From the NCBI GenBank assembly GCA_040380025.1, contig JBEIJY010000003.1, positions 51,130 through 115,129 on the forward strand: DNA of 64,000 bases. Reading direction: 5' to 3'. The position numbers and the translations under genes were made by a program. Below the pieces are notes generated by a model that was not told the DNA's origin, ran no database searches, and saw nothing but the letters and a program-made list of their open reading frames with translations. Source of the stretch: Bdellovibrionales bacterium. Lineage in GTDB: Bacteria > Bdellovibrionota > UBA1018 > CAIMNF01. Shown piece by piece: positions 1 to 64,000 of the stretch. How positions within the stretch are numbered: the first letter of the stretch is position 1; the number at the start of each line of letters is the position of its first letter.

Positions 1-1
1 C

Positions 2-115
2 TCGTATGCGGAGTTTGATTTTCCCGGAATGCATTGGCCCGAATATTCCGAGCAGGAATACCGGAAGTCCCTGGACGCGTTCGGAAACAGGAAAAGGCGG
101 TTTGGGGCGGTATGA
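2..115 (+). CDS. uppS: Isoprenyl (undecaprenyl) diphosphate synthase, 3' end only (partial)
   Basis: Frame 2 translates to ...EFDFPGMHWPEYSEQEYRKSLDAFGNRKRRFGAV*, the typical UppS C-terminal RRFG tail. The stop overlaps the cdsA ATG (ATGA). The uppS-cdsA-rseP order is conserved in bacteria. Confidence 0.6.
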   Translation, partial: SYAEFDFPGMHWPEYSEQEYRKSLDAFGNRKRRFGAV

Positions 116-981
116 ACAGGAATCTCAAGCTTCGGGTGATGACGGCGATCGTCGGGGTTCCGGTGATCCTCGCGTTTTTGTTGTTCATGGGGATCGGCGG
201 GGTGGCATTCCTATCGTGGGTCATCTCGACCGGGATGCTGTTCGAATACTGCCGGATGAGCTTCCGGCTGAAGGACGCGCGACAAAAAACCACGATCGCG
301 CTGGTGACGAACGGACTCATTCACGGATTCAACTATGCGGTTCCCGCTTCGATCAGCCTTGCGTTTCTGAGCACCGCACCGGCGCTGGTCTTCTTTTCGA
401 TTTTCCTCTTCATGGTGCCGCCGCTTTTGGGTCATGGTGATGCGTCGGCGACCGAATCGCCTGAAGGGGTGGCGATTCTGAGGCAACACGTCCAAGAGCT
501 CATGGCTCTCTGTTTTGGCGTAGTGTATTGCATTTTATTCCCCCTGTTCATGGTGGCGATCCGGGAGCTTCCCTTCGGCGAGCATTGGCTGACTTTGACG
601 CTCTTTGTGATCTGGGCCAGCGATACGTTTGCGTACTTTGCGGGTCTCTCGTTCGGAAGCCGCAAGCTCTATGAACAGATCAGTCCCAAAAAAACCTGGG
701 AAGGGGCCTTGGGCGGAGCCTTGGGTGCCGTCCTGATCGGAGTCTTGTACGGTGCATTGTTTCTCCCCCGGGTGTCATCGGGATTCATCGCCGTGCTGGC
801 TGTTGTTTTGAGTGCCGTGGGAGTGGTGGGAGACCTTGCCGAGAGCCTGCTCAAACGGGCGACCGCATGCAAGGATTCCGGCTCGGTCCTTCCCGGTCAT
901 GGCGGGTTTCTGGACCGGTTTGACGGGGTCGTATTTGCTCTTCCTGTCATGTATTTGGTTCTCGTTCTGTATTATCACTGA
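112..981 (+). CDS. cdsA: Phosphatidate cytidylyltransferase (CDP-diglyceride synthase)
   Basis: Multi-pass membrane protein with the SPKKTWEG and GHGGxLDRxD signature motifs. Start chosen at MNRNLKLRV (ATG 112) inside the longer ORF 34..981. Confidence 0.85.
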   Translation: MNRNLKLRVMTAIVGVPVILAFLLFMGIGGVAFLSWVISTGMLFEYCRMSFRLKDARQKTTIALVTNGLIHGFNYAVPASISLAFLSTAPALVFFSIFLFMVPPLLGHGDASATESPEGVAILRQHVQELMALCFGVVYCILFPLFMVAIRELPFGEHWLTLTLFVIWASDTFAYFAGLSFGSRKLYEQISPKKTWEGALGGALGAVLIGVLYGALFLPRVSSGFIAVLAVVLSAVGVVGDLAESLLKRATACKDSGSVLPGHGGFLDRFDGVVFALPVMYLVLVLYYH

Positions 982-1043
982 TTTCTAGGATCTCCGCCCG
1001 TTTGCCGGTATAATGGCGCAGTAAGGAAAGGGCAGGTCTGACA

Positions 1044-2657
1044 ATGATTTCTGTCATCGGTTTTGTTCTCGTTCTGATTCCCCTCGTCGTCGTTCACGAG
1101 CTCGGGCATTTTCTGTTCGCAAAACTGTTTCATGTCCGGGCGGACGCGTTTTCGGTGGGGTTTGGCCCGGTGATTTTCAAGAAGAAATGGGGCGAGACGG
1201 AGTTCCGCGTCTCGGCGATTCCGCTCGGGGGCTATGTGAAGCTTCTCGGCGAGGATCCGAGCCAGGAGCTTTCGGACGAGGACAAAAAGCGCTCGCTCCA
1301 GTATCAGGCCCGGTGGAAGCGGTTTTTTGTGTTTTTCGGCGGGCCCCTGTTCAATTTTTTGTGGGCCGCACTGGTGTTCATGGTGATGATGGCGATCGGG
1401 GAGCCGCATCTTTCGACCGTGGTCGGGCGAGTGCTCAAGGATTCTCCTGCGGCAACGGCGGGCATTCAGGCCGGCGACCGCATCGTCGCGATCGACGGGC
1501 TGAAGGTCCGGAAGCTCGAAGAATTCATGAATGCGCTCTCTGAAAAACCCGAAATCCGGGTTTCGCTCGAAATCGAGCGCGGAGCCGGAACGGTGACGAT
1601 TCCGGTCACGACCGGTGCCGAAGAGGGGTTCTCGGTTTACGGAGAATCCCGCATGGTCGGCATTCTGGACGGGATCGTCCCGAGCGCGCGGATGACCAAA
1701 GTGGCCATCTCGGACCCCGAGTCGCGTGCCGCGAAGGCGGGACTCCGTTCGGGCGATGAAATCGTGGCCGTTCAAGGTCGGCCTGTCGAAACTTTCGAGC
1801 AGTTCGAGACCACGTATGCCGCATTGTCGGGAAGCGCCCTCGATCTTCGGGTCCGATCGGCCGATTCGGAACGGGAGGTCCGCATCGAAGGAACCTTGGC
1901 CGGGAATCCCGCCAAGGACTTCGGCATTCATTCCTCGGAGCTCTTCGTCGAGCAGACTGTGCCGGGTTCTCCCGCCGAGAAGGCCGGAATTCAAAAAGGC
2001 GATCAGCTGCTTGCCGTGAACGGTTCTCCGATCGGGAGTTTTTTTGAGCTTCGAAGAAAGATCCAGAAGTCGGGCGAGGATCACGGCAAGGTATCGGTGA
2101 CGGTCATGCGTGCGGGCAAAACGACGGATTTCGACCTCGTGCCGAGCGAGTCGACCGAGCGCGATCCCCTGCTGAAGAAAATGAAGCAGTTCACGATCGG
2201 CATCATGCCGGTTCCCTCGATGATCGAGCCCGTGATGGTGACCGAGAGAACCTGGAATCCCTTCGTGCTCGTGTACCGCGGCTTCGAGCGCATGATCGAG
2301 ATGAGTGCACGGAATCTCATTTCGATCGGCAAGATGGTGACGGGGCAGGTCTCGGTGAAGTCGCTCGGCGGGCCCATCCTGATCGGCAAGCTCGCCGGCG
2401 ATTCGATCTCGCGCGGTCTGATGGACTTCCTGCGGATGATGGCGATTCTCTCGATCGGTCTTGGCGTTTTGAACATCCTTCCGATTCCCGTGCTCGACGG
2501 AGGCCACATTGTGCTTCTCGGAATCGAGGCGATTCGCGGACGCTCCCTCTCGCTCAAGCAAATCGAGGTGGTGCAGACCGTGGGTCTTGCGGTGATCCTC
2601 TTCATCATGGTGATCGTCATGAAGAACGATATCTCGCGACTCCCGGTGTTCAACTGA
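1044..2657 (+). CDS. rseP: RIP metalloprotease RseP (site-2 protease, M50) with multiple PDZ domains
   Basis: N-terminal HELGH zinc motif in a transmembrane segment and repeated PDZ-like segments. Sits downstream of cdsA as in most bacteria. Confidence 0.85.
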   Translation: MISVIGFVLVLIPLVVVHELGHFLFAKLFHVRADAFSVGFGPVIFKKKWGETEFRVSAIPLGGYVKLLGEDPSQELSDEDKKRSLQYQARWKRFFVFFGGPLFNFLWAALVFMVMMAIGEPHLSTVVGRVLKDSPAATAGIQAGDRIVAIDGLKVRKLEEFMNALSEKPEIRVSLEIERGAGTVTIPVTTGAEEGFSVYGESRMVGILDGIVPSARMTKVAISDPESRAAKAGLRSGDEIVAVQGRPVETFEQFETTYAALSGSALDLRVRSADSEREVRIEGTLAGNPAKDFGIHSSELFVEQTVPGSPAEKAGIQKGDQLLAVNGSPIGSFFELRRKIQKSGEDHGKVSVTVMRAGKTTDFDLVPSESTERDPLLKKMKQFTIGIMPVPSMIEPVMVTERTWNPFVLVYRGFERMIEMSARNLISIGKMVTGQVSVKSLGGPILIGKLAGDSISRGLMDFLRMMAILSIGLGVLNILPIPVLDGGHIVLLGIEAIRGRSLSLKQIEVVQTVGLAVILFIMVIVMKNDISRLPVFN

Positions 2658-2658
2658 G

Positions 2659-3510
2659 ATGTCGCCCGATCCGGTCAAAAAATATCTCGCCTGGGACACC
2701 TCCTCGCTCGTCGGAATGATCGCCGCGTTCGAGATTTCGCAAGGGGTATGCCGCAAGGTATGTGCGTTCACCCTGAGCCTCGAGACCTCCCGCCATTCCG
2801 AGCGTCTGCTCTGGAGCATTCATCAGGTGCTCGAGGCGGCAGGCTGGAAGCTCGCGGATCTTTCGGGAATTGCCGTGGGAACCGGCCCCGGTTCCTTCAC
2901 CGGGCTCCGGATCGGACTCACGACCGCGCGGATTCTGGCCGGGGTGGTCCGCATTCCCCTGATTCCGCTCTCGAGTCTCGCCCTGCTCGCCCGCGGGGTT
3001 CTTCCTGCCTTGGAGCTTTTGCCGAAATCCGAAAAAATCCTCGTGATCGCTTGTACCGACGCCACGAAGGGCGAATGGTTCACGTGGATGGGAAGCTCGC
3101 GCATGATCCGCGATTGCATCGCCATGGCCGAAGGAGATCATGCCGGGATCTGGGGGCGGGGAGTGATCGAAGCCGTGTTCACTCCCGATGCCCTGATCGA
3201 AGAAATCGCGAAGCGGCTGAAGAAGGATCCCGATCTTCGCTGGCTCGCGGTGGGGCAGTCGGTGGCCCGGTATCCGGAGATCTGGAAGGGACTTCCGAAG
3301 CAGTCACGAATCTGTCTTTCGGCGACGGATTTCAATCGGATCCACGAAGACGCGTTGATTCGTATGGCGTCCGAGGCGATCGCGCAGGGCCTCGAACGAC
3401 AGGCGGATCACGTGAAACCCCGTTATCTTCGCGCATCCGAAGCCGAGGTGAAGTTGAGCAAGGGGCTGTTGAAGACGAGCCCGGTTCATCCCCGCGGAGG
3501 CACGGGTTGA
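2659..3510 (+). CDS. tsaB: tRNA threonylcarbamoyladenosine biosynthesis protein TsaB (YeaZ)
   Basis: YLAWDTSS N-terminus and the GPGSFTGLRIG motif typical of TsaB/YeaZ. Confidence 0.75.
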   Translation: MSPDPVKKYLAWDTSSLVGMIAAFEISQGVCRKVCAFTLSLETSRHSERLLWSIHQVLEAAGWKLADLSGIAVGTGPGSFTGLRIGLTTARILAGVVRIPLIPLSSLALLARGVLPALELLPKSEKILVIACTDATKGEWFTWMGSSRMIRDCIAMAEGDHAGIWGRGVIEAVFTPDALIEEIAKRLKKDPDLRWLAVGQSVARYPEIWKGLPKQSRICLSATDFNRIHEDALIRMASEAIAQGLERQADHVKPRYLRASEAEVKLSKGLLKTSPVHPRGGTG

Positions 3511-3571
3511 TCACGCGACGGGCCGATTCTTTTGCCCGATTTTTGAATTCTGATATCATGAAAGGCAGGCC

Positions 3572-4324
3572 ATGAGGAAAATCTACATCCTTCCGAATCT
3601 GGTGACGACGGCGAATCTTGCGTGCGGGATTCTCTCGATGATCCATTCCATTCGCGGAGACTTCACCAAAGCGGCCTGGTTTGTCATCATCGGCGCGATC
3701 TGCGATTCGCTCGACGGCAGGATCGCCCGCTTCGCGCGCGCGACCTCGGCCTTCGGGGTCCAGTACGATTCCCTCTCGGATCTGACTTCTTTCGGAATCG
3801 CTCCGGCGATCCTGCTCTATGCCTACGGACTTCGCGGAATCGAGATCGGCGTGAGTGCGGTCGTGCTCTACGCGATCTGCGCCGCACTCCGGCTCGCCCG
3901 CTTCAATGTGAGCGCCGAGGAGAAAGATCCCTCCAAACTCCGAAAAATCAGAAAAGGCTATTTTCAGGGTCTTCCGTCGCCGGCATCGGCGGGGCTGATC
4001 GTGACCGCCATTCTGGTCCAGATTGAATTCTCTTTGCTTCCTCCCGGAATGATCGATACGGCGACCTTGTGCCTGGCCCTCGGGCTCGGCGTGCTCATGG
4101 TGAGCAATGTCCCGTTTCCCTCGTTCAAGGAGGTCAACTGGAGATCCAAAGGAAAAGCATGGATTTTGCTGATCCCCGTGATCTTCGTCTTGTGTGTGAT
4201 GCAGGCCCCCGAGCTGACGTTGTTCCTCTCGGGGTACTTGTATCTCACTCTCGGCCTCGGATGGGCCGCTTATCTCTGTTGGTTCAAGGATCGAAACAAA
4301 GGAGAAACGCTTGTGCCGGAATGA
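3572..4324 (+). CDS. pssA: CDP-diacylglycerol--serine O-phosphatidyltransferase (CDP-alcohol phosphatidyltransferase family)
   Basis: DGxxAR...G...D...D CDP-OH phosphotransferase motif (CDSLDGRIARFARATSAFGVQYDSLSD) in a multi-pass membrane protein. Confidence 0.75.
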   Translation: MRKIYILPNLVTTANLACGILSMIHSIRGDFTKAAWFVIIGAICDSLDGRIARFARATSAFGVQYDSLSDLTSFGIAPAILLYAYGLRGIEIGVSAVVLYAICAALRLARFNVSAEEKDPSKLRKIRKGYFQGLPSPASAGLIVTAILVQIEFSLLPPGMIDTATLCLALGLGVLMVSNVPFPSFKEVNWRSKGKAWILLIPVIFVLCVMQAPELTLFLSGYLYLTLGLGWAAYLCWFKDRNKGETLVPE

Positions 4325-6545
4325 AACGAAGGTCCGACCACTTTTGATTTTCATCTTCCTCCCGCTTCTCGTCCCCGGATGGGTTCGTGCGGGCGTGCTG
4401 GTCAATGCACCGCCACCGCACGATCAGCACCAAATGGGCGAAGCCAGCTACACGATCCATCAGGGCGGGAACAATACCGGGGTCCCCGCACAGACCGGAA
4501 CCTTCAATTCCACTCTGGGCTATCGATTCATCAACACGACCCTGAACACCGTCGAGAACCTGATCTGGCTCGATGTGAGCACGGACGACACCATCCAGGT
4601 GGATGCCGGAAAAAAACTCGTGGTGACCCTCTCGACCGGCACCAGTCCCGGTACCGAGATTCCGCTGACCGGTGCGGGACAGCCCGCGGCACCTAATGCT
4701 CCTCCTCCGGCATGCAACTTCGGGACGGTCACCTGTCAGGGGGGAGCGGGCGGAACGCTCTCTGCGATTTACCAGCGGGGCTCGGTTCTCAGGGTTTCGT
4801 TTTCGGTGCAGGCCCTCTGCGGAGCGGGCGCCACGGGAACGCTCTGCTCGGCAGGTGTCCCCGCGAACTTCGGGTCGGGGGCGACCCTCTCCCAGTCCAT
4901 CACGGTGAGCTTCAGTGCCGTGAATGATGGAACCACCGGGACTCTGGGCGGAACGAATTCGGGGACGTTCACTCTTGCCGTTTCTGACATCCCTCCGGTG
5001 ATTTCCTGCCCCGGAAGCGGAAACGTGGTCGATTATTACTTTCCGGGCGACGGCATGGTCTTTTTGGATCCGTCCCGGTACGGGCTGACCGCGGGTTCCT
5101 CGGGGAGTTATGCGGGCTTCGATGTGAAGTCGGTTGTGGTTCTCGCGAATCGTGGCTCTGTGAACGGGTTCACCGGCAACTTCGTGCCTGCGAACGAGGT
5201 GATCGCCTATGCAAAGGTGAACGGGGGGACCCAGGCGATTCCGGGCTTCGTGAACACCACCAATGGTACGGACAACAAGTACCAGGTGAAGCTCTACGCG
5301 CAGAACCTTGCCGGAATCGTTTCGCCGCTCGCCTGTGAGGTGACCCATCCGGATTTTCAGTTCCAGTCCCAGCCCATTCAGGGGGTCTTGAACGAGAGCA
5401 AGTGCTTCATCGCGACCGCCGCCTATCAGGACGGACGGGCCGCACCGGTGATGATGCTCCGGCGATTCCGGGACACGATCCTTGCCAAGCGGGAATGGGG
5501 CAGGCGCTTCATCGAAACCTACTACCGGCATTCCCCCGCTTGGGCGGAGTGGGCTTGGGACAAACCGCTGATTCGCTCTCTCGCTTTGCGCTTGCTTGCG
5601 CCGATCGAGCTTGCGGCCTGGCTCATTCTGAAGGCCTCGCAGGCCGAAGAGGTTTCCCCCCAGCCCTACATCGACAGCCTGAAGCAGGAGCTTGGGCTGT
5701 CCGGGCCCGCAGTGGCAGAAAGCTATATCGAGAGCGAGAAAGCCAAACTCGAAATCCCCGCTTCGAGCGGGGATCCAGAGGAATACATCAACCGGCTGAA
5801 GGGCGAGATCGGCCCCGGTGACTCGGGAGCCGGATACGCCGAGAGCGAACGGGTGAAATTACCCGAGCAGAAATCCGGACCGGGACCCATCGAGATGGTC
5901 TTGCGGGGCGAGGACCGTCTTCCCGAGCCCGAGAGGCCTGCGATCCATTCTGCTTTGGGGTTCATGGTCGGAGTCGCCCCCGGCATTGAGGTCACGAATA
6001 CCGGAGGAGCCTTGCAGTATAGCGACGTATACGGAGGAAAGTGGCAGCCTGAGCTTTTGGTCCATTACGAACGGCAACTCTTCCATTCCGAGACATTGGG
6101 GAGCTTCGGTCTGGGCGTCGACGGAGGGCTCTCGTTCGCGGACGGGTACGGAAGACTGACTTACCAGTTCAATGGCTCCACCGTGTCGCAGACGAAGTTC
6201 ACGTTTTATCAGTTTCCGGTGCTGTTCTCGGCCTATTACCGCTTCAATTTTTTGAAATTCATCAGACCCTACGCCGGCGGAAGCCTCGGTTCGATTTTTT
6301 ACATCGAAGATCGGAATGACGATGTCGACACGAAACGGGGTTACAATTTCGTGTACGCGGCTCATGCCGGCGTGAGCATTCTCCTCGATTTCTTCGATTC
6401 TCGCACCGCACGCGACGGGTACCTTTCTTCGGGCATCCAGCATTCCTACCTGTTCGCCGAATACCTGTACCTCGACAGCTTCAATCAAAGCGGCCTCGTT
6501 CTGAGCCGTTCCGGGATTTACACCGGATTTCTTTTCGAGATCTGA
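4311..6545 (+). CDS. Large secreted/surface protein: signal peptide, Gly/Thr/Ser-rich low-complexity region, CFIATAAY...RRFRD motif, C-terminal aromatic-rich beta-barrel-like domain
   Basis: N-terminal signal peptide (LLIFIFLPLLVPGWVRA). G/T/S/N-rich segment of about 350 aa. CFIATAAYQD...MMLRRFRDTIL...ETYYRHSPAWAEW motif. C-terminus has alternating aromatic/hydrophobic strands ending ...GFLFEI. Confidence 0.6.
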   Translation: MCRNETKVRPLLIFIFLPLLVPGWVRAGVLVNAPPPHDQHQMGEASYTIHQGGNNTGVPAQTGTFNSTLGYRFINTTLNTVENLIWLDVSTDDTIQVDAGKKLVVTLSTGTSPGTEIPLTGAGQPAAPNAPPPACNFGTVTCQGGAGGTLSAIYQRGSVLRVSFSVQALCGAGATGTLCSAGVPANFGSGATLSQSITVSFSAVNDGTTGTLGGTNSGTFTLAVSDIPPVISCPGSGNVVDYYFPGDGMVFLDPSRYGLTAGSSGSYAGFDVKSVVVLANRGSVNGFTGNFVPANEVIAYAKVNGGTQAIPGFVNTTNGTDNKYQVKLYAQNLAGIVSPLACEVTHPDFQFQSQPIQGVLNESKCFIATAAYQDGRAAPVMMLRRFRDTILAKREWGRRFIETYYRHSPAWAEWAWDKPLIRSLALRLLAPIELAAWLILKASQAEEVSPQPYIDSLKQELGLSGPAVAESYIESEKAKLEIPASSGDPEEYINRLKGEIGPGDSGAGYAESERVKLPEQKSGPGPIEMVLRGEDRLPEPERPAIHSALGFMVGVAPGIEVTNTGGALQYSDVYGGKWQPELLVHYERQLFHSETLGSFGLGVDGGLSFADGYGRLTYQFNGSTVSQTKFTFYQFPVLFSAYYRFNFLKFIRPYAGGSLGSIFYIEDRNDDVDTKRGYNFVYAAHAGVSILLDFFDSRTARDGYLSSGIQHSYLFAEYLYLDSFNQSGLVLSRSGIYTGFLFEI

Positions 6546-6546
6546 G

Positions 6547-7425
6547 ATGAAAGTCGCTCTTCGAATCGCTTACCTCGGAAAAAACTACTGCGGCTGGCAA
6601 CGCCAGAGCCGCGAGGTCCTTCCGGCGCGCCTGCCGAGCATCCAGGAGACCATCGAGGGCGCGCTCTCCCGCATTCATGACTCCCGGATCACCATCGTCG
6701 GAAGCGGCCGGACGGACGCCGGCGTGAATGCGCTCGGACAGATCGCGCACTTCTTCTCGCCGAATCCGAAATTCACCCCGAGGATTCTCATGAACGGACT
6801 GAACTCGCTTCTTCCGCAGGACATTCGCGTGCTGGAGGCATTCCGGGTGGAGGACTCCTTTCATGCCCAGCGTTCGGCCGTGAAGAAGCAATACAGTTAT
6901 TACTTCCAGCAGGGGCCTGCGCCGCTCCCCCAGTGGATGGACACTTCTTGGTGGATCCGTCGCACCCTCGATGTGGCCGCGATGGACGAGGCGGTGAGGA
7001 TCCTCCTCGGAGAGCAGGATTTCGCGAGCTTTCAGGCATCGGGGGGGAATCCCGGAAAATCCACCGTGCGGACGATTCTCGAAGCCGGAGTTTCTCTTGT
7101 TCCGATGCCGGAGTTTCCGGGGGCGGATCTCAACGAGCGGGGTTTCGGAATGGTGCGGGTGCGGCTCGTGGGCACCGGTTTTTTGAAGCAGATGGTAAGG
7201 GGAATTGCAGGAACGCTTCTTCAGATCGGCGAGGCTCAACGAAAAGCATCTGAGATGCGCACAGTCCTCGAATCGCGAAGGCGCGAGCTGGTGGGGCCCA
7301 CTGCCCCTGCAAAAGGGCTGACTTTGGAGCGGGTTTGGTATATACCTGACCTTTATGGAAATTCAGATCAAGTTAGAGAATGTATCGGCGATCCAGAAGA
7401 AATTCATCGTCACGATCCCCGCTGA
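6547..7425 (+). CDS. truA: tRNA pseudouridine(38-40) synthase TruA
   Basis: GSGRTDAGVNALGQIAHF catalytic-Asp motif. The C-terminal tail overlaps the tig start by about 70 nt. Confidence 0.8.
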   Translation: MKVALRIAYLGKNYCGWQRQSREVLPARLPSIQETIEGALSRIHDSRITIVGSGRTDAGVNALGQIAHFFSPNPKFTPRILMNGLNSLLPQDIRVLEAFRVEDSFHAQRSAVKKQYSYYFQQGPAPLPQWMDTSWWIRRTLDVAAMDEAVRILLGEQDFASFQASGGNPGKSTVRTILEAGVSLVPMPEFPGADLNERGFGMVRVRLVGTGFLKQMVRGIAGTLLQIGEAQRKASEMRTVLESRRRELVGPTAPAKGLTLERVWYIPDLYGNSDQVRECIGDPEEIHRHDPR

Positions 7426-8686
7426 AAAAGTTTCGAAAACCGTCGAAAAGAAGTTCCTCGAGACCCAAAAGGTCGCGAGTCTGAAGGGCTTTCGCCCCGG
7501 CAAGGTGCCTCTTGCGATGGTGAAGCAGTTTTATGCCGCAGACGTGAAGCAAAAGGCGCTCCAGACGCTCATCAGCGAATCGTATTCGGAAGCAGTCCGC
7601 CAGCATCCGCTTCGCATTGTGGGCGATCCCCAGATCGAGGGCGTTCCCCACGGCCATGACCACGAAGAAGGCCACGAGCACCACCACATTCACATCCACG
7701 AAGGCGAGGCGCTTTCGTTCGCCGCGACCGTCGAAATCGTGCCCGAGATCGAACCGAAAGAGTACAAAGGGCTTTCGCTTCAGAAGGTTTCCGGAGACGT
7801 CACCGATGAAGACGTGGCCGGTGTCCGAAAAAGCCTTCTCGACCGCAAGGCCGAGCTGACTCCCGTCGATCGCGCCGCCGCAATCGGCGACCAGGTGGAC
7901 TTCAAATACGAAGGACGCGTGAAGACCGAAAACGGCTGGGAGTTGAGTCCTGACCTGAGCGGTGATCGTTCGGCCGAGCTCGGATCGGGCCAGCTTCTTC
8001 CGGAGTTCGAAAAAGGAATCGTGGGTGTGAAGGCCGGCGGAACCAAGACCTTCACCATGACCTATGCCAAAGATTACCGCGAACAGAACCTCGCCGGAAA
8101 AGAAGCCGAGTACACGGTGGATGTCCGCGAAGTGAAAGAAAAACGTCTTCCCGAGTGGAATGAAGAGTACGCAAAAGAGTTCGGCTACGAGAGCATCGCG
8201 GACTTCGAAAAGAAAGCACGCGAGCGCCTCGCAAAAACCAAGCGCGAAGAAGCCGAAAACACCCTCCGCAACGGAATGATCACCAAGCTGATCGAAAAGA
8301 ACCCGTTCGAGGTGCCGCAAGCGCTGGTGTACAGCCAGATCCGTGCGCTCGCCGACGACTACTCGAACGAGCTCAAGCGCTACGGGTTCAACGAGCAGAT
8401 GATCCAGTCCGCGGTGGTCAGCCAGCTCGAGGATTTCCGCAAGCGCGCCGAGACCCAGGTTCGCGCGGGTATTCTGCTCGATGCGATCGCGAAAAAAGAA
8501 AAGATCGAGCCGAAGGCCGCCGATTATGAGGCCGAACTCGCCCGGATGGCCGGCAATTTCGGGGTCGAAGTGAAGGTCCTGCAGGACCGGTTCGAATCGA
8601 GCCCGCGCGAGAAGGCGAACTTCGAGTTCCGCGTGCGCGAAGAAATGACCATTCGCTTGATCCTCGACAGCGCCAAGATCAAATAA
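7355..8686 (+). CDS. tig: Trigger factor (ribosome-associated PPIase chaperone) carrying a His-rich insertion
   Basis: Trigger-factor architecture (N-terminal ribosome-binding, central FKBP-like, C-terminal arm). Unusual HGHDHEEGHEHHHIHIHEGE insertion in the N-terminal domain. Confidence 0.8.
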   Translation: MEIQIKLENVSAIQKKFIVTIPAEKVSKTVEKKFLETQKVASLKGFRPGKVPLAMVKQFYAADVKQKALQTLISESYSEAVRQHPLRIVGDPQIEGVPHGHDHEEGHEHHHIHIHEGEALSFAATVEIVPEIEPKEYKGLSLQKVSGDVTDEDVAGVRKSLLDRKAELTPVDRAAAIGDQVDFKYEGRVKTENGWELSPDLSGDRSAELGSGQLLPEFEKGIVGVKAGGTKTFTMTYAKDYREQNLAGKEAEYTVDVREVKEKRLPEWNEEYAKEFGYESIADFEKKARERLAKTKREEAENTLRNGMITKLIEKNPFEVPQALVYSQIRALADDYSNELKRYGFNEQMIQSAVVSQLEDFRKRAETQVRAGILLDAIAKKEKIEPKAADYEAELARMAGNFGVEVKVLQDRFESSPREKANFEFRVREEMTIRLILDSAKIK

Positions 8687-8789
8687 GGCCGGATTCGGCG
8701 GTTCCCACCAGAATCTGACAATCCGATCATTCAATTTCATTGATCCCCCCTGACTCCTTGTGGCAGAACAAGGGCGGGGGGGACCTTGA

Positions 8790-9971
8790 ATGCTCCGACC
8801 GATTGCCGCCAGATTCGGAATTTTCATTTTTTCATTCGTCTTCCTGATTGGCCCGGCAAGGGCCGATGCGGAGCTCGATCGCTTGTACGAGAATGCCAGC
8901 GGAGCCCCCCAACTCGCGATGATCGAGCAGGCGAAGACCTCGATCGACATCGAGATTTACTCAATGAAGGACTCGTCCGTGTTCCAGGCGCTCACGCGCG
9001 CGCTCGATCGCGGCATCACCCTCAGGATCGTCCAGGAACCGAGACCGGTCGCCGACCCGTGCCGGGTGTTTGATCCGCCGACCCAGGCCGACGAGCCGAA
9101 ATGCCGTGAACAGAAGAACTTCGTCGGGCTGGTCCGCTCGAAGGGCGGTCGCTATGAGCCTTTCGAAAAGGCCCTGTGCGGTCCGGGGGACGGTAGCGGA
9201 ATGTGCTATCAGCACGGCAAGATTCTGATCGTCGATGCGAATCTGGTGGCGATCAGTACGGGCAATTTCGATGCCTCGAGCTTTTGCCATCGCGAGCAGG
9301 GGCCATCGAAGTGCAATCGCGACTACACGGTCGTCTCGCGCGATCCCAAGGTGGTGCGCGCGATCCGGTCGGTGTTCGAGGCGGATCTGGCAAAAAAAAC
9401 CACCGATATTCCCTCGATTCTCGCATCTGCGCCCAGGGTCACCGTGAGTCCGCATTCTCTTGCCCCGATTCTTTCGTTTTTGAACTCCGCAAAAAAGACG
9501 ATCCAAATCCAAAATCAGTACCTGAAGAATCCCGATGTCAATGCTGCCTTGATCCGCGCCGCCCAGCGAGGGGTGAGGGTGTTCGTGATGGTGGTGAGTG
9601 CCTGTTTCTTCGGTAGGCCTGATCAGAACGCCGTGGAGCACTGGACCCGCATCTATACCGCATTCGATGCCGCGGGAATCCAGACGCGCGTGTTCAACTC
9701 GAGCATCCAGATCGGCGGGCTTCCCGGCTACTTGCATGCCAAGGCGATTCTGATCGACAGCGCCCGCGCCTGGGTGGGCTCGGTGAACGGCTCGACAACA
9801 AGCCTTGCCGCGAACCGCGAATACGGGATTTTTTCGGACGAGCCCGCGGTGGTGCGGGATCTGGGATCGTTGATGTACACCGACTATGTGGCGCCCGGCG
9901 CGGGCACCTGGCGCGAGAGCCTGCAGTGCAGGCCGGATCACTCCGCATCGAGACTTCCGGAAGAGCCCTGA
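8790..9971 (+). CDS. Secreted phospholipase D-family protein (two HKD motifs)
   Basis: Signal peptide. Two HxKxxxxD motifs (HGKILIVD...STGN and HAKAILID...GSVN). Confidence 0.7.
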   Translation: MLRPIAARFGIFIFSFVFLIGPARADAELDRLYENASGAPQLAMIEQAKTSIDIEIYSMKDSSVFQALTRALDRGITLRIVQEPRPVADPCRVFDPPTQADEPKCREQKNFVGLVRSKGGRYEPFEKALCGPGDGSGMCYQHGKILIVDANLVAISTGNFDASSFCHREQGPSKCNRDYTVVSRDPKVVRAIRSVFEADLAKKTTDIPSILASAPRVTVSPHSLAPILSFLNSAKKTIQIQNQYLKNPDVNAALIRAAQRGVRVFVMVVSACFFGRPDQNAVEHWTRIYTAFDAAGIQTRVFNSSIQIGGLPGYLHAKAILIDSARAWVGSVNGSTTSLAANREYGIFSDEPAVVRDLGSLMYTDYVAPGAGTWRESLQCRPDHSASRLPEEP

Positions 9972-9989
9972 GGGCCGGTCTCAAAACAA

Positions 9990-10024
9990 AACCGCGCCCC
10001 TGGCAGCTTGCCGGGAGCGCGGTT
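9990..10024. terminator. GC-rich hairpin between convergent PLD and parB genes
   Basis: AACCGCGC...GCGCGGTT 8-bp stem. The flanking A-run on the plus strand gives a U-tract for the minus-strand transcript. Confidence 0.45.
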
Positions 10025-10045
10025 CGGGTTGAGTAATCTCTCGCG

Positions 10046-10942
10046 CTACTTCAGATTCGCGAGCGTGCGATCGACCGCCTCCGAGAGCCGCATCAGCTCC
10101 GCGCGCATCTGCTCCAGACGCTCGCGTCCTTCGCCGGCCTTCCAGGTGAACCCCGGGATCTTCACTTTCTTCGGAGTCACCGCATAGGTGAACGGCTTCG
10201 GCCCCGTTGCAGGCTTGCTTTGGTTTGTCTTCAGGATTCGCGCCTTCGAGATCAGCAGATCGCCCTCGTCCTCGCGCGAGGCATTGGCGATGATCGACAC
10301 ATGCTCCTCGACCGGTGCGTTCAGGAGATTCCGGAGGAGGGAGCGGTTCTTCAGGTTCTTCTCTTTCAAAAGCTCCTTGGTTTCGGCCGGAAGTCGCGTG
10401 AATCCGATGCACTCGGTGATGCGGGATTTCTTCTTGCCGAATCCGGTCGCGATCGCCTCGTGGCTCGAATACGCACCTGCGGTCAGAAGCGAGTTGTAGC
10501 CTTCGCCTTCTTCGATCGGGTGGAGGTCGACGCGGTCGAGGTTCTCGCGCAGGGCGATCTCGTGAACCGCCTTGTCGGTCGAGTTGATCACGCGCGCGGG
10601 AATCCGCTCGAGTCCGGCCAGTTTCGAGGCGCGCAGACGGCGCTCACCGGCGATCACCTTGTAGCGGTCGCCGTCTTGCACCACGAGGATGGGCTGGAGC
10701 ACGCCGTGCTCCTTGATGGAGTGGGCGAGGGCCGCGATTTCTTCGTCATCGAAATGCGTCCGCACCTGGAGCTCGGATGCGTCGACTTTTTCGACCGGGA
10801 CGAAGTTCACCAGAAACGTGGTGAGGCCCTTCAGTCCGCTGTGGGTGTTGTCGGCGCTCACCCGCGCGGTCGAGTAGAGTTGCTTCAGATATCCGCTTCC
10901 TTGGCGGGTTTTTGCTTCTTTTTTGTTGTCTTTGGTTTCCAT
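10046..10942 (-). CDS. parB: ParB/Spo0J-family partition protein
   Basis: ParB N-terminal domain with the GERRLRASKLAGL box (GERRxRA) and an HTH segment. Confidence 0.8.
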   Translation of the reverse strand: METKDNKKEAKTRQGSGYLKQLYSTARVSADNTHSGLKGLTTFLVNFVPVEKVDASELQVRTHFDDEEIAALAHSIKEHGVLQPILVVQDGDRYKVIAGERRLRASKLAGLERIPARVINSTDKAVHEIALRENLDRVDLHPIEEGEGYNSLLTAGAYSSHEAIATGFGKKKSRITECIGFTRLPAETKELLKEKNLKNRSLLRNLLNAPVEEHVSIIANASREDEGDLLISKARILKTNQSKPATGPKPFTYAVTPKKVKIPGFTWKAGEGRERLEQMRAELMRLSEAVDRTLANLK

Positions 10943-10973
10943 TCGTTCCTCCTTGATTTTATGAGAGTTCCGC

Positions 10974-12032
10974 TCAGTTCAGGAGCTCGCGGGTGAGCTC
11001 GGTCAGATCTTGCGCGCCATTTCCCTTCGAGTTCACGTCGAGCACGACGGTCCGGCGCTTGGTGGCCTCGTTCAGGTCGGCGCTCCGGTTCACCACCGAT
11101 TGGGCGCAAAAATCGGCGAATTGCGAGCGCAGCTCACCCAGCACTTCCTGGCTGATCACCTCGCGGTTGTCGTACATGTTCGGGATGATCTTCACATCGA
11201 GGGTCCGCCGGAACTCGCGTTGCATCTCATCGATGGTCGCCATGACGAGCGACATTCCGTGGAACGAGAGCGGATTCGTCGCGCAGATCACGTTCACGCG
11301 ATTCGAGGCCACCAGCATGGAGCCGTTCAGGATCGATGCGGCCGGGTTCGTGTCGGCGATGATGAGATCATACTGGTCCGAGATGCGGGTGATCGCCTCG
11401 GAGAGGCGGTATTCGCGCCGGGTTTTGTTGTTCAGCGGGATCTCGATGTTGCAGAGCTGAAGGTTCGCCGGAATCAGATCGAGTCCGGGAGAAACATTCA
11501 TCACGGCCTGATCGATCGGGAGATCATTGATGAGCACATCGTAAATGGTGGGGCGTTCGTGCGCATCGAGCACATCGAGATTCACGGTCAGGTGGCCTTG
11601 ACCGTCGAGATCGATCGCAAGCACGCGGTAGCCCAGGATGGATGCGATCATGACGAACTGCGCCGTAAGAGTGGATTTGCCGGTTCCGCCTTTTACGTTG
11701 TAGAACATCTGGATTTTATTTTTTGGATGCGGCGCGACATGCCTGGTCGCCGCGGCGATCGCGTCGCTCACCACAAGAGCGCTTCCTGCGGCTTCCGCGC
11801 CTGCGCCCATCAGTTCGGCGCGCACCGATTCGTGAACGCTCAGGTCGAATTCCCGGAGCATTCGAAAGAAATTTTGAACCTCCTCAAGGGCGATGACTTT
11901 TCGATCGACGTTCCCCACGCGCTTTTTTTGCGTGTTGATGATGCCGTTGTTTTCGAATGCTGGAATGAGATTTTTATCGATTTTGGCGAGCTGGGCAAAT
12001 TCGTTGGGTGTAAAGACCATGTCTCGTAGCAT
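10974..12032 (-). CDS. parA: ParA-family partition ATPase with an N-terminal extension of about 95 aa (type-Ia-like)
   Basis: Deviant Walker A KGGTGKST. Start moved to MLRDMVF, which has a GGAGG RBS 5 nt upstream. The pre-Walker extension suggests an HTH/operator-binding domain as in P1 ParA and F SopA. Confidence 0.75.
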   Translation of the reverse strand: MLRDMVFTPNEFAQLAKIDKNLIPAFENNGIINTQKKRVGNVDRKVIALEEVQNFFRMLREFDLSVHESVRAELMGAGAEAAGSALVVSDAIAAATRHVAPHPKNKIQMFYNVKGGTGKSTLTAQFVMIASILGYRVLAIDLDGQGHLTVNLDVLDAHERPTIYDVLINDLPIDQAVMNVSPGLDLIPANLQLCNIEIPLNNKTRREYRLSEAITRISDQYDLIIADTNPAASILNGSMLVASNRVNVICATNPLSFHGMSLVMATIDEMQREFRRTLDVKIIPNMYDNREVISQEVLGELRSQFADFCAQSVVNRSADLNEATKRRTVVLDVNSKGNGAQDLTELTRELLN

Positions 12033-12111
12033 AGATTCCTCCTTGATCTGTCTCACTGAGTGTAAATCGAGAAGATCAAGAATCAATCAAAAACTAAACA
12101 AAAAGAGTAGA

Positions 12112-12232
12112 CCGGTCGCCGTGGCGACCGGTGGAGAAAATACTCTCGATGGTGTTGCGTCGGACTCAAGTCGGTCGCCGTGGCGACCGATGAAGATGGG
12201 TTACCCTGATCGGTCGCCACGGCGACCGGTGA
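12112..12232. repeat. Three copies of a 16-20 bp palindrome (CGGTCGCC-GT/AC-GGCGACCG) upstream of parA
   Basis: Copies at 12112-12131, 12171-12190 and 12211-12230 with perfect 8-9 bp inverted arms. Candidate par operator or centromere-like site. Confidence 0.6.
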
Positions 12233-12248
12233 TTTCATGGATCGCGTC

Positions 12249-13034
12249 TTACGAGCTCGCGCTCTGGTAGCGTCGCAAGCCGGCTCGCCACAAAAAGCGA
12301 ATCAGCAATCCGTAGCCTGCCAGAACCGCAAGCACGAGCGGATACACCCAGATCGAGATTTTTCCGGTCAGTACCTGGGCCGGAATCGAGCCCATGAAGG
12401 CGAAGGGTAGAGCGGTCTTCAGGAGGTATCGAATCGCTTTCGGGTAGATCGCCTCGGGTTTGTTTGCGAGCGCGTAGAGCTGATAGTAGAGGTGCGAGAC
12501 CGAGATTCCCCGCTCAAGCCAGAACACCCAGATCACAAAAAAGAACCGAAGCAGGTATTGGGTCGCAAGCCCGATCAACACCCACAGCACGAGCTCGGCC
12601 CATCCCCATCCTCCTGCGAATCCCGCCGCTGGCCCGTAGTGGTTCACGATGAAGATCCCGAGGGCGAGATTCACGATCTGCGAAAAGTTGATGTCCCGAA
12701 AGGTGGCAAGAAAAGCCGTGTTGATCGGCTTCGTGAGCAGAATGTCGAGATCCCCCTGGTTGATCATGTACGGCAGGGTCCAGAACGATCGCTGAAAGAA
12801 CGTCGTGAAGAGCGTGTCGCTACAAACAAATATGCCCAAAAAAAAGAACACCTGCTCCCGGGTCCAACCATTGATCGCCTCGGTGTTCCGGTAGATCACC
12901 TCGAAGAGGGCGAGTTCGACCACCACCCAAATCAAATCCGCAATCGTGAGCGCGATCGTGTTCGATCGATAAATGAACTCTCGCACGAGGTTGTTTTTCA
13001 GGCTGGTCAAGAACACATCCCAAAGAGTCCGCAT
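12249..13034 (-). CDS. ABC-2 family transporter permease
   Basis: Six-TM hydrophobic protein in an operon with a second permease and an ABC ATPase. Confidence 0.65.
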   Translation of the reverse strand: MRTLWDVFLTSLKNNLVREFIYRSNTIALTIADLIWVVVELALFEVIYRNTEAINGWTREQVFFFLGIFVCSDTLFTTFFQRSFWTLPYMINQGDLDILLTKPINTAFLATFRDINFSQIVNLALGIFIVNHYGPAAGFAGGWGWAELVLWVLIGLATQYLLRFFFVIWVFWLERGISVSHLYYQLYALANKPEAIYPKAIRYLLKTALPFAFMGSIPAQVLTGKISIWVYPLVLAVLAGYGLLIRFLWRAGLRRYQSASS

Positions 13035-13037
13035 GGG

Positions 13038-13850
13038 TCAGCCTCCGATTCCCTGATAACGATGAATCGCGAAGCGCCAGCTCGCATGGAGCACGCCCCA
13101 AAGCAGCAGAATCCAAAAGAACGCGATTCCCATTTGGGTTCCCCACATCGCCGCATCCCATTTGCCTGTGGCCACCTGGGTGGGGCCAAAAACGAACAAA
13201 TAAAACGGAAGCGCCTTCCAGATCAGGGCATATTGCTCGGGAACGACCGAGAGGGGAATCAGCTCGCCCGAAAGAAGACTTACGGCCATGTTCTTGACCA
13301 TGAGTACGGCGAATGCGTTCTCCCAGTAAAACGCGGCTCCGGCCAAAATCGCGCCAAACAGATACGCAATGATGTTTCCCATGAGAGCAAGCGTGAGCCC
13401 CATGAGCAGGTTTGAAAGATTCATCGACGTAAACGCCGTCGCGATCGCGCCGAGGGTGAGGCACATCCCTGCGGTGATGAGCTTCTCGCCGATGCCTTTG
13501 AAGTACGTGAACTCCACAACGCCGACGGGTCTGAGTAGATAGTTATTCAGACCCCCGGTGCGAATCAGCTCGATCAGGGTGAAGTCATGGTTCCCGCCCC
13601 GAATCTGACTGAACAGCATCGAGGTCCAGGTGTAGGCCAGGAGCTCGGCGTGGGTCATTCCTGCAAAGGTACCGCCCTCCTGACTCGAAAAAATCGAGTG
13701 CCAGAGCATGAGCTGGATTCCCACGGGGACGATCGACGAGCCGATCAGATCGAGCAAAAAATCGCCCCGATAGGCCATCGTCTCTTTGATGCCGTTCCGG
13801 ATCGCCGCGATCCTCCATTCCATTCCCCACGAAGAAAAAGCCGTCGTCAT
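13038..13850 (-). CDS. ABC-2 family transporter permease (second subunit)
   Basis: Membrane protein. Start trimmed to MTTAFSSWG, 8 nt after the ATPase stop. Confidence 0.6.
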   Translation of the reverse strand: MTTAFSSWGMEWRIAAIRNGIKETMAYRGDFLLDLIGSSIVPVGIQLMLWHSIFSSQEGGTFAGMTHAELLAYTWTSMLFSQIRGGNHDFTLIELIRTGGLNNYLLRPVGVVEFTYFKGIGEKLITAGMCLTLGAIATAFTSMNLSNLLMGLTLALMGNIIAYLFGAILAGAAFYWENAFAVLMVKNMAVSLLSGELIPLSVVPEQYALIWKALPFYLFVFGPTQVATGKWDAAMWGTQMGIAFFWILLLWGVLHASWRFAIHRYQGIGG

Positions 13851-13858
13851 CTGATTCC

Positions 13859-14857
13859 TCAGCTCTGGTAGATCCGTTGGATCACCCGCTCCAGCGAGGA
13901 TTCCTGGATTCCGATATCCGCCACTTCGAAATTCGCGAGGAGCTTCTGAAAGTACTCGGTGATGCGAGAGCGGGCGATGGGGATCAGATAGGTGGTGGGG
14001 TCTTCTTCGTCCATGGTCACGGCAGAGGCATCGAGTCCGAGGGTTGTTGATACCTGTGCCGCTTCGGGCGAGCTCAAGAGCTTCACCTTGAGCGTGCATT
14101 CGTCCCGCTCGATCAGGGTCTTCGGGTTTCCATCAAAAATCAGCGAGCCCTCTTTGATCAAAAGAATGCGCTTACAGAGCTCCGAGATGTCATCCATGTT
14201 GTGACTGGTCAGGATGATCGTTGCTCCCTCCTTCTGGTTGTGGGTCCGCAAAAACTCCCGGAGCCGCTTCGAGGCCAGAACATCAAGGCCGATCGTGGGC
14301 TCATCCAAAAAGATCACCTTGGGCAGATGAAGAATCGCGCCGATCACCTCCATCTTCATTCGCTCCCCGAGTGAGAGGCGGCGAATCTGGGTGTTCAGGA
14401 GCTTCTCGACCCCGAGGAGGGCGGTAAGCTCGTCCACCCGCGTACGATACACCTCGCGGGGGATCTGATAGAGCGCGCGCAGAAGATCAAAGGCCTCGAG
14501 TGCGGGAAGATCCCACCAGAGCTGGGCCTTCTGCCCCATGACGATCGAAATCTGACGGCGGAACTCGATCGAGCGTTCGAACGGAGTGAAGCCCAGAACC
14601 CGAGCGTCTCCCGAGGTCGGGGGGATCAGGCCCGATAAGATTTTCAGGAGCGTGGTTTTGCCGGCACCGTTTGCGCCAATCAGACCGGTGAACTCTCCCT
14701 GCTGGACCTCGAACGAGACGCCCTTCAGGGCCTCATGGACTTGGTATTCCGGTCGGAACAGGAGCTTCAGGACTCCTTGAAGGCCCTCTTGTTTTTTGAC
14801 GGACTTGAAGGTGCGCCGGACATCCCGAACAAAGAGCGCAGGCTCATTCGATCTCAT
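13859..14857 (-). CDS. ABC transporter ATP-binding protein
   Basis: Walker A GANGAGKTT, ABC signature LSLGER, Walker B FLDEPT. Confidence 0.85.
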   Translation of the reverse strand: MRSNEPALFVRDVRRTFKSVKKQEGLQGVLKLLFRPEYQVHEALKGVSFEVQQGEFTGLIGANGAGKTTLLKILSGLIPPTSGDARVLGFTPFERSIEFRRQISIVMGQKAQLWWDLPALEAFDLLRALYQIPREVYRTRVDELTALLGVEKLLNTQIRRLSLGERMKMEVIGAILHLPKVIFLDEPTIGLDVLASKRLREFLRTHNQKEGATIILTSHNMDDISELCKRILLIKEGSLIFDGNPKTLIERDECTLKVKLLSSPEAAQVSTTLGLDASAVTMDEEDPTTYLIPIARSRITEYFQKLLANFEVADIGIQESSLERVIQRIYQS

Positions 14858-15845
14858 GAGTCACCCATCGCTTTCCGACCATTTTCTCGGCGGGGAGGGA
14901 CTTCGGCAGAACGGCATTGTACCGGAGCTTGATCGGTACCGATTCGCCCAAGCCTTCGGGTTTGAAGAGGGTCCCTGCAAAGCTTTCTTCGACCGGGAAC
15001 ACGGTGATCAGCGCAGGGCTCTCGGGAGGCGCGTTCTTTCTTTGGGTCAAAATCGAATAAATCAGAATCGCCTTGTTCTTTCCGTGAGGGTTGTCTTTCA
15101 AAAAAGGAACGATGTCCGTCCGGATCTCGATGGTCTCGTCCTCGGCCGTGATTTGCTCGATCAGACGCCGCGGTTTCAGTGAGGCAAAGTCAAACTTCAA
15201 CAGCTCCCGCGGTGCCCGATGCGCGGACTTGCGAGCAAGATCCGACATCTTCTTCATGCCCTCATTCGAATCCCGAAAGGCGATCCTTCCGGCAAGAAGG
15301 CTCAAGTTCAAAAGAAGAGTGCCTTTTTTGGGCATTCCCCCGAGCAGTCCTTCGGACAAACCGAAGCCCGCCTCGATTTCATGCTTCCCATAGCGGGCGC
15401 GTTTGTAGCCGTACGGGGTTCTGACGGTGCTGAAGAGGTAACCGTAGGTGTGGGTGAGGCCCGCATGCCCGGTGGTGTAAGTTTCGTCAAAGGGGACCTT
15501 CAATGTCCGGTTGAAGAACTGAAGCAGATTCGCCGGAACGGTTTTGGTCCCGGTTGCGAGATTGCTCTCGTCGATGTTGCGGCTCAGGCCCCAGAGCGAG
15601 AGGAGTCCGGGCGTTTTTTGATCCCGCTCGAGCTGGCGCAAAAACCCGGGGATTGATTTCTCGAGGGTGGCGCGAATCGTTTTGGGATCCTCGATGCCTT
15701 CGAGGGAGCGGGCCGTTCCGGCCCAAGGGCAGTCCTCGCGCGTTTCGAGAGCCTCGGGGTTCGGGCACTGGGCCCGGCCAGGGGCTCCGAAGGCGAGGCC
15801 TGCGAGCCCCAGAAGTGCCTGAAGGAGTGTAATTTTTGCGCGCAT
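14844..15845 (-). CDS. Secreted hypothetical protein
   Basis: Start set at MRAKITLLQALLGLAGLAFGAPGRAQ (signal peptide). No recognizable catalytic motif. Confidence 0.5.
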   Translation of the reverse strand: MRAKITLLQALLGLAGLAFGAPGRAQCPNPEALETREDCPWAGTARSLEGIEDPKTIRATLEKSIPGFLRQLERDQKTPGLLSLWGLSRNIDESNLATGTKTVPANLLQFFNRTLKVPFDETYTTGHAGLTHTYGYLFSTVRTPYGYKRARYGKHEIEAGFGLSEGLLGGMPKKGTLLLNLSLLAGRIAFRDSNEGMKKMSDLARKSAHRAPRELLKFDFASLKPRRLIEQITAEDETIEIRTDIVPFLKDNPHGKNKAILIYSILTQRKNAPPESPALITVFPVEESFAGTLFKPEGLGESVPIKLRYNAVLPKSLPAEKMVGKRWVTHEIE

Positions 15846-15875
15846 GGGTGTATCGTTTAGCCGAAAGACCCCCAA

Positions 15876-16511
15876 ATGAAAAGTCAAGACTCTGTCCCCT
15901 ACTATGAGCACCACGCCCTTCGCCTTGCGGAGCAGGATCTTCGAGTGAAGTCTCCGGGAGAACTCGTGCCGTTCCTCGAGCTTCTGGTCCCGAACGGACG
16001 GGTGCTCGATCTCGGATGCGGCTCGGGGTTCGACTTGCAGTGGATCCGGCGCTCCGGTCGGGAAGGGGTGGGAATCGATGCCGCACCCTCGCGGGCCCGG
16101 ATTGCGCGCGAACAAAACCCGGGGGCCGAGATTCTCGAAAAAAACTTTCTGTTTTACTCCCCGAAAGAGTCCGAGTGGGACGGAGTCTGGGCGAATCGAT
16201 CGCTTCATCATGATTCCCCCGAGGCGGTCCAACGGGTGGTGGCAGGCGTATTCCGGGGACTCAGACCGGGAGGGATTTTCGGAGTGGTCGTGTACGAGGG
16301 ATCAGGCGGGTTTCAGGATCGCGAGGGCGACTACTTGGGACCGTCCCGGTCTTTGCACCCGTGGAGAGAAAAGGCGCTTTGCAGTCTCTTGGAGCAAACC
16401 GGATTTCAGATTCTGAAGGTCGGACGAAAGCCCGCGGCTCCCGAAGAAGGGCATGCGCTCCCCGGGCTATTGGTTCTGGCAAAAAAAATCGGGTCTAGGG
16501 TTTCTGGCTGA
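15876..16511 (+). CDS. Class I SAM-dependent methyltransferase
   Basis: VLDLGCGSG motif I and downstream Rossmann-like motifs. Confidence 0.7.
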   Translation: MKSQDSVPYYEHHALRLAEQDLRVKSPGELVPFLELLVPNGRVLDLGCGSGFDLQWIRRSGREGVGIDAAPSRARIAREQNPGAEILEKNFLFYSPKESEWDGVWANRSLHHDSPEAVQRVVAGVFRGLRPGGIFGVVVYEGSGGFQDREGDYLGPSRSLHPWREKALCSLLEQTGFQILKVGRKPAAPEEGHALPGLLVLAKKIGSRVSG

Positions 16512-17175
16512 CGCGTGCGGATGCGATTTTGGTGGCCCGGGTTCCGAGAATCCAGTCCCAAAGCGGGAAGACAATGTTGAAGTTCCAGTGCGCCATCATT
16601 CCCTTGTGATGGTGGATCCGGTGGTGCTCCCGCAAAAACCAAAGCCCCGGAACCTGAAATACCTTTGAGTCTTCTTTGAAGTGACAGATCGCATGCACCG
16701 TCTCGTAGGCAAAAAAGAAGAGCGGCCCGAGAATCAGGGCGAGCGCACCTTTGGACGGGCCGAATACTTGGGTGAGGACAAACGAAAGCGGCAGGTTCAA
16801 GCCGTACTGCAACACGGCGACTCCCCAGACCGGGAACAGCACATGAAAAAACTCGCGAGAATTCTGAGCCTCGATCCGGTCATGGGTGAAGTACTGATGA
16901 TGACTCAGGGTGTGTTGGTTGTAGGCGGGAGCCGAACCGGGCAAGCGATGGTGCAGGGGGTAGCGGTGGGTCGCATACTCCACGAGGGATGCGATCGTGA
17001 GCATGACCGGAATGAACACGAGGTCCGAGGGCGTCAGCCCCCCGGGGATTTGCGAGAGGGTGACGATGCCGTACGCGATCAGCGGAAAGCTCACCGCGCT
17101 GGTTCCGAGAAAATGAAGCCCGGCATGATAAATCCGGGGAATGGGACGGATTCGGGGTTTTTCCTGGGTACTCAT
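16495..17175 (-). CDS. Fatty acid hydroxylase / sterol desaturase superfamily membrane protein
   Basis: Histidine boxes HRYPLHH, HHQYFTHD and HHRIHHH in a membrane protein. Confidence 0.7.
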   Translation of the reverse strand: MSTQEKPRIRPIPRIYHAGLHFLGTSAVSFPLIAYGIVTLSQIPGGLTPSDLVFIPVMLTIASLVEYATHRYPLHHRLPGSAPAYNQHTLSHHQYFTHDRIEAQNSREFFHVLFPVWGVAVLQYGLNLPLSFVLTQVFGPSKGALALILGPLFFFAYETVHAICHFKEDSKVFQVPGLWFLREHHRIHHHKGMMAHWNFNIVFPLWDWILGTRATKIASARVSQKP

Positions 17176-17248
17176 CGAGTCCGGATTGTAGCACGATTTG
17201 CGGCGTTCGATTCCATCTTTCCCGAAAACCGAGTATGCTTTTTTGACG

Positions 17249-17872
17249 ATGAATTCCGGTCAAAAAATCAAAATGGGAATCGGTTTGTTCGGATTGGCGG
17301 GACCGCTGTATCTGGTGCCCAATCATTTTCCGACCTATGAGCCCTTCGAGCTTCCGTTGACGCTCCTCGACCGCATGGTGCCGCTTCTCCCTGCATCCAT
17401 CTATGTTTATTTGAGCGAGTATTTTTTGATCTTTTCGGCCTATTTTTTGGTTCGCGACCCTGCCATCACTGCCCGCTACCTCAGGGCGATGTTGTGTCTG
17501 TTGCTGGTGAGTGCCCTGGTGTTTGTGCTCTTCCCGACCACCTATCCGCGCCATCTTTACCCGCTTCCGGATGGCTTGGATCCGGCAACGAGGTTCTTTT
17601 TTGAGCTTCAGCGGTTTGCGGACACCCCGAACAATTGTTTTCCGAGCCTCCATGTCGGGACCGTGCTCATGGCCGCTCTTTCTCTTCGCGAAAACCGCCG
17701 CTGGTTCGGCATTTACCTCGTCTGGGCCTTATTGATCTCGATTTCGACCCTCACCACCAAGCAACACTACGTGTGGGATGTTTTTGGCGGTGCCACGCTC
17801 GCGTTGACTCTGGACTGGTATTTTCTGCGGCGGCAATCTTTGCCGGTTCGCGTTGTCGCACAACAAAAATAA
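17249..17872 (+). CDS. PAP2-superfamily membrane protein, sphingomyelin/IPC-synthase-like
   Basis: CFPSLHVGT and HYVWDVFGGATLA resemble the D3 (C-G-D-x3-S-G-H-T) and D4 (H-Y-T-x-D-V) motifs of sphingomyelin-synthase / PAP2_C-type transferases. Divergent from the hydroxylase gene. Confidence 0.55.
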   Translation: MNSGQKIKMGIGLFGLAGPLYLVPNHFPTYEPFELPLTLLDRMVPLLPASIYVYLSEYFLIFSAYFLVRDPAITARYLRAMLCLLLVSALVFVLFPTTYPRHLYPLPDGLDPATRFFFELQRFADTPNNCFPSLHVGTVLMAALSLRENRRWFGIYLVWALLISISTLTTKQHYVWDVFGGATLALTLDWYFLRRQSLPVRVVAQQK

Positions 17873-17920
17873 TTGTTTCCCCCCGATTCCGGGCGGTATT
17901 CTAAGAATCAGGAGGCTTCG

Positions 17921-18550
17921 ATGAAGTTGCTGAGAGCCATCGTCCTGATTCTGCCTTTTTTTTGGGTGCCATCCTCTCGAGCATTCGAGGCGGGGATTTT
18001 AGGGGGAGTCAATTCCTTCGGGCCGGATTTGAAAGCCGGTCCGGCGTCCCCGGGGTTCACGTTCACGGCAGTACCCAGAACCGCATCGGGATTCGGGGCT
18101 TTTGTGAAGTTCCCCCTGGTTTCTGTGTTTGATCTTGAGTTGGATTTCATTCGTGCGGACAAAAAGATCGTGCAGACCGCAAGTTCGAGCTCTTTTTCGA
18201 ACGTCACGACGATCGAGATGTCCTCTTGGATGGTTCCGCTCCTGCTTCGAGTGAATGTGGTTCCCGGGGGCTTTTTAAGCCTTGCCGCCGGTGGGTACTA
18301 CGAGTGGGCGTCGGGTCGGGAGTACAAGGTCAACGGGGTCAGCACCGATTACGCCGGTTCCGGGTTCAATCACCGTGACATCGGGGTGTTGGGATCCCTC
18401 CGGCTTCGTTTTCCGGTCTTTTTCGGAGCCCATGCGATTCTGGATGGCCGCTATTTGATGGGGCTTCAGGAACAAGCAACGGACACGACCCAGTTCACGA
18501 TGAAGAGCCGGCACTTGCAGGCTTTTTTCGGGGTTTCGTTCGGTTCCTGA
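17921..18550 (+). CDS. Outer-membrane beta-barrel protein (OmpA/OmpW-like small barrel)
   Basis: Signal peptide MKLLRAIVLILPFFWVPSSRA. Alternating hydrophobic strands and a C-terminal aromatic (FGVSFGS). Confidence 0.6.
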   Translation: MKLLRAIVLILPFFWVPSSRAFEAGILGGVNSFGPDLKAGPASPGFTFTAVPRTASGFGAFVKFPLVSVFDLELDFIRADKKIVQTASSSSFSNVTTIEMSSWMVPLLLRVNVVPGGFLSLAAGGYYEWASGREYKVNGVSTDYAGSGFNHRDIGVLGSLRLRFPVFFGAHAILDGRYLMGLQEQATDTTQFTMKSRHLQAFFGVSFGS

Positions 18551-19010
18551 GAACGTCGCCGCAATCGGCACAAATCCCGGTGAACTCCACGAAGTGACGG
18601 ACTTCGCGGAACCCCATGTTCTTCACGGTCTCAAGGAGCTTCATCCAGTCCTTCCCGCCGCAGGCTTCGAGGACGGCCATCTTTCCGCATTTGCGGCAGA
18701 GCAAATGATGGTGATGGGTCTCGGCCGAGTCGAGTTCGAAGCGAACGGTTCCGTCGGCAAGGGGGGTTCGGACGACGATTTGGTTTTCTTCAAAAAAAAG
18801 AAGGGTCCGATAAACCGTGACCCGGTCGATGCGGCCGGTCTTCGAAGCCAGTTCGACAATCTGATCGACGGTGAGCGGCGAGTCCGCATCGCGGAGAATC
18901 TTCGTGATGCGCTCACGGCCCGGGGTCCATTTTCCGCCCCGTTTTTTCACCGCCTCACGAATGGCGCTGATCTTGGTGGGTTCTTCAGACTTGCACATCC
19001 GGGACTTCAT
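18495..19010 (-). CDS. fur: Fur-family metal-responsive transcriptional regulator (Fur/Zur/PerR)
   Basis: HHHHLLCRKCG and C-terminal CADCG metal-site motifs with a winged-helix N-terminus. Co-directional with, and downstream of, the paralog array and the GH-like gene. Confidence 0.75.
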   Translation of the reverse strand: MKSRMCKSEEPTKISAIREAVKKRGGKWTPGRERITKILRDADSPLTVDQIVELASKTGRIDRVTVYRTLLFFEENQIVVRTPLADGTVRFELDSAETHHHHLLCRKCGKMAVLEACGGKDWMKLLETVKNMGFREVRHFVEFTGICADCGDVLRNRTKPRKKPASAGSSS

Positions 19011-19011
19011 A

Positions 19012-20103
19012 TCACGGGCTGGGCAAATCGTCGATGAAGCGGGCAAGAAGCAGGGTCTCGAGCGCCACGATGTGGGTCACGGGCGTGAACTGCCCGGGGC
19101 TTTCGGGGTTCACCCAGCGCAGCGGGTACCAGCCGCATTTGTTCTTGGGTGATCGGATCACCAGCTCTGCTTGCCGGTCGACGAACGAGCGAAGCTCCTC
19201 GAGGCGCGGGTCGTTCTGTTCGGCGAAGGCGCGCACCAAAGGATAGAGCGACTTCATGAAGATTCCCTTGAAGGTCACGCCGTCGACGCCGCAGGGTTTT
19301 TTCCCGCCCTCGGACTCGCAGTGCCGCTCGGCGAACGCTCCGCGGTCGTTGAGGTAATAGTTGCGCGAGGCCTGGAAGAGCGACCAGGCGCGGTCGAGGT
19401 TTCCGAGCCGGGTGAAGACCTCGATGTAGAGTCCCTGGTTGTATGTCCAGTAGTCGCCGATTGCATTGCACTTCGCATCGAGTCCATCGTCGATGAGCCC
19501 CTCGGGGTTCCGGACGATGGCGGAGTTTTCGATCCAATGGACGATCTTGAGCGCGCGTTCGCGGTACACCGGATCGCCCGTCAGTTCGAAGAGCCGAAGG
19601 TTCAGGACGGCATAAATGCCGTTTGTGACGGAATTCTGGTACTTGTTCTCGGGCTTCCAAACGAGACTTCCGCCGCAGGTCGAAACCCAGGCGCGCTCGT
19701 GAATGTGTTTATAGAGCGCAAGGGAGCGCTTCAGGTATTTCTTTTTGGTCCGGCCCGAGGCCTCATAGGCATGAAGCCAGGTGAGCGCCCACCAGCCCTC
19801 GTCATCGAAGATGCCGTTCACGTAGTTCAAGATCGGCCGGAAGCTCAAAAAAAAGTAAGTCTGATCAAGACTCCCGATCAGCTCCCGGTCGAACCGCAAA
19901 AGGCCGTCGATGTTGTGTGATTGGGTCCACCAAGTCGAGCGAGGCCAATCCCGAAGCAAAAACCGTCGCGATTCCTGATGGGTCTTACCGGCCTCTTCGA
20001 TCGCGGCATCAAGCTCTGCTCTTTCGATCCCTCGTGCGGGGGGAGCTCCCGCAATGCTCATGAAGACTGCGACAAGAAGGGTCGAAAGAGTGAGACGGTT
20101 CAT
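19012..20103 (-). CDS. Secreted six-hairpin (alpha/alpha)6 glycoside-hydrolase-like protein (GH76-like)
   Basis: Signal peptide and W-rich motifs (DDEGWWALTW, NSVTNGIY) reminiscent of GH76-type hydrolases. Family assignment is uncertain. Confidence 0.45.
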   Translation of the reverse strand: MNRLTLSTLLVAVFMSIAGAPPARGIERAELDAAIEEAGKTHQESRRFLLRDWPRSTWWTQSHNIDGLLRFDRELIGSLDQTYFFLSFRPILNYVNGIFDDEGWWALTWLHAYEASGRTKKKYLKRSLALYKHIHERAWVSTCGGSLVWKPENKYQNSVTNGIYAVLNLRLFELTGDPVYRERALKIVHWIENSAIVRNPEGLIDDGLDAKCNAIGDYWTYNQGLYIEVFTRLGNLDRAWSLFQASRNYYLNDRGAFAERHCESEGGKKPCGVDGVTFKGIFMKSLYPLVRAFAEQNDPRLEELRSFVDRQAELVIRSPKNKCGWYPLRWVNPESPGQFTPVTHIVALETLLLARFIDDLPSP

Positions 20104-20137
20104 CCAGTAGCTCCCGGTTCCACGATCGAAATTTCGT

Positions 20138-20689
20138 TCAATACTTCGGTCCTAGGTCGAGCGGCCGGGTTTCCTGCCGGAGCTCTTCGAGCTCCCGCTT
20201 GCGAAGATCCTGTTCCTGCGGGCTCGCCTCGATGGCGGCTTGCGCGCGTTCCGTGATCTCGGCGGTGATCTCCGCACGGCGTACCTCGCACTCGTGCAGG
20301 GACCGGAACTCCCGGTTCTGATCGTAGGTGTAGTTCGGAATCGCGAACTCCGCAACCGGCTTCGGAAGCGCCCCGACCACCAGGACCGCATATTGCGAGC
20401 CGTAGTTCTGATGGAGCGCAGGTCCGAGATCGACCTTGATGCGTTCCACTCGGTCTTCCTCGCGACGGGCGCGATCGCACCGGATCGCCGCATGCGCTTG
20501 CTCGCACACATTCTTCAGGTCTGACAGGTTCGATTCGGTTTTCGAGATGCGGATCAGAACATACGATCCGCCGGTCTTCAGGTACAGGCGGTCGAACCAG
20601 CCCTCGCGGAACTCGCAGGCTCCTTGCGCCTGTGCGGCCGAAGCCGAAATGAAAAGTGCTGCCAACAATGCCGATCCGTACTTGCTCAT
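20138..20689 (-). CDS. Small secreted four-cysteine paralog A (type-2 subfamily)
   Basis: Signal peptide. Conserved C-x-F, LKNVCEQ...C, ECE and AQxAI motifs. RBS GGAGGAGAGG. Own AT-rich promoter element. Confidence 0.7.
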   Translation of the reverse strand: MSKYGSALLAALFISASAAQAQGACEFREGWFDRLYLKTGGSYVLIRISKTESNLSDLKNVCEQAHAAIRCDRARREEDRVERIKVDLGPALHQNYGSQYAVLVVGALPKPVAEFAIPNYTYDQNREFRSLHECEVRRAEITAEITERAQAAIEASPQEQDLRKRELEELRQETRPLDLGPKY

Positions 20690-20722
20690 GGGTTCCTCTC
20701 CTCCTTCAGAAAAGAAAGGAAC

Positions 20723-20788
20723 ATCTTGCAGAGGCTGAAAACAAGTGTCAATTATAATTTATATAATATTAGAATAAAAACTAATGGG
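20723..20788 (-). promoter_or_regulatory. Conserved AT-rich element plus TTGACA (-35) and N17 then CAAGAT promoter of paralog A
   Basis: 43-nt element tgtcaattataatttatataatattagaataaaaactaatggg is repeated nearly identically at 21877-21920 and 23036-23078. TTGACA sits at its gene-proximal end. Confidence 0.6.
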
Positions 20789-20796
20789 AGTTGCGG

Positions 20797-21252
20797 TCAG
20801 CGCAGACGCGTGCCCCATTTGCGGTCTTCGATTTGTCTTTGTTCTTCGGGACGCAGAGCGATCGCATCTTGGGCCCGTCCCGTGGCACGGATGGAAAACC
20901 ACGAGCGGTGCGTTTCGCACTCCTCGAAGGAATCGAACATGCGATTGAAACCGACCGAAGGCACGGGACCCGCGAATTGGAGGATCCATTCCGGAAGTTC
21001 CCCGACATAAAAGAGCGTGAACTCCGAGCCGGGATTCAAAACGCAATGACTGGCGCGCAGGGTTTCGTCACAGAGGTTCTTCAGGTCGCCGATGTTCTGC
21101 GGGGTTCTCGAAACCCGGATCGGAAGCGTACTGCCGTTCCCCGCGTTCAGGCGGACCGAGTAAAACGGACCCTGCGAAAAAAAACAAGCCTCCTCTGCAT
21201 TCGCAGAAAAGGCTTGCATCAATATCATTGAAACGAAAGCAAAACGAAGCAT
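20797..21252 (-). CDS. Small secreted four-cysteine paralog B (type-2 subfamily)
   Basis: Start at MLRFAF with an AAGGGGGG RBS. Shares the PEWIxQF and EECE motifs with paralog D. Co-transcribed downstream of paralog C. Confidence 0.65.
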   Translation of the reverse strand: MLRFAFVSMILMQAFSANAEEACFFSQGPFYSVRLNAGNGSTLPIRVSRTPQNIGDLKNLCDETLRASHCVLNPGSEFTLFYVGELPEWILQFAGPVPSVGFNRMFDSFEECETHRSWFSIRATGRAQDAIALRPEEQRQIEDRKWGTRLR

Positions 21253-21293
21253 GTTATCCCCCCTTTTCTTCAGATCAAGCGACACCGGAAGAA

Positions 21294-21821
21294 TCAGATT
21301 TTTCCGGGAGTCAGGCGGCGCCCCTGTTCGCGGAGCTGTTGATCGTCGCGAGCATTGGTCGAGCGAGCCTCGATCGCCTTCTGGGCGTTCTCGACCGCTT
21401 GAATGGCAACGTCGGCCCGGTGGCTTTCGCAGGCTTGCACCGAGGCGTAAGACTTACCCGCATAGCTCGGCGCGAATTGCGCGATCCACTGGTTCCGCGG
21501 ATGGAATTCATATTCGAGGGTGGCGAAGTTCTTTCCGAGATCGACATAGGTACTCGGGCCGAGATCGGAATCAATGCGCACGCTCTCGCCGGTGTAGCGG
21601 ACATGCTCGATGCACAGGACCGCCTTGAAGGTCTCATCGCAGACGGTCTTGAGTGTGTTCAGGTTCTCGTCGGTTTGTGCCACGCGAATCCCGACGTACT
21701 GGGAATCGCTCGACTGAATGTAAGAGTGGCCGAAAACCCCCGTCGAAAAATAGCAGTTCGCCTCTGCCGAAGCTCCTGCCATCATCAATGCCACTGCCAA
21801 TCCTGAAACTTGTTTGAACAT
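21294..21821 (-). CDS. Small secreted four-cysteine paralog C (type-1 subfamily)
   Basis: Start at MFKQVSGLAV with a GAGGAGAGG RBS. CYFSTG, CDETFKAVLC and ACESHR motifs. Closest to paralog E. Confidence 0.7.
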   Translation of the reverse strand: MFKQVSGLAVALMMAGASAEANCYFSTGVFGHSYIQSSDSQYVGIRVAQTDENLNTLKTVCDETFKAVLCIEHVRYTGESVRIDSDLGPSTYVDLGKNFATLEYEFHPRNQWIAQFAPSYAGKSYASVQACESHRADVAIQAVENAQKAIEARSTNARDDQQLREQGRRLTPGKI

Positions 21822-21852
21822 GATACCTCTCCTCATTTTTGAAACGACGCAG

Positions 21853-21920
21853 AATGCTTGCACGTCATGACTGGCGCGTCAATTATTATTTATAGTAAAT
21901 AAGAATAAAAACTAATGGCG
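21853..21920 (-). promoter_or_regulatory. Conserved AT-rich element plus TTGACG (-35) promoter of the C-B unit
   Basis: Second copy of the 43-nt AT-rich element, immediately upstream of paralog C. Confidence 0.55.
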
Positions 21921-21960
21921 ATCGGTCGCACGGGCTTGCGCGGGCCTTCGGCGGGGCTTA

Positions 21961-22425
21961 TTACCAGGGGCGCGCTTGATACACCGATTCCCGGATGCGT
22001 TTTTGCTCTTCGGGATTGGCCGCGATGGCGGCATGGGCGCGTTCGGTCGCAAGAATGGCGAATTCGGAGCGCGCGATCTCGCACTCTTTCTGGGAGTTCA
22101 GAAGCTGGTTCCAGCCATAGCCGAAGATCGGGTTGGTATATTGCGCGATCCATTCCGGAACAGCGTGGATGAACAACAGGGTGACTCCTGATTCTTTTGT
22201 GGGAAGGCACTCCGCGGCCTCGAGGCTCGTATTGCACACCTCTCTCAGGATCGAGCGGTTGTTATTGCTTCGGGTGACCTGGATCACGAGGAACTTCCCG
22301 TGTCCCGAGTTCAAATGAAGCGAATCGAATTGTCCGCTCGAAAAAGTGCAGCTGTCTTTGGCGTGGGCGGCCGAGGCGGTCATCGCCAACAAAATCGTAA
22401 GAACGGTTCTAGTCATTGCCAACAT
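21961..22425 (-). CDS. Small secreted four-cysteine paralog D (type-2 subfamily)
   Basis: Signal peptide, PEWIAQY and KECEIAR motifs. GGAGG RBS. Co-transcribed downstream of paralog E. Confidence 0.65.
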   Translation of the reverse strand: MLAMTRTVLTILLAMTASAAHAKDSCTFSSGQFDSLHLNSGHGKFLVIQVTRSNNNRSILREVCNTSLEAAECLPTKESGVTLLFIHAVPEWIAQYTNPIFGYGWNQLLNSQKECEIARSEFAILATERAHAAIAANPEEQKRIRESVYQARPW

Positions 22426-22455
22426 GATTTTCATCCTCCGAAAGATTCCCCGATT

Positions 22456-22980
22456 CTACCATTTGCCCGGAGTATAGAGATCGCGCCGGTCGGGTTGATT
22501 CTCGAGAGGGGACCCGCGCGCGGTGGATTCATTGTAGCGGATCGCCTTTTGTGCGATTTCGACGGTCCCGATCGCGATTCGATCCCGCTGAGCCAAGCAT
22601 GCTTCGTAAGACGCGTATTTCTTGCCGGACCAGTCATTCGGCACGAATTGCTGGATCCACTCGGGCAGATTGCTCACGCCAAGGGTCACTTCCACCAGTC
22701 CGAAGTTGGTGTATTCCTTGATGCCGAATTCCGAGGGATGACTCACGACCTGATCATAAGTACGGGTGGTGCCCTCGCACCGGACGGCCTTGTAGGTCTC
22801 GTTGCAAACGGTTTGCAAAAGGTTCTTGTTTTCGACGGTCGGTGTGATCCGGATCAGATCGTACTGGTCTTCGCTCGCGTGGATGTACTCGCCGAGGTAA
22901 CCCCCGGAGAAGTAACACTGCGCCCCGGCCGAAGAACCTGCCGCCATCATCAATGCGATTGCCGAAAATTTCTTGAACAT
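22456..22980 (-). CDS. Small secreted four-cysteine paralog E (type-1 subfamily)
   Basis: Start at MFKKFSAIAL with a GGAGAGG RBS. CYFSGG, CNETYKAVRC and ACLAQR motifs. Ends ...TPGKW (paralog C ends TPGKI). Confidence 0.7.
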   Translation of the reverse strand: MFKKFSAIALMMAAGSSAGAQCYFSGGYLGEYIHASEDQYDLIRITPTVENKNLLQTVCNETYKAVRCEGTTRTYDQVVSHPSEFGIKEYTNFGLVEVTLGVSNLPEWIQQFVPNDWSGKKYASYEACLAQRDRIAIGTVEIAQKAIRYNESTARGSPLENQPDRRDLYTPGKW

Positions 22981-23012
22981 GAACTGCCTCTCCTCTTCGT
23001 TTCGAAGTCGGC

Positions 23013-23078
23013 GCATCTTCGCACGGGCAAGGTGATGTGTCAATTATTTTTTATATGAAGTTAGAATAAAAACTGATG
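23013..23078 (-). promoter_or_regulatory. Conserved AT-rich element plus TTGACA (-35) and N17 then GAAGAT promoter of the E-D unit
   Basis: Third copy of the 43-nt element. Confidence 0.6.
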
Positions 23079-23089
23079 AGGGGGTCGCA

Positions 23090-23575
23090 TCAGTTCGGAC
23101 GGGTGCGGGCGGCGCGCGCCTGGCGGATCGCCTCGCGCTGGGAGGCCATCACATCGATGATCTCGAGCGCTTCGTAACGAAGGTCGTTCTCGAAAATGAA
23201 GCGGTAGAAGTTCTCGATGTCCGGATGGTGGCGGAAGTTCTTGAGCGATCCGGAGTTGGTGTCGGTTCCCGCAGTCGCGGCCGCCATGGCAAGGCCTGCG
23301 GCCGAGATTCCGGGAGCGGCGGCGCCTTCTTCTTCTTCGTCCTCATCCGAGGACGCGGTGCCGGTCACGAGTTCGGCTTTCAGCTCGATGGTGTCGGATT
23401 TCTTGTCTTTGCCCGCGCCTTTTTTCTCGATCGCGATTTTCACTTTGGGTTCGGGCTTCTTGGTCGACTTGGCCACCGGCTTTGCGGAAGGCTTCGGAGC
23501 GGCCTTGGCGGGTTTCGCGGGAACGGGTTTTTTCGCGTTTGTTTTTTTAGCGGGTTCTTTTTTCGATTTTGCCAT
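23090..23575 (-). CDS. Lysine/Ala/Pro-rich histone-H1-like small protein with acidic linker and conserved C-terminal domain
   Basis: MAKSKKEPAKKTNAKKPVPAKPAKAAPKPSAKPVAK... tail, then an SDEDEEEE run, then NFRHHPDIENFYRFIFENDLRYEALEII. Start trimmed to MAKSKK. Confidence 0.5.
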   Translation of the reverse strand: MAKSKKEPAKKTNAKKPVPAKPAKAAPKPSAKPVAKSTKKPEPKVKIAIEKKGAGKDKKSDTIELKAELVTGTASSDEDEEEEGAAAPGISAAGLAMAAATAGTDTNSGSLKNFRHHPDIENFYRFIFENDLRYEALEIIDVMASQREAIRQARAARTRPN

Positions 23576-23603
23576 GGCACTGCCTCCTGGGTTTCGGGTC
23601 AAT

Positions 23604-24989
23604 TTACAGTTTCGCCTCGGATTTGTCCAAAATTCCGTAGCGGTGAAGTTTGTTGTACAGGGTCTTGATCGTGATCCCGAGCGAATGCGCCGCACGGGTC
23701 TTGTTGCCTTCGAAGTGGCCGAGACAACGCAAAATATGGATTTTTTCGAGTTCCTCGAGGGGCATTTCGACCGGGGGCGGGCCGGTCAGCTCTCTCGACG
23801 CACTCTGGGCCGGACCCCGGATCGATCCAGGCAGATCCGCCGGTTCGATCCGTCCGTCTCCCGAAAGAATCCGGATCCGCTCGATCGCGTTCTGAAGCTC
23901 CCGGATGTTTCCGGGCCAGGGGTGGTTCTTCAGGAGCTCGAGCGCCTCGCTCGAAATCCGGGCGAGCATACCCGAAGAAAAATGCTCGATCAGAAGGGGA
24001 ATGTCGTCTTTCCGGTCGCGCAATGCCGGGGATTTGAGCGTGATGGTGTTCAGACGGTAAAAGAGATCCTCACGGAACCGGCTGTTCTGAATCTCGGTCT
24101 CGAGGTCGCGATTGGTGGCGCTCACCACCCGCACATCGACGCGGATCGGCTCCTTGCCGCCTACGCGATAGAATTCGCCTTCTTGCAAAAATCGCAGGAT
24201 CTTCGACTGGAGGGCGAGGGCCATTTCGCCGATTTCGTCCAAAAACAGGGTTCCGCGATGGGCCTGCTCGACCAGTCCTTTTTTGGTGCCTGTGGCGCCG
24301 GTGAACGAGCCTTTTTCGTGTCCGAACAGCTCGCTTTCGAGCAGGGATTCGGTGATCGCGCCGCAATTGATTGCCACAAAGGGAAGCTCGCTTCTCGGGC
24401 TCTGTGCGTGGATCCGTCGCGCGATCAGCTCTTTGCCGGTTCCGCTCTCGCCCAAAATGAGCACGGATGCCGAGGTCGGAGCCACGCGGTCGATCAGGTT
24501 CAGAATCTTGCCGAGTTTTTCGCTCCGGCCGATCAGGGGAACGGTCTGGGCTGCTGCGCGGGAGGGTTTCCTGGGCTCGCGGACCTTGCCACCCAGGGTG
24601 AGACCGGGAAGCGCGGGAGCAAGAAGGCGTCCGAGTTCGGTTGCCGCAAGCTCAATCAAAATCGTCTCGCCCGTGAGCCATTTGCCTTCCGGACGGTATG
24701 CGAACAGCACTCCGGTGATCCGGTTCTCAAAAATGCAAGGGACGATGAAAATCCGGTTCAGCGGCTCGATCACCGACTGGCGCAGACGCACGGACTGATC
24801 GAGGGTGCGGGGGTCGAACGGGGGGAAGCCCGGGGTCGCCGCGAATTGATCCTTGGGGAGCTCGGTTGCCGCATTTGCCCGTGCGATCGCGAACTTCGCG
24901 AACGAGAGTTCGCGATTCAGGAAGTCCAGGCTTCCGTCGAACTCGTCATTCAGTTTTCGGATCAGGCTCAGCGCCGACAAGGGTTCCAT
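23604..24989 (-). CDS. Sigma-54-dependent transcriptional activator with an N-terminal GAF-like sensor domain
   Basis: AAA+ sigma-54 activation domain (GESGTGKE Walker A, GAFTGA-like ESELFGHEKGSFTGA), C-terminal Fis-type HTH, and no receiver Asp domain. Start trimmed to MEPLSALS. Confidence 0.8.
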   Translation of the reverse strand: MEPLSALSLIRKLNDEFDGSLDFLNRELSFAKFAIARANAATELPKDQFAATPGFPPFDPRTLDQSVRLRQSVIEPLNRIFIVPCIFENRITGVLFAYRPEGKWLTGETILIELAATELGRLLAPALPGLTLGGKVREPRKPSRAAAQTVPLIGRSEKLGKILNLIDRVAPTSASVLILGESGTGKELIARRIHAQSPRSELPFVAINCGAITESLLESELFGHEKGSFTGATGTKKGLVEQAHRGTLFLDEIGEMALALQSKILRFLQEGEFYRVGGKEPIRVDVRVVSATNRDLETEIQNSRFREDLFYRLNTITLKSPALRDRKDDIPLLIEHFSSGMLARISSEALELLKNHPWPGNIRELQNAIERIRILSGDGRIEPADLPGSIRGPAQSASRELTGPPPVEMPLEELEKIHILRCLGHFEGNKTRAAHSLGITIKTLYNKLHRYGILDKSEAKL

Positions 24990-25029
24990 CGCGACGGTGG
25001 ATTCTAGCAGTACTGTGTAAAAATTGCAA

Positions 25030-25455
25030 TTAAAAACTGATATAAAAAGTAAGATTTTCAGTAAGGGGGCGGACCACGGTGTACAGCGCAAGCACTGCCA
25101 GCCCGGCCCAGGCAAGGCCTCGCGCCCGGTTCCACGAGGGAATCGGAAGTCGCCCGGTCGCCGCAAGCGCCGAGACGACGGGCATTCCCGAAAACAAGGG
25201 GAGCGAGAGCAGGTTCTGCCGGAACGCCTCTTGCCACTCTCCGAAAAACAAATGCACAAAGGCATGGGTCATGCCGCAAAACGAGCACTTCATTCCGGTC
25301 CACATGCGCAGGGGGCAAACCGGCGGAAGCGCATCCAGGATCGAAAACGCCTGCTCCCGCCCGAGCAGATGCAGGCTCGCTCCCGAAGCAACAAACAGCA
25401 GCAGCAGGAGTCTCCCGGACCAAACAAGCAGAGAAGACTTCGAAGAAGAACTCAA
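25030..25455 (-). CDS. DUF2752-like small membrane protein
   Basis: CPLRMWTGMKCSFCGMTHAF, i.e. a CPxxxxxGxxCxxCGxT(H/R)A motif, plus TM segments. The 3' end runs into an AT-rich tract. Confidence 0.5.
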   Translation of the reverse strand: MSSSSKSSLLVWSGRLLLLLFVASGASLHLLGREQAFSILDALPPVCPLRMWTGMKCSFCGMTHAFVHLFFGEWQEAFRQNLLSLPLFSGMPVVSALAATGRLPIPSWNRARGLAWAGLAVLALYTVVRPLTENLTFYISF

Positions 25456-28406
25456 AGAAGGGCTCCCGGTTCGATCGAAAAGAACAGAACCGAGGTTCCC
25501 CCGAAATCACGACGGGTTCCTTGCTGGAATTCCAGATTGAATCGCAGCGGCAGCCAATACAGGACTTCGGTATCGAGGCTGAGTCCCGCACCGAACGAGG
25601 GGAGCACCACACTCGTGCCGCCGATGCCCTGCAGTCCGAGCGCCTCCGAGAACACGAAGCCGTGAATCTGCTTCCAGAACACCGGACGGGTGCCGCCGAG
25701 CCCTGAGAACTCGCGAATCAGGGGGAAGTGAAAATCCAGAGCGGCAATTCCGAATTGTCGCGGCAGAAGCACCGAGGAAGGATAATCGGTGTATCCACGA
25801 AACACCGTCTGGCTCAGGGTGACGGACTCGCCGCGATCGTAGGGGTTTTCGACATCCTTGCCGACCAGATCGGTGGCGGTGAGGCCCGACTCGGGTATGC
25901 GACTCGTTCCGAACCACTGGGTTTTCGAGCGCAGGACAAAGTGGTTGCCGAGGTCGAAGTAATGCTTCCAGGATGCCAGGTATTTTGCGATCGAATACCG
26001 CCCGGGATTGAACCGGTTGTCGCCGATGAGCGAGATCTCCTCGCCCATCTCGGGCATGAACCCGAGCGGCGTGCGTCGCGCGTTCGAGAAGCGGATCGCT
26101 CCTCGCACCCCCGGAACCGAAGGATTCGAGAACTGGAAGTCCGGGACATCGACCGCCTCTCCGTTCGAGAGTTTGCGTACCTTGCTCCAGCGTTGATACG
26201 CGGTGAGCGAGGGAACGAGAGAACTCCGGACCCAGAACAAGGGGTAAGACAGGGTGAGCGCCACCTCGTGGTTTCTGCGATAGCGTTGTCCGAAAAAATC
26301 GGTGGCGATGTTTGTGGTCTCGGACCACGCGCTCAGGTCGATCTTCGGCCGGAACTCATAAATCGAGTACTCGACTCCGCCGTCGAAGGTCTTCGGAAGA
26401 AAATTGTAGCCCCCTGAAACCTGATACTGCTGCTTGCCGGTCGAGTCGAAGCCGAATGCCGAACCGGCGATGGTGGTGCCCGATTTCGAGCCGAACGAAA
26501 GAGCGGCAATCGGCGACCACGCCCGCGGAGCCATGCTCGACCAAGGCGAGTAGTCCTTGGAATCGGACTCCTTCAGCCCGAGTGAGGGCGACTGAAGCGC
26601 CTCTTCTAGGACGGGCGGGGCTTGCGGGCTTGCCAGAACGGGTTTGAGCGTGGGCAGCACCTCGGCGGATTCGAACTTCACGATCTGGTAGCCGTCCGGG
26701 GTGAGGAGATTCGCATGGAGCTGACCGGACGGAGAAAAAAACGGGAACGCCGTGCCGGTCACGACATTGGTCACGCGCGTGCTTTTTCTGTCCCGGAGCT
26801 CGTGGATGTTCTCGATGCCGGTTTCGTTTGATACAAAAAAAATACGGTCATTTCGCGCAACCGGGTTCCGGTTCATGAACCCGTTCTGCAAAAGAATCCG
26901 CGATTCTCCCGTGGATACATCGACCGATTGCACGACCGATTCTCCCGTGCCGAGCTCCTGATTCGAAAACAGAAGGACTCGATCATTCTGGAACTGCGGA
27001 GCCGAGAGGATCGAGAAGGGCTTCGACACCAGCACCGGATGAATCTCCGACAAGGCCGGGCCTTCTTTGCCGAGGGCAAGCGCCGCGGACTCGATCCGAA
27101 CGGTACCTCGCTGGACCGAGAGCCATGCGAGTTGTTTTCCGTCGGGAGAAATCGCAGGGTCCTTCGCCCGGCGGGCCTCGGTGAGCTGGATCGTCCGGTC
27201 TTCTTGCAGGTCGTAGGCGAAGAGGTCGGAATACAGCTGATACGAGTTCTCGCGCACAAGCGCGCTGTAGATCACATAGCGAGAATCGGGGGTGAAGGCG
27301 AGGCCGGCTCCGAGAACCTTCTCGTCGAGGCGCCTTTTCTTTCCTGTGGCAAGCTCCACCGCAATCAGACGGGCGCGATCATGAAGGGAGGTCTCGGAAT
27401 AGGCGAGCCACCTGCCATCGGGCGAGAACACTCCGCCGAGCGCCTGAAAGTCGCTTCGGGCGACGACCTCATGCCCGGTCTCGCCTTCCGCCCGCACGCG
27501 TTCGATCTCTTCTCCGAGGCGTTCTTTCGCCTCCATCGCAAAGGAGTTCCAGTACACGCTCCAGTTCTTGTGCATCACATTGTCGAGATTTCCCTCGATG
27601 AAATAAGGGACACGGGCCGAGGAGCGCATCGAGAGTTCTCCCATCGCGTCCTCGGGGTTCGCATGAGTGGCCCGATCGCGCGAGAACTGCTCCCAAAGGT
27701 GATACCCGAAAAGGTACGGGACTTCCCCGCCCGGAAACCACGGGTAATCGCCATTTACGCGATCAAGCGTGATGGAACGGGGGGCTCCGGTCTGGAGTCG
27801 ATTCCCGGCGACCATCGCTCGAAGAATCCCCTCGTAGTAGGGACTCCGTCCGCGTCCGAGGCGGGAGGTCCGGGTCTCGAAATACACCGCGAGTCCTTCG
27901 AGCATCCAAGGCGGCAGGAGCCCGTTCGGTCGTACGGCATCGCCGAACACGATGCGAAGCCCCTCCATCCATTCTGTGGTGGGGTCGATGTTCAAAAAAT
28001 GCACATATTCATGGAACACGAGGAGCTTGATCCAGTCCTCGGCGTACGAGGTCGAAAACCACGTTTCAGGCGGCGTTGCGATCAGCACCATTCCCACCCG
28101 GAACAGCGGCATGGCAAAGCCGTTTGCCGCATCCATGTTGTCGGCGATCAGCACCGTGGTTTTTTGGCGTGGGGTCCAGCGCAGCACCGGCTGGAGGATC
28201 GAATGGGCGTGCTCGAAGTGGTTCGCGGCATTTTCGGTGAATTCAAAATAGCCATCGGCATAGACGAAGCGAAAGTTCTTCGTTTCGAAGGTTTTGTAGG
28301 CGGTCTCGGGCGAGAGGCCCGCGACCTCGAGGTACGAAACCGGTGGCGGCGTCGCGCACCCGCCGAGAAAGAGCAGACTTGCCAGAAGCGTCTTCGCGAG
28401 CCGCAT
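25452..28406 (-). CDS. Large lipoprotein: HExxH metallopeptidase-like N-domain, TolB-like beta-propeller repeats, C-terminal beta-rich domain
   Basis: Lipobox LFLGGC. HEYVHF motif. Repeated SPDGxxLAY/W TolB-like blades. Long beta-strand-rich C-terminus. Confidence 0.6.
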   Translation of the reverse strand: MRLAKTLLASLLFLGGCATPPPVSYLEVAGLSPETAYKTFETKNFRFVYADGYFEFTENAANHFEHAHSILQPVLRWTPRQKTTVLIADNMDAANGFAMPLFRVGMVLIATPPETWFSTSYAEDWIKLLVFHEYVHFLNIDPTTEWMEGLRIVFGDAVRPNGLLPPWMLEGLAVYFETRTSRLGRGRSPYYEGILRAMVAGNRLQTGAPRSITLDRVNGDYPWFPGGEVPYLFGYHLWEQFSRDRATHANPEDAMGELSMRSSARVPYFIEGNLDNVMHKNWSVYWNSFAMEAKERLGEEIERVRAEGETGHEVVARSDFQALGGVFSPDGRWLAYSETSLHDRARLIAVELATGKKRRLDEKVLGAGLAFTPDSRYVIYSALVRENSYQLYSDLFAYDLQEDRTIQLTEARRAKDPAISPDGKQLAWLSVQRGTVRIESAALALGKEGPALSEIHPVLVSKPFSILSAPQFQNDRVLLFSNQELGTGESVVQSVDVSTGESRILLQNGFMNRNPVARNDRIFFVSNETGIENIHELRDRKSTRVTNVVTGTAFPFFSPSGQLHANLLTPDGYQIVKFESAEVLPTLKPVLASPQAPPVLEEALQSPSLGLKESDSKDYSPWSSMAPRAWSPIAALSFGSKSGTTIAGSAFGFDSTGKQQYQVSGGYNFLPKTFDGGVEYSIYEFRPKIDLSAWSETTNIATDFFGQRYRRNHEVALTLSYPLFWVRSSLVPSLTAYQRWSKVRKLSNGEAVDVPDFQFSNPSVPGVRGAIRFSNARRTPLGFMPEMGEEISLIGDNRFNPGRYSIAKYLASWKHYFDLGNHFVLRSKTQWFGTSRIPESGLTATDLVGKDVENPYDRGESVTLSQTVFRGYTDYPSSVLLPRQFGIAALDFHFPLIREFSGLGGTRPVFWKQIHGFVFSEALGLQGIGGTSVVLPSFGAGLSLDTEVLYWLPLRFNLEFQQGTRRDFGGTSVLFFSIEPGALL

Positions 28407-28408
28407 CC

Positions 28409-29062
28409 TCACGGGGCCGCCCGGATCAGCTTCCACTCGCAGTCAGCCGAGCGAAAGCGGGTTCCGGGCCTCAGGTGCGTGCGGCGGATCACCGCCAATG
28501 CCTGAGCGCCCGATCGGGACGTGAGCACGCCGACCTCTTGCGACTCGGCAGAAAAAACCGGACAGGGCAGAGTCCCGGCAAACGATTTGTCGGTGCGCAG
28601 AAGGCAGAGTTTGCGGGCGGGAGATCCTAGCGAGATGATTTTCTCGATCACCTCCTGCCCCGGATAACAGCCCTTCTGGTCGGCAATCGCAGAGCGCAGA
28701 TTCACCTCGAGAGGATTGGTTCTGCCATCCGCATGGAACTCGAATCCTTCGCGCGGGGTGAGTGCAAGAATGCGCGCTTCCTCGTTTTCGGCTTTTTCTT
28801 CGCCCGCAGGGAGCGGTGTCAATTCGTAGCGCTCATCGAAGGTGTAGTGATCCATGAGCGAAAGAAAGGCCTCTTGGAAGGCGATCTCGGCGGAATCGCC
28901 GTCCGTTCGCGTGATCTCGAAGAAACAGAGGATTTTTCCCTCCGGATTCAAAATGAGGCCCGGAGCGGGGACTCCTGTGGCAAGAGCATGGATGTCGACT
29001 GAACTGATTCGATGGAGGAGATCCAGGCCGGCCCGGCCTTTCAGCAAAACCCTTTGTCTCAT
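28409..29062 (-). CDS. ygfZ: YgfZ/GcvT-like folate-binding protein
   Basis: KGCYPGQE signature of the YgfZ family. Confidence 0.7.
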   Translation of the reverse strand: MRQRVLLKGRAGLDLLHRISSVDIHALATGVPAPGLILNPEGKILCFFEITRTDGDSAEIAFQEAFLSLMDHYTFDERYELTPLPAGEEKAENEEARILALTPREGFEFHADGRTNPLEVNLRSAIADQKGCYPGQEVIEKIISLGSPARKLCLLRTDKSFAGTLPCPVFSAESQEVGVLTSRSGAQALAVIRRTHLRPGTRFRSADCEWKLIRAAP

Positions 29063-29093
29063 GATGAGGGGTAGAGTACATTACTTCCCTGCT

Positions 29094-30092
29094 ATGAAAT
29101 ACCCAAAATCTCAGTTCTCCAAAGGGATTCGCGATCAGGACCGGATCTCCAGCCCGTTCCTCGTCAAATACAGCGCGGTTGCGACCGGAAAGACCGGCAA
29201 ACCCTACATGAACGTGGTTTTGACCGACAAAACGGGCGATGTCGAGGCGCGCATCTTCGACCAAGTGCCCCGGTATTCCTCGCAGGCCGTGAAGGACACC
29301 TTCGTGCAAGTCGAGGGTGTGGCCCAGACCTTCAACGGACGGATCCAGATTCACATCAAAGATCTCACCGTGCTCCGCGAAGACGAGGTTCAGGTCGAGG
29401 AATATCTTGCGGAGTCTTTTTTGAATGCCGACAAGCTGTATGAAGAGGTGAAGGCGATCCTCGCTTCGATGAAGGATCCGTATTACCGCGCGCTCCTCGA
29501 GTCGATCTTCATCGATGATGCCGACATCGTCGCGCGGGTGAAGCGCGCTCCCGCAGCAAAGAGTTTTCATCATGCGTATCCGGTCGGATTGCTCGAACAC
29601 GTGGTCTCGATCGCAAAAATCCTCGAATTTCTCGCGGCCCACTATGGTCCGCAGGTCGATCGCGATCTCTTGTTCGTGGGGGGATTCTTGCACGATCTCG
29701 CGAAGATCTGGGAGCTTCAGTACGACAAGGTCGTCGATTACACCATGGAGGGGCGTCTGCTCGGCCATCTCGTCATGGGTTCCGAGCTGATCGAAAAGAA
29801 GGTGCAACAGCTCGAAGCCGAAGAAGGGCGCTTGCCCGGTCCGTTCCCGGTCGAAAAGAAGCTTCTCGCGAAACACATGGTCGTCGCCCACCATGGCAAG
29901 CTCGAGTTCGGATCGCCGAAGGAGCCGGCTTGTCTGGAGGCGCTTCTGGTGCACATGATCGACGACCTCGATTCGAAAGTGAATTCCATCCGGACCTTCA
30001 TCGAGCAGGATTCCGCGCCGGGCTCGTGGACCCTGCTGCACCGGCAATATGAGCGCTATTTTTACAAGCCTGAGTGGGCGCGGAAATCATGA
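29094..30092 (+). CDS. YhaM-like OB-fold plus HD-domain 3'-5' exoribonuclease
   Basis: N-terminal OB-fold, then HD motif region (HHAYPVGLLEHV...HDLAK). Start at MKYPKSQ. Confidence 0.6.
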   Translation: MKYPKSQFSKGIRDQDRISSPFLVKYSAVATGKTGKPYMNVVLTDKTGDVEARIFDQVPRYSSQAVKDTFVQVEGVAQTFNGRIQIHIKDLTVLREDEVQVEEYLAESFLNADKLYEEVKAILASMKDPYYRALLESIFIDDADIVARVKRAPAAKSFHHAYPVGLLEHVVSIAKILEFLAAHYGPQVDRDLLFVGGFLHDLAKIWELQYDKVVDYTMEGRLLGHLVMGSELIEKKVQQLEAEEGRLPGPFPVEKKLLAKHMVVAHHGKLEFGSPKEPACLEALLVHMIDDLDSKVNSIRTFIEQDSAPGSWTLLHRQYERYFYKPEWARKS

Positions 30093-30781
30093 TCGAACCC
30101 GCTCTGGAGCGGAATCCCGTGTTGAGGGCGATCTGCGACCGGGTGAGGCGAATTCCTCCGGTTGATGCGGGCCATGACTTCGGGCATGTGCTTCGGGTGG
30201 CAAATCAGGCCGTCGCGATTTTGAGCTTTGAGACCCTCGAAGCCGAATCCAGGCCCGCTACTGCGGCCGAGATCGACGCCGTGCTTGCGGCGGCCCTTCT
30301 TCATGATTGTGTGCCGGTTCCCAAAAACTCCCCGCTCCGAAAAGAAAGCGCCCGCCTTTGCAGCGAAAAAGCCCGCGAATGGCTCTTGGAGCTGGGCTGG
30401 ACACCCGCAGAATGGATCGATCCCATCGCACAGGCGATTTTGGACCACAGCTACTCCGCGGGACGGACTCCAGAAACCCCGATCGGAAAAGCCCTGCAAG
30501 ATGCCGACCGCCTGGAGGCTTTGGGGGCGCTCGGTCTTTATCGCACGATCGCTACCGGTGTTTCGATGGGGGCGCTGTTGTTTGATCCCGAGGATCCCTG
30601 GTCGGAGCGACGCGAGCTCGACGACCGGCGGTTCACGGTGGATCATTTTTTCACCAAGCTGTTGAAGCTTCCCGCGACCTTCCAGACCCGCGCCGCGCGG
30701 GAAGAGGCCGAAAAACGCGCCCAGTTTCTTCGGGAGTTCCTCTCGGAACTCCGCCGGGAGCTCCTAAATTGCCCCCTTTGA
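30089..30781 (+). CDS. HD-domain phosphohydrolase
   Basis: GHDFGHVLRV...LLHD HD motifs. 4-nt overlap with the upstream gene. Confidence 0.65.
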   Translation: MIEPALERNPVLRAICDRVRRIPPVDAGHDFGHVLRVANQAVAILSFETLEAESRPATAAEIDAVLAAALLHDCVPVPKNSPLRKESARLCSEKAREWLLELGWTPAEWIDPIAQAILDHSYSAGRTPETPIGKALQDADRLEALGALGLYRTIATGVSMGALLFDPEDPWSERRELDDRRFTVDHFFTKLLKLPATFQTRAAREEAEKRAQFLREFLSELRRELLNCPL

Positions 30782-30805
30782 TTGCACCTGATGAAGGAAC
30801 AGGAT

Positions 30806-30926
30806 GGGGAGAGGGGGCCGGAATGATTCGATTTTTGCCGACTCTCGCGAGCGCGTGACGCGCGAAAGCGAGGCCGCACGACGCGGCTCGGAGGTAAAAA
30901 CCGAATCATTCCGGCCTCCTCTCCCC
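30806..30926 (+). ncRNA. Candidate structured RNA / cis-regulatory element, copy 1 (long outer stem enclosing a conserved 59-nt hairpin core)
   Basis: 25-bp outer stem GGGGAGAGGGGGCCGGAATGATTCG / CGAATCATTCCGGCCTCCTCTCCCC (one G-U). Core GCCGACTCTCGCGAGCGCGTGACGCGCGAAAGCGAGGCCGCACGACGCGGCTCGGAGG matches the copy at 63760-63904 at 57 of 59 positions, while the outer stems differ yet stay complementary. Confidence 0.45.
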
Positions 30927-31101
30927 GTCCCGTTCCCGAAAAAAGAGCACTCATTGGGTACAGTTCGGGAGCTCCCGCCGAGAGTTCAAACACTCTTTAC
31001 GATGCCTCAAGCCCAGATCAAATTTACGAACGGTCGGTAATTTTTCTTCAGCGCACTGCGCGAATCGTCTATAAGTGCGCGCTAAGGATTTACCCGCATC
31101 A

Positions 31102-33246
31102 ATGATCAACACCCTTTTTTTTGAGCAAAAACTCAACACCGAATGCCGTCCGGTCCGCGACCGGTTCTTTTTGGAAGTCCACTGGACCACCTTCCGGGTT
31201 GTCCTGGCCTATGCCGCATTGAACGCGGCAGGGCAGGCGTGGTTCACCTTTGCATCCCTGCTCCTCGGAATCCTCGTCCTGACTCCGCTCACGCTTGCTT
31301 TGTATCGACGCGGGCTCACGAGGCTCGCGCGCATGAGCTTCGTGCTCGGCTTTTGCTACTATGTCTTTGCCGCTTCGTTCGGTCATGGCCATCAAGGGTC
31401 ATTCGATTACTACTGTTTGCCCGGAGTGGTGGTGGCGTTTGTGTTGTTCGAACCCGGTCGTTGGCGGTGGCTCGTGCCGGGAATTTTGCTTCCGGTTCTG
31501 ACTTGGCTTGCGATTCATCAACGGTATGTTCCCGTTTTTTTGGGGGGAGGCGATGTCATCCGGCCCGGAGACGCCGATTTCGAGTTGATCAATTTTTTTG
31601 GTGCGTATCTGATGCTGGCGATCTTTGTGTACAACCTGATCCAGGCGAACCTGAGGCGCCATCGCGATCTTCGTCGTGCGAAGGGACGGATCGAGAAGTT
31701 CTTCACGCTCTCGCCGGATCTCATGTGCATTCTCGACTCGCAATCGCGGCTGATCCGGGTGAATCCGAGCTTCAGGACGATTCTGGGCTATGATGCGGGC
31801 GAGACGATCGGAAGAAAAGCGAGCGATCTCGTGCATCCCGAGGATGCGGGAGATCTGCAGGCCGAGATGGAACGGCTTTCGAGCGGGTACCGCGAATGCC
31901 GGATCCGCGCGCGGTTCCGCCACAAGAGCGGGGAGTACCGGACCCTGAGTTGGACGGCGCATGTGAACCCGGGCGAGCGCGAAGTGTTCGCCACAGGACG
32001 GGACATCACCCCGCTCATCCGGCACGAGCAGGAAATCCGCGAGCGGAAGCAGTTCCTCGAGGCCATTCTGGAACATCTTCCTCTTACGGTCATGGTCAAG
32101 GACTGTCGAGATGGCTTTCGCTTCAACCTCATGAACCGCGCAGGAGAATCACTGCTCGGGATGCCGGCGGGGAAGGTCATCGGAAAAACCCTGTTCGATC
32201 TCGCTCCGGCCGAGACAGCAGCCCATCATCGAGCGATCGACGAGCGGGTTCTCAGCGAAAAGAAGGAGTTCCGCGTCGAACGCGAGGATTTCACTCTTCC
32301 CGGAGGCACGAAGAAAAGCATCTCGATCAGCAAGGTGCCCACCTTCGACGAGAATGGCGATCCGCACCTGATCATCACCATCGTGAACGACATTACGGGA
32401 GAAATCGCCATGCAGGACGCGCTCGACCGCGAGCGCACGAAGAGCATCCAGAGCGCGAAGATGGCCACTCTGGGCGAGATGTCGGCCGGGATCGCGCACG
32501 AGATCAACAACCCTCTTGCGATCCTCTCGGGCGCGGTGCAGACGCTGGCGCGGTACCTCGATGATCCCGAAAAAATCGAATCCAGGCTCTTTGCCATGAA
32601 GACCGCGATCGACCGGATCAGCCGGATCGTCTCCGGGCTCCGCAAGTTCTCTCGAAGCGCCGATCACTCGCGAAAGGAAATTCACGATTTGCGCAAGATT
32701 CTGCGCGAGGTGCTGATTCTCGTGCAGAACCGCTCTGCGGAGTTCGCGGTGCCGGTCACGATCGAGGCCGCGACCGATGCCTTCGTTTCGTGCAACGAAA
32801 TCGAGATGCAGCAGATCTTCATCAATCTCATCAATAACGGAATTGATGCCGTCCGCGACCGCGACGAGCGCTGGGTGCGGATCCGTCTCTTCCGCAAGAA
32901 GGGACGCGTGGTGGTGCAGATCCGCGACTCCGGAAATGGAATCGATCCGGCCTGTGCCGAAAAGCTTTTTCAGCCCTTCTTCACCACCAAGCCCGTGGGA
33001 GAGGGCACCGGGCTCGGGCTCTCGATCGTGAAAGGGATTCTCGACGAGCACCATGCCTCGATCGAGCTCCTCGAAAACGACCGGAACACCTGTTTTGAGC
33101 TCGTGTTCGAAGAGGCCGAAGCCGCTCGGCGCGGACGACGGGTTCCTACTCGAGTTCTCCGAGGTTCCGAAATGCCGCAGATCGTGCGAAGTCCCCGGGA
33201 GAAAGTCCGGGCATTCCATCCGGCGGGGTACCGCGGAAGTGCCTGA
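31102..33246 (+). CDS. Membrane-anchored PAS-domain sensor histidine kinase
   Basis: N-terminal TM region and PAS repeats. H-box HEINNPLAIL. HATPase G-boxes GNGIDP and GTGLGLSIV. Confidence 0.85.
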   Translation: MINTLFFEQKLNTECRPVRDRFFLEVHWTTFRVVLAYAALNAAGQAWFTFASLLLGILVLTPLTLALYRRGLTRLARMSFVLGFCYYVFAASFGHGHQGSFDYYCLPGVVVAFVLFEPGRWRWLVPGILLPVLTWLAIHQRYVPVFLGGGDVIRPGDADFELINFFGAYLMLAIFVYNLIQANLRRHRDLRRAKGRIEKFFTLSPDLMCILDSQSRLIRVNPSFRTILGYDAGETIGRKASDLVHPEDAGDLQAEMERLSSGYRECRIRARFRHKSGEYRTLSWTAHVNPGEREVFATGRDITPLIRHEQEIRERKQFLEAILEHLPLTVMVKDCRDGFRFNLMNRAGESLLGMPAGKVIGKTLFDLAPAETAAHHRAIDERVLSEKKEFRVEREDFTLPGGTKKSISISKVPTFDENGDPHLIITIVNDITGEIAMQDALDRERTKSIQSAKMATLGEMSAGIAHEINNPLAILSGAVQTLARYLDDPEKIESRLFAMKTAIDRISRIVSGLRKFSRSADHSRKEIHDLRKILREVLILVQNRSAEFAVPVTIEAATDAFVSCNEIEMQQIFINLINNGIDAVRDRDERWVRIRLFRKKGRVVVQIRDSGNGIDPACAEKLFQPFFTTKPVGEGTGLGLSIVKGILDEHHASIELLENDRNTCFELVFEEAEAARRGRRVPTRVLRGSEMPQIVRSPREKVRAFHPAGYRGSA

Positions 33247-33802
33247 TCCATTCTTCGCGACGGACCCGGAAGTGCATGGGCTTCGGGGAAACCGGAACCG
33301 GCAGAAACGGATTCAGGAATTTTGCGACAAACTCGGAGCAATACAGCTTTTCGCCGGAGCCGTCGAAGTTGTCCCAGAGGTAATCGGAGTCATAGCTCAG
33401 GCCCTCGAATGAGGATCGAAAGGATCGGGAGAGTGCCCCCGGATCGAGGTTCAGATCACCGGAGTCGCTGGCACGGGGTCGCAGGATCACCGGTCGGCTT
33501 CCGCGCCGGGCGAGCTTCAAGAAGGCATCGAGCGGAGTGCTTGCGACTTTGCGGAAGGAATCCAGAACGCGGATTCCGGCAGGATCCTCGAGAATCACGC
33601 CGATGTGGGAGTAAGGGGAGTCGTCCTCGTCTTCGATGAGGGCGCAGAGGCGGCACGGAAGCGAGATCAGGATCACATCACCCGAGCGCAGGTCCGATCG
33701 GGGGATGGCTTGGGCCCCGGGTGCGAGAAGTGCCAGAAGCAGACCGATCAGGAGGGGGAAACTGCGGGAACGGGGGCTTTTGTGGGATTCAACCGGATTC
33801 AT
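33146..33802 (-). CDS. Secreted permuted papain-like amidase (YiiX/YaeF, C92 family)
   Basis: Signal peptide plus GDVILISLPCRLCALIED...YSHIGVI motif. Start at MNPVESHK. 3' end overlaps the histidine-kinase 3' end by about 100 nt. Confidence 0.55.
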   Translation of the reverse strand: MNPVESHKSPRSRSFPLLIGLLLALLAPGAQAIPRSDLRSGDVILISLPCRLCALIEDEDDSPYSHIGVILEDPAGIRVLDSFRKVASTPLDAFLKLARRGSRPVILRPRASDSGDLNLDPGALSRSFRSSFEGLSYDSDYLWDNFDGSGEKLYCSEFVAKFLNPFLPVPVSPKPMHFRVRREEWIRHFRGTPPDGMPGLSPGDFARSAAFRNLGELE

Positions 33803-33869
33803 TTTCTCTCCTACAGTTGACTTTATTGCACAGATTTTGTATAAAACCCCGATTCTGGAAAGGAACCGT

Positions 33870-34367
33870 ATGCCTTCATTCGATATTACCTCGGACGTCG
33901 ATTGGCAAGAAGTCGACAACGCTGTGAACACATCCCTGAAAGAACTCGCCACGCGCTTTGACTTCAAAGGCGTGAAGAGCGAGATCGCCTTCGACCGCAA
34001 GGCGAAGACCATCACGCTCATCTGCTCCGAAGAGGGCAAGCTCGACAACCTGAAGGACATCGTCCAGACCAAGCTGATCAAGCGCGGGATTTCGCTGTTG
34101 TCCCTCGAGTACAAGCCGGTCGAGGCCGCCTTCGGGGGCTCTGTGCGCCAGGTGATCAATGTCACGGCCGGGATCTCGAAAGACAAGGGCAAGGAAGTGA
34201 TCGCGCACATCAAGGATTCGAAGATCAAGGTCCAGGGCCAGATCCAGGACGAGAAAGTCCGGGTCACCGGCAAGAACCGCGATGATCTGCAAGAGTGCAT
34301 CACCCTGCTTCGCGGAAGCCAGGACAAGTTGAAGCTCCCCATGCAGTTCGGAAATTTCAGGGATTAG
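33870..34367 (+). CDS. yajQ: YajQ-family (UPF0234) nucleotide/c-di-GMP-binding protein
   Basis: MPSFDITSDVDWQEVDNAVN N-terminus typical of YajQ. Confidence 0.8.
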   Translation: MPSFDITSDVDWQEVDNAVNTSLKELATRFDFKGVKSEIAFDRKAKTITLICSEEGKLDNLKDIVQTKLIKRGISLLSLEYKPVEAAFGGSVRQVINVTAGISKDKGKEVIAHIKDSKIKVQGQIQDEKVRVTGKNRDDLQECITLLRGSQDKLKLPMQFGNFRD

Positions 34368-34371
34368 TTTT

Positions 34372-35835
34372 ATGATGAAGAAGTCGCCCGTTTATTTTGT
34401 CTCGCTCGGATGCCCGAAGAACCTCGTCGACTCCCAAGTCATGCTGGGCAAGCTCGAGAACGATCGCTACGAGATCGCTCCCTCGCCCGAAGGCGCCGAG
34501 GTGATCATCGTCAACACCTGCTCGTTCATCCAGGCGGCGAAAGAAGAATCGATCGAGACGATCCTCGAGATGTCGCAGTTCAAAGAAGAGGGATCCTGCA
34601 AGGCGCTCGTCGTGTCGGGATGTCTTCCTCAGCGGTATGCGAAAGAGCTCGAAAAAGAGATGCCCGAAGTGGATCTCATGATCGGAACCGGGCAATACCA
34701 CAAGATCACCGAGCTTCTCGATTTGCACGAGAAGGCCCGCGAACAGGGCGCGCCTCTTCCGAAGCGCTCCTACATCGACTTCCCCGCCTTCATTCACACC
34801 GAAAAAGATGCGCGCGTCCACACCGGTCCGCGCTTCACGGGGTTCTTGAAGCTCTCCGAGGGCTGCAACCGCCGGTGCTCGTTTTGCATCATTCCGAAGC
34901 TCCGCGGGAACGTTCGCTCCCGGACGATCGCCTCGCTCGTCGAGGAGGCAAAAGCCATGGCCGCAGAAGGCGTGCGCGAGTTGAATCTGGTGGCCCAGGA
35001 CCTGACCGAGTACGGCATGGAATGGAAGTACCGCGAGAACCTCGAGATGCTGCTTCCCGAGCTGTGCAAGGTCGAAGGCATCGAGTGGATCCGCCTGCAT
35101 TATGTGTACCCCGATCAGTTCTCCGATGAACTGGTTGAAATCATCGCGCGCGAGCCAAAGATCGTGAAATACCTCGATATGCCGATCCAGCACACCAATG
35201 ACCGCGTGCTCGGCCTCATGAACCGCAGGCTCACCAAGGCGAAATTGTACGATCTGATGGAAAAACTCCGCGCCAGGATTCCGGGGCTCGTGCTCCGGAC
35301 TTCGATCATCGTGGGATTCCCGGGCGAGACCGATGCCGAGTTCGAGGAGCTGTGCGAAGACCTGAACCGGCTCGGGCTCGATCATGTCGGTGTGTTCAGT
35401 TACTCGAAAGAAGAAGGCACCAAGGCGGCCGAGCTCGACGGGCATCTGCATGCCAATGTGAAGAGAAAGCGCCGGAAGCGCCTGATCGAGATTCTCCAGA
35501 AACAGCGCGGATCGAAACTCTCCGCACTCATCGGAAGCCGGGTCGAAGTCATGATCGAGGGGAACTCCGAGGAGACCGAGCTTTTGATCCAGGCGCGCAT
35601 GCCGACCCAGGCCCAAGAAATCGACGGGCGGGTGCTCGTGAATGATCTGGGCGAATGGAATGCGGCCGATCTGAATCCGGGCGACCTGGCCCTGGTCGAG
35701 ATCACCGAGCTTGCCGACATGGACCTGATCGGAAAACTCGTTCGGGTCACGAAGCCCGCTCTGCCGGCGGCGCCCGGTCTCGCGACGAAGATCGCGACCG
35801 GACCCGAGATGAGAAGTGGACAGACCGCGCACTGA
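34372..35835 (+). CDS. rimO: Ribosomal protein S12 methylthiotransferase RimO (radical SAM MTTase)
   Basis: VSLGCPKNLVDS MTTase N-domain, CNRRCSFC radical-SAM cluster, C-terminal TRAM-like segment. Confidence 0.75.
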   Translation: MMKKSPVYFVSLGCPKNLVDSQVMLGKLENDRYEIAPSPEGAEVIIVNTCSFIQAAKEESIETILEMSQFKEEGSCKALVVSGCLPQRYAKELEKEMPEVDLMIGTGQYHKITELLDLHEKAREQGAPLPKRSYIDFPAFIHTEKDARVHTGPRFTGFLKLSEGCNRRCSFCIIPKLRGNVRSRTIASLVEEAKAMAAEGVRELNLVAQDLTEYGMEWKYRENLEMLLPELCKVEGIEWIRLHYVYPDQFSDELVEIIAREPKIVKYLDMPIQHTNDRVLGLMNRRLTKAKLYDLMEKLRARIPGLVLRTSIIVGFPGETDAEFEELCEDLNRLGLDHVGVFSYSKEEGTKAAELDGHLHANVKRKRRKRLIEILQKQRGSKLSALIGSRVEVMIEGNSEETELLIQARMPTQAQEIDGRVLVNDLGEWNAADLNPGDLALVEITELADMDLIGKLVRVTKPALPAAPGLATKIATGPEMRSGQTAH

Positions 35836-36790
35836 TTCTCACGCGGATTCTTATAAGGATCCTCTGTGGGGCCGGATCGAATCGGCGCTGACCGATGAGG
35901 GATTCCCTGCTTCGTCCGTGGTCGATTATTCTTTGGCCCGCGAGGAGTACGCCCGGGACGTGTCCCGCTACCGTGATTGGATTCAGGCCGGGAATCATGC
36001 CGACATGGGCTACTTGTTGCGTGGGCTCGACCGCAGGGCCGATCCCGCGCTCGTGTTCCCCGGGCTCGAAGGCGTGATCACCGTGCTCCGGCCCTATCCG
36101 CCCGAGCCGGCGGGAACCGCGGACCTCCGCTACGCACGTTATCTGAACGGTCCTGACTACCACGATGTGATGAAAGAGCGCATGGAGGCGGCCTTTGCAC
36201 GTCTGCGCGATGCGCACGCGCTTCCCGGGGACTTCCGATACAAAATCTGCGTCGATACCTCGGCGGTGTTGGAGCGCGCTTGGGCACGGATCTCGGGGCT
36301 CGGTTGGATCGGAAAGAACACCTTGCTCATTCATCCCAAGCTCGGAAGCTATGTGTTCCTCGGAGTCGTGTTCACGAATCACCGCTTCGGGGCTCCTCCT
36401 GTGCTTTTGAAGGATTATTGCGGTCCATGCACGCGGTGTCTTCAGGCGTGCCCCGTCAATGCGCTTTTGCCCCATGAACTCGATTCGCGAAAGTGCATCA
36501 GTTATCTGACTATCGAAAAACGCGGGTCCTGGGAACAGGCGGTCGACACGAAGGGATTCGTGGCCGGGTGTGATCTTTGCCAGGAGGCGTGTCCGTACAA
36601 CTTCAAACCTGCGAAATACGCTTCTCCCGCGGGGCTTGCGCCTCATTTGGTGATCGACGCTGATTCCTTGATGCGCGAAACCGAGGAAGAGTATCGGGCG
36701 CGGATCGCGGGAACGGCCCTCGATCGGATCCGGCCTGCGGATTTCAAACGGAATGTCCGGGCTACGCGGTCCGCACCCCGTACAGAATGA
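35816..36790 (+). CDS. queG: Epoxyqueuosine reductase QueG
   Basis: GWIGKNT and two 4Fe-4S motifs (CGPCTRCLQACP, CDLCQEACP). Confidence 0.8.
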   Translation: MDRPRTDSHADSYKDPLWGRIESALTDEGFPASSVVDYSLAREEYARDVSRYRDWIQAGNHADMGYLLRGLDRRADPALVFPGLEGVITVLRPYPPEPAGTADLRYARYLNGPDYHDVMKERMEAAFARLRDAHALPGDFRYKICVDTSAVLERAWARISGLGWIGKNTLLIHPKLGSYVFLGVVFTNHRFGAPPVLLKDYCGPCTRCLQACPVNALLPHELDSRKCISYLTIEKRGSWEQAVDTKGFVAGCDLCQEACPYNFKPAKYASPAGLAPHLVIDADSLMRETEEEYRARIAGTALDRIRPADFKRNVRATRSAPRTE

Positions 36791-37724
36791 CGGGGTTTTC
36801 GACTGCGTTCAAAAACCGGATCGTGATTTTTCCTTTCAAGACGAGTGACGAGCCGACCACTTCACAGATTCCCGAACCACGATTGATTTCAGCGATCGCC
36901 GAGCCCTTGTCGCCCAGTCGGGTGTTGGCTCCATAGTGAGGCTGAGGAAGGGGCTCGTCGTTGAAGTGAATGGTGAAGCGGGCATTGTCGCGGGCATCGG
37001 GGTGGGTGACCGCGATGATCCGCAGATGCGATCCCTCGAAGTCGAAGCTCATTCCGGCGGCAGAGTCCTCGGTCGCCATGGAGTCTCCGGCGGGGATCCA
37101 TTTTCCGGCAAGCAAGAGTTCCCGGGCCGGAATGCTTTTCCGGTCGATCGATTTGGTCACTTCAATAATTCCCGCCTCGGCAAGGGGAAGTCCCGGATCC
37201 TCGACCCGGAGAGTTCGATGGAGCATGGCCTCGGCTTCTCCGAAGACCTTCACCGGATCGGGCAGGAGCGGCAGATTCAAAAGTTCCTCGCTTTGCCGGA
37301 GAATCACGATTCTTGGTTCCTCTTTGGCATCGAAGTGCGAGAACCAATCCCCCTTCGCGTCCAGATGGACCGGGAGCTCCCCGAAGATCTTCGAGTTCCG
37401 GAAGCGCTCGAAGTACCGCGTTCCGCGGAGAAACAAGTATTTTTGCTCGATTGCGATGATAGAGCGCACGGGCAGGCCACGATATTCGTTGCTGATGCGC
37501 TCGATCGCATCGAGGACCGGGTCGAGCAGGTAATCGGCCGCATCGAGCAAGAACAACAAAACAATATTCTGCTCGGCCAAGTCATGCAGCGGGAGGATCT
37601 TCGTTCCTGCCGGCGTGCCCAAAATTCCGAACCACGGAGGAGCGTGCAGCCAGTTCGGTTGGCTCGTTTGGATCATCCGTTCTTTGATTTCTTCGATCGT
37701 GAGGACTTTTTCTTTTCGCTTCAT
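36762..37724 (-). CDS. Hypothetical protein
   Basis: 320-aa ORF with codon usage consistent with its neighbours. No recognizable motif. Confidence 0.45.
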   Translation of the reverse strand: MKRKEKVLTIEEIKERMIQTSQPNWLHAPPWFGILGTPAGTKILPLHDLAEQNIVLLFLLDAADYLLDPVLDAIERISNEYRGLPVRSIIAIEQKYLFLRGTRYFERFRNSKIFGELPVHLDAKGDWFSHFDAKEEPRIVILRQSEELLNLPLLPDPVKVFGEAEAMLHRTLRVEDPGLPLAEAGIIEVTKSIDRKSIPARELLLAGKWIPAGDSMATEDSAAGMSFDFEGSHLRIIAVTHPDARDNARFTIHFNDEPLPQPHYGANTRLGDKGSAIAEINRGSGICEVVGSSLVLKGKITIRFLNAVENPVILYGVRTA

Positions 37725-37740
37725 GATGGTTCGTCCGTTC

Positions 37741-38460
37741 TTAAAAATCGAGACGGTATTCGATTCCCGCCCTGCCGTCGGTTTGATTGTTCAATTCGGG
37801 AATCTGCGAGGAGCCCACCGAAAAGTTCAGATGCTCGGTGAGCGGGTGCCGGAGCTGAGTCGAGAACGACCGGCTCCGGCTGAAGTAATTCAGTTCGGCC
37901 ATCGTCCGGGTGGTCGAGAGACTCCGGTTCACATTCAGGCCCAAACCCGAGGTGCCGTCGTAAAAAACACGGCTGTTCAGAAACGGGGACTCGAGGTTGA
38001 AGTCTCCTCGGCCTGCCCGTCCATCCACACGCGACGATACCCGGAAAAGATCGGTTTTGATCAGTCGGACCGTGACGCCGAACCAGAGCGCCGCCGCACC
38101 GGCGAGCACGCTGGCCGGGCCACCGAGGCTCTGGCTCTGATCGAGAATGGTCTTGCCGCGGGTGGTGATTTTTTCGAGGGCGATCGCCAGTTGTTCGTCT
38201 TTCAGCAGATTTGTCATTTGCTCGGCCCGTTGTCGTCCGAGGATCAGATTTCGTCCGAGGGTCCCCGGATCCCGATTTCCCATGGCTGCCGCTTGCTCGT
38301 TTCGACTCAATGTCGAGCGGGTCTCTTGTTCGAGAAGGGGATTTTGTTTTGTGCTCAGGAGATCCCTCTCGTTCGAAGGAGGCGGGGGCGTGGCCGATCC
38401 GATCGACCTTTCCGCGTGCAGGGACAAAAGCAGAATCAAAAGGAACACACTCCGACTCAT
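37741..38460 (-). CDS. Secreted hypothetical protein
   Basis: Signal peptide MSRSVFLLILLLSLHA. C-terminal ...EYRLDF. Confidence 0.45.
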   Translation of the reverse strand: MSRSVFLLILLLSLHAERSIGSATPPPPSNERDLLSTKQNPLLEQETRSTLSRNEQAAAMGNRDPGTLGRNLILGRQRAEQMTNLLKDEQLAIALEKITTRGKTILDQSQSLGGPASVLAGAAALWFGVTVRLIKTDLFRVSSRVDGRAGRGDFNLESPFLNSRVFYDGTSGLGLNVNRSLSTTRTMAELNYFSRSRSFSTQLRHPLTEHLNFSVGSSQIPELNNQTDGRAGIEYRLDF

Positions 38461-38506
38461 CTCTCCGTCTTATCGGAATTTCTGGCCATAACTTGAAGAG
38501 CCCCGG

Positions 38507-39328
38507 TCAGCCCCGGAGCTTGGAGAGCAGGAACCCGGTGGCGCTGAACTGGTCGGCGCAGGGGGCCATCCGGAGTCCGTCCGCCGCAAGGCGAATGGCC
38601 CGATCCCGTCCTAAAAGAGAGAGAATGTTCTTTTTGGATTGGTTCCGGTCCTGCTCCTCATCCTCGAGGTCGTCAGCGATCTGAAATGCAAAGCCGAACG
38701 CCGAGGCGTACCGGTCGAGCTCCTCGATTTTTTTGGATTCGGGAGGTTCTCCCGAGAGGAGCACGGGGGTCAGGATGCTGGCGCGAAAGAGGGCGCCGGT
38801 TTTGAGCTCCTGGACCTTCAGCAGGGTTTCCAGGTCGGCTTGGCGCATGCCTCTTACGATCTCGAGTTCGAGCATCTGGCCCCCGATCATTCCCTCTCCT
38901 CCGATCGATCTCGAAAAGCACTCGAGCATGATCCCGAATGCGCCGGCATTCGGGGCAAAGGGAGCGAGCCCCGCGACCAGACGGTAGGAGAAGTTCAAAA
39001 GCTCATCGCCGGCGAGGAGTGCGGTTCCCTCGTCGAATTTTTTGTGAACGGTGGGAAGTCCCCGCCGCCAGTCATCGTTGTCCAAGGCGGGAAGATCATC
39101 ATGGATCAATGAAAAAAGGTGAACAGACTCGATGGCACTTGCCAAGGCGAGAACGGCTTCGGGAGCGAGATTCACGCGGGCTCCGGACTCGTGGACGAAT
39201 TGCGGTCGAAGGCGTTTTCCGGGGGCTTCCGCCGCGTACAGCAGTGCGGAGCGAAGAAGGGGGGAGGCGATCGGCGCCTCCTGAAGAGTCCTAAGGAGGT
39301 GCGCATTGAAGGTCGAAAGCCACTGCAT
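38507..39328 (-). CDS. ispA: Short-chain polyprenyl diphosphate synthase (farnesyl-diphosphate synthase)
   Basis: Aspartate-rich motifs LIHDDLPALDNDDWRRG and FQIADDLED. Confidence 0.8.
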   Translation of the reverse strand: MQWLSTFNAHLLRTLQEAPIASPLLRSALLYAAEAPGKRLRPQFVHESGARVNLAPEAVLALASAIESVHLFSLIHDDLPALDNDDWRRGLPTVHKKFDEGTALLAGDELLNFSYRLVAGLAPFAPNAGAFGIMLECFSRSIGGEGMIGGQMLELEIVRGMRQADLETLLKVQELKTGALFRASILTPVLLSGEPPESKKIEELDRYASAFGFAFQIADDLEDEEQDRNQSKKNILSLLGRDRAIRLAADGLRMAPCADQFSATGFLLSKLRG

Positions 39329-39427
39329 GGAAGAACCCTAACGGAAATCGCCAGGCCAGACAACGAAAACACGGAACACTTTAATCGGGTTTCGGTTTGT
39401 GGTAGATTCCGCCCGTAAAGGAGTATC

Positions 39428-40546
39428 ATGAGCGACGAACGGTTCACCGAGCAGTCCACTGAGAATTCCACTGAGAATTTCACCGAGCGGTTCATCCGCC
39501 GGAAGGCCGATCATATCCGGTTTTCGCTCGCTCCCGAAAGTGAGGCGCGGAACGTCCGCACCCTCGATCGCTACCGTCTCCTCCATGATTCCCTGCCCGA
39601 TCTCGATTTCGAGAGCATTTCCCTTTCGTCCCCGTTTTTGGGGTTCACGCAAAAGACTCCCTTTTTTGTGGCGGGGATGACCGCGGGGCACCCGGATGCC
39701 CGGATGATCAACGACCGCCTGGCGGCCGCTGCTGCCCGAAGGGGCTGGGGCTTCGGTCTGGGTTCCCAGCGTCGCGAGCTCGACGGGGCGTTCGTCGATG
39801 CCCCGATCGGAGCGATCCGGAAGGCCCATCCCGATCTCAAAATTCTTTCGAATCTCGGAATCGCCCAATTGATCGGGATTTTTCGATCGCAACACTGGAG
39901 CCGGCTGAACGAGCTTCTGGAACGAAGCGGCGCCGATGCCCTTGCCATTCACCTGAACCCTCTTCAGGAGGCGATCCAGGAGGAAGGCACCCGTGATTTT
40001 CGCGGCGGGCGCGATGCGATTTGTGCGCTACTGGATTCGGTGCGGATTCCCGTGATTTTGAAAGAAACCGGCTCGGGCATGAGTCGGATGTTCCTCGGGC
40101 GGATCGCGGATCTTCCGGTTCATGCGGTTGACGTGAGCGGTCTCGGAGGCACGCACTGGGGCCGGATCGAGGGAATGCGGGCCGAAGAGGGTTCCCGTTC
40201 GCGGACACTGGGCGAAACCTTTGCGGACTGGGGCGTCCCGACGGCGCGCTCGATCGAAACCGCCCGGAATCTGCTGAAGACAAGCCCGATTCGCATTTGG
40301 GCGAGCGGGGGAATCCGCACGGGGCTCGATGCTGCGAAATGTCTCGCACTCGGAGCGCATGCCGCTGGATTCGCGCGGGTCGCACTCGAAGCCGCGATCG
40401 CGGGTGAGGCATCGCTGGATCGCTGGATGGAGCGCATTGAGGACGAACTTCGTACGGCGATGTTTTGTACGAATTCGGCGCAGGTCACCGACCTCACCCC
40501 GGACAAGATCGAAATCGGAGAAAGTCATGAGCAAAGAACGATTTGA
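39428..40546 (+). CDS. fni: Type 2 (FMN-dependent) isopentenyl-diphosphate delta-isomerase
   Basis: KADHIRFS start region and TIM-barrel FMN-binding motifs (ILKETGSGMS, ASGGIRTGLD). Confidence 0.8.
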   Translation: MSDERFTEQSTENSTENFTERFIRRKADHIRFSLAPESEARNVRTLDRYRLLHDSLPDLDFESISLSSPFLGFTQKTPFFVAGMTAGHPDARMINDRLAAAAARRGWGFGLGSQRRELDGAFVDAPIGAIRKAHPDLKILSNLGIAQLIGIFRSQHWSRLNELLERSGADALAIHLNPLQEAIQEEGTRDFRGGRDAICALLDSVRIPVILKETGSGMSRMFLGRIADLPVHAVDVSGLGGTHWGRIEGMRAEEGSRSRTLGETFADWGVPTARSIETARNLLKTSPIRIWASGGIRTGLDAAKCLALGAHAAGFARVALEAAIAGEASLDRWMERIEDELRTAMFCTNSAQVTDLTPDKIEIGESHEQRTI

Positions 40547-41834
40547 ATCCCTGTTGCAGGATTTCCACCGGATTCCCTTCGAGGAACGGCAAGCCCGCCT
40601 TGCGCGCTGGTGCGATCTTGATCCTCAGGAACTGCAAATCCTGAAGGGCGTGAATGCCCTGCCGGTCGAAACCGCAGAGCACTTCATCGAGAACGTGATC
40701 GGCGTGTTTCCGGTCCCGATGGGAGTCGCGACCTATTTCACGATCGACGGACGGGACGTGCTGATCCCGATGGCGGTCGAAGAGACCTCGATCATCGCGG
40801 CGGTGAGCTCCACTGCAAAATGGATCCGCAAACTGGGCGGGAAGATCACAACGGAATCGCGCGGGAAACTCATCATCGGGCAGATCCAGATCCCGCGGGC
40901 GGGCGATGTCGAAGGTTCCCTCGAAAAACTGACCCAACTGCGCGAAGAGCTGATTGCGGACGCGAACTCGATTGTTCCGGGGCTTGTGGCCCGCGGAGGG
41001 GGCGTTCGCGACATCCAATTCCGCACCCTTCCTCGCGAGGATGGAACAGGAACCATGCTCGTGATCCATGTGCTGTGTGATCCGAAAGATGCGATGGGCG
41101 CGAATCTCATCAATCAGATCTGCGAGGGGCTGAAGCCCGGAATCGAAGAGGTGACCGGCGAGAAGGTCGGACTCTGCATTCTTTCGAATCTGGTCGATAC
41201 CAAGCTCACCCATGCCAAAGTCGAGATCGACGGAGTCGATGCCCCGACGGGAATCGGCATCGCAGAGGCCGCACAATTCGCAAAAAGCGATCCGTATCGC
41301 GCCAGCACCCACAACAAGGGCGTCATGAACGGAATCGACCCCGTACTGGTGGCCACCGGAAACGACTGGCGTGCCGTCGAAGCGGGCGTGCATTCGTTCG
41401 CCGCCCGTTCGGGAACCTATCAGCCCGTGACGGACTGGCGATATGAGAACGGTCGACTGACCGGCGAGTTCCTTGCTCCGCTTGCCGTGGGGACGGTCGG
41501 AGGAGTCACCATGCTTCATCCGACGGCACGCTTGGCGCTGAAGATCATGGGCGTGCAGAGTGCCGAGGGCCTTGCTTCGATTCTTGCGGCGACGGGGCTC
41601 GTGCAGAATCTCGGGGCACTGAAGGCGCTGGCGACGGTGGGAATCGTAAAGGGCCACATGCGGCTTCATGCCGCGAATCTCGCGCTTCAGGCCGGTGCGA
41701 ACGAAGAAGAGCTTCCGCGACTTCGTGCCGAGCTGTCGAGTGTTCTGACCCGCGAGAAGCGGATCAACCTGACACGGGCGAAAGAGATCCTCGAAAGCAT
41801 CCGGTCCTCGACCGGGAACCATCATCTCAATTAG
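40527..41834 (+). CDS. mvaA: Class II hydroxymethylglutaryl-CoA reductase
   Basis: Start at MSKERFES. Motifs ENVIG, DAMGANLIN and GTVGG typical of class-II HMGR. Confidence 0.8.
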   Translation: MSKERFESLLQDFHRIPFEERQARLARWCDLDPQELQILKGVNALPVETAEHFIENVIGVFPVPMGVATYFTIDGRDVLIPMAVEETSIIAAVSSTAKWIRKLGGKITTESRGKLIIGQIQIPRAGDVEGSLEKLTQLREELIADANSIVPGLVARGGGVRDIQFRTLPREDGTGTMLVIHVLCDPKDAMGANLINQICEGLKPGIEEVTGEKVGLCILSNLVDTKLTHAKVEIDGVDAPTGIGIAEAAQFAKSDPYRASTHNKGVMNGIDPVLVATGNDWRAVEAGVHSFAARSGTYQPVTDWRYENGRLTGEFLAPLAVGTVGGVTMLHPTARLALKIMGVQSAEGLASILAATGLVQNLGALKALATVGIVKGHMRLHAANLALQAGANEEELPRLRAELSSVLTREKRINLTRAKEILESIRSSTGNHHLN

Positions 41835-43564
41835 TTTTTTTCGGCGAACGAGAGCAGACGCTGGAATTCCCCGTTTTTCTCGACCAGATCGGAGTAGGTT
41901 CCGCTCTCGAGAATCCGGCCCTGCTTCATCACCACGATCCGGTCGGCGTTCCGGATCGTCGAGAGCCGGTGCGCGATGACCAGAGTGGTGCGGTTTTCCA
42001 TCAGTTTTTCGAGGCTGCTTTGCACCATCTTCTCGGATTCATTGTCGAGATTCGAGGTCGCCTCATCGAGTACGAGGCAGGGAGCGTTCCGCAAAAACGC
42101 CCGCGCAATCGAAATCCTCTGCCGTTCGCCGCCCGAGAGCTTCACGCCCCGGTCGCCCACGATGGTGTTAAACCCCTGGGGCAGGCGCGAGATGAATCCC
42201 GTCGCGTGAGCCTGCGAAGCCGCTTCGAGGACTTCCTCCCGCGTGGCATCCGGCTTTCCCATGCGAATGTTTTCGTAAATCGAATCATGGAACAAAAACA
42301 CATCTTGGCTCACGACCGCGATCTGCGAGCGCCAACCGGCAAGATCGAGCGACCGGAGGTCATGTCCGTTCACGAAGATCCCTCCTTCGGTGACATCGTA
42401 CATGCGGGTCAGGAGTTGGACGACCGAGCTTTTTCCCGAACCGCTTTGTCCGACCAGAGCCAGGGTCTTTCCTCGCGGAAGCACGAATGAGATTCCATCC
42501 AGGATTTTCCGTTTCGGCTCATCCGGATACGAGAAGCCGATTCCCCGGAACTCGATTCCGGATTCGATCGCGGGAACCGGGATGCCGTTTTCGGGCAAGG
42601 TGATCCGCGGTTTCCAGGAAAGAAACTGGTTGATCCGCTCCATCGCGGCGGCTGCAGCATGAAGTTTCGCATTGATGTCGGTGAGCTGGCGGATCGGATT
42701 GATCATCATTCCGAATGCGGCAAAAAACGCGAGAAGATCGCCCGACGTCATCTCGCCCCGCAAGACCGCGCTCCCCCCGAAATAAAGAATGATCGCGATG
42801 GCGATCGAGGTCACGAGTTCAATCGAGGGTCCCGCGATCTCCTCCATTTTGCTGATCTTCAAAAGCAAGCGCGTGAGGCCGTTGAGCTGGTCCCGGAATC
42901 GTCGGACCCGGTCGGACTCAAGCCCGAATAGCTGAATCACGCGGATTCCACTGATCGCTTCCTGGACGGTCGAGTAGGTTTCTCCGTTCTGGATTTGGAA
43001 TTCCCCGATTTTTTGTTTGATGTACCGGCCGGTTCTTCCGAACACGAATCCGAGCGCTGGCACGATGGTGAGCGTGATCACCGTGAGCTTCCAGTTCGTG
43101 TACAGGGCGTATAAAAAGAGTGCGCTGAAGGTGATCGGCTCCCGGAGCAGCACATTGGTCGAGGCGACGGCACTGTCGAGCTGCGCCACGTCCACGGTGA
43201 CCCGCGAGAGGAGGGTGCCGGCTTTGTGCTCGGAATAGTAATCGACCGAAAGCGAGAGCAGGTGCGCGTAAAGGCGTTCGCGAATGGCCTGGTTTGTGCG
43301 AACCACCGCGATCCGGATCGCGTAGAAATGAAAAAACCGTACGAACAGGTTCAAAAAATACATCGCCACGATCGCGATCGGAATGAGCAGAAGCTTCTGC
43401 GGATCCTTTTTGACCAGGATCTCATCGACAAGGTACCGGACGAGCGGAATCGGCCCCGCTCTCAGTGCGGAGAGGGGGATGGCCATGGCAAGACTGAACC
43501 AGATCCAACTCCGGTTCGGTCTGAGATAAGGGAGGAGCGTTTTAAGCGATCCTAGCGAAAACAT
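41831..43564 (-). CDS. ABC exporter, fused permease/ATPase (MsbA-like)
   Basis: Six-TM domain plus Walker A GQSGSGKSS, signature LSGGERQRISIARAF, Walker B LVLDEATS. Confidence 0.85.
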   Translation of the reverse strand: MFSLGSLKTLLPYLRPNRSWIWFSLAMAIPLSALRAGPIPLVRYLVDEILVKKDPQKLLLIPIAIVAMYFLNLFVRFFHFYAIRIAVVRTNQAIRERLYAHLLSLSVDYYSEHKAGTLLSRVTVDVAQLDSAVASTNVLLREPITFSALFLYALYTNWKLTVITLTIVPALGFVFGRTGRYIKQKIGEFQIQNGETYSTVQEAISGIRVIQLFGLESDRVRRFRDQLNGLTRLLLKISKMEEIAGPSIELVTSIAIAIILYFGGSAVLRGEMTSGDLLAFFAAFGMMINPIRQLTDINAKLHAAAAAMERINQFLSWKPRITLPENGIPVPAIESGIEFRGIGFSYPDEPKRKILDGISFVLPRGKTLALVGQSGSGKSSVVQLLTRMYDVTEGGIFVNGHDLRSLDLAGWRSQIAVVSQDVFLFHDSIYENIRMGKPDATREEVLEAASQAHATGFISRLPQGFNTIVGDRGVKLSGGERQRISIARAFLRNAPCLVLDEATSNLDNESEKMVQSSLEKLMENRTTLVIAHRLSTIRNADRIVVMKQGRILESGTYSDLVEKNGEFQRLLSFAEKN

Positions 43565-43599
43565 AAGAATTCCCGATACCTTATGCTATGATCAGAGGC

Positions 43600-44094
43600 A
43601 TGGCAAAGGCCGTTTTTTTGGATCGGGATGAGACCTTGAATCCGGATCCGGGGTACATCAGCGACCCCGCCCTGTTCATGCTGTACCCGTGGGTGGCCTC
43701 GGAGCTCCGACGGCTCAAGGATGCGGGATTTTTGCTCATTGTGATTTCCAACCAGTCCGGGGTGGGGCGCGGTTTGATTCCCGCGGGAGCACTCGAGGCG
43801 ATCCACCAAAAGTTGAACGATCTTCTCGATGCGGCCTCCGGGGTGCGGATTGACCACTTCGCGATTTGCACCCATCGTCCCGAGGATTCGTGCGAATGCC
43901 GGAAGCCGAAACCGAAGCTCATTCTGGACTCGGCAAGCCTTTTCGAGATCGATCTTTCTTCGTCGTTCATGATCGGCGATCGGGAGTCCGATCGAAAGGC
44001 GGGCGAAAAAGCGGGGGTCCGGATCAGCTTCCAGATCGATCCGGGCGATGAGGCGTCCTTCAAACTTGCCATTCGGGCGATTTTAGGAACCTGA
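43600..44094 (+). CDS. gmhB: D,D-heptose 1,7-bisphosphate phosphatase (HAD-IIIA)
   Basis: VFLDRDETLN DxD motif and ISNQSGVGRG. Confidence 0.7.
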   Translation: MAKAVFLDRDETLNPDPGYISDPALFMLYPWVASELRRLKDAGFLLIVISNQSGVGRGLIPAGALEAIHQKLNDLLDAASGVRIDHFAICTHRPEDSCECRKPKPKLILDSASLFEIDLSSSFMIGDRESDRKAGEKAGVRISFQIDPGDEASFKLAIRAILGT

Positions 44095-44878
44095 GCGATC
44101 CGAAGGGGGTGCGATCAAGCCCCGGCACAAAGTATTGCAAATGCCGCTCCAGAAAGTCCAAGAGCTCCTCGTGCTCCTTAGGGTAGGCCACGAACTCGAT
44201 TTTTCGCACCGGTTGCAGCATCGAGTGGTAGGCGTCCAGAATCGCGTTTTTCGTGAGCGTCGATTCCGGGTTGCTTCCGGCGCATCCGATGCAGACCCAA
44301 GCTCCCCGCGAAACCTGTGGCACGACACGGTCCCCTTCGACCTCGTTCAGCGGCTTGCCGCAAGCGATGCATCGGGTGAGTTGGGGCTGAACCCCGAGCC
44401 ACTGGGTGAGTTTCAAGAGGAACGCGTTCACCACCGGCAGGGACTCCTCGGGGGGACGTTCCTGGATTGCGAAGAGTGCGTTTGAATACAGCTTGAAGAG
44501 CTCCGGAGCCGGACGCTGGGATGGAACGGCCCGAAGGACCAGTTCGTTCAGCGCCGAGGCTCCGGAGAGTTTTTCGAAATGTTTGCCAAGCGACCCGGCC
44601 TCGTGCCTCACCTGGGCCGAGAGCACCTGGACCAGCGCCTCGTCGATGCCATCATTGATGGCCTCGGCAATGCGGATGGTTTTCAGATCGAGCTCGAACT
44701 CCGAGCAGGTAAAGAGGTCGAGGCTCCCGCCGAAGCGTCGGGATTGGACGCCGTTCCGGGCGATTCCCGAGAACTTTCCCCGCCGCTCCGAGAGAAACAC
44801 TGCGATCAGGTGCCGCTCCTGAAACGGATAGGTCTTCAGGACATAGCAAAGCTCGCGGGTTTCTGGGGGGTTCGTCAC
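44060..44878 (-). CDS. recO: DNA repair protein RecO
   Basis: OB-fold N-terminus and a C4 zinc-finger region (CIACGKP...CIGCAG). Confidence 0.7.
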   Translation of the reverse strand: MTNPPETRELCYVLKTYPFQERHLIAVFLSERRGKFSGIARNGVQSRRFGGSLDLFTCSEFELDLKTIRIAEAINDGIDEALVQVLSAQVRHEAGSLGKHFEKLSGASALNELVLRAVPSQRPAPELFKLYSNALFAIQERPPEESLPVVNAFLLKLTQWLGVQPQLTRCIACGKPLNEVEGDRVVPQVSRGAWVCIGCAGSNPESTLTKNAILDAYHSMLQPVRKIEFVAYPKEHEELLDFLERHLQYFVPGLDRTPFGSLRFLKSPEWQV

Positions 44879-44909
44879 GCGGGCAGGGTATCAAAAAATC
44901 CCTGTTCCG

Positions 44910-46094
44910 TCATTCCGGCATTCCCTCCAGGGTGAGTTCCACCGGAATCGCACTCAGCTGATTCAGCAGGTCGAGGTTCACGGCGCCTTTTTTCAGGGCT
45001 TCGGCATCGATCCTAAGGCTCAGCTCGGCGCGATGGCGCTTGGAGTTGAGCGGCTCGGCACTCACCATCTTGTAGAGCAAAATCTGCCGGCCCCGGTCTT
45101 CGATCAGAAGCTTCGGATCGAAATCGCGGTCCGCAAGAACAAGGTCGGTCGCCATGGGACGCTTTCGGGTCAGGAGCAGATGGCCCACGAATGGCACTTC
45201 GGGTGTGCGGTCGAGCGAGAACGAGATCCGGTCGCGTCCGAGAACCCCGCCACTCATGGTCATGGTTGCGAAGTCGCGGAATTTTTGAAGGGCGATGGCG
45301 CGGATTTTGAGCTCGATCTGAAGAATTTTTTGAGTCGCGCTCAGGACCTGTTCGGTCTTCTTTTGATCCACCACCTGATAAAAATACGAGCTGGAGTTCG
45401 TCTTCAGCACGATTTTTTCGCCCTGCAAAGTCGCCGTGATCGTCTCTTGCAGAGGTCCCTGCTCCCGAAAATCGGCGAACTTCACGCTCACCGAGGCCAC
45501 GGTATGGAGCTTCAGGTTCCGGCCTGCCGCCACCTGAACCGGCTTTTGGCAGGTGTAGGGGACTTGCACCACATTCGGTACGCTCTGGCACACTTGGCGA
45601 GCCACATTTTGGCAGATGGTCTCGGGGTAGTTCGAACACTGATAGCGTTGCTCGTTCCGGCAGACCTGGTCGATCCGGGTCTGACACTGGTTGATGGTCT
45701 GGCAGATGTTCCGGGGCACCTGCACGCATCCGTTCATGTTGCACACGCGGTCCATCACGGTCCGACAAACCTGCTGAGGAAAGCACACGTTTCGCGGAAT
45801 GTTCTGGCACACCGGAAAGTTCTGATACGAGCACTGCTGGCGATACTCGGTCCGGCAGACGCGATCGTTCTGGGTCTGGCACTCCTGGCGCGTGCCCTGC
45901 ACCTCGCTCCGATAGCAGGTCTCGTTCACGTATTCGGTGCGATAAATGGTCTCGTATTCTTTAGACTCGAGATCGAACTGCTGGGTTTCTTGATTCAGCG
46001 AAAAGTCGCGCGCGGACGGAAGATCGGTTTCGGCCTGGGCGGGGAGGGCCCCTCCCAGGAACAAGAACAGCAGAGTCGGGACGAGGTGATTCAT
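44910..46094 (-). CDS. Secreted protein with about 15 tandem cysteine octad repeats (C-x7-C)
   Basis: Signal peptide. CQTQNDRVCRTEYRQQCSYQNFPVCQNIPRNVCFPQQVCRTVMDRVC... Each roughly 8-9 aa unit is Cys-Gln/Arg-x5-Val/Ile. Confidence 0.6.
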   Translation of the reverse strand: MNHLVPTLLFLFLGGALPAQAETDLPSARDFSLNQETQQFDLESKEYETIYRTEYVNETCYRSEVQGTRQECQTQNDRVCRTEYRQQCSYQNFPVCQNIPRNVCFPQQVCRTVMDRVCNMNGCVQVPRNICQTINQCQTRIDQVCRNEQRYQCSNYPETICQNVARQVCQSVPNVVQVPYTCQKPVQVAAGRNLKLHTVASVSVKFADFREQGPLQETITATLQGEKIVLKTNSSSYFYQVVDQKKTEQVLSATQKILQIELKIRAIALQKFRDFATMTMSGGVLGRDRISFSLDRTPEVPFVGHLLLTRKRPMATDLVLADRDFDPKLLIEDRGRQILLYKMVSAEPLNSKRHRAELSLRIDAEALKKGAVNLDLLNQLSAIPVELTLEGMPE

Positions 46095-46211
46095 GGGCGG
46101 TTTCTCCTTTTTTCCGGCATTTTGCAGTGTGCAATCGCCGTTTCAGAGGAACATAAATGAATTTAGTTGAATTGTCATGATTTTAATGCTCCGTGTGCCG
46201 GCGAAGTCGCG

Positions 46212-47189
46212 CTACCGGGAATCGCTTTGATCCAGAAACCTCAAGATTTCCTCAGTGCCCTGCAGGCTCTTGATTCCGTCCCACCACGGCGCATTTTTGC
46301 GCGAGTGCAGATATCGCGCCCATTGTTTGATCCGGTTCCCCGAGGGCTGGAGCCGGGAGTACTCCCGAAACACCCGCGCCCAGGAGCGGGGTTGATCATC
46401 ATCAGGAAAACGAAGCGGATCCGGAGTTTCTTGAACCGGAATCCCGAGCTCCCGCCGCATTTCTTCGGCGAGATTCGGCACGGCCAGCGCACCCCGCCCG
46501 ATCATGAAGTGAATCGCCCCGGTCTCTTCGCGGCACCGCCGGAAGTCCTCGATCGTCCAGAGCTCCCCGTTCGCGACCACGGGAATCGAGAGCGCCTGTG
46601 CCACCCGTCCGATGGGGCGCCAGTATGCCGGGGGCTGGTATCCTTGGGTTTTCGTGCGTCCGTGGATGGTGATCCAGCTCGCGCCGCCTTGTTCGGCTCG
46701 ACGCGCGTTCTCGTCGATCACAGATGGATCATCAAACCCGAGCCGCATTTTGGCACTCACCGGAAACCGCGCCGGAACCGCATCCCGTACCGCCCGCACG
46801 ATGGCCTCGATTCGTTCAGGAAACCGAAGCAACGTCGCGCCCCCGTCATTGCGATTCACGGTGGGGGCGGGACAGCCGAAGTTCAGGTCGATTCCGGTGG
46901 CACCGGCCTCGATCGCGGCGACGGCGCTCTCGGCCATCCGGCCCGGGTGGCCCCCCAGAATCTGCACCTGGACAGGAATCCCCGAGGAGGTTCGGGCATT
47001 CTGCCGGAGTTCGGGAATGTGCCGCAAAAACGCCTTGGGCCCGAGGGCTTGCATGCTGACGCGGATGAACTCGCTCACGCAATAGTCATAAAAACCGGTG
47101 CGGGTGATCAGTTCCCGAAATGGGGCATCGGTGACCCCTTCCATCGGGGCCAGAATGACTGCGGGTTGTCCTGGTTTCAAAAAGCTCAT
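46212..47189 (-). CDS. dusC: tRNA-dihydrouridine synthase (DusC-like)
   Basis: LAPMEGVTD...SEFIRV and NFGCP motifs. Confidence 0.7.
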   Translation of the reverse strand: MSFLKPGQPAVILAPMEGVTDAPFRELITRTGFYDYCVSEFIRVSMQALGPKAFLRHIPELRQNARTSSGIPVQVQILGGHPGRMAESAVAAIEAGATGIDLNFGCPAPTVNRNDGGATLLRFPERIEAIVRAVRDAVPARFPVSAKMRLGFDDPSVIDENARRAEQGGASWITIHGRTKTQGYQPPAYWRPIGRVAQALSIPVVANGELWTIEDFRRCREETGAIHFMIGRGALAVPNLAEEMRRELGIPVQETPDPLRFPDDDQPRSWARVFREYSRLQPSGNRIKQWARYLHSRKNAPWWDGIKSLQGTEEILRFLDQSDSR

Positions 47190-47278
47190 GAATCCTGCCT
47201 TGCGCGCCGAATTCTAGCACGATTCCGGCCGTTTCGCCATTTGCGCCCGCGAACAAAGAAGTTTACAGTGGCGCGGTC

Positions 47279-47773
47279 ATGATCGAGGCATTCCGGCCCG
47301 TGAGGGTGTTTCTTCCGTTCGGATTCGTGTTTGTGGTCCTGTACTTCGGTCTCGGGCGACCCGAATCGCTTCTTGCCGGGGCGGTGTTCGCGATTGTGGC
47401 GGGAACCGGAATCCGCTGGCCGATTCCGATCGCGCGCGCCCTCCCGATGCTCCTCCTTTTGACCCTTCTGCTGGGCATGGGCTTTCTTCCCGCATCGGGG
47501 ACCTCGACGGTGGTTCTTCATGCGGCGAGCCTTTTGCTTTCGTTCCGGATTCTTCTTTCGGTCCTCGCCCGGGTTCGTTCTCCGGACCAACGGCATGTCC
47601 GTTCGCTCGTGCCGTTTGCGATGGGGCTCGGGGCGCAGTTCTTCATTTCGCTTTTGTTGCTGATCGCTTCTTTGCGCGGAATCGACCCGCGGGTTCTGCT
47701 GATCGTGCGGATTCTCGACCTGAAGCTTCTTGCGGTCGGGCTCGTCGCGCATTTGTTGAGATCCGCGCGATGA
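47279..47773 (+). CDS. Hypothetical membrane protein
   Basis: Four to five hydrophobic helices. 4-nt overlap (ATGA) with the next gene. Confidence 0.45.
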   Translation: MIEAFRPVRVFLPFGFVFVVLYFGLGRPESLLAGAVFAIVAGTGIRWPIPIARALPMLLLLTLLLGMGFLPASGTSTVVLHAASLLLSFRILLSVLARVRSPDQRHVRSLVPFAMGLGAQFFISLLLLIASLRGIDPRVLLIVRILDLKLLAVGLVAHLLRSAR

Positions 47774-48585
47774 AGCGACCGAACCGGGCGGAACGCGCGC
47801 GGATCATCGAGGATCTGTACGGGCGGTTCCATGATCCGAAATATCTCGAGTGGGATCCGCTCGGAGTGATCCGCGAGTATCATGCCTCCGGCGATCAGGA
47901 ATACATCGCGCTCCTTTCGGCCTTGTTCGCCTTCGGAGGCGTGAAGCAAATCATCGCCTCGGTCAGGAATGCGCTCGGGCGCTTGGAGCTTACGCCGGCC
48001 CGCGGTGGAATCGAGAATCTGGAAGAGCCAGTGCTTTCCGAAAAACTCGCGGGGTTTGTCCATCGCATTTACATCGACCGCGACCTGATCGCCCTGACCA
48101 TGCTGTACCGGCAGTCGCTTCGCGTGCATGGCTCGCTTCGGGATCATTTTTTGGTGCATCATGATTCCGGCGCACCCACTGTCGAACAGGGCCTTGCGGG
48201 ACTGATTCGCGATTATCGGGTTTGGTCCGAGGCTCTTGCGCTGAAAGGACCGCACTTTCGGCACATGCTGAACTCGCCCGAAGACGGCGGAACCTGCAAG
48301 CGCTGGCTCATGCTTTTGAAGTGGCTCATCCGGCCGGATGATGGAATCGATCTCGGCCTTTGGGCGGGGAACCCGGCTCTTCGCCCGGAACAGCTTTTGA
48401 TTCCGCTCGACACGCATTTGTTCAAGATCTCGCGTCAGCTCGGGCTCACGAAAAAGAAAACCGCGAACTGGGCCGCCGCGGTCGAGGTTACGAACGCGCT
48501 TCGCGTCCTCGATCCGGTCGATCCGGTGAAGTATGATTTCTCGCTCTGCCGGTTCGGGATGTTCGATTATCGGGGGATGCTTTAA
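47770..48585 (+). CDS. DUF2400/TIGR02757-like hypothetical protein
   Basis: DPLGVIREYHASGDQEYIALLSALFAFGGVKQI resembles the TIGR02757 family. Assignment made from memory only. Confidence 0.4.
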   Translation: MKRPNRAERARIIEDLYGRFHDPKYLEWDPLGVIREYHASGDQEYIALLSALFAFGGVKQIIASVRNALGRLELTPARGGIENLEEPVLSEKLAGFVHRIYIDRDLIALTMLYRQSLRVHGSLRDHFLVHHDSGAPTVEQGLAGLIRDYRVWSEALALKGPHFRHMLNSPEDGGTCKRWLMLLKWLIRPDDGIDLGLWAGNPALRPEQLLIPLDTHLFKISRQLGLTKKKTANWAAAVEVTNALRVLDPVDPVKYDFSLCRFGMFDYRGML

Positions 48586-50387
48586 ATCCCCTCGTTCATC
48601 CCACGGAGCGCCTTCAGGTTGCGGTTCACGATTTCTTCGATTTTGCGGCTTCTCGACCGGGGTTCCCCGATTCCGATCACCCTCCGGATCACCCGAAAGG
48701 TCTCTTCTGCGCTCAGACGCTTCCGGTTCCGGATCAGGCTGGTGGTGAAGTGCAGGATTCCATCGCCCGTGAGGCGCAATTCGGGGTTTTCGACCGACGA
48801 CCGCATCGTGAGCTGAAGAAGCGTCTTGTTCAGATTCCCCTGATGGAACCGCTCCGAGACGAGTCGGGCGACCGCAAGGTACCGCTCTTGGAGTGCCCGG
48901 ATGGTCTTGCTTCGTGCGGGTCTGCTCTTCAGGTCGCGCGGGCGGGCGTAGCTCGAACGGATCAGGTTCACCAAATCCGGCTCTGGCAAGGGACGCGCGT
49001 TCTCGCAAAGCCGCTTCGGTAGCTCGCGGTTCAGGCTCGCCATGCAAAACACGGCATCTCCCGTGATGCCATCGGGAGTCCGATAGGTTCCTTGCACCGA
49101 TTGCACCCGCTCGAGAGTGGCGTGCAGACGCTTCAGCTTGCCAACCTGCCCGGGGTGCTTTTCGAGCAAAAATGCTGTTTGTTCGCGTGAATACCCCAGC
49201 TTCCGGAGCAGGTTCTGCTGAAGACACCGCCGAAAATTCCGATCGAAGAGCTTGAGCAGCGGATCCTTCCGGAAGGCCTCGATCGGGCGCTTTTTTCCGC
49301 TCAAAAGAAAATCGCGGATCTGCGCGAAGTTCTGCACGGTGTAGCGCGCCTTGATCCGTTGTTCGGGGATGTTCGTCGACATGCGGTCGACATCGTCGTA
49401 GCGGTACTCGCGGTGGAACAGCCCGAACTGCCGGACCGAGCCGTAGTCGATGATGCCCCCGTTCGCCAGGATGTTGTCGCCATCCCAGTCGAGCCAGCAA
49501 AACACATATTCCGCTTCGAACTTGGCCGCGATCGCCGAGAAGGTCAGTGCCTCGTATTCCGCGAATCGCTCGTAGCGCTTTCGGGCGGGGAGACCCTTCA
49601 TGTCGGGGAGGTCGCCGTTTTCGGCCTGGCGGGCGATGAAATAATCGACCGCTTGTCGCAAATCCTGCAAGCGGCCCTGTTTTAAAAAATGGAACAAATG
49701 CGCCGGGCGCAGAAGATTCGGTCCCGCCCGCACATTGATCGACGACCCGCCTTCGAACGAGATGAGCGCAAGCGTCCGCTCGGTCTCGATGCCCTGAAGA
49801 TGAAACGACTCGCTCATCAAAGCGGCGCTCAAGCCGTCTTGCAAATAGTTGTAGCCGTTTCCGTAGCCGACCCGCTGGTCGCCCGTCTTGATGAATTTTT
49901 TGGTCATCGCATAGGCCGGGCTCAGGCGGGTGGCGCCGGTGCCCGAGCTGATGATGTCCCAGGTTCTTCCCCGGTGACGGATCTCGCCGTTCCAGATGCC
50001 GCGTCCGTCGCCCGAGGTCGTGCCCTTCTTGTCGGGGTGTTGCAGTTGCAGGTACCGGGTCGCCATGTAGGGATGGGGCCGGATGTCGCACTCCGGGATG
50101 GCGACATTTTTTTGGAGGTCGTATTCGTTGATGATCTGAAGCGAAAAGGTGTCGAGAATCTTCGTCCGAAGTGCCGAGGTCAGGGTGTCGGGGTGGTCGC
50201 GGTCGATCAGGCCCATCTGTTTTGCGAGCTCGAAGTTGAAGAAGTACACCGTTCCGCCCGGACGGAATCGGACGCGGTAATCGATGTGGCCGTTCGGGAC
50301 GGCCGCGCGGTAGGAGTGGGAGCCGTCGATTTGGTCGAATGCCTCATAGGCGGTGCCCTCGGGGAGGCGAGCTTTTTTGAGACCCAT
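48582..50387 (-). CDS. SelO/YdiU-like protein adenylyltransferase family protein
   Basis: About 600 aa with LLRPAHLFHF and a pseudokinase-like core reminiscent of SelO. Confidence 0.45.
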   Translation of the reverse strand: MGLKKARLPEGTAYEAFDQIDGSHSYRAAVPNGHIDYRVRFRPGGTVYFFNFELAKQMGLIDRDHPDTLTSALRTKILDTFSLQIINEYDLQKNVAIPECDIRPHPYMATRYLQLQHPDKKGTTSGDGRGIWNGEIRHRGRTWDIISSGTGATRLSPAYAMTKKFIKTGDQRVGYGNGYNYLQDGLSAALMSESFHLQGIETERTLALISFEGGSSINVRAGPNLLRPAHLFHFLKQGRLQDLRQAVDYFIARQAENGDLPDMKGLPARKRYERFAEYEALTFSAIAAKFEAEYVFCWLDWDGDNILANGGIIDYGSVRQFGLFHREYRYDDVDRMSTNIPEQRIKARYTVQNFAQIRDFLLSGKKRPIEAFRKDPLLKLFDRNFRRCLQQNLLRKLGYSREQTAFLLEKHPGQVGKLKRLHATLERVQSVQGTYRTPDGITGDAVFCMASLNRELPKRLCENARPLPEPDLVNLIRSSYARPRDLKSRPARSKTIRALQERYLAVARLVSERFHQGNLNKTLLQLTMRSSVENPELRLTGDGILHFTTSLIRNRKRLSAEETFRVIRRVIGIGEPRSRSRKIEEIVNRNLKALRGMNEGI

Positions 50388-50485
50388 ATTCCTAGGATCG
50401 GAAGATTCGCGCGAAAAATTAAATCGCGGGTCGGCCCCGACACACTTTTCAGATGGCCCTTCCCTCGCTATCCTGAAGCAACCCC

Positions 50486-51166
50486 ATGAATCTCGTTCTG
50501 TACTCCGGAGGACAATCCCGAAGCAACCATCGCCTCCACCGCGCGGTGGTCGACCTTGCCCGCGCCCGAAGGCGCGGTCGCCGGACTCTGCAGCTCACCT
50601 ACATTCCGTTCTGCGCCGACTCCTCGAGTGTGTTCTTCCTGCGCGCCATGAGGCGCTATCGGGCCCACGGTGTCGAGCGGTTCTTCTGCCTTCATGCCGA
50701 CGAACCCCATTCCCGGGACGAGGTCCGCATGGCACTCGAAAGCGACATCATCTACCTTGCGGGCGGGAACACCTTTTACTTTTTGAAGCACCTGCGCGAA
50801 TCCGGGCTTCTCGAAAAGATCAGGGATTTCGCCCATCAGGGCGGTGTGTTAGCCGGGCTCAGCGCCGGCGGCCTCATCATGAGCCCGACCATCGCGAGTG
50901 CGGGCGAGCCATCCCTGAACCCGGACGAAAACGAGGTCGGGCTTCGGGACCTGCGGGGAATGAACCTCTTCCCCTTCGAGTTCTCGCCGCACTTCGAGAG
51001 GAGCAAGGCCGAGATTCGTGCCCACCTCGATTATTCCCGAAAGACCCGCCACCCGGTTTATGCGGCGGCCGACGGGGGTGGAATGGTTCTGAACGGCGAA
51101 ACCTGGAGCGTGTACGGGGAGGCGGTTTTGTTCCAAAAAGGCGTAATGATTCGACTCGAAAAATGA
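50486..51166 (+). CDS. Peptidase S51 family (dipeptidase E / cyanophycinase-like)
   Basis: IYLAGGNTFY and GLSAGG (nucleophile Ser) motifs. Confidence 0.65.
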   Translation: MNLVLYSGGQSRSNHRLHRAVVDLARARRRGRRTLQLTYIPFCADSSSVFFLRAMRRYRAHGVERFFCLHADEPHSRDEVRMALESDIIYLAGGNTFYFLKHLRESGLLEKIRDFAHQGGVLAGLSAGGLIMSPTIASAGEPSLNPDENEVGLRDLRGMNLFPFEFSPHFERSKAEIRAHLDYSRKTRHPVYAAADGGGMVLNGETWSVYGEAVLFQKGVMIRLEK

Positions 51167-51191
51167 ACTTCTACCTGTTAGACTCGCGGGC

Positions 51192-51560
51192 ATGGAACAC
51201 ACACCCGAAAATCAAAAAGTTCAAGCGACCCTGAAAACCCTGAATGAGCTGAAGGAAAAGGTGGAAACCTTGTTCTCTCGCGAAAAACTGCACGAACTGC
51301 AGTCGACCATCGCCTCTTCGATCGAAGAAACCCAGGCCGTGGTCGGACATCGCATCGATGCCGAGATGAAGAAGACCCTGAAAGGCACCGTGCAGTTTCT
51401 GAACGGCGCCCGCGCCGAGCTCGACGGAATCCAAAAGCGGATTCTGAAGCTCATGAGCACCAAAAAGACTTCGGCCAAAAAAGTCGCCAAGAAGCCGGCC
51501 AAGAAAGCCGCTAAAAAGGCGCCGGCCCGCAAGGTCGCCGCAAAAGCCCGGAAGGCCTGA
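51192..51560 (+). CDS. Small coiled-coil protein with a histone-H1-like lysine-rich tail (phasin/PhaF-like or nucleoid-associated)
   Basis: C-terminal KKTSAKKVAKKPAKKAAKKAPARKVAAKARKA. N-terminal amphipathic helices. Confidence 0.5.
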   Translation: MEHTPENQKVQATLKTLNELKEKVETLFSREKLHELQSTIASSIEETQAVVGHRIDAEMKKTLKGTVQFLNGARAELDGIQKRILKLMSTKKTSAKKVAKKPAKKAAKKAPARKVAAKARKA

Positions 51561-51579
51561 TTTCATTTCTTCGGGGCTC

Positions 51580-51614
51580 GGGGTGTGCATTCGCCAAGCG
51601 AGAGTGCACACCCC
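51580..51614. terminator. GC-rich hairpin between convergent genes
   Basis: GGGGTGTGCA...TGCACACCCC 10-bp stem with a 15-nt loop. No clear U-tract. Confidence 0.4.
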
Positions 51615-51636
51615 GAATTCCGGAGTCCCCGCTCGT

Positions 51637-52629
51637 TCAGTAAATTCTCTTTCCGAGAGCCGAACCCACGAGCTCCAAACCCAATTCCACAGTAATGTTC
51701 CCCTCGCCGCGATGGGCGGGGTCCACGTATCCCAATCGAGGATTGATCTCGACCAGATCCATTCCGGTCAGCATTCCGGTTTCGGCGACACTTTCGGCGA
51801 TGTAGTGCGCCTCACGATAGTTCAGGCCTCCGCGAACTCGCGTTCCCGTGCTCGGTGCGAAGTGCGGGTCGACCGAGTCGATGTCGTAGCTCAAATGCAA
51901 GGGTCTTGGCCCGTCTCGATGCAAAATCCCGAGCGTCCGCTCCATTACTCCGCCGATTCCGTAGCGATCGACCTCGGTCATCGAGAACACATTCACGCCC
52001 CAGGATTTCATGAGCTCGCGTTCTTCGGAATCGATCGAGCGAATGCCGATCAGCACGAGTTGGTTGGGGGACAGATGATTTCGAAGCCAGTCAAAGCCCG
52101 GAAGGGCGTATTTCTTCATGAGCCCCGTCAAGAACGAGAGCGGCATGCCGTGGATGTTCCCCGACGGCGAAGTCTCGGGAGTGTTGAAGTCTCCGTGGGC
52201 ATCGACCCAGATCACGCCGAGATTCGGACGCGCCATCAGGGCGCCTCCGATCGAGCCGATCGCAACGCTGTGATCGCCGCCCAGGGTGAGCGAGAACTCG
52301 TTTTTGCGATGGCATTCCTCGGCAAGAAGCGCGATCTCGCGGCAGGTGTCGCCGAGCTCGGTCGGGAACTTGATCTTGAGCCCGTGCTGATGGGCCGGGA
52401 GCATTCCTTTCGGCGAGTTCCAGCGCAGATCATGCGGATCGACCTCGGTGACGGTCGCGACCTTCCAGCCGAGCGACTCGATCTGGCCCAGGATTCCGTT
52501 TTTGATCAAGATCTCGGGTGCCTCATCGACGCCCTCAAGGGTTTGGCCCAGGGCCACCGGGGCCTCGATGATGTTCACGGATTTACTGCTCAGGTAACTG
52601 GAGGGAGGACTTTGCATAGGAGGTCTCAT
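51637..52629 (-). CDS. Arginase/agmatinase-family ureohydrolase
   Basis: GGDHS, DAHGD and SYDIDSVDP manganese-ligand motifs. Confidence 0.8.
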   Translation of the reverse strand: MRPPMQSPPSSYLSSKSVNIIEAPVALGQTLEGVDEAPEILIKNGILGQIESLGWKVATVTEVDPHDLRWNSPKGMLPAHQHGLKIKFPTELGDTCREIALLAEECHRKNEFSLTLGGDHSVAIGSIGGALMARPNLGVIWVDAHGDFNTPETSPSGNIHGMPLSFLTGLMKKYALPGFDWLRNHLSPNQLVLIGIRSIDSEERELMKSWGVNVFSMTEVDRYGIGGVMERTLGILHRDGPRPLHLSYDIDSVDPHFAPSTGTRVRGGLNYREAHYIAESVAETGMLTGMDLVEINPRLGYVDPAHRGEGNITVELGLELVGSALGKRIY

Positions 52630-54077
52630 TTCGGTCGCGCATTCACGGGTAATTCCGCAAAATATTTTAAAACTCCGTTTTTAAGCCCGCTCACCACATC
52701 CCGGAGCCGCGCCGGATACCGAAAGCTCATGCCCCGGTACGAGGCCGATTCGGTGGCCCGCGCAAGACGCGGGAACTCGTCGACATGATCGTAGTGCAAG
52801 CACTCCATGTACACCGTGAGTGCCCGAAGGTTCCTGCGGTTCAAATAAAGATTGCGCGCGTACACGCCGTTTTTGACGCGAATCGAGCTCATGAATTCGG
52901 GCGAATCGAGGAGCGGAAGCCCCGCGCTCTTCGAAAGCTCACCCGTCATGGCCGAGGCGAGCTCGACCGATTCGCGCCAACGGCGCACCTCGAGCAGGTG
53001 CTTCAGGTGGTGGCTCCGGAATACGCGCGACCCGGTCTCATTCGCGCGGACTCCCCCCGGAACAAAGGCTTCGATCGAGGTCTGCGTGCTCTGGAGCTTG
53101 TCGCTTTGGCTCGCATCATAGTGAATGACGAGCACGAGGTCCGGATCGACTGAATCGATGATCCGTGAGCGGGCCTCAAGGTCCTCACCGAAGATGAAAA
53201 ACTGCCCGCGTTGCAGGGACGACCTGGCCTTCGCTGTCTCTGGCGCGCTCTTCACGGCCCGAATGGCCGATGATTCCGGAAGATTCAGGAGCGGGCTCAT
53301 CCAGGAGTCCTTGGCATTGTAAAAATACTGGTTCACGTAAGGCTCGACGTTGAAGCCCGCGGGCGTGGTCGAGGCCACTGTGCCGCCTCGGGTTCGGGTC
53401 AGGGTCACGGTTGCTCCGAGAGATTCCAGTTCGTTCGCCAAAAGAAGAGACGTCCAGAGCGCGATCTCCCCCTCGCTCACCTTTTGGCCTCCGATCTTCA
53501 CGAACTTGCCGGTCTCGACGTCCCAGTGTTCGGTTCCCATGTGGCCCGGGTCAATCACGATTCGAAGGCCCGCAAGGGGAGTCGCAGAAAGTCTCTTGCG
53601 GAAGCGGTGGGCGATGAACCGGAGCCGGAACAAAAGCGAATCCGAATCGAGGCTCCGCGCCTGGCTCGAGAGCGGATACGTGAACTCCAAAAAATGAGAG
53701 GGCAAAAACGCCTCGAAGAACGCGCGATAAAACGAGAGGCTTCCCTGTTCGAACCGCAAGTACCGACGAAGGCCCCCGTCCGGATCGATCGCGCGGAAGT
53801 TCGCCGTCATCTCGGCCTCATTCACCAGTCCTGCGGCCGGAAAGCCCTGAAAATCCGGAGCGGGCTCCGGCGGGATTCCGAGCGCTTCGAGAGCGGCCGA
53901 GAACTTGCGCTCGCGCTCCTCGGAGGGGCCGGGGAGGTCGAACGATATGGTGTCGCGAAACTCCGTGATCGTCGGGTCGATGTATCCGTGCTGATCTTCG
54001 GACTCATACGCGAGCGCACCGGAAGCCATCAGAAAAGAACAAAAAAGAGCAAGAAAAAGCCGATTGAATCCCATCAT
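52626..54077 (-). CDS. Secreted N-acetylmuramoyl-L-alanine amidase (Amidase_3 family)
   Basis: Signal peptide. GLRIVIDPGHMG amidase_3 motif. Confidence 0.6.
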   Translation of the reverse strand: MMGFNRLFLALFCSFLMASGALAYESEDQHGYIDPTITEFRDTISFDLPGPSEERERKFSAALEALGIPPEPAPDFQGFPAAGLVNEAEMTANFRAIDPDGGLRRYLRFEQGSLSFYRAFFEAFLPSHFLEFTYPLSSQARSLDSDSLLFRLRFIAHRFRKRLSATPLAGLRIVIDPGHMGTEHWDVETGKFVKIGGQKVSEGEIALWTSLLLANELESLGATVTLTRTRGGTVASTTPAGFNVEPYVNQYFYNAKDSWMSPLLNLPESSAIRAVKSAPETAKARSSLQRGQFFIFGEDLEARSRIIDSVDPDLVLVIHYDASQSDKLQSTQTSIEAFVPGGVRANETGSRVFRSHHLKHLLEVRRWRESVELASAMTGELSKSAGLPLLDSPEFMSSIRVKNGVYARNLYLNRRNLRALTVYMECLHYDHVDEFPRLARATESASYRGMSFRYPARLRDVVSGLKNGVLKYFAELPVNARPK

Positions 54078-54111
54078 CCGGCCAAGATCTTTAGCGGGAT
54101 CCGGCCCGAAG

Positions 54112-54624
54112 TCAACCCGAAAGCCCGGGCCAGGCCGCAAGCGGAAAGAACCGCAGGACCACGGCAAGAATCGCCCACGACAACACGCCCGCCAGCAGAT
54201 CATCGGCGATGACTCCGAAGGATTGCAGGGGGCCGATCGGGAAGCGTTTTCCGTACTGATCGAGCTGGCGGATCGGCGGGGGCTTCAGCGCATCGAGCAG
54301 GCGGAACAAAACAAACTGAACGAAAAGAATTGAAAAATCCGCGGGAAACATTCCCATCGCCAGAAGAAACCCGAGCACCTCGTCGATCACGATTTTTTGC
54401 GAATCCGGCTCCCCTGTGTTCCGGCTCCATTCGAGGGTGGCCCACCAGCCGGCAAAAAAAAGTGCCAAAAAAAGCACGAGAAGGGCCAAAGGGCTCCAGT
54501 CCCGGGTCACGAGGACGATCGGTACCGCCATCAGGGTGCCCATGGTTCCGGGCGCTTTCGGCGCAAATCCCGCGCCCCCGGCCGTGGCGAGGAACGCGAC
54601 AAGGAATCGTTTTGTTTTTTGCAC
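54112..54624 (-). CDS. pgpA: Phosphatidylglycerophosphatase A
   Basis: GTMGTLMA...DEVLG motifs. Confidence 0.75.
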   Translation of the reverse strand: MQKTKRFLVAFLATAGGAGFAPKAPGTMGTLMAVPIVLVTRDWSPLALLVLFLALFFAGWWATLEWSRNTGEPDSQKIVIDEVLGFLLAMGMFPADFSILFVQFVLFRLLDALKPPPIRQLDQYGKRFPIGPLQSFGVIADDLLAGVLSWAILAVVLRFFPLAAWPGLSG

Positions 54625-54659
54625 GGAGAGTTCGTATCAAAGAACAGGGGCGCCGGTCG

Positions 54660-55940
54660 ATGAACTTTTCATTGATGGAGTCTCGGCCGGTGGGGTACTT
54701 TCGGGAGGCGATGCCCCCGAAGACACCCGTCCCTCTGGCAAAATGGAAAATCGGCGAAAGCGTGCTCCGAGTACTGATCGGAGGACGCTCGTTTCTTGAT
54801 TCCAAGGAAGGCTTCCGGGGCGTATTCCGAAGCCGCCATTCGGCCGCGAATTATCTTCACGCGTATGGATTTGATCTCCAGGATCCGATCGAAAAGGCGG
54901 AGCTTCGCGGAACCCTCCAGGAGGCCATGCGCTTCATCAAGACGTATTTCTTGAAGCCCTCGAACCCGGAGGGACTCAGTCTCGAGATTCCAAGAAAAAT
55001 CCTCGAGGTCAATGACGTCACCGATCTTCTCATGTTCGCCAGCTCCGAGGGACGGAACGAGCTCCGGGCTTGGGCGGGTGCGCTTCTTCGGGTCATCCAT
55101 ACCCTGAGCCATGTCGATCGCGATCTCCGCACGCATTACTTCAAGGACATTCAAACCCAGATTCTCGACCGGTTCTACCGCCAGCTCCACCGCGACGAGG
55201 CAGGAACCCTGTACCTGGGACGCACGCCCGATGATCCCTTCCGGGTCGATCTCGTGCAGTTCGATGTGAAACCCAAAAAAGCGCGCGACAGCACGATCAT
55301 CAAACTGCTGCACAAGCCAGAGAGCGTCGCCGAAGAGCTGTTCGATCGCGTCGGCGTCCGCTTTGTCACCCGGACCCGGCTCGATGCCGTGCGGGTGATC
55401 CAGTATCTCGAGCACGCCAACGTGGTCGTGGGCGCGAACATCAAGCCGTCGCGCTCGCGGAACACCCTCATCAATGTGGATCGCTTCGAGACCGTGCTCC
55501 ACGAGAACCTGCCGCGGCTCCGGTCGCGCGAGCTCACCGAAGAAGAATTCGTCGCTTTGCTCGAGAAAGTCCCCTTCCCCGAGGAGAAGCCGGGCGAGAA
55601 TCCCTTCAGCTCCGAGCACTATCGCGCCATCCAGTTCACCTGCCGCCAGCTGATCAAGATCAAGAACCCCCTCTCGGACCAGATCCGCGAGCTCAAGGCC
55701 GCGGCGCGGGGCAAGGAGCTCGATCCGGCCCTCACGGCCGCGATCGAGAAGGTCGATCAAAAGTATGTCCAGCGGGTCGTGCGGTTCTTTTATCCGTACG
55801 AGGTGCAGGTCATGGACGAGCGGAGTTTTCAAGAAAACGAAAAAGGAAGAAGCGCCCATCGCGAGTACAAGAAGGCCCAGCAGCGGGCGGCACTCACGCG
55901 GGTGATGGGGGTTCTGGCGGGGAATGAAGCTCAGGGTTGA
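54660..55940 (+). CDS. Hypothetical protein, first gene of a putative three-gene operon
   Basis: 426 aa with no recognizable motif. Overlaps the next gene by 17 nt. Confidence 0.5.
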   Translation: MNFSLMESRPVGYFREAMPPKTPVPLAKWKIGESVLRVLIGGRSFLDSKEGFRGVFRSRHSAANYLHAYGFDLQDPIEKAELRGTLQEAMRFIKTYFLKPSNPEGLSLEIPRKILEVNDVTDLLMFASSEGRNELRAWAGALLRVIHTLSHVDRDLRTHYFKDIQTQILDRFYRQLHRDEAGTLYLGRTPDDPFRVDLVQFDVKPKKARDSTIIKLLHKPESVAEELFDRVGVRFVTRTRLDAVRVIQYLEHANVVVGANIKPSRSRNTLINVDRFETVLHENLPRLRSRELTEEEFVALLEKVPFPEEKPGENPFSSEHYRAIQFTCRQLIKIKNPLSDQIRELKAAARGKELDPALTAAIEKVDQKYVQRVVRFFYPYEVQVMDERSFQENEKGRSAHREYKKAQQRAALTRVMGVLAGNEAQG

Positions 55941-57108
55941 TTACCTGCTGATCGGAACCGGAGCCGCTCCCTTGCTTGCGGCGCAGAAGCTCACCGCGCG
56001 GGGGGATTCGGTGATGATCCTGAATCCTGATTCTGATTTTTTTCTCGAGAACTCCGAGCTCTCCCTCGATCTTCTGAGCTTTGAATCGAATACGACCGAC
56101 CTGAGCCGGCGCTTCGCCAACAATTTTCCCGAGCAGGTGTACCGCGACTTGATTCCCGAATTCCCGGGAGCGGTCGAGATCGCGCGCGAAGAAGACCTGC
56201 GTCGTTCCGCAGGACCGTATCAGGTCGCAGAGGCGCCGTGGATCCGCTCGCGGCACCGGCTCTGGGTCGCTCCCGAGCGCGGCGTGGCCCGTGATCGTCT
56301 CGAGGTGTTGTATCTTCGTGCGCTCGATCTCGGTCTGAAGCCCCAGTGGCTCGAGGGACTTCCGCTCGCGAAGCGGTTTCCCGGATTTTCGTTTCGCGAT
56401 GTCGAGTCCCGCAATCTCGACGGCTGGGTCGGGTTTGTCGGTCCCCGGCTCGGAGACATCGATGTCTCGCGCTATCGCACGGGGCTGCTCGAGTTCGTGC
56501 GCGAGCGACTCGGTCGCGAGAATGTCATGACGGGCGTGCATCTTCTGAACGCCGACCAGAAAGGCGTGCGGTTTCAAAAAAGCGAGGGTCTGCCGAAGAA
56601 CATCGAGGTCGGTCGCGCGGTGCTCTTTTTCTGGACCCCGAAGCTCGATCGCATGCTCCGGCAAAATCTCGAGCGGCATTTTCCCCGCGGGCTCAAGGCG
56701 TATCAGGAGTCCGCCTCGCTTCAGCGTTGGGAGGAGTGGGATCTCCTCTCGCGCGATCCTGTGAATCCGTTTTTGGTCGCGCATCTCGAGCGGGTGCGGA
56801 TCTGGGCGCACGGCGAGGGACCGCCCCCCGCGGCCGGTTGGAACCAGATCAAGGTGATGATGCGCGAGAAGTCCGATACCTGGGTCGATCAGGAGTCGTT
56901 CGACGAGCTCTCGCGCCTGGTGTTCCAGTTCATGGGTTGGGATCGCTTCACGGTTCGCAAGATGACTCCGAGGGCCTTGTACCGCTGGAACGGAATGACG
57001 CCGATCGAATACGAAACAGGCGGGCTCCGCACGCTGATCATTCCCTCCTGCGACGGGCCCTTGCACTGGATCGCAGGTCAGGTCCGAAAGACGATTGACG
57101 GGGTTTAG
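55924..57108 (+). CDS. FAD/NAD(P)-binding Rossmann-fold protein
   Basis: DYLLIGTGAAPLLAAQKL...VMILNPDSD beta-alpha-beta dinucleotide-binding motif. Confidence 0.55.
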   Translation: MKLRVDYLLIGTGAAPLLAAQKLTARGDSVMILNPDSDFFLENSELSLDLLSFESNTTDLSRRFANNFPEQVYRDLIPEFPGAVEIAREEDLRRSAGPYQVAEAPWIRSRHRLWVAPERGVARDRLEVLYLRALDLGLKPQWLEGLPLAKRFPGFSFRDVESRNLDGWVGFVGPRLGDIDVSRYRTGLLEFVRERLGRENVMTGVHLLNADQKGVRFQKSEGLPKNIEVGRAVLFFWTPKLDRMLRQNLERHFPRGLKAYQESASLQRWEEWDLLSRDPVNPFLVAHLERVRIWAHGEGPPPAAGWNQIKVMMREKSDTWVDQESFDELSRLVFQFMGWDRFTVRKMTPRALYRWNGMTPIEYETGGLRTLIIPSCDGPLHWIAGQVRKTIDGV

Positions 57109-57111
57109 CAC

Positions 57112-59001
57112 ATGAAAATGAGAGACGGTCAGATCGATGTCGCCCTTCTTGCGGGACCCCGCCTCGGTCGCTGGCCGACCCAAGGGGTTCGGGTTCTTTC
57201 GCGGCATTGCTCCGATGCGGGACTCCGCGTGGGTTGGTACGGCGGCCCCGGCATGAACGTGCGCGGAGTTTTGCCGCTCGATGCAGGAGGCGCGCTCGTG
57301 ATGGTCGAGGACGTGCAGGGGCGGCTCCACCGGATTCGCGCCAAGGCCGTGGTGAAGGTCTCGCCGGAGCTGGAGTTTCCGATGCCGTTCGAGGGCTGGT
57401 ACTCGCCCGGATTGATTCCCGAATCGACCGCACGAAAACTGATGGCGCAAGGAAGCCTGAACTGGCAACCCGTGGTGGTCATTCTGGGTACGGGAACCCG
57501 CGCACTCCGGCTCGGCTCCGAACTGATGGAGTCGCGTCTTGCATCGCGGGTCGTGTGCGTCGAATCGGTGTTCAGTGAGGTCCAAGGATGGGAGGTCGAA
57601 CGCCGGCGCTTCGAGATCCGCGGCGGAAAAATCCTCTTCGGCACTCCCGTGGTCCTTGCCCAGAAATCCCCCTCCCTTTGGTCGATCCGGATCCGCGATG
57701 ATCACGGAGTCCGCGTGCTCGATGCCGCGCGGGTCATCTCGGTCGGGCCCTTCGTCGAAGATTCCGGCTATCGGGAGTATCCGGCGGGGAGTCTGCTCGT
57801 GGAGTGGGAGAACAGCGAGTCCGATCGCTTGCGCGACGATGCCGAAACGGTGCTTTTGGACGAGCATCGCGCCGTGGTGCTCGCCTCGCGCTTCATCAAG
57901 GGGCTTGCCGATCCGTCGCCAAGGTTCAAGTCCGAATTCGAGCGCGTTCTTTGGTCGAGCAAGCAAAAGCTGAAAGAAATGGAATCACTCCCCGCACGGC
58001 GCCACCAATGGGCCTACGAGGGAAAGTGGCTTTCGACCTCCAGCCGCGAGACCTTGCGGACCTTCGAGGGAGTGCCCTCGAAGCTGAAGCCCGAGGGCAT
58101 GATGGCCTCGATCGAGTGCGTGGAGCCGATCGGCTGCAAGATTTGCGAGAAGTCATGCCCGGCGAATGCCATCAAGATCGACCGCGAGAAAAAAACATTC
58201 CTGATCGAGGACCGGTGCACGGGCTGCGGGTTTTGTCTTCAGGCTTGTCCGAGCGGGGTTCCTGTGATGATCGAGGGCGAGGCGAAGGGAAGCTATGTGA
58301 ACCTCGTGTTCCCGTTCTCCGAAAAGCCCTTTCCGAAAAAAGGCGAACGCGCAGGACTCTTGAGCAGAAGGGGCGAAGTGCTTGCACAGGGGCGGATCAT
58401 GGATCAGTTCCTCGACGGACCGGTTCCCTTGTTCAAGGTCGAGGTTCCCTCGCATCTGGCCTGGGAGGTGCGGGGAGTCCAACCCTCGCCGCTCGAGGCT
58501 TCGGCCGAGAACAGCGAGGAGTTCTATCAGGAGCGCGGGACCCGCGTGGAGGTGCAGATCCACGGCGAGACGAGGCGGGTGCGCGAGGGACAGCTCGTGT
58601 CGGTCGCGCTCTTCGAGATCGGCATGGCCCGCCCGAACGACATTTTGATGTGCGGGGACGGAAGCTGCGGCCTCTGCCAGATCGAGGTCGACGGGCAAAA
58701 AAAATTCGCCTGCGAAACGACCATTCATCAGGGAATGGACCTGCGCTTCACCCGCGACCATCCGGCATCCTCGGAGCTTTGTCCCTGTGCGGGGATCACG
58801 GTCCGGGACATCGAAGAAAAAATCGCCTCGGTCAAGCCCGATACCCTCGAGGCCCTCTCCCAGGTCAGCGGAGTCTGTCAGGGAAAATGCCACGGACTCT
58901 TGTGCCGGCAGTCGTGGATCTCGGTCTGCCGGTCGGGAGGGATCGAGGGGGGGAGGTTTAATGACTGGCGGTTTCCGTGGGTCGATTGGGTCATTAAGTA
59001 G
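57112..59001 (+). CDS. Multi-cluster iron-sulfur protein: two 4Fe-4S ferredoxin motifs, a 2Fe-2S motif and a BFD-like Cys motif
   Basis: CKICEKSCP and CTGCGFCLQACP (4Fe-4S). CGDGSCGLCQ (2Fe-2S). CPCAGITVRDIEEKI (BFD-like). N-terminal GTGTRA Rossmann-like segment. Confidence 0.6.
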   Translation: MKMRDGQIDVALLAGPRLGRWPTQGVRVLSRHCSDAGLRVGWYGGPGMNVRGVLPLDAGGALVMVEDVQGRLHRIRAKAVVKVSPELEFPMPFEGWYSPGLIPESTARKLMAQGSLNWQPVVVILGTGTRALRLGSELMESRLASRVVCVESVFSEVQGWEVERRRFEIRGGKILFGTPVVLAQKSPSLWSIRIRDDHGVRVLDAARVISVGPFVEDSGYREYPAGSLLVEWENSESDRLRDDAETVLLDEHRAVVLASRFIKGLADPSPRFKSEFERVLWSSKQKLKEMESLPARRHQWAYEGKWLSTSSRETLRTFEGVPSKLKPEGMMASIECVEPIGCKICEKSCPANAIKIDREKKTFLIEDRCTGCGFCLQACPSGVPVMIEGEAKGSYVNLVFPFSEKPFPKKGERAGLLSRRGEVLAQGRIMDQFLDGPVPLFKVEVPSHLAWEVRGVQPSPLEASAENSEEFYQERGTRVEVQIHGETRRVREGQLVSVALFEIGMARPNDILMCGDGSCGLCQIEVDGQKKFACETTIHQGMDLRFTRDHPASSELCPCAGITVRDIEEKIASVKPDTLEALSQVSGVCQGKCHGLLCRQSWISVCRSGGIEGGRFNDWRFPWVDWVIK

Positions 59002-59002
59002 T

Positions 59003-59082
59003 GGATATCAAAAGCGATAAAATTTTGACTAAAACCAACTTTTATTGTTGCGTATTGGTGTGTTATTTATTAAACTGACCAT
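59003..59082 (+). promoter_or_regulatory. 80-bp AT-rich intergenic region (putative promoter) upstream of the XRE regulator
   Basis: ...aaaattttgactaaaaccaacttttattgttgcgtattggtgtgttatttattaaactgacc... Strongly AT-rich in a GC-rich genome and contains a TTGACT hexamer. Confidence 0.4.
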
Positions 59083-59535
59083 ATGGAAAATGTAAGTAAG
59101 AAAGGTTTATCCAAGTCGCCCAACTGGGTAGGCTCCTTCATCCGCCAGAAGCGCGAGGCGAAGGGTCTGTCGCAAAAAGAGCTGGGCCAGAAGTTCGATC
59201 CACCCGTGACCACGCAGTTTGTTTCCAACCTTGAGCGCGGCATTACCCCCATCCCGGCAGCCCACATCCAGGCCATCGTCCGGTCCCTCGAAATCAACGA
59301 GGGCGAGCTCATGGTGTTGATGGAGAAAGAGTACGCCGCCAAGCTCACCAACAAGATCGCAGGCCATCACTTCGACCACGGAGAGAATTCTCCGGCCGTG
59401 CTGGTCATCCCCAGACAGGACGAGGAGTTCTTCAAGTGGGTGGTGCAGAGCTTTAACAACCTGAGCGATGTCGATCGCGCGCAGTTCAAGGCCCAGCTGA
59501 AGAGCTGGTTCGAGCTGAGCCTGAAGCGAGCCTGA
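59083..59535 (+). CDS. XRE-family helix-turn-helix transcriptional regulator
   Basis: IRQKREAKGLSQKELGQK HTH_3 segment. Confidence 0.65.
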   Translation: MENVSKKGLSKSPNWVGSFIRQKREAKGLSQKELGQKFDPPVTTQFVSNLERGITPIPAAHIQAIVRSLEINEGELMVLMEKEYAAKLTNKIAGHHFDHGENSPAVLVIPRQDEEFFKWVVQSFNNLSDVDRAQFKAQLKSWFELSLKRA

Positions 59536-59544
59536 TCGCGGGTT

Positions 59545-60498
59545 ATGGGGGGCGACAAGTTAAAAAAGAGCGGGAATCCCCGGACCATGGGGGCCCGCTC
59601 TTTGTTTTTGGAGAGTCAGGAGCGCGAGCCGGTCCCAGTCCGGTTCGGGACCGTGAAGTCGTTCGATGGCACCCCGGTGTTTTATTGCGAGGAGGGCGAG
59701 GGTCCTCCTCTGGTTTTTTGCTACGGCATCGCTTGTTCGACGCTCCATTGGACCTACCAGATCGATCACTTCCGTCGAAACTATCGCTGCATCTGGTTTG
59801 ATTACCGCGGTCATCGCAACACCCCCATTCCCGAAAAGCCTGAGTCGATGACAATCGCCGCAAGCGCCCGTGACCTCGAGTGCGTGCTGGATTCTCTCGG
59901 GGTCGAGAAGGCTGACCTTTTGGGGCATAGCATGGGAGTCAGCGTGGTGCTCGAGTTCGCCCGAAAGAACCCCGAGCGTGTGAACCGCATGGTGCTTGCG
60001 AATGGCACTCCAAAGAGGCCTCTCGATACGCTGCTCGGAGGCAACTACCTGAGTCCCGCCTTCGGACTCCTGAAGCGGTATCAGGATCTGAAGCCCGATT
60101 GGGTCAAGCGTTTCTGGCGCCTGCAAAACAACGAACTCGCCGCCTCGGCCATGTTCGGCATTCTGGGATTCAACCGGAATCTGTGCGACCCGGGGGACAT
60201 CCGCACCTACGCGCGCCAGATCGCGGAGCTTCCGCCCGAGGTTTTCACGCATCTGATGGATGACTACCGGAACTTCGACGCCACCCCGTGGCTCCATGAG
60301 CTCGGGCATTCGTCGCTCGTGCTCTCGGGCGAGCAGGATCTCGTGACTCCGCCCGGCACGCAGGATCTCCTGCATCAGCTTCTTCCGCGCTCCGAGCTCG
60401 TGCGGATCCGGCACGGCAGTCATTGCTCCACGCTCGATCTGCCGGAGTATGTGAATCTCGTCCTTGAGAAGTTCCTGGTGCCGCGATCCGCGCGATGA
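59545..60498 (+). CDS. Alpha/beta-fold hydrolase
   Basis: GHSMG nucleophile elbow. C-terminal His in GSHCS. Confidence 0.7.
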   Translation: MGGDKLKKSGNPRTMGARSLFLESQEREPVPVRFGTVKSFDGTPVFYCEEGEGPPLVFCYGIACSTLHWTYQIDHFRRNYRCIWFDYRGHRNTPIPEKPESMTIAASARDLECVLDSLGVEKADLLGHSMGVSVVLEFARKNPERVNRMVLANGTPKRPLDTLLGGNYLSPAFGLLKRYQDLKPDWVKRFWRLQNNELAASAMFGILGFNRNLCDPGDIRTYARQIAELPPEVFTHLMDDYRNFDATPWLHELGHSSLVLSGEQDLVTPPGTQDLLHQLLPRSELVRIRHGSHCSTLDLPEYVNLVLEKFLVPRSAR

Positions 60499-60533
60499 AG
60501 CATCCCGAGAAGCCGGCGAACCTTCCCGGTCAA

Positions 60534-62672
60534 TTATGAGGTCTTCAGGTGTGCCGACTCGATTTTGCCGGCGGTTTCGAGGTATTCCCGGAAGGGCCTC
60601 GCATCGGTGCTCCGGAGGCCCGGGTCCTTTTCGATCAGCTCGATCACATCCTCGCGGGCCTTCATGAGCCAGTCCTGATCGCGCACAAGGGACGCGATCT
60701 TGAAAGGGAGAGCCCCTGATTGCCTCGTGCCCAAAAACTCACCGGGACCCCGCAGCTCCAGATCCGCCTCGGCGATCTTGAATCCGTCCTCGGTCTCGCA
60801 CATCACCTCAAGCCGCTCGGGAGTCGGCAGGTTCTGCGGTCGATCGGTCTTCAAAAAACAAGTCGATTGGAATTTTCCGCGCCCGATCCGGCCCCGGAGC
60901 TGATGCAGTTGCGAGAGCCCGAACCGCTCCGGATGCTCGATCACCATGATCGTCGCATTCGGCACATCCACGCCGACCTCGACCACCGTGGTCGACACCA
61001 GAATTTGCACATCATTCGCCCTGAACCGCTCCATGACCGAGGCCTTCTCGGCCGGGCTCAGTTTGCCGTGCAGGAGTCCCACTTTGAATTCCGAGAAGGT
61101 CTCATTTGCCAGTTGTTCCGCCGCCGAGACCGCGCTCTTCAGATGCGTGAAGCCTTCTTCTTCGGAGTCATTCACGAGCGGAAAAATAAAATACGCTTGC
61201 CGCCCGTCACGCAGTTCTTTTTTGATGAACTCGATCATTTTGCCATGCTCATGCTGACGGACGAGCCGTGTTTTGATCGGAGTCCGGCCCGGTGGTCGCT
61301 CGCGGATCACCGAGACGGCCAGATCGCCATAGGCGGTCAGGGCGAGTGTGCGGGGAATGGGAGTCGCCGTCATCACCAGAGTATGCGGTTGGATCACGGA
61401 CTTCTCGCGCAGTTTTCGCCTCTGTTCGACGCCGAATCGATGTTGCTCGTCGATGATCACATAGCCGAGGTTCCGGAATCGCACGGGGTCTTCGATCAGG
61501 GCATGGGTGCCGATGATGAGGGCCGCGCGGTTCTCATCCAAAAGCGCCTGCACGGATTTTCGCTCGCTTGTGGTGGTTTTACCGAGGAGTAGCTTTGCCG
61601 GCACATCGGCTCCGAAAATTTTCAGCAAATTCTGGTAGTGCTGCTCTGCCAGGATCTCGGTCGGCGCCATGAGCGCAACTTGGAATCCCTGATCCATCAT
61701 TGCCAGGGCCGACAAGAGGGCCACCGCGGTTTTTCCCGCGCCCACATCGCCCTGTAAAAGCCGGTTCATCGGAAAAGGCTGGGAGGCGTCTTTTGCGATT
61801 TCTTGCAGGGCTGTTGCTTGTCCCGCGGTCAGGGCGAAGGGAAGCCGCTTCTTCGAGCGCTCGAGGCTCGTTTCGAGTTTCGCGGAATCCAGCGCATGGC
61901 CCTTTTCTTTTTGAAGGTCAAGCCTCCGCGAGAGCATGTGGTACTCGAACTTGAAGAACTCCTCGTAGATCAGCCGGAAATGCGCGGGCGAGCGGAAGTC
62001 CGCGAATCCCGATGCACCATCCTTGCCCGTGTTCCCGCTCGGAAAATGCACCTCGCGGATCGCCTTCGGGAGCGGCGGAAGCTGGTGGCGTCGCAGGTAG
62101 ACGTGCGGAAGCTCGTCTTTCAGGGCCGGAACGGCTTGTTCGAGGGCGGTGTCGAGGATGCGGCGGAGGGTCTTCGTGGGAACGCCCTCGATCTCGGTGT
62201 ACACGGGCACGATCCGACCGACATTCAGGCCTTCTTCGAGGTCGAATTCGATTTCGGGGTGGATCATCTCGCGAATCGAGCCGAAGCTCTTCAGGTTGCC
62301 GGTGGCGATGATTTTTCGTCCGGGCTCGAATTTTCCCTCGAAGCCCTTGAAGGTGCGGAACCACTTGAGCGAGATCCACTGCTTTTCGGGGTCGAAGGCC
62401 TTGACCTCGAAAAGCTTCGAGAACCGGCCCCGGAGAGGACGCACGAAGGCCTGATGGATCGTGAGCTCGATCGAGGCATCGCCGCCCTCGGGCAGGTCGC
62501 GGAGCACGCTCATTTTTGAGCGATCCTCGTACTTGCGCGGAAAAAAATAAAGAAGGTCCCGGACCGTGATGATGTCGCGCGAGCCGAAGATTCCGGCCAT
62601 GCGCGGGCCGACGCCTTTTAAAAACTGCACCCGCCGGTCGAGCGGGTTCTCGGTGAATTCGGGCTTGGTCAC
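60534..62672 (-). CDS. recG: ATP-dependent DNA helicase RecG
   Basis: Wedge domain plus DEAD-box helicase motifs ([15 protein letters not shown]). Confidence 0.85.
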
Positions 62673-63157
62673 ATGTAGCGGATTTTGACCACGGTGTAGT
62701 TCACGACACCGCGGGGAGCGTTCACCTCGACGCCATCGCCCTCTTGTTTTCCGATCAGGGAGCGAGCCAGAGGCGAGGAGATGCTGATTTTGTTCTTTTT
62801 GATGTCCGCCTCGTCCTGTCCCACGATCTTGTAGGTAATCGCGTTCCCGGATTCCTCTTCTTCGAGCTCGACCGTGGCCCCGAAAACGACCTTATCGCTC
62901 CGAATCGTCGTGGGATCGATGATCTGGGCACGCGCGATCTTGCCGTTGATCTCCTGGATCCGTCCCTCGATGAACCCTTGCCGTTCCTTTGCCGCCGAAT
63001 AATCGGCGTTCTCAGAAAGGTCGCCCAGTGACCTCGCATGCTCGATGGCCGCGATGATCTTCGGGCGCTCCACCTGCATCAGGTTCTTCAGTTCCTCATC
63101 GAGCAGGCGCTTCCCTTCGACGGTCATGGGGATTTTTTCTTCTGCCATAAGGGCCAC
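62669..63157 (-). CDS. greA: Transcription elongation factor GreA
   Basis: IPMTVEG...LSENADY coiled-coil and FKBP-like C-terminus. 4-nt overlap with recG. Confidence 0.8.
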
Positions 63158-63194
63158 AGGCTACCACGCGGTAAATGCCGAAGTCAAAGAGGGG

Positions 63195-63677
63195 TCAGTG
63201 GCAGGGGCCGAGGTAATCGGCGACGGGAGCCAAGGGTCTTTCCTGGATGGTTCGAGGAGCCTCGAACGATCGCTCGAAGCGAAGGCGAGATTCCGCGAGC
63301 GGAAAGTGAAGGCCCGGGGCCTGGAGGCTTGCCGTGGCCGGAATTCCGTTCGGACCAGGAGCAAAAAGCCCGCGCAGGGAGGAGAATCCGATCGAGAGTC
63401 CCGAGCAGGTCGGGATGCTTCCCGGCTGATCGTCTGATGGAGCGAATTCGACACGAAACGCGCAGGTGGAGCCGTCTTCGACGACGGTGCCTGAAATCGC
63501 ATGCGAGGGCGCTGTTCGAGGCTCCGGATTCACCCGGAGCAGAAAGTGCTTTTCTTCTCCGGTCGGAAGCACGAAGTCCAGCGAGTATTCCCGGATCGTG
63601 GGGGTGAAGGGGGTTTGGGCGGAGCTATCCGCGATTCCCCCGAGCAATACCAGAACCAACCAAGTCATCATCCTCAT
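63195..63677 (-). CDS. Secreted hypothetical protein
   Basis: Signal peptide MRMMTWLVLVLLGGIADSSAQ. The ORF could extend to 63719. Confidence 0.45.
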   Translation of the reverse strand: MRMMTWLVLVLLGGIADSSAQTPFTPTIREYSLDFVLPTGEEKHFLLRVNPEPRTAPSHAISGTVVEDGSTCAFRVEFAPSDDQPGSIPTCSGLSIGFSSLRGLFAPGPNGIPATASLQAPGLHFPLAESRLRFERSFEAPRTIQERPLAPVADYLGPCH

Positions 63678-63759
63678 CCGGCGCGCAAAATACCGGAAAA
63701 TCCGCGCGGAATCAAGCAAGAATGAGAGAAGCCCCGTCCGATTCGTCGTGTTGGGAAAT

Positions 63760-63904
63760 GGAATCCTCTTTGAGCCAGGGCCGGCACATAAAAAGAGGGT
63801 TCGCCTCCGAGCCGCGTCCTGCGGCCTCGCTTTCGCGCATCACGCGCTCGCGAGAGTCGGCAACCCCTCTTTTGATGTGCCGGCCCTGACTCAAAGAGGA
63901 TTCC
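63760..63904 (-). ncRNA. Candidate structured RNA / cis-regulatory element, copy 2
   Basis: 40-bp outer stem (GGAATCCTCTTTGAG...AAAAGAGGG / CCCCTCTTTT...CAAAGAGGATTCC) enclosing the same 59-nt core as copy 1. Same orientation relative to the downstream (minus-strand) gene. Confidence 0.45.
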
Positions 63905-63942
63905 TTCACCTCGTCCCGACGAAGCGGAACGGGGATCACTTT

Positions 63943-64000
63943 TTCTTGAAGAGTGCTTCGGCCGCGGCTTTCAGGGCATCCTTCTTCGCGCCGGATTGCC
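63943..64000 (-). CDS. 3' end of an unidentified minus-strand gene (partial)
   Basis: Reverse-strand reading ends ...ALKAAAEALFKKK*. Confidence 0.25.

Follow-up and report, generated by a model that had tools for sequence, protein, structure and literature searches.

The chromosomal ParABS systems of Myxococcus, Caulobacter, Bacillus, and Bdellovibrio bacteriovorus are encoded by a two-gene parA-parB operon, and their ParB combines a ParB_N domain with the motif GERRxRA, a helix-turn-helix (HTH), and an N-terminal basic peptide. Their centromere parS, which is among the most conserved cis-elements of bacteria, is a palindrome of 16-18 bp that is present in multiple copies in and beside the par genes. 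Its 7-2-7 layout is also that of NBS and sopC. Type Ia systems (P1 and P7 ParA-ParB-parS, F SopABC) and the ParA2-ParB2-parS2 system of Vibrio cholerae have a winged helix in front of the ParA ATPase and centromeres of non-canonical sequence. Noc, a ParB paralogue of Firmicutes, has altered HTH specificity positions and a 7-2-7 palindrome of its own, NBS. To our knowledge, work on changes of ParB specificity has until now centered on Noc and on plasmid or secondary-chromosome systems.

Here we analyzed a 64-kb stretch of DNA, referred to as the window, from a member of the Bdellovibrionota class UBA1018, which contains a parAB operon that shares features with each of these systems. As in chromosomal ParABS, there are two adjacent genes, a ParB with all three elements named above, and a multi-copy 7-2-7 palindrome in and beside the par genes, and Soj is the closest solved structure to the ParA ATPase core. 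The locus differs from chromosomal ParABS in its site, which is GGTCGCC-RY-GGCGACC instead of TGTTNCACGTGNAACA, with half-sites in common only at G1, T2, and C5, in the specificity positions of the ParB helix (K/C/R/S instead of R/T/A/G), and in a ParA that shares only about 28% identity with Soj and has an additional winged helix and linker. The winged helix and the non-canonical site sequence are shared with type Ia and secondary-chromosome systems. However, the ParA analyzed here has no extra N-terminal alpha-1 helix and comprises 352 instead of about 400 aa, its ATPase core is closer to Soj, the ParB is of the chromosomal type, the sites are found upstream of and inside parA and not downstream of parB, and the context is that of a main chromosome with housekeeping genes, kept across the class. 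Noc likewise combines altered specificity positions with another palindrome, but its positions are QKKR, NBS differs from our site at most positions, and the ParB studied here shares an operon with its own ParA. In comparison to MerR and excisionase proteins (AlpA, Xis), the N-terminal domain of ParA lacks the MerR coiled coil and effector domain, is joined to a ParA ATPase, and has a helix 2 that is unconserved within the family.

We propose, with a probability of roughly 60%, that the operon encodes a variant ParABS system in which ParB is loaded onto 18-bp palindromes that function as a re-specified centromere. In this model, ParB would be a clamp of the Spo0J family with a CTP motif and a diverged recognition helix, and it would load on YGGTCGCC-RY-GGCGACCR palindromes that are clustered 5' of parA and inside its 5' part and that would be the parS equivalent of the system. 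ParA would be the partner motor, a Walker ATPase to which a flexible linker connects an N-terminal MerR-like winged helix, and the chromosome would be the cargo. As the parA promoter is flanked by the cluster of sites, loading of ParB at these sites would probably also autoregulate the operon.

The par locus and its neighborhood

The parA gene (10974-12032, minus strand, with its ATG start codon at 12032) encodes an N-terminal winged helix, a variable linker, and a Walker-type ATPase. Its Shine-Dalgarno sequence GGAGG (12038..12042, minus strand) was read from the sequence and is kept as AAGGAGG in orthologous loci. The parB gene (10046..10942, minus strand) encodes 298 aa with a CTP-binding-type N-domain, an HTH, and a variable C-terminus. 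A terminator-like hairpin with a T run that a consensus scan detected 3' of parB (9989..10009, minus strand) probably marks the end of the operon. Palindrome 1 (CGGTCGCC-GT-GGCGACCG, 12113..12130) lies 82 bp 5' of the parA ATG and is followed by palindrome 2 of identical sequence (CGGTCGCC-GT-GGCGACCG, 12172..12189) and by palindrome 3 (CGGTCGCC-AC-GGCGACCG, 12211..12228), which is the same site in reversed orientation. The gene and palindrome coordinates given by a first-pass annotation of this DNA all hold, and the three palindromes, which are indeed spaced 59 and 40 bp apart, are perfect over 18 bp. A fourth copy with one mismatch, GGTCGCCGCGGCGATC (11745..11760, minus strand), is located inside parA, where it encodes AIAAAT; this copy was absent from that annotation.

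The neighbors include the housekeeping genes cdsA, rseP, tsaB, pgsA, truA, tig, miaB-like, queG, dus, and recG, as well as a PLD gene and an ABC-2 transporter, in agreement with the flanks initially described. In contrast to chromosomal ParABS loci, gidAB, dnaA, and rpmH were not found within 10 kb, and motifs of DnaA, MnmG, MnmE, and RpmH were likewise not detected within 10 kb in any of 82 related loci; both statements come from a regular-expression search run without a positive control and carry little weight. As regards proximity to oriC, the GC skew does not switch anywhere in the window.

Conservation of the operon in UBA1018

The order ABC transporter, sites, parA, parB, and tig-truA is found in about 80 species-level genomes of the GTDB class UBA1018, and synteny is kept on both flanks across these species. 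The GC content of the genomes that keep the operon and its sites ranges from 38 to 64%. We compiled a family set of 82 loci (1.28 Mb, about 590 kb of it downstream of parA), in which parB directly follows parA in 80 of 81 loci, and found more than 500 full-length ParA homologues with at least 57% identity.

These data bear on a possibility raised by the first-pass annotation, namely that a plasmid or secondary replicon integrated recently and left the locus behind. The ParA architecture is that of type Ia and secondary-chromosome ParAs, and the nearest relatives outside the family are winged-helix ParAs, not Soj, some of them on contigs that resemble conjugative elements. On the other hand, the par locus does not stand out in GC content, codon-position GC, or GC skew, GC3 agrees with that of the neighbors, and rep, tra, and integrase genes are absent from the 64 kb. 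Together with the two-sided synteny in about 80 species, this native composition speaks against a recent integration. The best plasmid match to ParA has 38% identity and covers the ATPase domain only, our searches yielded no close plasmid relatives, and there were no family members in viral contigs. The integrated-replicon reading is thus largely refuted, and we regard it as highly improbable. The best explanation is that parAB is a vertically inherited chromosomal module of the ParABS type that characterizes the class.

A chromosomal-type ParB with a rewritten recognition helix

ParB matches the Pfam families ParB_N (2e-27) and HTH_ParB (1.8e-8), exceeds the cut-off of TIGR00180 (132 versus 58 bits), and has Myxococcus ParB as its best PDB match (7bnk, 4e-34). 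It contains the motifs ENLDR and GERRLRA (residues 99-105; 10628..10648, minus strand), the latter being read from the sequence and near-invariant in 74 orthologues. GERRLRA is the CTP-binding signature of ParB clamps. Judged from its sequence, ParB is of the chromosomal type (Spo0J family) with a CTP motif, and it would be expected to use CTP.

The recognition helix KSRITECIGFTRL (residues 172-184; 10391..10429, minus strand) is unlike the canonical helix RSHVANTMRLLAL. Among the 74 orthologues, 9 of its 13 positions show no variation (per-column entropy 0), the others do not exceed 0.8 bit, and K189, R200, and R204 are also invariant. Positions were provisionally mapped onto a Caulobacter ParB sequence. 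On this numbering, position 173 of the protein is a lysine, and the arginine of parS binders has been lost there. The specificity positions 173/179/184/201 were defined in Caulobacter ParB, and R173 is invariant in parS-specific variants (PMC7383237). The combination of R173 with G/S/T/C at position 201, by which we defined parS specificity, is accordingly not found in this ParB.

Alternatively, the pair may be a second, insulated system that exists beside a canonical Soj-Spo0J-parS system and serves a purpose other than origin segregation, for instance the positioning of another chromosomal region or a Noc-like or regulatory role. A specificity change after duplication has a precedent in Noc (PMC7383237), and cultured Bdellovibrio has a canonical ParABS system (PMC10547168). 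The Noc model gave the top score of ParB in NCBIfam, the nearest ParA relatives are of the winged-helix and not the Soj type and partly come from conjugative-looking contigs, an origin marker near the locus was not found, and one related contig contains a decayed copy. However, the score of 147 bits with the Noc model (TIGR04285) falls well short of its cut-off (315), and Noc lacks a cognate ParA. That both proteins and the sites are conserved across the whole class fits a core function. A search for canonical parS with the pattern TGTTNCACGTGNAACA yielded only three matches with two mismatches in the 1.28 Mb of family loci, which is consistent with chance, and a second parAB was not seen there, although these loci represent a small sample of each genome. 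We therefore consider a second system improbable, but of some weight. In the window itself, canonical parS was not found at up to three mismatches, in accordance with the initial statement that the palindromes are not canonical parS.

A winged-helix ParA and the question of the reader

ParA matches Pfam AAA_31 (9.5e-36), and its deviant Walker A motif KGGTGKST (residues 114-121; 11670..11693, minus strand) occupies invariant columns in an alignment of 89 sequences. This motif had been correctly recognized from the start, and the extension in front of the ATPase core comprises about 105 residues. In Foldseek searches with an AlphaFold2 model (pLDDT 80), Soj structures were found with E values of 1e-14 to 5e-17. 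By its motif, which conforms to the pattern xKGGxGK[ST], and its predicted ParA/MinD fold, the protein can be assigned to the ParA/Soj superfamily. Unlike short Soj-type ParA, it begins with a confidently modeled winged HTH of the MerR/excisionase type (residues 1-63; 11844..12032, minus strand), which is followed by a linker (residues 64-105; 11718..11843, minus strand) of low model confidence (pLDDT 50-66). Alignments confirmed that this linker, which hosts the intragenic palindrome, varies in length and sequence. Over its full length, the model aligned structurally only with VcParA2 and P1 ParA. With the winged HTH before the ATPase, ParA shows one character of type Ia, but its scores with the SopA model (15.9 bits, cut-off 725) and the RepA model (74.8 bits, cut-off 348) are both below threshold, and neither a centromere downstream of parB nor carriage by a plasmid or prophage was observed. 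Overall, the initial interpretation of the locus is partly supported. The distant winged-helix ParA relatives P0127, P0129, P0131, and P0134 have partners other than ParB_N proteins, and the palindrome is absent from their loci; they were informative for the ancestry of ParA only.

MerR-type dimers recognize palindromes of a similar length (about 18 bp), and the sites could in principle be operators for the winged helix of ParA, which would repress its own operon in the manner of type Ia ParAs (P1 ParA, F SopA), with a ParB loading site that is located elsewhere or has escaped recognition. It has to be counted against ParB as the reader that the ParA N-domain has a true DNA-binding fold with an invariant wing (GNVDRK) and that its homologue in P1 ParA is the domain that binds the operator. 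It likewise counts against the centromere model that all sites are on the promoter side of the operon, as for an operator, and cluster around the parA promoter. Nevertheless, the exposed positions 21, 22, 24, 25, and 28 of helix 2, the presumed recognition helix, have entropies of 2-3 bits with 8-14 residue types, whereas the site shows no variation in its 14 specified bases. This variable helix does not match an invariant site, which argues, if indirectly, against sequence-specific reading by ParA, whereas the near-invariant helix of ParB does match it and points to ParB as the likely reader. Moreover, a degenerate orphan parA that has lost parB but kept the winged helix has no sites, and the family loci contain no second conserved palindrome that could be the centromere of a CTP-type ParB. 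Considering also the variable arrangement of the sites described below, we find the operator explanation unlikely.

The palindromes are selected as DNA and belong to parAB

The 18-bp consensus of the sites is YGGTCGCC-RY-GGCGACCR. Perfect GGTCGCCNNGGCGACC sites occur 277 times in the 82 loci (1.28 Mb), compared to 0.01 expected from base composition, and the most widely common 11-mers of the family loci stem from the palindrome. As many as 274 of the 277 sites precede parA or fall within its 5' part: 156 are located at -400 to 0 of parA, 37 further upstream, and 81 within parA. The remaining 3 are in parB, and none was found beyond parB, although about 590 kb downstream of parA were scanned. 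In the window, seven matches with up to three mismatches were detected, a number that none of 100 dinucleotide-preserving shuffles reached, and the palindrome was not found elsewhere in the 64 kb.

A perfect intragenic copy is present in 66 of the 82 loci. These copies are read in two frames (V-A-x-A-T or G-R-x-G-D) and occur at shifting positions in an otherwise variable linker, which shows that selection acts at the level of the DNA. A locus usually has 2-6 perfect sites (range 0-8) with irregular spacing (35-118 bp) and a varying position relative to the promoter. Sites are also found up to several kb upstream, and in one locus (L029), an inversion has shifted the cluster 3 kb away from parA. 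Such an arrangement lacks the fixed geometry of an operator. In loci without the ABC operon (L074, L075, L081), the sites stay beside parA and are therefore tied to parAB and not to the neighbors. A function as regulator sites of the upstream ABC operon was ruled out by the same observation.

We also considered generic GC-rich (REP-like) repeats or terminators of the upstream ABC operon, which we regard as scarcely credible. Of the three sites, palindrome 1, with a T-rich stretch behind it, was flagged as terminator-like, and the bare 14-base core recurs in tandem in 61 unrelated metagenome contigs, most of them high in GC. The bare core is thus not unique. However, these contigs have other centers and flanks, and most of them do not conform to the 18-bp consensus; diagnostic value lies only in the full consensus combined with its genomic context. 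Within the clade, the sequence itself is invariant, beyond what pairing ability would demand. As copies are also found within parA and the flanks have no consistent T run, a terminator, REP, or RNA reading is refuted for practical purposes; Rfam at gathering thresholds yielded nothing, and the window has no further copies.

Implications for the class

More tentatively, UBA1018 as a whole may have acquired a new specificity at its primary chromosomal centromere, a possibility that we regard as less likely than not. In this case, the near-universal parS and Soj would have given way to GGTCGCC-RY-GGCGACC, to a ParB whose recognition helix was rewritten, and to a winged-helix ParA with relatives on mobile elements, and sites would be kept even within the coding sequence of the linker. 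If true, an entire lineage would have switched the identity of its main-chromosome centromere in nature.

The locus offers a class-wide natural pair of an invariant new site and an invariant new helix on a Spo0J-like ParB and is therefore a test case for the evolution of ParB-DNA specificity. It joins a chromosomal-type ParB with a winged-helix ParA and has centromere-like sites under selection in two reading frames of a protein-coding linker. The pair could possibly also serve as an additional orthogonal ParB/parS pair for DNA-labeling tools. In the literature collection searched, the palindrome turned up only as one unrelated sequence match, and a publication on the UBA1018 clade does not mention partition genes. 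The predictions presented here are currently the sole handle on the chromosome biology of this class, which is entirely uncultured and includes magnetotactic members.

The parAB operon and its palindromes

In the window, parA (10974-12032) and parB (10046-10942) constitute an operon of two genes, both on the minus strand. The parA gene starts with an ATG at 12032 that directly follows a GGAGG; a longer open reading frame with a TTG start found no support from orthologues. ParA matches AAA_31/CbiA, carries the deviant Walker A motif KGGTGKST at residues 114-121, and has about 105 residues, with a winged helix, in front of its ATPase core, in agreement with the ParA architecture proposed in the first-pass annotation. 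The parB reading frame matches ParB_N and HTH_ParB. No second parA or parB was found in the window, and an Rfam search of the window gave no match.

A sequence scan located three perfect 18-bp palindromes, CGGTCGCC-NN-GGCGACCG, at 12113, 12172, and 12211. A fourth copy with one mismatch, which had previously been overlooked, lies inside parA at 11745-11760. Allowing up to three mismatches, the window contains seven matches, a number that was reached by none of 100 shuffles.

The locus is chromosomal and class-wide

GC content, GC3, and GC skew are even across the parAB locus, and no GC-skew switch occurs in the window. The neighbors are ordinary chromosomal genes (cdsA, rseP, tsaB, pgsA, truA, and tig; further a PLD gene, an ABC-2 transporter, miaB-like, queG, dus, recG, and others). 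Origin-marker motifs were not found within 10 kb of any locus in a search that had no positive control.

Full-length homologues of ParA number more than 500, and the best 120 listed are all at least 68% identical. A genome scan with ParA returned 113 species-level genomes, and the 80 retained are all uncultured Bdellovibrionota MAGs with ParA identities of 57-87%, including MAG UBA1018 itself. Two of these genomes, the magnetotactic Bdellovibrionota FG-1 (L064) and FG-2 (L043), contain the parAB-palindrome module and were assigned by their authors to the GTDB class UBA1018, with the proposed name Bdellonasia, in a paper that does not mention partition genes (PMC13200544). In 80 of 81 loci, parB directly follows parA, and the order ABC ATPase, ABC-2, ABC-2, sites, parA, parB is found in 67 of 81; the opposite flank, tig-truA-(744-aa unknown)-pgsA-tsaB-rseP, is often retained. 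A search of 72,556 plasmids gave no close relative, the best match being 38% identical in the ATPase only, and 2.9 million viral contigs likewise contained none. As distribution and synteny are conserved and close plasmid or viral relatives are lacking, the locus is ancestral to a class-level clade and not a recent insertion. Together with the even composition and the chromosomal neighbors, this contradicts the earlier suggestion that the pair is a relic of an integrated replicon.

Two neighboring reading frames had no Pfam match. The 744-aa frame between pgsA and truA (4311-6545, plus strand) is found at this position in at least 27 related loci and represents a core protein specific to the clade. 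A 462-aa frame (14844-16232, minus strand) lies immediately 5' of the ABC ATPase gene, with conserved synteny in 31 related loci.

A conserved palindromic element linked to parAB

In a census of 82 loci (1.28 Mb, GC 38-64%), 277 perfect GGTCGCCNNGGCGACC sites were observed, with 0.01 expected from base composition. They lie at most 400 bp upstream of parA (156), in parA (81), farther upstream (37), or in parB (3); none of the 277 lies past parB, despite some 590 kb of sequence after the parA end. The full consensus is YGGTCGCC-RY-GGCGACCR. Across the loci, no DNA words are shared more widely than the 11-mers of the site, and no other conserved palindrome is present. A locus usually has 2-6 perfect sites (range 0-8), which are unevenly spaced, 35-118 bp apart, and their distance to the probable promoter differs among loci. 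Three loci (L074, L075, and L081) have no ABC operon, yet their sites still adjoin parA. In L029 (JAEUWC010000030.1), an inversion has turned the ABC operon around with respect to parA and the site cluster has shifted with it, 3 kb from parA (-2977, -2940, and -2874), with an extra site at -1620 in the ABC ATPase gene and no perfect site either at the promoter of parA or within the gene. The palindrome is thus a conserved cis-element linked to parAB, and canonical parS is absent from the window at up to three mismatches, which bears out the first-pass proposal of a non-canonical operator or centromere.

A perfect copy is present within the parA linker in 66 of 82 loci. As these copies are read in two frames (V-A-x-A-T or G-R-x-G-D) and at differing places of an otherwise variable segment, they show that selection acts on the DNA and not on the peptide. 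The same variable, low-confidence linker also contains a conserved peptide, MGxGAExAG (11790-11816, residues ~73-81, and in orthologues).

A metagenome scan for tandem sites returned 88 contigs. Family loci account for 27, with parA and/or ABC-2 beside sites that match the 18-bp consensus; the 61 others are unrelated and mostly high-GC repeats with differing centers and flanks. The bare core thus occurs in nature outside the family loci as well; what is unique is the full consensus in parAB context. Several high-GC contigs (L095, L154, L163, and others) have the 14-base core in longer repeat units with a regular period of 21-63 bp; these repeats, tandem or interspersed, have no connection with parAB. 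Two contigs, L146 (Ga0315284_10014566, GC 0.69) and L156 (ERZ795030 NODE-20350), contain four full-consensus palindromes each, with no detectable ParA or ParB of the UBA1018 type; these may be chance REP-like repeats or belong to a different system with a similar site.

ParB is the probable reader of the site

By its sequence, ParB is of the chromosomal type: it scores 132 bits with TIGR00180 (cut-off 58), the PDB entries that it matches best are those of Myxococcus ParB (4e-34), Thermus Spo0J, and Bacillus Spo0J, and it carries the GERRLRA and ENLDR motifs. Its recognition helix is GKKKSRITECIGFTRLP, in contrast to GKSRSHVANTMRLLALP in canonical ParBs. On a provisional mapping of the Caulobacter numbering, the four specificity positions read K/C/R/S, a lead rather than a measurement. 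Jalal et al. defined positions 173/179/184/201 as RTAG for parS and QKKR for the Noc site NBS (PMC7383237). Among 74 orthologues, all positions of helix K172-L184 are invariant or nearly so (9 of 13 strictly), and K189, R200, and R204 are likewise invariant. A nearly invariant N-terminal peptide, KTRQGSGYLKQLYSTAR (residues 10-27, 10891-10942), before the usual GLxxL-type motif, is a candidate family-specific ParA-contact or ATPase-stimulating peptide.

The 14 specified bases of the site never vary, so that an equally invariant recognition surface is expected of its reader. ParB offers such a surface, whereas the exposed helix 2 positions of the ParA winged helix vary (entropy 2-3 bits, 8-14 residue types), with conservation only at the structural L26, E27, and G30 and the wing GNVDRK. 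CTP-type ParB requires a loading site, for which the palindrome is the only conserved candidate, and the palindrome shares the 7-2-7 geometry common to parS, NBS, and sopC. We infer, with a probability of roughly 0.7, that ParB reads the site, and ParB is predicted to load on the palindromes as a centromere. Reading by ParA alone is unlikely, even though MerR-type dimers likewise recognize palindromes some 18 bp long and every site is on the promoter side: flexible site number and placement are more in keeping with a centromere than with an operator anchored to the promoter, and an orphan ParA relative (L082:6001-6936, JGI Ga0170573_10203532; 41% identity) keeps the winged helix without parB, the next gene encoding a membrane protein, and without a palindrome upstream. 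The small remaining probability falls to both proteins. The orphan lacks the linker, has a degenerate Walker A (KDRAGKT versus KGGTGKS), and resembles a degraded remnant of the system in a related organism.

Judged by these features, the system is a chromosomal ParABS, present throughout the class, with a re-specified putative centromere and a winged-helix ParA, a combination of which we found no description in the searchable literature. Cultured Bdellovibrio has a canonical Soj-Spo0J-parS system (PMC10547168). In UBA1018 the module may have replaced the primary centromere or, beside such a canonical system, may be a second, insulated ParABS on the chromosome, and both cases are of interest.

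Relatives of ParA

Among solved structures, Soj is closest to the ATPase core (25-29% identity). The nearest relatives among 1.84 billion representatives are ParAs of 310-360 aa with 33-45% identity that also have N-terminal HTH-like extensions; some are on contigs with conjugation genes, and their partners are not ParB_N proteins. One relative, P0125 (713 aa), is a single polypeptide in which a winged-helix-ParA unit occurs twice in tandem. Both units have a Walker A of their own and share about 33% identity with the ATPase described here, and the protein would amount to a ParA 'dimer' joined covalently.

Follow-up and report, generated by a model that had tools for sequence, protein, structure and literature searches.

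A tandem array of five predicted exported four-cysteine proteins with repeated dyad-bearing promoter elements in an uncultured Bdellovibrionales bacterium

We characterized a 64,000-nt stretch of DNA from a Bdellovibrionales bacterium (hereafter the window), in which five minus-strand genes, termed A to E, encode small four-cysteine proteins (Table 1). A sequence-only reading had proposed the five as paralogs, and all of the open reading frames are present where it placed them (151-183 aa). Their products align over the full length, with invariant C25, C62, C71, C134 and R138 and an A-x-x-A-I motif, and match the family HMM at 1e-47 to 1e-65. The same HMM found no sixth copy in the window, and the coding DNA of the paralogs is just 57-65% identical. 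The gaps within the gene pairs had been put at 8-21 nt; with the start codons of that same reading, E and D are separated by 30 nt and C and B by 41 nt, and gaps of 21 and 8 nt need alternative starts with poorer ribosome-binding-site spacing. As annotated, gene D has a GGAGG 9 nt before its ATG.

Table 1. Features of the array and its surroundings (window positions)
Feature	Position	Strand	Description	Basis
Gene E	22456..22980	minus	174 aa; long form (type 1); predicted signal peptide; 4 Cys; C-terminal PGKW	HMM (1.5e-61), ORF, alignment, ortholog P0004 (61% identity)
Gene D	21961..22425	minus	154 aa; short form (type 2); lacks the ~21-aa insertion, the K/R-aromatic tail and its own promoter; 30 nt after E	ORF, alignment
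Gene C	21294..21821	minus	175 aa; long form (type 1); C-terminal PGKI	ORF, alignment, HMM, ortholog P0005 (69% identity)
Gene B	20797..21252	minus	151 aa; short form (type 2); lacks its own promoter element; 41 nt after C	ORF, alignment, HMM
Gene A	20138..20689	minus	183 aa; most ancestral-like copy; insertion; C-terminal LGPKY tail; own promoter element	ORF, alignment
Promoter/operator element of E (putative)	23037..23078	minus	dyad core 23050-23070 (TTTATTC-N7-ATATAAA); -35 TTGACA 23038-23043; inferred -10 GAAGAT 23015-23020	
Promoter/operator element of C (putative)	21876..21917	minus	dyad core 21889-21909; -35 TTGACG 21877-21882; inferred -10 AAGCAT 21854-21859	
Promoter/operator element of A (putative)	20745..20786	minus	dyad core 20758-20778; -35 TTGACA 20746-20751; inferred -10 CAAGAT 20723-20728	
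GH76-family exported protein	19012..20103	minus	starts 34 nt after A	Pfam PF03663 (1e-33)
Fur-family regulator	18495..19010	minus	171 aa; start confirmed by exact look-up	PF01475 (5e-20); NCBIfam Fur/PerR/Zur all below cut-off
Lys-rich protein gene	23090-23575		161 aa; between the sigma-54 activator and the array	

The secreted glycoside hydrolase-like protein and the Fur-family regulator noted beside the array were both confirmed, as GH76 and PF01475, respectively. A GAF/sigma-54 activator had also been placed next to the array; its GAF domain was undetected, and the gene for the Lys-rich protein intervenes. Gene A and the GH76 gene are probably co-transcribed, and the Fur-family ATG follows the GH76 stop by 1 nt, a junction that suggests translational coupling of the two. 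Transcription would be organized as three nested units, E-D, C-B and A-GH76-fur. Scanning the window against Rfam and for tRNAs returned nothing.

As the sequence-only reading had anticipated, the family is unassignable to a known domain: searches of Pfam, NCBIfam, PHROGs, PADLOC and a sequence profile against the PDB were all without a match. For A-E, nothing better than E 0.096 was obtained in Pfam-A, NCBIfam, PHROGs or PADLOC, and when 17 family members were scanned singly, no Pfam family was matched by more than one of them. The profile search of PDB sequences with the family gave no match, a structural search covering the PDB found no relative, and tblastn against plasmids and phages found no family member. 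The family is also rare, amounting to 12 clusters among 1.84e9 representatives (~15 billion proteins). All three GTDB matches are metagenome-assembled genomes named "Bdellovibrionales bacterium", and so far the family has been seen only in uncultured Bdellovibrionales, in metagenome-derived sequences only. Apart from the window's own genes and two JGI orthologs, little was recovered by word-indexed homolog searches, and patterns specific to type 1 had no match in GTDB genomes or JGI metagenomes. With A-E, this orphan family has undergone a five-fold expansion that is lineage-specific; every family member found in other genomes is a stand-alone single gene. As for the taxon of the window, one of its proteins matches models of the Bd0486/MXAN_2562 outer-membrane barrel.

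The signal peptide and four cysteines claimed for each product were borne out, in that A-E all have a basic N-terminal residue, a hydrophobic core, an A-x-A-like site 0-4 residues before Cys1 and exactly four cysteines in the mature part. Signal peptides were assessed by a heuristic (a basic n-region, a hydrophobic h-region at least ~9 residues long, and a small residue at each of -3 and -1), under which the 19 family sequences conform to Sec export and signal peptidase I cleavage. A basic residue occurs within positions 1-8 in 17 of the 18 signal-bearing sequences; the maximum 9-residue hydropathy is 1.7-3.2, A-x-A-like sites lie 0-4 residues before Cys1, and four cysteines are present in all 19 sequences. 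The A-E products are therefore predicted to carry a cleavable Sec signal peptide of the signal peptidase I type. We considered bacterial lipoproteins and rejected this assignment, as the lipobox [LVI][ASTVI][GAS]C is missing in all of A-E. The L006 homolog alone reads LAAC at that position. The mature domain comprises ~125-150 aa of alpha/beta character with the four invariant cysteines, and its long closing helix begins with C-E-x-x-R; the ancestral form continues beyond the helix into a charged tail ending in [G/P]-[K/R]-aromatic/aliphatic-COOH. AlphaFold2 models reached a pLDDT of 84 for D and 72.8 for C. In Sec-exported proteins, disulfides are the norm for cysteines. We infer that the family products reach the periplasm or are exported further, with two disulfides stabilizing them. 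The cysteines, one Arg and one mostly conserved Glu aside, the family lacks a conserved set of residues of the catalytic type, so that its members are more likely to be binding or scaffold modules than enzymes.

The AT-rich element reported upstream of A, C and E is indeed present in three copies, with a length of 42 rather than 43 nt. The copies are 86% identical over these 42 nt, with intervals of 1131 and 1161 nt between them; over 46 nt they are 78-83% identical, whereas coding DNA and 5′ UTRs reach 57-65%. The core pattern occurs three times in the window vs. 0.00 expected from shuffles. The proposal that the element is a promoter agrees with its sigma-70 anatomy, namely TTGACA and an nAnnAT hexamer separated by a 17-nt spacer, ~55 nt upstream of each ATG. 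Each unit would be transcribed from a promoter of the sigma-70 type that has a consensus -35, a weak -10 and a dyad that the -35 box abuts. The window copies of this 21-bp AT-rich dyad, TTTATAC-N7-GTATAAA, show partial degeneracy (left arm TTTATTC, right arm nTATAAA). Because the pattern matched on both strands, the dyad is palindromic. It was matched once each in L001, L002/L003 and L005, just upstream of the family gene, and likewise in L008; upstream of L004, L006 and L007 it is absent or degenerate.

These observations bear on an alternative that we regard as possible but doubtful, in which the element is a generic strong promoter, with an UP element and a -35 box of a sort found at many highly expressed genes of this lineage, and the proteins are redundant or diversified monomers or homodimers whose long/short adjacency is a relic of duplication. 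The dyad lies at about -42 to -62, the position of an UP element, other promoters in the window have AT-rich tracts beside TTGAC/TTGCA boxes (e.g., TTGAC/TTGCAA at 25001-25066 and 59010-59051), and L004 and L006 do without the element. A generic promoter is harder to reconcile with a palindrome that, in the ~150 kb examined, was found only upstream of family genes and nowhere away from them, and that is kept in the same register in four other genomes, directly upstream of members whose proteins are 25-35% identical and whose flanks are unrelated. As just ~150 kb was examined, unrelated genes could use the element too, or it could act chiefly as an UP element. The dyad may be read as either the operator of a dimeric regulator or an UP-like element under strong selection; in both cases all copies would be switched on together. 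A literature search on palindromic promoters and secreted genes of Bdellovibrio yielded nothing relevant.

The neighboring genes raise further possibilities. The presence of a Fur-family gene in the inferred operon of A, the AT-rich nature of Fur-type boxes and the four invariant cysteines would suit a metal-responsive module, in which metal-binding or metal-sparing proteins are controlled by the co-transcribed regulator with the AT-rich element as its box. We consider this unlikely. The best match to the 19-bp Fur box (GATAATGATAATCATTATC) between 18400 and 25300 is 13/19, and it falls in the ribosome-binding region of D, outside the three elements. The dyad spacer is 7 nt (7-7-7, not the Fur-type 7-1-7), no Fur-family gene lies near the other dyad-bearing family members, a conserved His/Asp/Glu cluster is lacking, and cysteines of exported proteins are normally engaged in disulfides. 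A sigma-54 (RpoN) regulon was likewise rejected, since TGGCAC-N5-TTGCW with up to two mismatches gave 19 window matches vs. 19.4 expected, none of them in the three upstream intergenic regions. Very unlikely, in our judgment, is that the proteins are accessories of the exported, alpha-1,6-mannanase-like GH76 protein (inhibitors, chaperones or carbohydrate-binding partners), or toxin/immunity-type pairs. Small exported disulfide proteins such as Ivy and PliC/MliC are often glycosidase inhibitors, and A lies directly upstream of the GH76 gene in what is probably one transcript; yet no GH76 gene occurs near other family members, and the solved inhibitor folds bear no structural resemblance to the family. 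Unlike toxin/immunity pairs, type 1 and type 2 are homologous and both have predicted signal peptides, and PADLOC gave no match. Indeed, none of the GH76, Fur-family and sigma-54-activator neighbors is conserved around any other family member, and the GH76 gene is a lineage-specific context without a conserved partnership with the family. As the neighborhood is not conserved and holds no Fur box or -24/-12 promoter at the array, the context gives no functional lead.

The history of the array can be followed in more detail. In a neighbor-joining tree of 19 short sequences, built without support values, the paralogs fall into (C,E) vs. ((B,D),A), in keeping with the two subfamilies described earlier. 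Segmental duplication of a cassette, also suggested previously, accords with the sister pairs (C,E) and (B,D), the repeated non-coding element and its regular spacing. Gene A had been described as a solo type-2 copy with the same promoter; it does group with B and D and has its own promoter, but it is the most ancestral-like copy and keeps the ~21-aa insertion and a GPKY tail. Of the five genes, it also gives the strongest BLAST match to family members elsewhere (35%, 1e-22). In a close relative from JGI sample 3300059473, E and C each have an ortholog of their own (P0004 and P0005, respectively), with which the tree groups them, indicating that the E/C split predates divergence from that relative; there, the E ortholog has another gene 32 nt downstream. 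The GH76 ortholog in the same sample (P0021) is 92% identical, compared with 61-69% for the E and C orthologs. Six neighboring proteins that were looked up had no 90%-cluster partners, so that GH76 alone calibrates this divergence. In the L006/L007 syntenic block, the family gene is the most diverged (57% vs. 69-93%).

Based on these findings, the account that we favor, with moderate confidence, is that of an orphan exported family with dyad-bearing sigma-70-type promoters, cassette duplication and a tentative long/short pairing. A single A-like gene with a dyad promoter would have duplicated, one lineage giving rise to the long type 1 and another losing the insertion, tail and promoter to become the short type 2, which in every case follows a type-1 gene at a distance of 30-41 nt. 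Duplication of this promoter/long/short cassette would then have produced E-D and C-B. The short forms may, tentatively, work together with their upstream long partners; the narrow gaps within the pairs and the gene lying 32 nt behind the E ortholog are indirect indications. That B and D have each lost both the promoter and the C-terminal tail argues against the reading of a generic promoter with redundant monomers, whereas the single-gene state of all outside members fits redundant monomers and indicates that heteromeric pairing is not a family-wide requirement and is not needed for basic function. P0008 is a natural fusion with two family domains, suggesting that a pair of these domains is able to function within a single unit; the two are sister domains with 28% identity rather than one of each type. 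A more ambitious version, which we think improbable though worth stating, is that these exported, two-disulfide proteins have a new fold and are restricted to a predatory Bdellovibrionales clade, with a dedicated dimeric regulator acting at TTTATAC-N7-GTATAAA and long/short heterodimers at the predator envelope or prey interface.

If the favored account is true, the array would represent a new exported protein family, possibly with a new fold, in bacteria known for predation, a group whose secreted factors are mostly uncharacterized. The conserved cis-regulatory dyad could serve as bait for its cognate regulator, and for the regulon, in uncultured Bdellovibrionales, and the locus would be a clear case from nature of one gene and its promoter growing into a cassette array in which partners shed promoter, insertion and tail. 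The impact is limited by the extreme rarity of the family and its restriction to metagenome-derived sequences.

The array shares features with several known systems. With Fur/Zur/PerR regulons it has in common a Fur-family regulator in the same inferred operon and AT-rich upstream sequences, but it has neither a 7-1-7 nor a 19-bp box, and the regulator is absent from all other dyad loci. The inhibitors Ivy, PliC/MliC and PliG resemble the family in having ~100-150 aa mature proteins, Sec export, disulfides and no catalytic residues, and one array copy, A, is probably co-transcribed with a glycoside hydrolase; however, there is no sequence or structural similarity, and the GH76 link is not conserved. 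UP-element and class I activator sigma-70 promoters (rrnB P1, CRP class I) show a comparable AT-rich block at about -40 to -62, a consensus TTGACA and a weak -10, whereas the block described here has dyad symmetry and is inherited with one gene family rather than being a generic A/T tract. A further parallel is with the lineage-specific tandem arrays of small, Sec-exported, disulfide-stabilized proteins, such as expanded secreted effector or adhesin-like families, with which the array shares tandem paralogs, predicted signal peptides, a cysteine framework, fast divergence and narrow taxonomic range. In contrast to these, the present family has no homology or fold match to described families and carries its own putative dyad operator/promoter across genomes.

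The five minus-strand genes A to E (see table) lie exactly where a sequence-only reading had placed them, and their paralogy is borne out by an end-to-end alignment of the products with four invariant cysteines (C25, C62, C71 and C134 in A numbering). Also invariant are R138, within a C-E-x-x-R motif, and an A-x-x-A-I motif in the next helix. A family HMM recovers the five proteins at 1e-47 to 1e-65 and finds no sixth copy among all window ORFs of at least 70 aa. Third-position GC is 0.63-0.76 in these frames, like that of neighbouring genes, vs. 0.50-0.56 in long antisense ORFs, and a purine-rich ribosome-binding site precedes every start codon. The signal-peptide features proposed earlier are present in all five (a basic start followed by a hydrophobic run and, 0-4 residues ahead of the first cysteine, an A-x-A-like site), the mature part of each protein contains exactly four cysteines, and a lipobox is absent from all of A-E. 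Judged by their sequences, A-E are probably exported, and proteins of the family would each form two disulfides. Because invariance is limited to the cysteines, one arginine and a mostly conserved glutamate, we infer a non-enzymatic role in binding or as a scaffold. Most full-length members end in [G/P]-[K/R]-[Y/W/F/H/I/L]-COOH (GPKY, PGKW, PGKI, GLKH, GPKF and others), a motif missing from B, D and the fusion protein P0008 of another genome; it could be a tag that is recognized, e.g., by a PDZ-type protease or during sorting. Within the coding sequence of E, the stretch for the conserved L-Q-T-V-C-N-E motif also holds a perfect 8-1-8 palindrome, TTGCAAACCGTTTGCAA; chance alone would yield about one of this kind in 64 kb.

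Features of the window discussed in the text
Feature	Position	Strand	Product or remark
Beta-barrel protein gene	4311-6545	+	744 aa
GH76 stop (TGA) and Fur-family ATG	19010-19014		one nucleotide between them
Gene A	20138-20689	minus	183 aa
C-terminal motif of A	20138-20155		
Gene B	20797-21252	minus	151 aa
Gene C	21294-21821	minus	175 aa
C-terminal motif of C	21294-21311		
Gene D	21961-22425	minus	154 aa
Gene E	22456-22980	minus	174 aa
C-terminal motif of E	22456-22473		
Palindrome within E	22802-22818		
Lys-rich protein gene	23090-23575	minus	161 aa
Sigma-54 activator, true start	24989		MEPLSAL
Promoter-like site	25001-25066	minus	upstream of sigma-54 activator

As had been anticipated, Pfam, NCBIfam, PHROGs and PADLOC gave no match for any of the paralogs, and when 17 family members were scanned singly, no Pfam family was matched by more than one of them. 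A profile search of all PDB sequences returned only a spurious repeat, and tblastn against plasmid and phage collections returned nothing. AlphaFold2 models of C (alignment of 7 sequences, pLDDT 72.8, pTM 0.63) and D (17 sequences, pLDDT 84.0, pTM 0.76) predict three N-terminal strands, a helix bearing Cys2, another small sheet, a long helix from Cys4 and a last helix; the ~21-aa insertion of the long forms is predicted to be an additional beta-hairpin. The family is without a relative among solved structures, a claim that stops short of a new fold. Among 1.84 billion cluster representatives, searched exhaustively with the HMM, no more than 12 clusters reached E <= 1e-3, and five of those are genes of the window itself or close orthologs. 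Scans of GTDB species representatives yielded three loci, each titled 'MAG: Bdellovibrionales bacterium', and JGI metagenomes two more. Signal peptide and four cysteines are kept in all members. Taken together, the searches show an orphan family restricted to Bdellovibrionales. One homolog (locus L006, 3825-4352) carries a lipobox-like LAAC at the end of its signal peptide, unlike every other member, and may be a lipoprotein variant or a chance match. The only taxonomic hint towards Bdellovibrionota/Myxococcota inside the window is a protein with a CFI-box-CTERM-type domain and an outer-membrane beta-barrel of the Bd0486/MXAN_2562 family, a match that fits a Bdellovibrionota origin.

At all GTDB and JGI loci found, the family gene is single within +/-10 kb; pairing of long and short genes is not seen there, and the array of five thus represents an expansion specific to this lineage. 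In a neighbor-joining tree, built from short sequences and without support values, the window genes are monophyletic, with (C + P0005) and (E + P0004) on one branch and ((B,D),A) on the other. P0005 (69% identical to C) and P0004 (61% identical to E) come from short contigs of a close relative (JGI sample 3300059473), and these separate orthologs indicate that the C/E duplication predates the split from that relative. The topology and a non-coding element periodicity of 1131/1161 nt agree with the proposed duplication of a promoter-plus-two-gene cassette, showing a five-fold expansion consistent with that route. Gene A, described as a solo copy of the type that includes B and D, does have its own promoter and groups with those two, but it stands apart from the other four genes and keeps the insertion and tail that B and D lack. 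Its C-terminal L-G-P-K-Y is identical to that of P0009 and the L005 protein, and of the five it is A that matches outside members best by BLAST (35%, 1e-22). The short forms B and D are derived; the insertion, the [G/P]-[K/R]-aromatic C-terminus and the promoter have all been lost from them.

The repeated AT-rich promoter element was correctly recognized before A, C and E, although it spans 42 nt rather than 43. On the coding strand the copies read CAT(T/C)AGTTTTTATTC-N7-nTATAAA-N6-TTGAC(A/G); 17 nt past the TTGACA box lies CAAGAT, AAGCAT or GAAGAT, with TG before, and the ATG comes ~55 nt after the -35 box. By sequence, this layout is that of a sigma-70 promoter whose -35 fits the consensus and whose -10 is weak. 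In the window the core pattern is found three times vs. 0.00 expected, the copies are the most AT-rich stretches in the 64 kb, and they are 78-83% identical over 46 nt vs. 57-65% for adjoining 5' UTRs and coding DNA. In other genomes, the genes of distant family members are directly preceded by the same element in the same register: AATATTTATAC-N7-GTATAAATATTATTGAC (L001), TTTTTTATAC-N7-GTATAAAAATAATTGAC (L002/L003), ATTAATTTTTATAC-N7-GTATAAATAATAATTGACA (L005) and ATTAATTTTTATAC-N7-CTATAAAAAATAATTGACG (L008). Over ~150 kb examined, each of these loci has the pattern a single time, at the family gene and nowhere else, and the pattern matches on both strands, which makes it a true dyad. It is degenerate at L007, and none was found upstream of the L006 and L004 genes. 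Since the proteins encoded at these loci are only 25-35% identical to those of the window and the flanks are unrelated, the element is under selection together with the gene. These findings show that a conserved element, dyad plus promoter, goes with the family. The dyad, with its center near -52, is probably either the operator of a dimeric DNA-binding protein or an UP-like element under strong constraint.

We found no intrinsic terminator separating the units of the array, whose genes are probably transcribed in three nested units, E-D, C-B and A-GH76-fur. The exported GH76-family protein (PF03663, 1e-33; 34 nt after A) and the Fur-family regulator (PF01475, 5e-20; 1 nt after the GH76 gene) named earlier are both present, and their junction suggests translational coupling. 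The sigma-54 activator also stands on the other side, but no GAF domain was detected in it, and between it and the array is an unmentioned gene, directly upstream of the first element. Its product, which starts with a Lys/Ala/Pro-rich part resembling histone H1 or AlgP, contains an acidic stretch and has a helical C-terminus, is without a match in Pfam, NCBIfam, PHROG or PADLOC. The array element and an AT-rich site upstream of the activator (TTGCAA-17-TAGAAT with TG) share ATCAGTTTTTA, which in the former lies at the 5' edge. None of the neighboring genes compared (those for the Fur-family, GH76, activator and Lys-rich proteins among them) occurs near any other family member, and orthologous loci elsewhere have different conserved neighbors. 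A Fur-controlled, metal-related module is improbable: the best Fur-box match in 18400-25300 is 13/19 and outside the elements, and other family members have no Fur gene nearby. More improbable still seem an accessory or inhibitor role towards the GH76 enzyme, whose gene is absent from the other loci, and toxin/immunity pairs. Matches to TGGCAC-N5-TTGCW were at chance level, with none in the three upstream regions. With unconserved neighbors and neither a Fur box nor a sigma-54 promoter, the neighborhood offers no reliable functional clue.

Under either reading of the dyad, all units would be co-regulated through it. Each short form may, tentatively, cooperate with its upstream long partner, given the tight spacing (E-D 30 nt and C-B 41 nt from the starts given, not 21 and 8 as first read), the fact that short forms have shed both tail and promoter, and the naturally occurring fusion P0008 (270 aa; L004, 1826-2638), in which two tandem family domains, 28% mutually identical and with four cysteines each, occur without an upstream AT-rich dyad or a C-terminal tail. 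Family singletons elsewhere argue against such cooperation, and a possible, if rather unlikely, account is that redundant monomers are expressed from a generic promoter of the UP type.

Family genes tend to change more quickly than the genes around them, a frequent trait of exported proteins. Family gene identity is 57% for L006 vs. L007 (neighbors 69-93%) and 74% for L007 vs. L009 (77-95%); for L005 vs. L008 (67%; neighbors 60-84%) it is average, not fast. Against the JGI relative, the 61% (E) and 69% (C) compare with 92% for GH76, the sole neighbor calibrated, on contigs whose one-genome origin is not proven. Diversifying selection is at most weakly suggested. A tandem array of small exported paralogs with a cysteine framework is a familiar genomic pattern; the family itself, very rare and known from uncultured bacteria, is without a detectable relative, and what makes it unusual, in a way open to testing, is the putative operator inherited along with it.

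Follow-up and report, generated by a model that had tools for sequence, protein, structure and literature searches.

Conserved AT-rich dyad elements at the putative promoters of a rare secreted-protein family in a Bdellovibrionales bacterium

Genes and AT-rich elements of the window

The locus lies in a 64-kb stretch of DNA, referred to here as the window, and all of its genes are encoded on the minus strand. Five of them, A to E, are paralogues with a protein identity of 27-48%. Gene E (P0003; 22456..22980) encodes a long-type protein of 174 aa with a signal peptide and four cysteines, and is followed after 21 nt by the short-type gene D (P0006; 21961..22434). Gene C (P0001; 21294..21821; long type, 175 aa) is likewise followed, after 41 nt, by the short-type gene B (P0007; 20797..21252). 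Downstream of gene A (P0002; 20138..20689; long type, 183 aa) by 34 nt is a GH76-family gene (19012..20103; PF03663, E=1e-33), which is probably co-transcribed with A, no terminator being called in the gap. Its stop codon abuts a Fur-family gene (18495..19010; PF01475, E=4e-20), with which the A unit probably ends. An earlier sequence-only reading had described a co-directional cluster of A, a GH-like gene and fur, and this cluster is real. The protein encoded just upstream of the E-D unit, F, is rich in Lys, Ala and Pro, has a histone-H1-like basic N-terminus and belongs to no known family. The secreted four-cysteine family itself is rare (12 cluster representatives in 1.84 billion); its predicted structure is confident and has no solved structural relative, and the modelled fold is apparently new.

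Three AT-rich elements of 42-44 nt with a pairwise identity of 81-88% are present on the minus strand, each upstream of the first gene of a unit: element 3 ahead of E-D (23037..23080), element 2 ahead of C-B (21876..21919) and element 1 ahead of A-GH76-fur (20745..20788). Genes B and D have no element of their own. These are the near-identical elements that had been noticed ahead of A, C and E, with coordinates that were right to within 1-3 nt. A repeat search of the window returned a single family of three 42-nt copies (20745-20786, 21876-21917 and 23037-23078), each with an identity of 86% to the reference copy, and a degenerate 36-nt pattern with ≤3 mismatches found exactly these three sites in 64 kb, as against none in 100 shuffles. 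The three elements are also the 40-nt segments richest in AT (10-17.5% GC) in a window of 58.6% GC.

We built a profile HMM from six copies of the element and searched about 105 kb, made up of the window and the homologous loci described below. Sites were found upstream of family genes only (E=4e-11 to 2e-9; 1.5e-10 for element 3, 4e-11 for element 2 and 1.3e-9 for element 1), and the next match had E>1. Rfam covariance models at the gathering score gave no matches in the window, a tRNA search of the window gave none, and RNA folds of the leader regions were not better than those of shuffles. A literature search with the sequence string of the element returned irrelevant matches only.

Conservation of the element in other organisms

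The element also precedes distant homologues, with a protein identity of 22-35%, on five metagenome contigs that represent at least three further organisms (loci L005/L006, L011, L012, L008 and L009). The presence of the same stretch ahead of distant relatives in other uncultured bacteria argues that it is a specific control site, and since the gene contexts of these loci are unrelated, the element travels with the gene. A first metagenome scan with an alignment of the long type found no relatives. About four lineages were sampled in all; the DNA of the closest relatives, P0004 (E-like) and P0005 (C-like; JGI 3300059473), and that of P0010, P0011, P0013 and P0014, lay outside the element comparison. 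One two-domain homologue, at L007, is preceded by TTGACT-17-TAGGCT without the element, indicating that the family can be expressed without it.

Among eight sequences, 26 columns of the element were invariant. Its identity was 71-88%, compared with 28-55% for the proteins and 37-62% for the spacer and 5' flank, and the flanks of the element were at background identity between loci. A sliding comparison of the three units of the window gave a similar picture: conservation peaked at the element (mean pairwise DNA identity 0.83), compared with 0.3-0.68 for coding DNA and 0.41 for the spacer between the -35 and -10 hexamers. As judged from these alignments, strong purifying selection acts on the element.

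Given that the units arose by tandem duplication, one may ask if the elements are a generic dispersed repeat, the end of a mobile element, or the product of a recent duplication or gene conversion without function. However, a search for a REP- or MITE-like repeat in the 64 kb gave three copies only, all at the same place upstream of the paralogues, rather than many context-free copies. The DNA around the elements has diverged to background, which excludes a recent duplication, and gene conversion alone is excluded because the element is kept with homologues of 22-35% identity in other organisms. No true matches to the element, searched as AGTTTTTATTCT-N16-TAATTGAC in the genome collection, were found in 185,579 species genomes, viral contigs or plasmids. 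Four matches in the genome collection were due to chance and confined to AT-rich genomes; the one inspected, L001, was an unrelated terminator region. With respect to a mobile origin, both the pattern scan of viral contigs and a tblastn search of plasmids were empty. We therefore give this explanation almost no weight.

Core promoter and upstream dyad

Read in the direction of the genes, each element of the window closes with a putative -35 hexamer: TTGACA in element 3 (23038-23043), TTGACG in element 2 (21877-21882) and TTGACA in element 1 (20746-20751). One or other of these two hexamers is also found at L005, L008, L009, L011 and L012. Exactly 17 nt further on are the putative -10 hexamers GAAGAT for E-D (23015..23020), AAGCAT for C-B (21854..21859) and CAAGAT for A (20723..20728), the first two of which are preceded by TGC. 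A spacing of 17 to 18 nt had been proposed; the 17 nt held for all three copies of the window, and 18 nt was not seen there. The three hexamers retain A2 and T6, lack the first T, and match TATAAT at only 3 of 6 positions, so that a consensus promoter scanner made no call at any of them. Other promoters of the window fit TTGnnn-17-TAnnnT, as detected in a promoter scan, namely TTGCAA-17-TAGAAT ahead of a sigma-54 activator gene (25029-25001, minus strand) and TGGACA-17-TAAATT.

A -10-like hexamer occurs 16-18 nt past TTGAC in every copy of the element, although such hexamers are abundant in AT-rich DNA. The relatives have TAAGAT at 17 nt (L008), TAAAAT at 18 nt (L012) and TAGAAC at 18 nt (L005 and L011), and also TATAGG/TAGGCT at 16/18 nt. 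Those of L008 and L012 are better than the hexamers of the window and back the position assigned in the E-D promoter. Within one lineage the hexamer changes from TAGAAC (L005, L011) to TAAAAT (L012). Downstream of the -10, the ribosome-binding site GAGGAGAGG is invariant 5-7 nt ahead of ATG in all three units (22987..22995 for E, 21826..21834 for C and 20695..20703 for A), in line with what had been read from the letters. The retention of TTGAC(A/G) and the better -10 hexamers in other organisms also support the proposed promoter, with its TTGACA -35, its -10 hexamer and the UP-like AT-rich tract ahead of them, and the proposal that the units share a regulatory input. Transcription would start 6-8 nt past the -10; since (T/A)ATAAT lies directly ahead of TGAC, transcription may also begin at a second point within the element.

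Several other types of site were considered and set aside. A sigma-54 promoter (GG-N10-GC, as TGGCAC-N5-TTGCW) had no match at ≤2 mismatches in the three upstream regions. Judged by eye, the plus strand has TAGAAT-like hexamers but no -35 for an antisense promoter, TTGAC being found on one side of the dyad only. An Lrp site was also judged by eye (YAG-N9-CTR, against YAG-N8-CTR here), and IHF sites, CtrA-like sites and integron attC sites were dropped by eye for poor fit.

Upstream of the -35, the element has two-fold symmetry of the form 13-N9-13 over 35 bp, with the arms ATTAnTTTTTATA and TATAAAAAnTAAT separated by 9 nt. In element 3 the distal arm is ATCAGTTTTTATT (23065-23077) and the proximal arm TATAAAAAATAAT (23043-23055); the corresponding arms are at 21904-21916 and 21882-21894 in element 2, and at 20773-20785 and 20751-20763 in element 1. 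The first T of the -35 is shared with the proximal arm. The arm centres are near -63 and -41, 22 bp or two helical turns apart. This axis was the best in five of six copies and ranked second in the sixth (element 1). Between the arms, 12 of 13 positions match in L008 and L009 (p=2e-4 versus shuffles) and 9-10 of 13 in the copies of the window, where the dyad is degenerate (p=0.18 for element 1), and an AT-only sequence raises the symmetry expected by chance. A half-site scan of the window gave 8 matches compared to 0.42 expected; six of these are the paired arms of the three elements, always 22 nt from start to start, and in L008 and L009 both arms are perfect half-sites. The seven central nucleotides, on the other hand, are variable (AATATTA, TATTTAC, AACTTCA, GATACTC, CACTTGC and GATGGGG), and are even GC-rich in some copies (GATGGGG and CACTTGC; L005 and L009).

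The distal box is conserved at -69 to -55 and carries a T5 run at -64 to -60. In element 3, L008, L009, L011 and L012 the proximal arm has an A6 run at -44 to -39, and elements 1 and 2 have AAATTA and AAATAA at the same position. The element thus has an A-tract where the proximal subsite of an UP element would lie (-46 to -38, with key adenines at -41 to -43), but no distal subsite (AT-rich with a T-tract, about -57 to -47), a stretch that is here the variable centre. The freedom of this centre to be GC-rich, where the distal subsite of E. coli would be, argues for bipartite specific recognition.

We propose that each unit is driven by a sigma-70-type promoter whose upstream half is the element, and in which a consensus -35, a 17-nt unconserved spacer and a weak -10 (xAAGAT or AAGCAT) would be joined to the 35-bp symmetric site and its nine unconstrained central nucleotides. 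The weakness of the -10 suggests that the promoter depends on the dyad. The latter would be the operator at which a dedicated activator, itself symmetric (dimeric), brings in RNA polymerase, while the proximal A-tract may also contact the alpha C-terminal domain (alpha-CTD). We put the probability of this reading as a whole at roughly 0.6. Its first component, a sigma-70-type promoter that is specific to the family and has a functional dyad upstream, is likely; its second, binding of the dyad by a dedicated regulator and not by alpha alone, falls a little short of an even chance. The best reading of the dyad is a pair of options, the operator of a dimeric regulator or a split UP element.

The split UP element would need no extra factor: both AT arms would be contacted by two alpha-CTDs, the proximal one at about -41 and the distal one at about -63, a helical turn farther upstream than usual, giving a strong constitutive promoter. 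In E. coli rrnB P1, alpha-CTD binds to sites at -38 to -59. The elements resemble promoters of this type in that an AT-rich tract adjoins a consensus -35 in all copies, with the A-tract at -44 to -39 beside it, and in the weak -10 that is typical of UP-dependent promoters. The polarity, with a distal T-tract and a proximal A-tract, fits the full UP consensus that Estrem is said to have derived in 1998 (nnAAAWWTWTTTTnnnAAAnnn). The adenines at -41 to -43 are the critical positions of the proximal subsite in rrnB P1, according to PMC4390567, which cites Estrem 1999 and Ross 2001. Across the loci, the element has no conserved regulator gene as a neighbour, as would be expected if alpha sufficed. 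Unlike in rrnB P1, however, the distal box lies one helical turn out and the canonical distal subsite (-57 to -47) coincides with the very stretch that is free of constraint and, in L005 and L009, rich in GC. Moreover, the boxes are inverted repeats of 13 nt, and with invariant positions outside the tracts (C-56, T-55 and ATTA) the conserved stretches of 13-16 bp exceed what alpha-CTD contact needs. Nothing similar is present at any other promoter in the 105 kb, the element being limited to one gene family. Shifting the subsites one turn upstream would also be expected to weaken the effect, which Meng et al. reportedly found in 2001 to be greatly reduced in E. coli. We regard the split UP element as a real but clearly less probable alternative.

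A further explanation divides the element in two, with the distal box forming the U-tract of an intrinsic terminator for F, D and B (a hairpin, then TTTTTATT) and the proximal part alone serving as the promoter. The stop codons of these genes do lie 8-45 nt before the elements, and a hairpin of 8-9 bp (AACUGAUG...CAUCAGUU) before element 3 ends in a T-run (z=-2.1). However, elements 1 and 2 are preceded by weak hairpins in a different register (z=-1.1 and -0.2), and a scan for terminators called none at the elements. At L008 the upstream gene is divergent and there is nothing to terminate, although the half-site in the distal box is perfect. A terminator would also fail to account for the inverted symmetry of the two arms, and we consider it highly improbable.

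Candidate regulators and significance

The elements had been read as possible Fur- or Zur-type boxes of a metal-responsive, autoregulated regulon controlled by the Fur-like protein of the A unit. In favour of this, the Fur-family gene is genuine and probably transcribed from element 1, the elements are AT-rich with ATAAT/ATTAT runs as Fur-family boxes are, and the proximal arm reaches the -35, a position from which a protein could repress transcription. We compared the elements with six consensus boxes (the E. coli Fur 19-mer, the B. subtilis Fur, PerR and Zur 7-1-7 boxes, and two Zur boxes), using shuffles of the same 45 nt as controls. The best matches, 11-12 of 19 and 7-10 of 14, were equal to those of shuffles, and 35 of 36 tests were at shuffle level at a threshold of p<0.04 (next lowest p=0.043). 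The one good match, of element 1 to the PerR 7-1-7 box (12 of 14, p=0.018), was not conserved in the other copies. The 13-N9-13 symmetry over 35 bp also differs from that of 19-bp (9-1-9) or 15-bp (7-1-7) boxes, and the site lies mostly upstream of the -35 and not over the -35 and -10. The element is kept at L005, L008 and L009, with no Fur homologue within the sequence compared (tblastn of L005-L010, about 41 kb), and the divergent Fur-like protein of the window reaches no NCBIfam equivalog cut-off. The reading as a Fur-family operator is therefore not supported, and we consider it very unlikely.

Negative control can also be envisaged, where the AT-rich dyad nucleates a nucleoid-associated or histone-like protein, or a dimeric repressor, and the units are off until induced. 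The elements are the most AT-rich islands in the window, the proximal arm overlaps the -35, and the histone-H1-like protein F would be a candidate. However, composition-driven binding would not be expected to preserve 26 positions exactly and at a constant spacing to the -35, no homologue of F was found in the other loci, and the weakness of the -10 suggests that activation is required. A silencer is thus improbable, albeit less so than a Fur operator, and activation would be the likelier mode of control.

The proposed dimeric activator finds parallels among class I and class II promoters. CRP- and FNR-like proteins bind dyad operators at -41.5 and -61.5. The elements share with such promoters a two-fold symmetric site whose half-sites, centred near -41 and -63, are presented on one face of the helix, an overlap with the -35 and a poor -10. 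They differ in their length of 35 bp, the AT-only arms of 13 bp and the 9-bp gap, and in matching no consensus among those tested, which were the Fur-family boxes. In LytTR-regulated bacteriocin and pheromone promoters, conserved repeats precede paralogous genes for small secreted peptides. These promoters have family-specific, highly conserved bipartite sites of 35-45 bp just upstream of the -35, with half-sites about 21-22 bp apart, and serve several small secreted-protein genes with weak core promoters, all of which resembles the situation here; their repeats, however, are direct with G/C-containing cores, whereas those of the element are inverted and AT-only. No gene for a LytTR or other regulator was seen near the element.

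A similar AT-rich tract had been noted upstream of the sigma-54 activator gene. The tract exists (25001-25069) and shares an exact 11-mer, ATCAGTTTTTA, with element 3; it also contains a half-site-like sequence with one mismatch, CTTACTTTTTATA (25041..25053, minus strand), that may possibly link this promoter to the elements. It is not a full copy of the element, as judged from the HMM search, and the "GAF" label given to the activator could not be upheld, no GAF domain being detected at E≤0.01.

Taken together, these comparisons identify the element as a new motif of a known type of promoter control. More tentatively, an undescribed transcription factor, dedicated to the orphan secreted family and co-evolved with it, could have the dyad as its operator, so that gene and promoter form a self-contained cassette, and the sigma-54 activator may share the circuit. 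If so, the control site of the cassette would have remained nearly unchanged while the protein drifted to about 30% identity, moving between unrelated contexts.

The locus also carries a warning, that AT-rich tracts beside a fur gene should not be taken as Fur boxes unless symmetry and consensus fit. The cis-element is better conserved than the genes it would control (26 invariant positions, against a protein identity of 22-35%), and appears to be a clean natural footprint of a specific, so far unnamed regulatory input in uncultured bacteria. The 35-bp site can serve as a precise bait in pull-down or DAP-seq experiments and as a model with which to look for more of the regulon, and the promoter is at present the only handle on when and why this rare orphan family is made.

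A conserved element ahead of a rare gene family

The three AT-rich tracts upstream of genes A, C and E formed one repeat family of 42-nt copies at 20745-20786 (element 1), 21876-21917 (element 2) and 23037-23078 (element 3). A degenerate 36-nt pattern occurred only at these sites in the 64 kb and in none of 100 shuffles, confirming the elements noticed in the sequence-only reading. They are the most AT-rich stretches of the window (58.6% GC). Read in the gene direction, each comprises CATYAGTTTTTATTCT, seven variable nucleotides and TATAAAWWATAATTGAC(A/G), with CAAGAT, AAGCAT or GAAGAT exactly 17 nt downstream, and GAGGAGAGG is invariant ahead of all three ATGs. Alignment of the units showed that conservation peaks at the element (mean pairwise identity 0.83, vs 0.41 in the -35/-10 spacer and 0.3-0.68 in coding DNA). 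Since the element is the identity peak along the units, the alignment indicates that its similarity is maintained, and is not a remnant of recent duplication.

Genes A to E encode five paralogues (27-48% identity) that all carry a signal peptide and share four invariant cysteines, and no Pfam or NCBIfam model matched them. The family is extremely rare. Among 5.8 billion proteins, a word-indexed search matched three window proteins and two others; among 1.84 billion cluster representatives, an exhaustive profile search found 12.

We compared the DNA of distant homologues on metagenome contigs (22-35% identity to the window proteins by tblastn): L008, L009, and a single lineage represented by the close variants L005/L006, L011 and L012. 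Two further loci contributed a two-domain variant (L007) and a 5'-truncated copy (L010), and about four lineages were sampled in all. The promoter region reads CATTAATTTTTATACTGATACTCTATAAAAAATAATTGACAC, 17 nt and TAAGAT in L008; GATTAATTTTTATACTCACTTGCTATAAAAAATAATTGACGG in L009, followed by TATAGG after 16 nt or TAGGCT after 18 nt; and CAGTATTTTTTATACTGATGGGGTATAAAAA(A)TAATTGACAA, 18 nt and TAGAAC in L005 and L011, with TAAAAT in place of TAGAAC in L012. An eight-sequence alignment contained 26 invariant columns within the element, whereas the spacer and leader had essentially none; pairwise identity was 71-88% for the element, 28-55% for the proteins and 37-62% for the spacer and 5' flank. 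A profile HMM of the element, run on the window and about 41 kb of loci, matched only these sites (E=4e-11 to 2e-9; next-best matches E>1). The neighbouring genes elsewhere (acetyl-CoA-carboxylase-like, amidohydrolase, DUF2490, haem-oxygenase-like, cyclase) are unrelated to those in the window, and tblastn found no homologues of the window's Fur, F, GH76 or sigma-54 activator proteins encoded in the other loci. These comparisons indicate that the element travels with its gene.

Copy count and context in the window and loci excluded a generic repeat, an alternative that the sequence-only reading had named, and background-level flanks together with conservation across organisms excluded recent duplication. 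No true matches that would point to a mobile origin were found in 185,579 species genomes, viral contigs or plasmids. In L007 (1770-1830), the gene for the two-domain protein P0008 has a plain TTGACT-17-TAGGCT promoter and no AT-rich dyad, so not every family member has the element. The A-tract is A5 in L005 and L006 (L005 213-229) vs A6 in L011 (37-54) and L012 (542-559), a difference between close variants that shifts the arm spacing by 1 bp and may reflect either true homopolymer variation or misassembly.

Fit to a sigma-70-type promoter

The elements and their downstream hexamers fit a sigma-70-type promoter, a reading supported by the invariance of TTGAC(A/G), a TAnnnT-like hexamer at a constant 16-18 nt, the change from TAGAAC to TAAAAT inside one lineage and the agreement of other window promoters (TTGCAA-17-TAGAAT and TGGACA-17-TAAATT). 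TTGACA would be the -35 and xAAGAT a weak -10 that retains A at position 2 and T at position 6 and has lost the first T. A consensus scanner called no promoter at the three elements, because the -10 matches at only 3/6 positions. No sigma-54 -24/-12 motif was present upstream, no Rfam family matched, and the leaders folded no better than shuffles. The promoter proposal of the sequence-only reading is thus supported, and the evidence from other organisms extends it. Could the tracts instead be terminator tails of the upstream genes? This is plausible only before element 3, where a hairpin was found (z=-2.1); the signal is weak before elements 1 and 2, and in L008 the divergent orientation of the upstream gene makes the explanation impossible.

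The dyad and its candidate binding partners

The upstream part is a dyad of two 13-nt arms: the proximal one, TATAAAAAATAAT, stops at the first T of TTGAC and is the reverse complement of the distal one, ATTAATTTTTATA. The two arms match at 12/13 positions in L008 and L009 (p=2e-4 vs shuffles) and at 9-10/13 in the window copies, and the dyad axis is constant across copies. Scanning the window with the half-site ATTAnTTTTTATA (<=2 mismatches) gave eight matches vs 0.42 expected. Six are the arms of the three elements, in inverted pairs whose starts are always 22 nt apart; the others lie at 25041-25053, in the sigma-54 activator promoter, and at 41830, within a gene or at its end. Both arms are perfect in L008 and L009, with one mismatch in L011 and zero in L012.

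With TTGACA set at -35 to -30, the arm centres fall near -63 and -41 and the A-tract of the proximal arm covers -44 to -39. Positions -54 to -48, the seven bases at the centre, show no constraint and can be rich in GC. The main rival explanation is a split UP element that needs no factor. In the proximal UP subsite of rrnB P1, adenines -41 to -43 matter most (PMC4390567), and the A-tract of the element spans these positions. However, the variable centre occupies the region where a distal subsite would be expected, and the conserved distal box is displaced upstream by one more turn. Some invariant bases of the conserved boxes fall outside the tracts (C-56, T-55, ATTA), and nothing similar was found ahead of other genes in the window and loci DNA. 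Because of the variable centre, these external bases and the restriction to this family, we tentatively favour a dedicated two-fold symmetric DNA-binding protein, which would activate a promoter with a poor -10, assisted by alpha-CTD contacts at the A-tract.

The proposal that the elements are Fur-family boxes was not supported. Six elements were scored against the 19-mer of E. coli Fur, the 7-1-7 boxes of B. subtilis Fur, PerR and Zur, and two Zur consensus sequences; the best matches equalled those obtained after shuffling the same 45 nt. The sole exception, element 1 against PerR (12/14, p=0.018), was absent from the other copies. In addition, a Fur-family box would have a different symmetry and length, the site lies mostly upstream of the -35, and the other loci lack a Fur gene.

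Gene organization around the elements

Every gene between 18.5 and 25.3 kb lies on the minus strand, in the transcription order sigma-54 activator (23604-24989), F (23090-23575), element 3, E (22456-22980, long type), D (21961-22434, short type), element 2, C (21294-21821, long type), B (20797-21252, short type), element 1, A (20138-20689, long type), a GH76-family gene (19012-20103) and a Fur-family gene (18495-19010; PF01475, E=4e-20). B and D have no element of their own and trail C by 41 nt and E by 21 nt; the units are therefore E-D, C-B and A-GH76-fur. The secreted GH76-family (alpha-mannanase-like) gene and fur, separated by 1 nt, are an unusual operon partnership. Since fur abuts the GH76 stop and a terminator scan called none in the A/GH76/fur gaps, element 1 probably drives fur, which is co-expression and not evidence of the autoregulation suggested earlier. 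The Fur-like protein is a true family member that falls below every equivalog cut-off and may have an unusual specificity.

The sigma-54 activator contains Sigma54_activat, AAA lid and HTH_8 domains; a domain search detected no GAF domain, which the sequence-only reading had assigned to it. Its promoter (24987-25053, minus) is TTGCAA-17-TAGAAT with a TG extension, and the ATG (24989-24987) lies 11 nt past the -10, which would leave the mRNA with almost no leader. Upstream are two tandem T5 boxes, CTTACTTTTTATA then TCAGTTTTTAAT. The likeness of this tract to the elements held in part: CTTACTTTTTATA, at 25041-25053, is one mismatch from the half-site, but is a single, unpaired arm.

F (161 aa) combines a Lys/Ala/Pro-rich, histone-H1-like N-terminus with an acidic run (SSDEDEEEEG) and a C-terminal domain; it lies outside all known families (no Pfam, NCBIfam or PDB match) and may bind AT-rich DNA. 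Its gene is served by a separate TGGACA-17-TAAATT promoter and stops 8 nt ahead of element 3. The 5' end of B (21184-21217, minus) carries a perfect 15-bp hairpin and U8 (GCAAGCCUUUUCUGC-GAAU-GCAGAGGAGGCUUGU-UUUUUUUU), 35 nt past the ATG in signal-peptide codons (MFE -31.9 kcal/mol, z=-3.2), which looks like an intrinsic terminator within the coding region; paralogue D has nothing similar. Elsewhere, an AT-rich island (58991-59535, plus) with TTGACT after an AT-rich tract precedes a small gene from 59084 whose sequence looks like that of an XRE-type helix-turn-helix regulator. Pfam gave nothing at 1e-5 for several long ORFs of 460-860 aa (975-2819, 4311-6545, 7373-8950, 14844-16232 and 47518-50091); some of them may lie on the wrong strand, and otherwise the genome is rich in uncharacterised proteins.

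Taken together, the sequence comparisons identify the element as a promoter/operator motif that is new and family-specific and belongs to a known general type, and its conservation relative to the coding sequence is striking.

Follow-up and report, generated by a model that had tools for sequence, protein, structure and literature searches.

Two intergenic hairpins in a 64,000-nucleotide stretch of Bdellovibrionales DNA, hereafter the window, share a nearly identical centre enclosed by stems that look unrelated in sequence, raising the question of whether they represent a structured RNA peculiar to this genome or copies of a repeat that has spread by transposition. The preliminary description favoured the former, reading the pair as a candidate functional RNA or cis-regulatory element whose outer stems covary between copies. 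The shared core that it reported is confirmed: a core pattern of 58-60 nt has exactly two matches in the window, one per copy and on opposite strands (Table 1), the same pattern was matched in 0 of 100 dinucleotide-preserving shuffles, and the cores of copy 1 and copy 2 are 97% identical across 60 nt. Both differences between them lie where they had been placed; one (C/T) falls in the GCGCG-UGA-CGCGC hairpin and exchanges a G-C for a G-U pair, and the other (C/G) is inside the loop of the GCCGC-ANGAC-GCGGC hairpin.

In both copies a long hairpin carries the core at its tip, and folding, which had been proposed as a check, returned very stable structures for both, with minimum free energies of -98.5 kcal/mol for copy 1 and -112.4 kcal/mol for copy 2 (z = -12.1 and -12.9 against shuffles), versus -90.8 and -99.6 kcal/mol for the respective antisense strands. 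When the 62-nt core is folded alone, its stability is not significant against shuffles (z = -1.0 for copy 1 and -1.4 for copy 2). The hairpin elements are real, however the units originally reported were too small, copy 1 having a full length of 202 bp and the span listed for copy 2 being a minimum.

Table 1. Coordinates of the two element copies, their parts, and an empty insertion site in the window.
Feature	Position	Strand	Basis
Copy 1, full-length MITE of 202 bp	30765..30966	+	length fits the 201-203 bp family unit (near-identical pair L028/L036); duplication at both borders
Left target-site duplication of copy 1 (GGGAGCTCC)	30756..30764	.	identical 9-mer at 30967-30975; geometry as in L028 and L036
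Right target-site duplication of copy 1 (GGGAGCTCC)	30967..30975	.	same 9-mer as left
Left TIR of copy 1 (AAATTGCCCCCTTTGATTGCACCTG), degenerate	30766..30790	+	family consensus AACTGGCCCCTTTGAATGGGCATGG; ORF end; homologues terminate at the same point
Right TIR of copy 1 (end ...GCACTCATTGGGTACAGTT), degenerate	30941..30965	+	by-eye alignment to family right end CCATGCCCAYTCAAAGRGGCCAGTT
Inner left arm of copy 1	30806..30836	+	fold pairs this arm with 30896-30926; resembles arm of L008 1457
Inner right arm of copy 1	30896..30926	+	fold
Apical core of copy 1: three-way junction with helices P1, P2, P2a, P2b and P3	30832..30901	+	covariance model 83.6 bits, E = 2e-23; exact pattern; covariation
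Invariant sequence within copy 1 core	30837-30894	+	exact pattern match
Copy 2, short form, 145 bp	63760..63904 (at least)	-	inverted repeat with 46-nt arms, 91% complementary; fold; flank comparison
Apical core of copy 2	63797..63866	-	covariance model 79.4 bits; exact pattern at 63804-63861
Empty site	13028..13042	.	between two tightly packed genes; BLAST blocks and three-way alignment

The core is not confined to the window. A scan of 185,579 species-representative genomes with the pattern GAAAGCGAGGCCGCNNNNNGCGGCTCGG produced 17 matches distributed over 16 stretches, all of which belong to three MAGs with the label Bdellovibrionales bacterium, and a looser core pattern identified 22 matching stretches among metagenome contigs (freshwater), most of them from one sample. 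One of the loci collected, L022, was discarded as a chance pattern match inside a coding region. A covariance model was built from 20 copies and searched against the window and 38 loci (given below as L numbers) with a cut-off of E < 1e-3, identifying 49 copies, namely the two in the window and 47 from Bdellovibrionales MAGs and freshwater metagenomes; the notion of a private, two-copy RNA is not upheld by this result. Within the window, the model found no copies beyond the two known, weak matches at 56396-56463 and 45414-45481 being rejected as coding-looking sequence without hairpins, and a relaxed search of the window for the termini found nothing. Searches of viral contigs and of plasmids gave no match, and a phage or plasmid origin was rejected on that ground. 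Neither Rfam nor the literature searched contained the family.

Comparison of the copies reveals the architecture of a transposon. Full-length copies end in the inverted repeat AACTGGCCYCTTTGARTGGGCATGG ... CCATGCCCAYTCAAAGRGGCCAGTT, with AACTGGCCYCTTTGARTGGGCATGG and its complement located at both ends of L035, L038, L031, L036, L028, L023, L018, L025 and both L008 copies, and the terminal inverted repeat (TIR) of the family is a conserved 25-bp inverted repeat, AACTGGCCCCTTTGARTGGGCATGG. The full-length unit is approximately 200 bp (201-203 bp in L028, L036 and copy 1) and is a hairpin throughout, leaving no space for a transposase ORF. Aligning 14 full copies with MAFFT yields a consensus over the whole length, in which conservation is 0.77-0.89 at the termini and 0.9-1.0 in the core, with values of 0.44-0.7 between them; in folds of 308-nt stretches the hairpins extend 110-230 nt, with arms clustering at ~70-75 nt per side. 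The copies at L028 4134-4334 and L036 9926-10126 share 97.5% identity over ~201 nt within unrelated flanks, and both are bordered by 9-bp direct repeats (TATCAGCTT and GCATATTGC). Flanking direct repeats of at least 6 nt occur in 4 of the 12 TIR-bearing copies (9, 9, 7 and 6 nt), in comparison to 1.6% of mismatched flank pairs, the duplication of L031 being 7 bp and that of L008 1247 being 6 bp when counted as exact (8 of 9 by eye). Target-site duplications were also looked for in older copies, where they are not recognisable.

Insertion of the element differs between related genomes. A copy is present in a related metagenome contig (L037 1567-1759) where the window (Table 1) and L003 are empty, and L003 and L009 carry a copy at a position where the window, at ~9985-10030, has only a plain terminator-like hairpin. 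This GC-rich hairpin, AACCGCGCCCC...GGGAGCGCGGTT, occupies 9985-10030 downstream of a gene end. The orientation of the element relative to the gene that follows, reported to be the same in both copies, is indeed the same for the two in the window, however it is mixed across the family: by crude longest-ORF gene calls, the gene on the 5′ side lies on the element strand in 22 cases and on the opposite strand in 21, and the gene on the 3′ side in 16 and 25 cases, respectively. By the same crude calls, the genes around the copies are arranged in tandem in 21 cases, convergently in 10 and divergently in 4.

Miniature inverted-repeat elements of bacteria (MITEs) are defined by TIRs, target duplications, a small size of generally under 200-400 bp, the lack of a transposase gene, and long stem-loops at the RNA level (PMC3184786). 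The family described here resembles known bacterial MITEs, such as Correia/NEMIS of Neisseria and RUP of Streptococcus pneumoniae, in being small, bounded by TIRs and duplications, dispersed between genes and free of a transposase gene, as well as in the stem-loop formed by the whole element and in insertions that extend or replace gene 3′ ends (PMC3184786). Among these precedents, the bcr1 element of the Bacillus cereus group shows compensatory changes, and the extension of gene 3′ ends is likewise on record (PMC3184786). The bcr1 repeat is also MITE-like, with direct repeats at its flanks and a distribution that differs between related strains, but it is ~155 bp long with 5-bp direct repeats, belongs to another phylum and has no sequence similarity to the present family; its transcription has been shown, whereas the family here is known from sequence. 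Unlike usual MITEs, the present elements have a 9-bp duplication and hypervariable mid-arms, and their best-conserved part is an apical three-way junction of 55 nt. Correia elements duplicate TA.

Both window elements are best explained as belonging to a MITE, a non-autonomous DNA transposon ~200 bp long, which spread within a single clade of Bdellovibrionales; we regard this as highly probable. Its architecture consists of ~25-bp TIRs, a variable self-complementary middle, a conserved apical three-way junction and 9-bp target duplications. The preliminary description had called the pattern the opposite of that seen in MITEs; instead, the family has dispersed copies with 25-bp TIRs, 9-bp duplications and mixed orientation, the very features which that description had itself listed as marks of a mobile repeat, and in addition filled and empty sites. 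The elements form a new family of a common type, with the apical core as the one feature deserving follow-up. Mobilisation would depend on a transposase encoded elsewhere that binds the TIRs and cuts with a 9-bp stagger; the ~270 kb of fetched DNA contained no autonomous element with the same termini, and no orphan termini or IS-sized repeats. Against the MITE case stand the lack of a recognisable duplication at copy 2, the flanks of which were inspected for one, and the degenerate termini and individually ambiguous duplication of copy 1. In addition, cut-and-paste transposition alone does not explain the strong conservation of the centre.

Adjacent pairs of copies in opposite orientation are common (L008 1183-1590, L001 5030-5440 and L014 3130-3740), which points to insertion beside existing copies or recombination between copies as the source of such pairs and clusters. 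The L008 pair consists of two full copies ~10 nt apart, the first flanked by TAAATCTCTT and TAAATCACTT, and L014 contains three cores together with a local duplication of ~230 nt at a site where REEB465 (L005) is without any. Two other interpretations of these loci were discarded. An inversion of the core between its arms, considered for L001 versus L014, was rejected as the alignment and the covariance model show clustered copies in both orientations and the ~230-nt L014 duplication; an inverted target duplication on insertion, considered for L014 versus L001 and L005, was rejected as the L014 arm is homologous to the arms of other copies and hence a half-deleted remnant rather than an empty site. 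At this remnant (L014 ~1880-1934) only the right half persists, with the left arm and core deleted, and the full copies are found at L001 6643-6869 and L005 2647-2847.

Frequent inverted adjacent pairs, as at L008, L001 and L014, and dispersed intergenic palindromes are also typical of REP/BIME/REPIN repeats, so that mobilisation of a REP-type repeat by a RAYT (HUH) transposase was considered. REPs are 20-40 bp long and carry a GTAG or CGTC tag at one end (PMC3733652). The present units are instead ~200 bp, carry no GTAG/CGTC tag, and possess the long TIRs and 9-bp duplications that REPs do not have. An origin of this type is extremely improbable; single-strand transposition by HUH enzymes is not known to generate such target duplications.

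In the window, copy 1 represents a genuine insertion and copy 2 a short variant of the element. The 9-mer duplicated at the borders of copy 1 is nearly palindromic and, taken alone, might instead be a prolongation of the inverted repeat; this near-palindromy is the reason that an 88-nt inverted repeat is detected at copy 1. The left border lies within an ORF of the 116-kb source contig, at 30074-30781, which encodes an HD-domain protein (PF01966; P0001) whose homologues terminate in ...QLKRE(L/I) followed by 0-4 residues. The left duplicated 9-mer encodes the conserved R-E-L near the end of this protein, and the left TIR contributes the last five codons (LNCPL) and the TGA stop codon (30779-30781) to the gene, without which insertion the frame would continue for 22 codons. 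Copy 1 thereby illustrates how a MITE can rewrite the end of a gene, both its C-terminus and its stop codon. On the other side, the ORF of the PAS histidine kinase (31075) is ~110 nt downstream of the right end of copy 1. A scan detected no promoter-like site in or beside copy 1, and a terminator role was dismissed, as neither window copy is followed by a T-run and the terminator-like sites found by the scan are outside the element. The Logan contig ERR9973196_290407 (L039), assembled independently, carries the same HD-domain gene and ends 68 nt past it, inside the element, which suggests that the repeat breaks short-read assemblies. The family can now be annotated in Bdellovibrionales MAGs, where its copies would also account for breaks in assemblies.

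The outer stems had been described as unrelated in sequence yet each almost perfectly self-complementary, and this was taken as the signature of a functional RNA. When compared in the same register, the arms of copy 1 and copy 2 cannot be aligned over their inner 30 nt (identities of 0.57 and 0.50, against 0.50 for shuffled 30-mers), and across the family the median identity of arms between copies is 0.53 against 0.50 for random sequence, whereas the complementarity of the two arms within a copy is 0.77. The stems are not unrelated, however: the family terminal motif CCYCTTTGAKT is found in both window copies, and GGAATGATTCGATTTT, the copy 1 inner arm, matches an arm of L008 1457. This motif lies ~58 nt from the core in copy 1 and ~30 nt from it in copy 2, which has the TIR-like motif CCTCTTTGAGTCAGGGCCGGCAC at the same ~30 nt, and the short and long forms of the element differ by symmetric loss from both arms. 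Mismatches in the arms across the family are about equally G-U and A-C (117 versus 97), and sense and antisense folding energies across the family have no consistent difference; the complementarity of the arms is therefore not evidence for a sense-strand RNA helix. A palindromic MITE yields stems that are self-complementary and appear unrelated, which is not by itself RNA covariation, and the corrective value of the present comparison is that an apparently private covarying RNA proves to be a transposon family.

In copies at the same locus in different genomes, partner changes in arm pairs are correlated (odds ratio 3.2, p = 1.7e-5), with 24 of 35 double changes keeping the pairing, L012 versus L017 being a clear example. 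These correlated changes fit selection for the hairpin, hairpin-templated correction of quasi-palindromes, as known in other systems, or replacement by gene conversion from other copies. They can also be accommodated if the importance of the hairpin and core is restricted to the element itself or to DNA metabolism, with no RNA function for the host. Palindromy would then be maintained via intrastrand template switching or hairpin-directed repair, and the core would persist because transposition is restricted to lineages in which it is intact, its role being, for example, that of a nucleation point or of a site for the transposase or a host factor. The correlation of arm changes in the absence of strand bias, the excess of complementarity within a copy over likeness between copies (0.77 versus 0.53, random 0.50), and the symmetric loss from both arms in short forms are all consistent with a role limited to the element, which we consider a possibility of some weight, although the balance of evidence leans away from it for reasons found in the core.

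The core presents conserved structure and real covariation, and this part of the original proposal stands. Among 46 distinct copies, 95.2% of pair cells in the core are standard, and 14 of the 21 core pairs have changes on both sides. Compensatory cells number 119; shuffling the columns leaves 35 ± 4, and sliding the partners by 1-3 columns leaves 8-23, all of these being counts of cells and not of independent events. The covariation score, which refers to the 69-nt core alone, is 0.337, compared with 0.099 for shuffled and 0.038-0.077 for slid controls. Covariation is present in all five helices. P1 occurs in variants such as GGCC/GGCC, GGTC/GACC and AGCC/GGCT, P2 changes from CUCGC/GCGAG to CUUGC/GCAAG, P2a, the short helix joining P2 to P2b, covaries, P2b is represented by several unrelated stems among the copies, and P3 changes from GCCGC/GCGGC to GCGGC/GCCGC. 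The unpaired bases of the core are the most conserved, including GACT (45/46), GA (44/46) and GAAA (37/46), as well as the 3′ junction nGGAG (42/46) and a P3 loop of AGGAC or AGGAT (36/46); the P2b loop contains GGA in most copies and GUGAY in one whole subfamily. In the divergent copy at L024 3373-3442, P1, P2 and P3 are all rewritten while both AGGAU loops and the junction bases are retained.

Strand preference and rate of change distinguish the core from the arms. G-U outnumbers A-C in the core helices by 27 to 7, indicating that one strand is the folded one. In six pairs of copies at the same locus, 16 of 416 positions changed in the core, 130 of 840 in the arms and 274 of 2195 in the flanks, which include coding sequence, so that the rate of change in the core is approximately one third of that in its flanks. 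This difference suggests that the core is under purifying selection in place or evolves in concert; gene conversion between copies could mimic such selection. With its covarying stems, near-invariant junction and loop bases, excess of G-U over A-C and slower change, the core is constrained as a folded single strand with a defined polarity. The slower change at a fixed locus points to constraint after insertion and the wobble bias to one functional strand, which a duplex DNA site would not give; both weigh against a significance of the core for the element alone.

The same core covariation and the wobble bias toward one strand, along with sense folds that are more stable than antisense folds in both window copies, would also be anticipated if the element were a free-standing structured RNA or cis-regulatory leader, that is, a host RNA gene or 5′ leader with an outer stem covarying under selection for RNA structure. 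This is highly improbable given the TIRs, 9-bp duplications and insertion polymorphism, the mixed orientation relative to neighbouring genes, arms that have no G-U excess (117 versus 97) and no consistent difference between sense and antisense energies across the family, and the lack of both a promoter-like site in or beside copy 1 and an Rfam family. Comparison with Rfam, suggested at the outset, gave no match at gathering level anywhere in the window. A relaxed search of the element returned only generic long-hairpin miRNA models on both strands and PrrB_RsmZ, all below threshold; at window positions 30772-30961, both strands score 45-49 bits to the plant miRNA precursors MIR1437 and MIR1858 (gathering thresholds 137-168; MIR1437 49 versus 168). 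Such scores on both strands show that these models are drawn to any long near-perfect hairpin. A self-cleaving ribozyme or other known RNA was likewise rejected, having no Rfam match at the gathering or relaxed level and, on inspection, a junction unlike the hammerhead core or a kink-turn.

If the element is a MITE, as favoured here, the remaining question concerns what its core does. Most likely, a copy co-transcribed with a neighbouring gene would form a long RNA hairpin whose tip would present the core to a protein; alternatively, the folded core may be required for the element's own propagation. Repeats of the CsrB RNA have the consensus CAGGA(U/C/A)G, and the core offers a candidate geometry for CsrA, with CAGGAY in two hairpin loops ~25 nt apart followed by an invariant GGAG. 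GGA displayed in a hairpin loop is recognised by CsrA, which in the hag leader binds two stem-loops of this type, and the CsrA of B. bacteriovorus is functional, with targets that are largely unknown (PMC13443453). The core could accordingly be seen as a protein-binding RNA module carried on the MITE, most specifically as a candidate two-site CsrA/RsmA-type element, which is compatible with the transposon reading and concerns only the role of the core. The conservation of GGA in the P3 loop, in the P2b loop of most copies and in the nGGAG junction agrees with this, as does the retention of both AGGAU loops in the divergent L024 copy despite three rewritten stems. As in CsrB/RsmZ RNAs and CsrA-bound leaders, the (C)AGGA(Y) hairpin loops of the core appear to be spaced in a manner suiting a CsrA dimer, with GGAG in addition.

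Several observations make such a binding module rather unlikely. Neither loop of copy 1 contains GGA (the loops being UGA and ACGAC), copy 2 has GGA in the P3 loop only, and a whole subfamily has GUGAY in P2b; moreover, about half of the copies are antisense to the transcription of their neighbours, and the invariant junction bases other than GGA would be left unexplained. The PrrB_RsmZ model scores 16.9 bits against a gathering threshold of 44 (E = 5.5), and, unlike CsrB/RsmZ RNAs, the core has no significant Rfam match, is embedded in a transposon and comes without its own promoter or terminator. A simple search for the N-terminal motif of CsrA found no CsrA gene in the ~270 kb of fetched DNA, too little DNA for the result to be informative. 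That the core is a functional RNA module of two CAGGAY loops plus GGAG, forming a putative site for CsrA or another global RNA-binding protein, is on the whole improbable. If true, sites or decoys for a regulator would be spread by transposition across the transcriptome of these relatives of Bdellovibrio, and the hypervariable but always complementary arms would be merely a stalk holding the module out. Because its stems covary, its loops and junctions are invariant and a single strand is functional, the core is a tractable system for asking whether MITEs disseminate RNA modules that bind proteins. Integron attC sites are also imperfect palindromes in which structure is conserved over sequence and which act as a folded single strand of one polarity. 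They differ from the present family in being conserved at their outer ends with a variable centre, and in being arrayed in cassettes beside an integrase, while the elements here are dispersed with target duplications.

The window contains two further sets of short repeats. A 42-nt AT-rich motif occurs in three copies (86% identical to the reference) at 20745-20786, 21876-21917 and 23037-23078, within a GC-rich region, each copy being located just upstream of a member of a tandem array of about five paralogous genes (157-195 aa) on the minus strand at 20138-23043. By eye, the proteins of this array begin with signal-peptide-like sequences and contain conserved cysteines. Read on the gene strand, the motif terminates in TTGACA, and it probably represents a promoter common to the array, with an AT-rich element upstream. 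The palindrome CGGTCGCCGTGGCGACCG is present in three copies at 12113-12235, spaced by 59 and 39 nt, which coincide with a break in the alignment to L003 (window 12190-12253); it may be a second, REP-like hairpin repeat.
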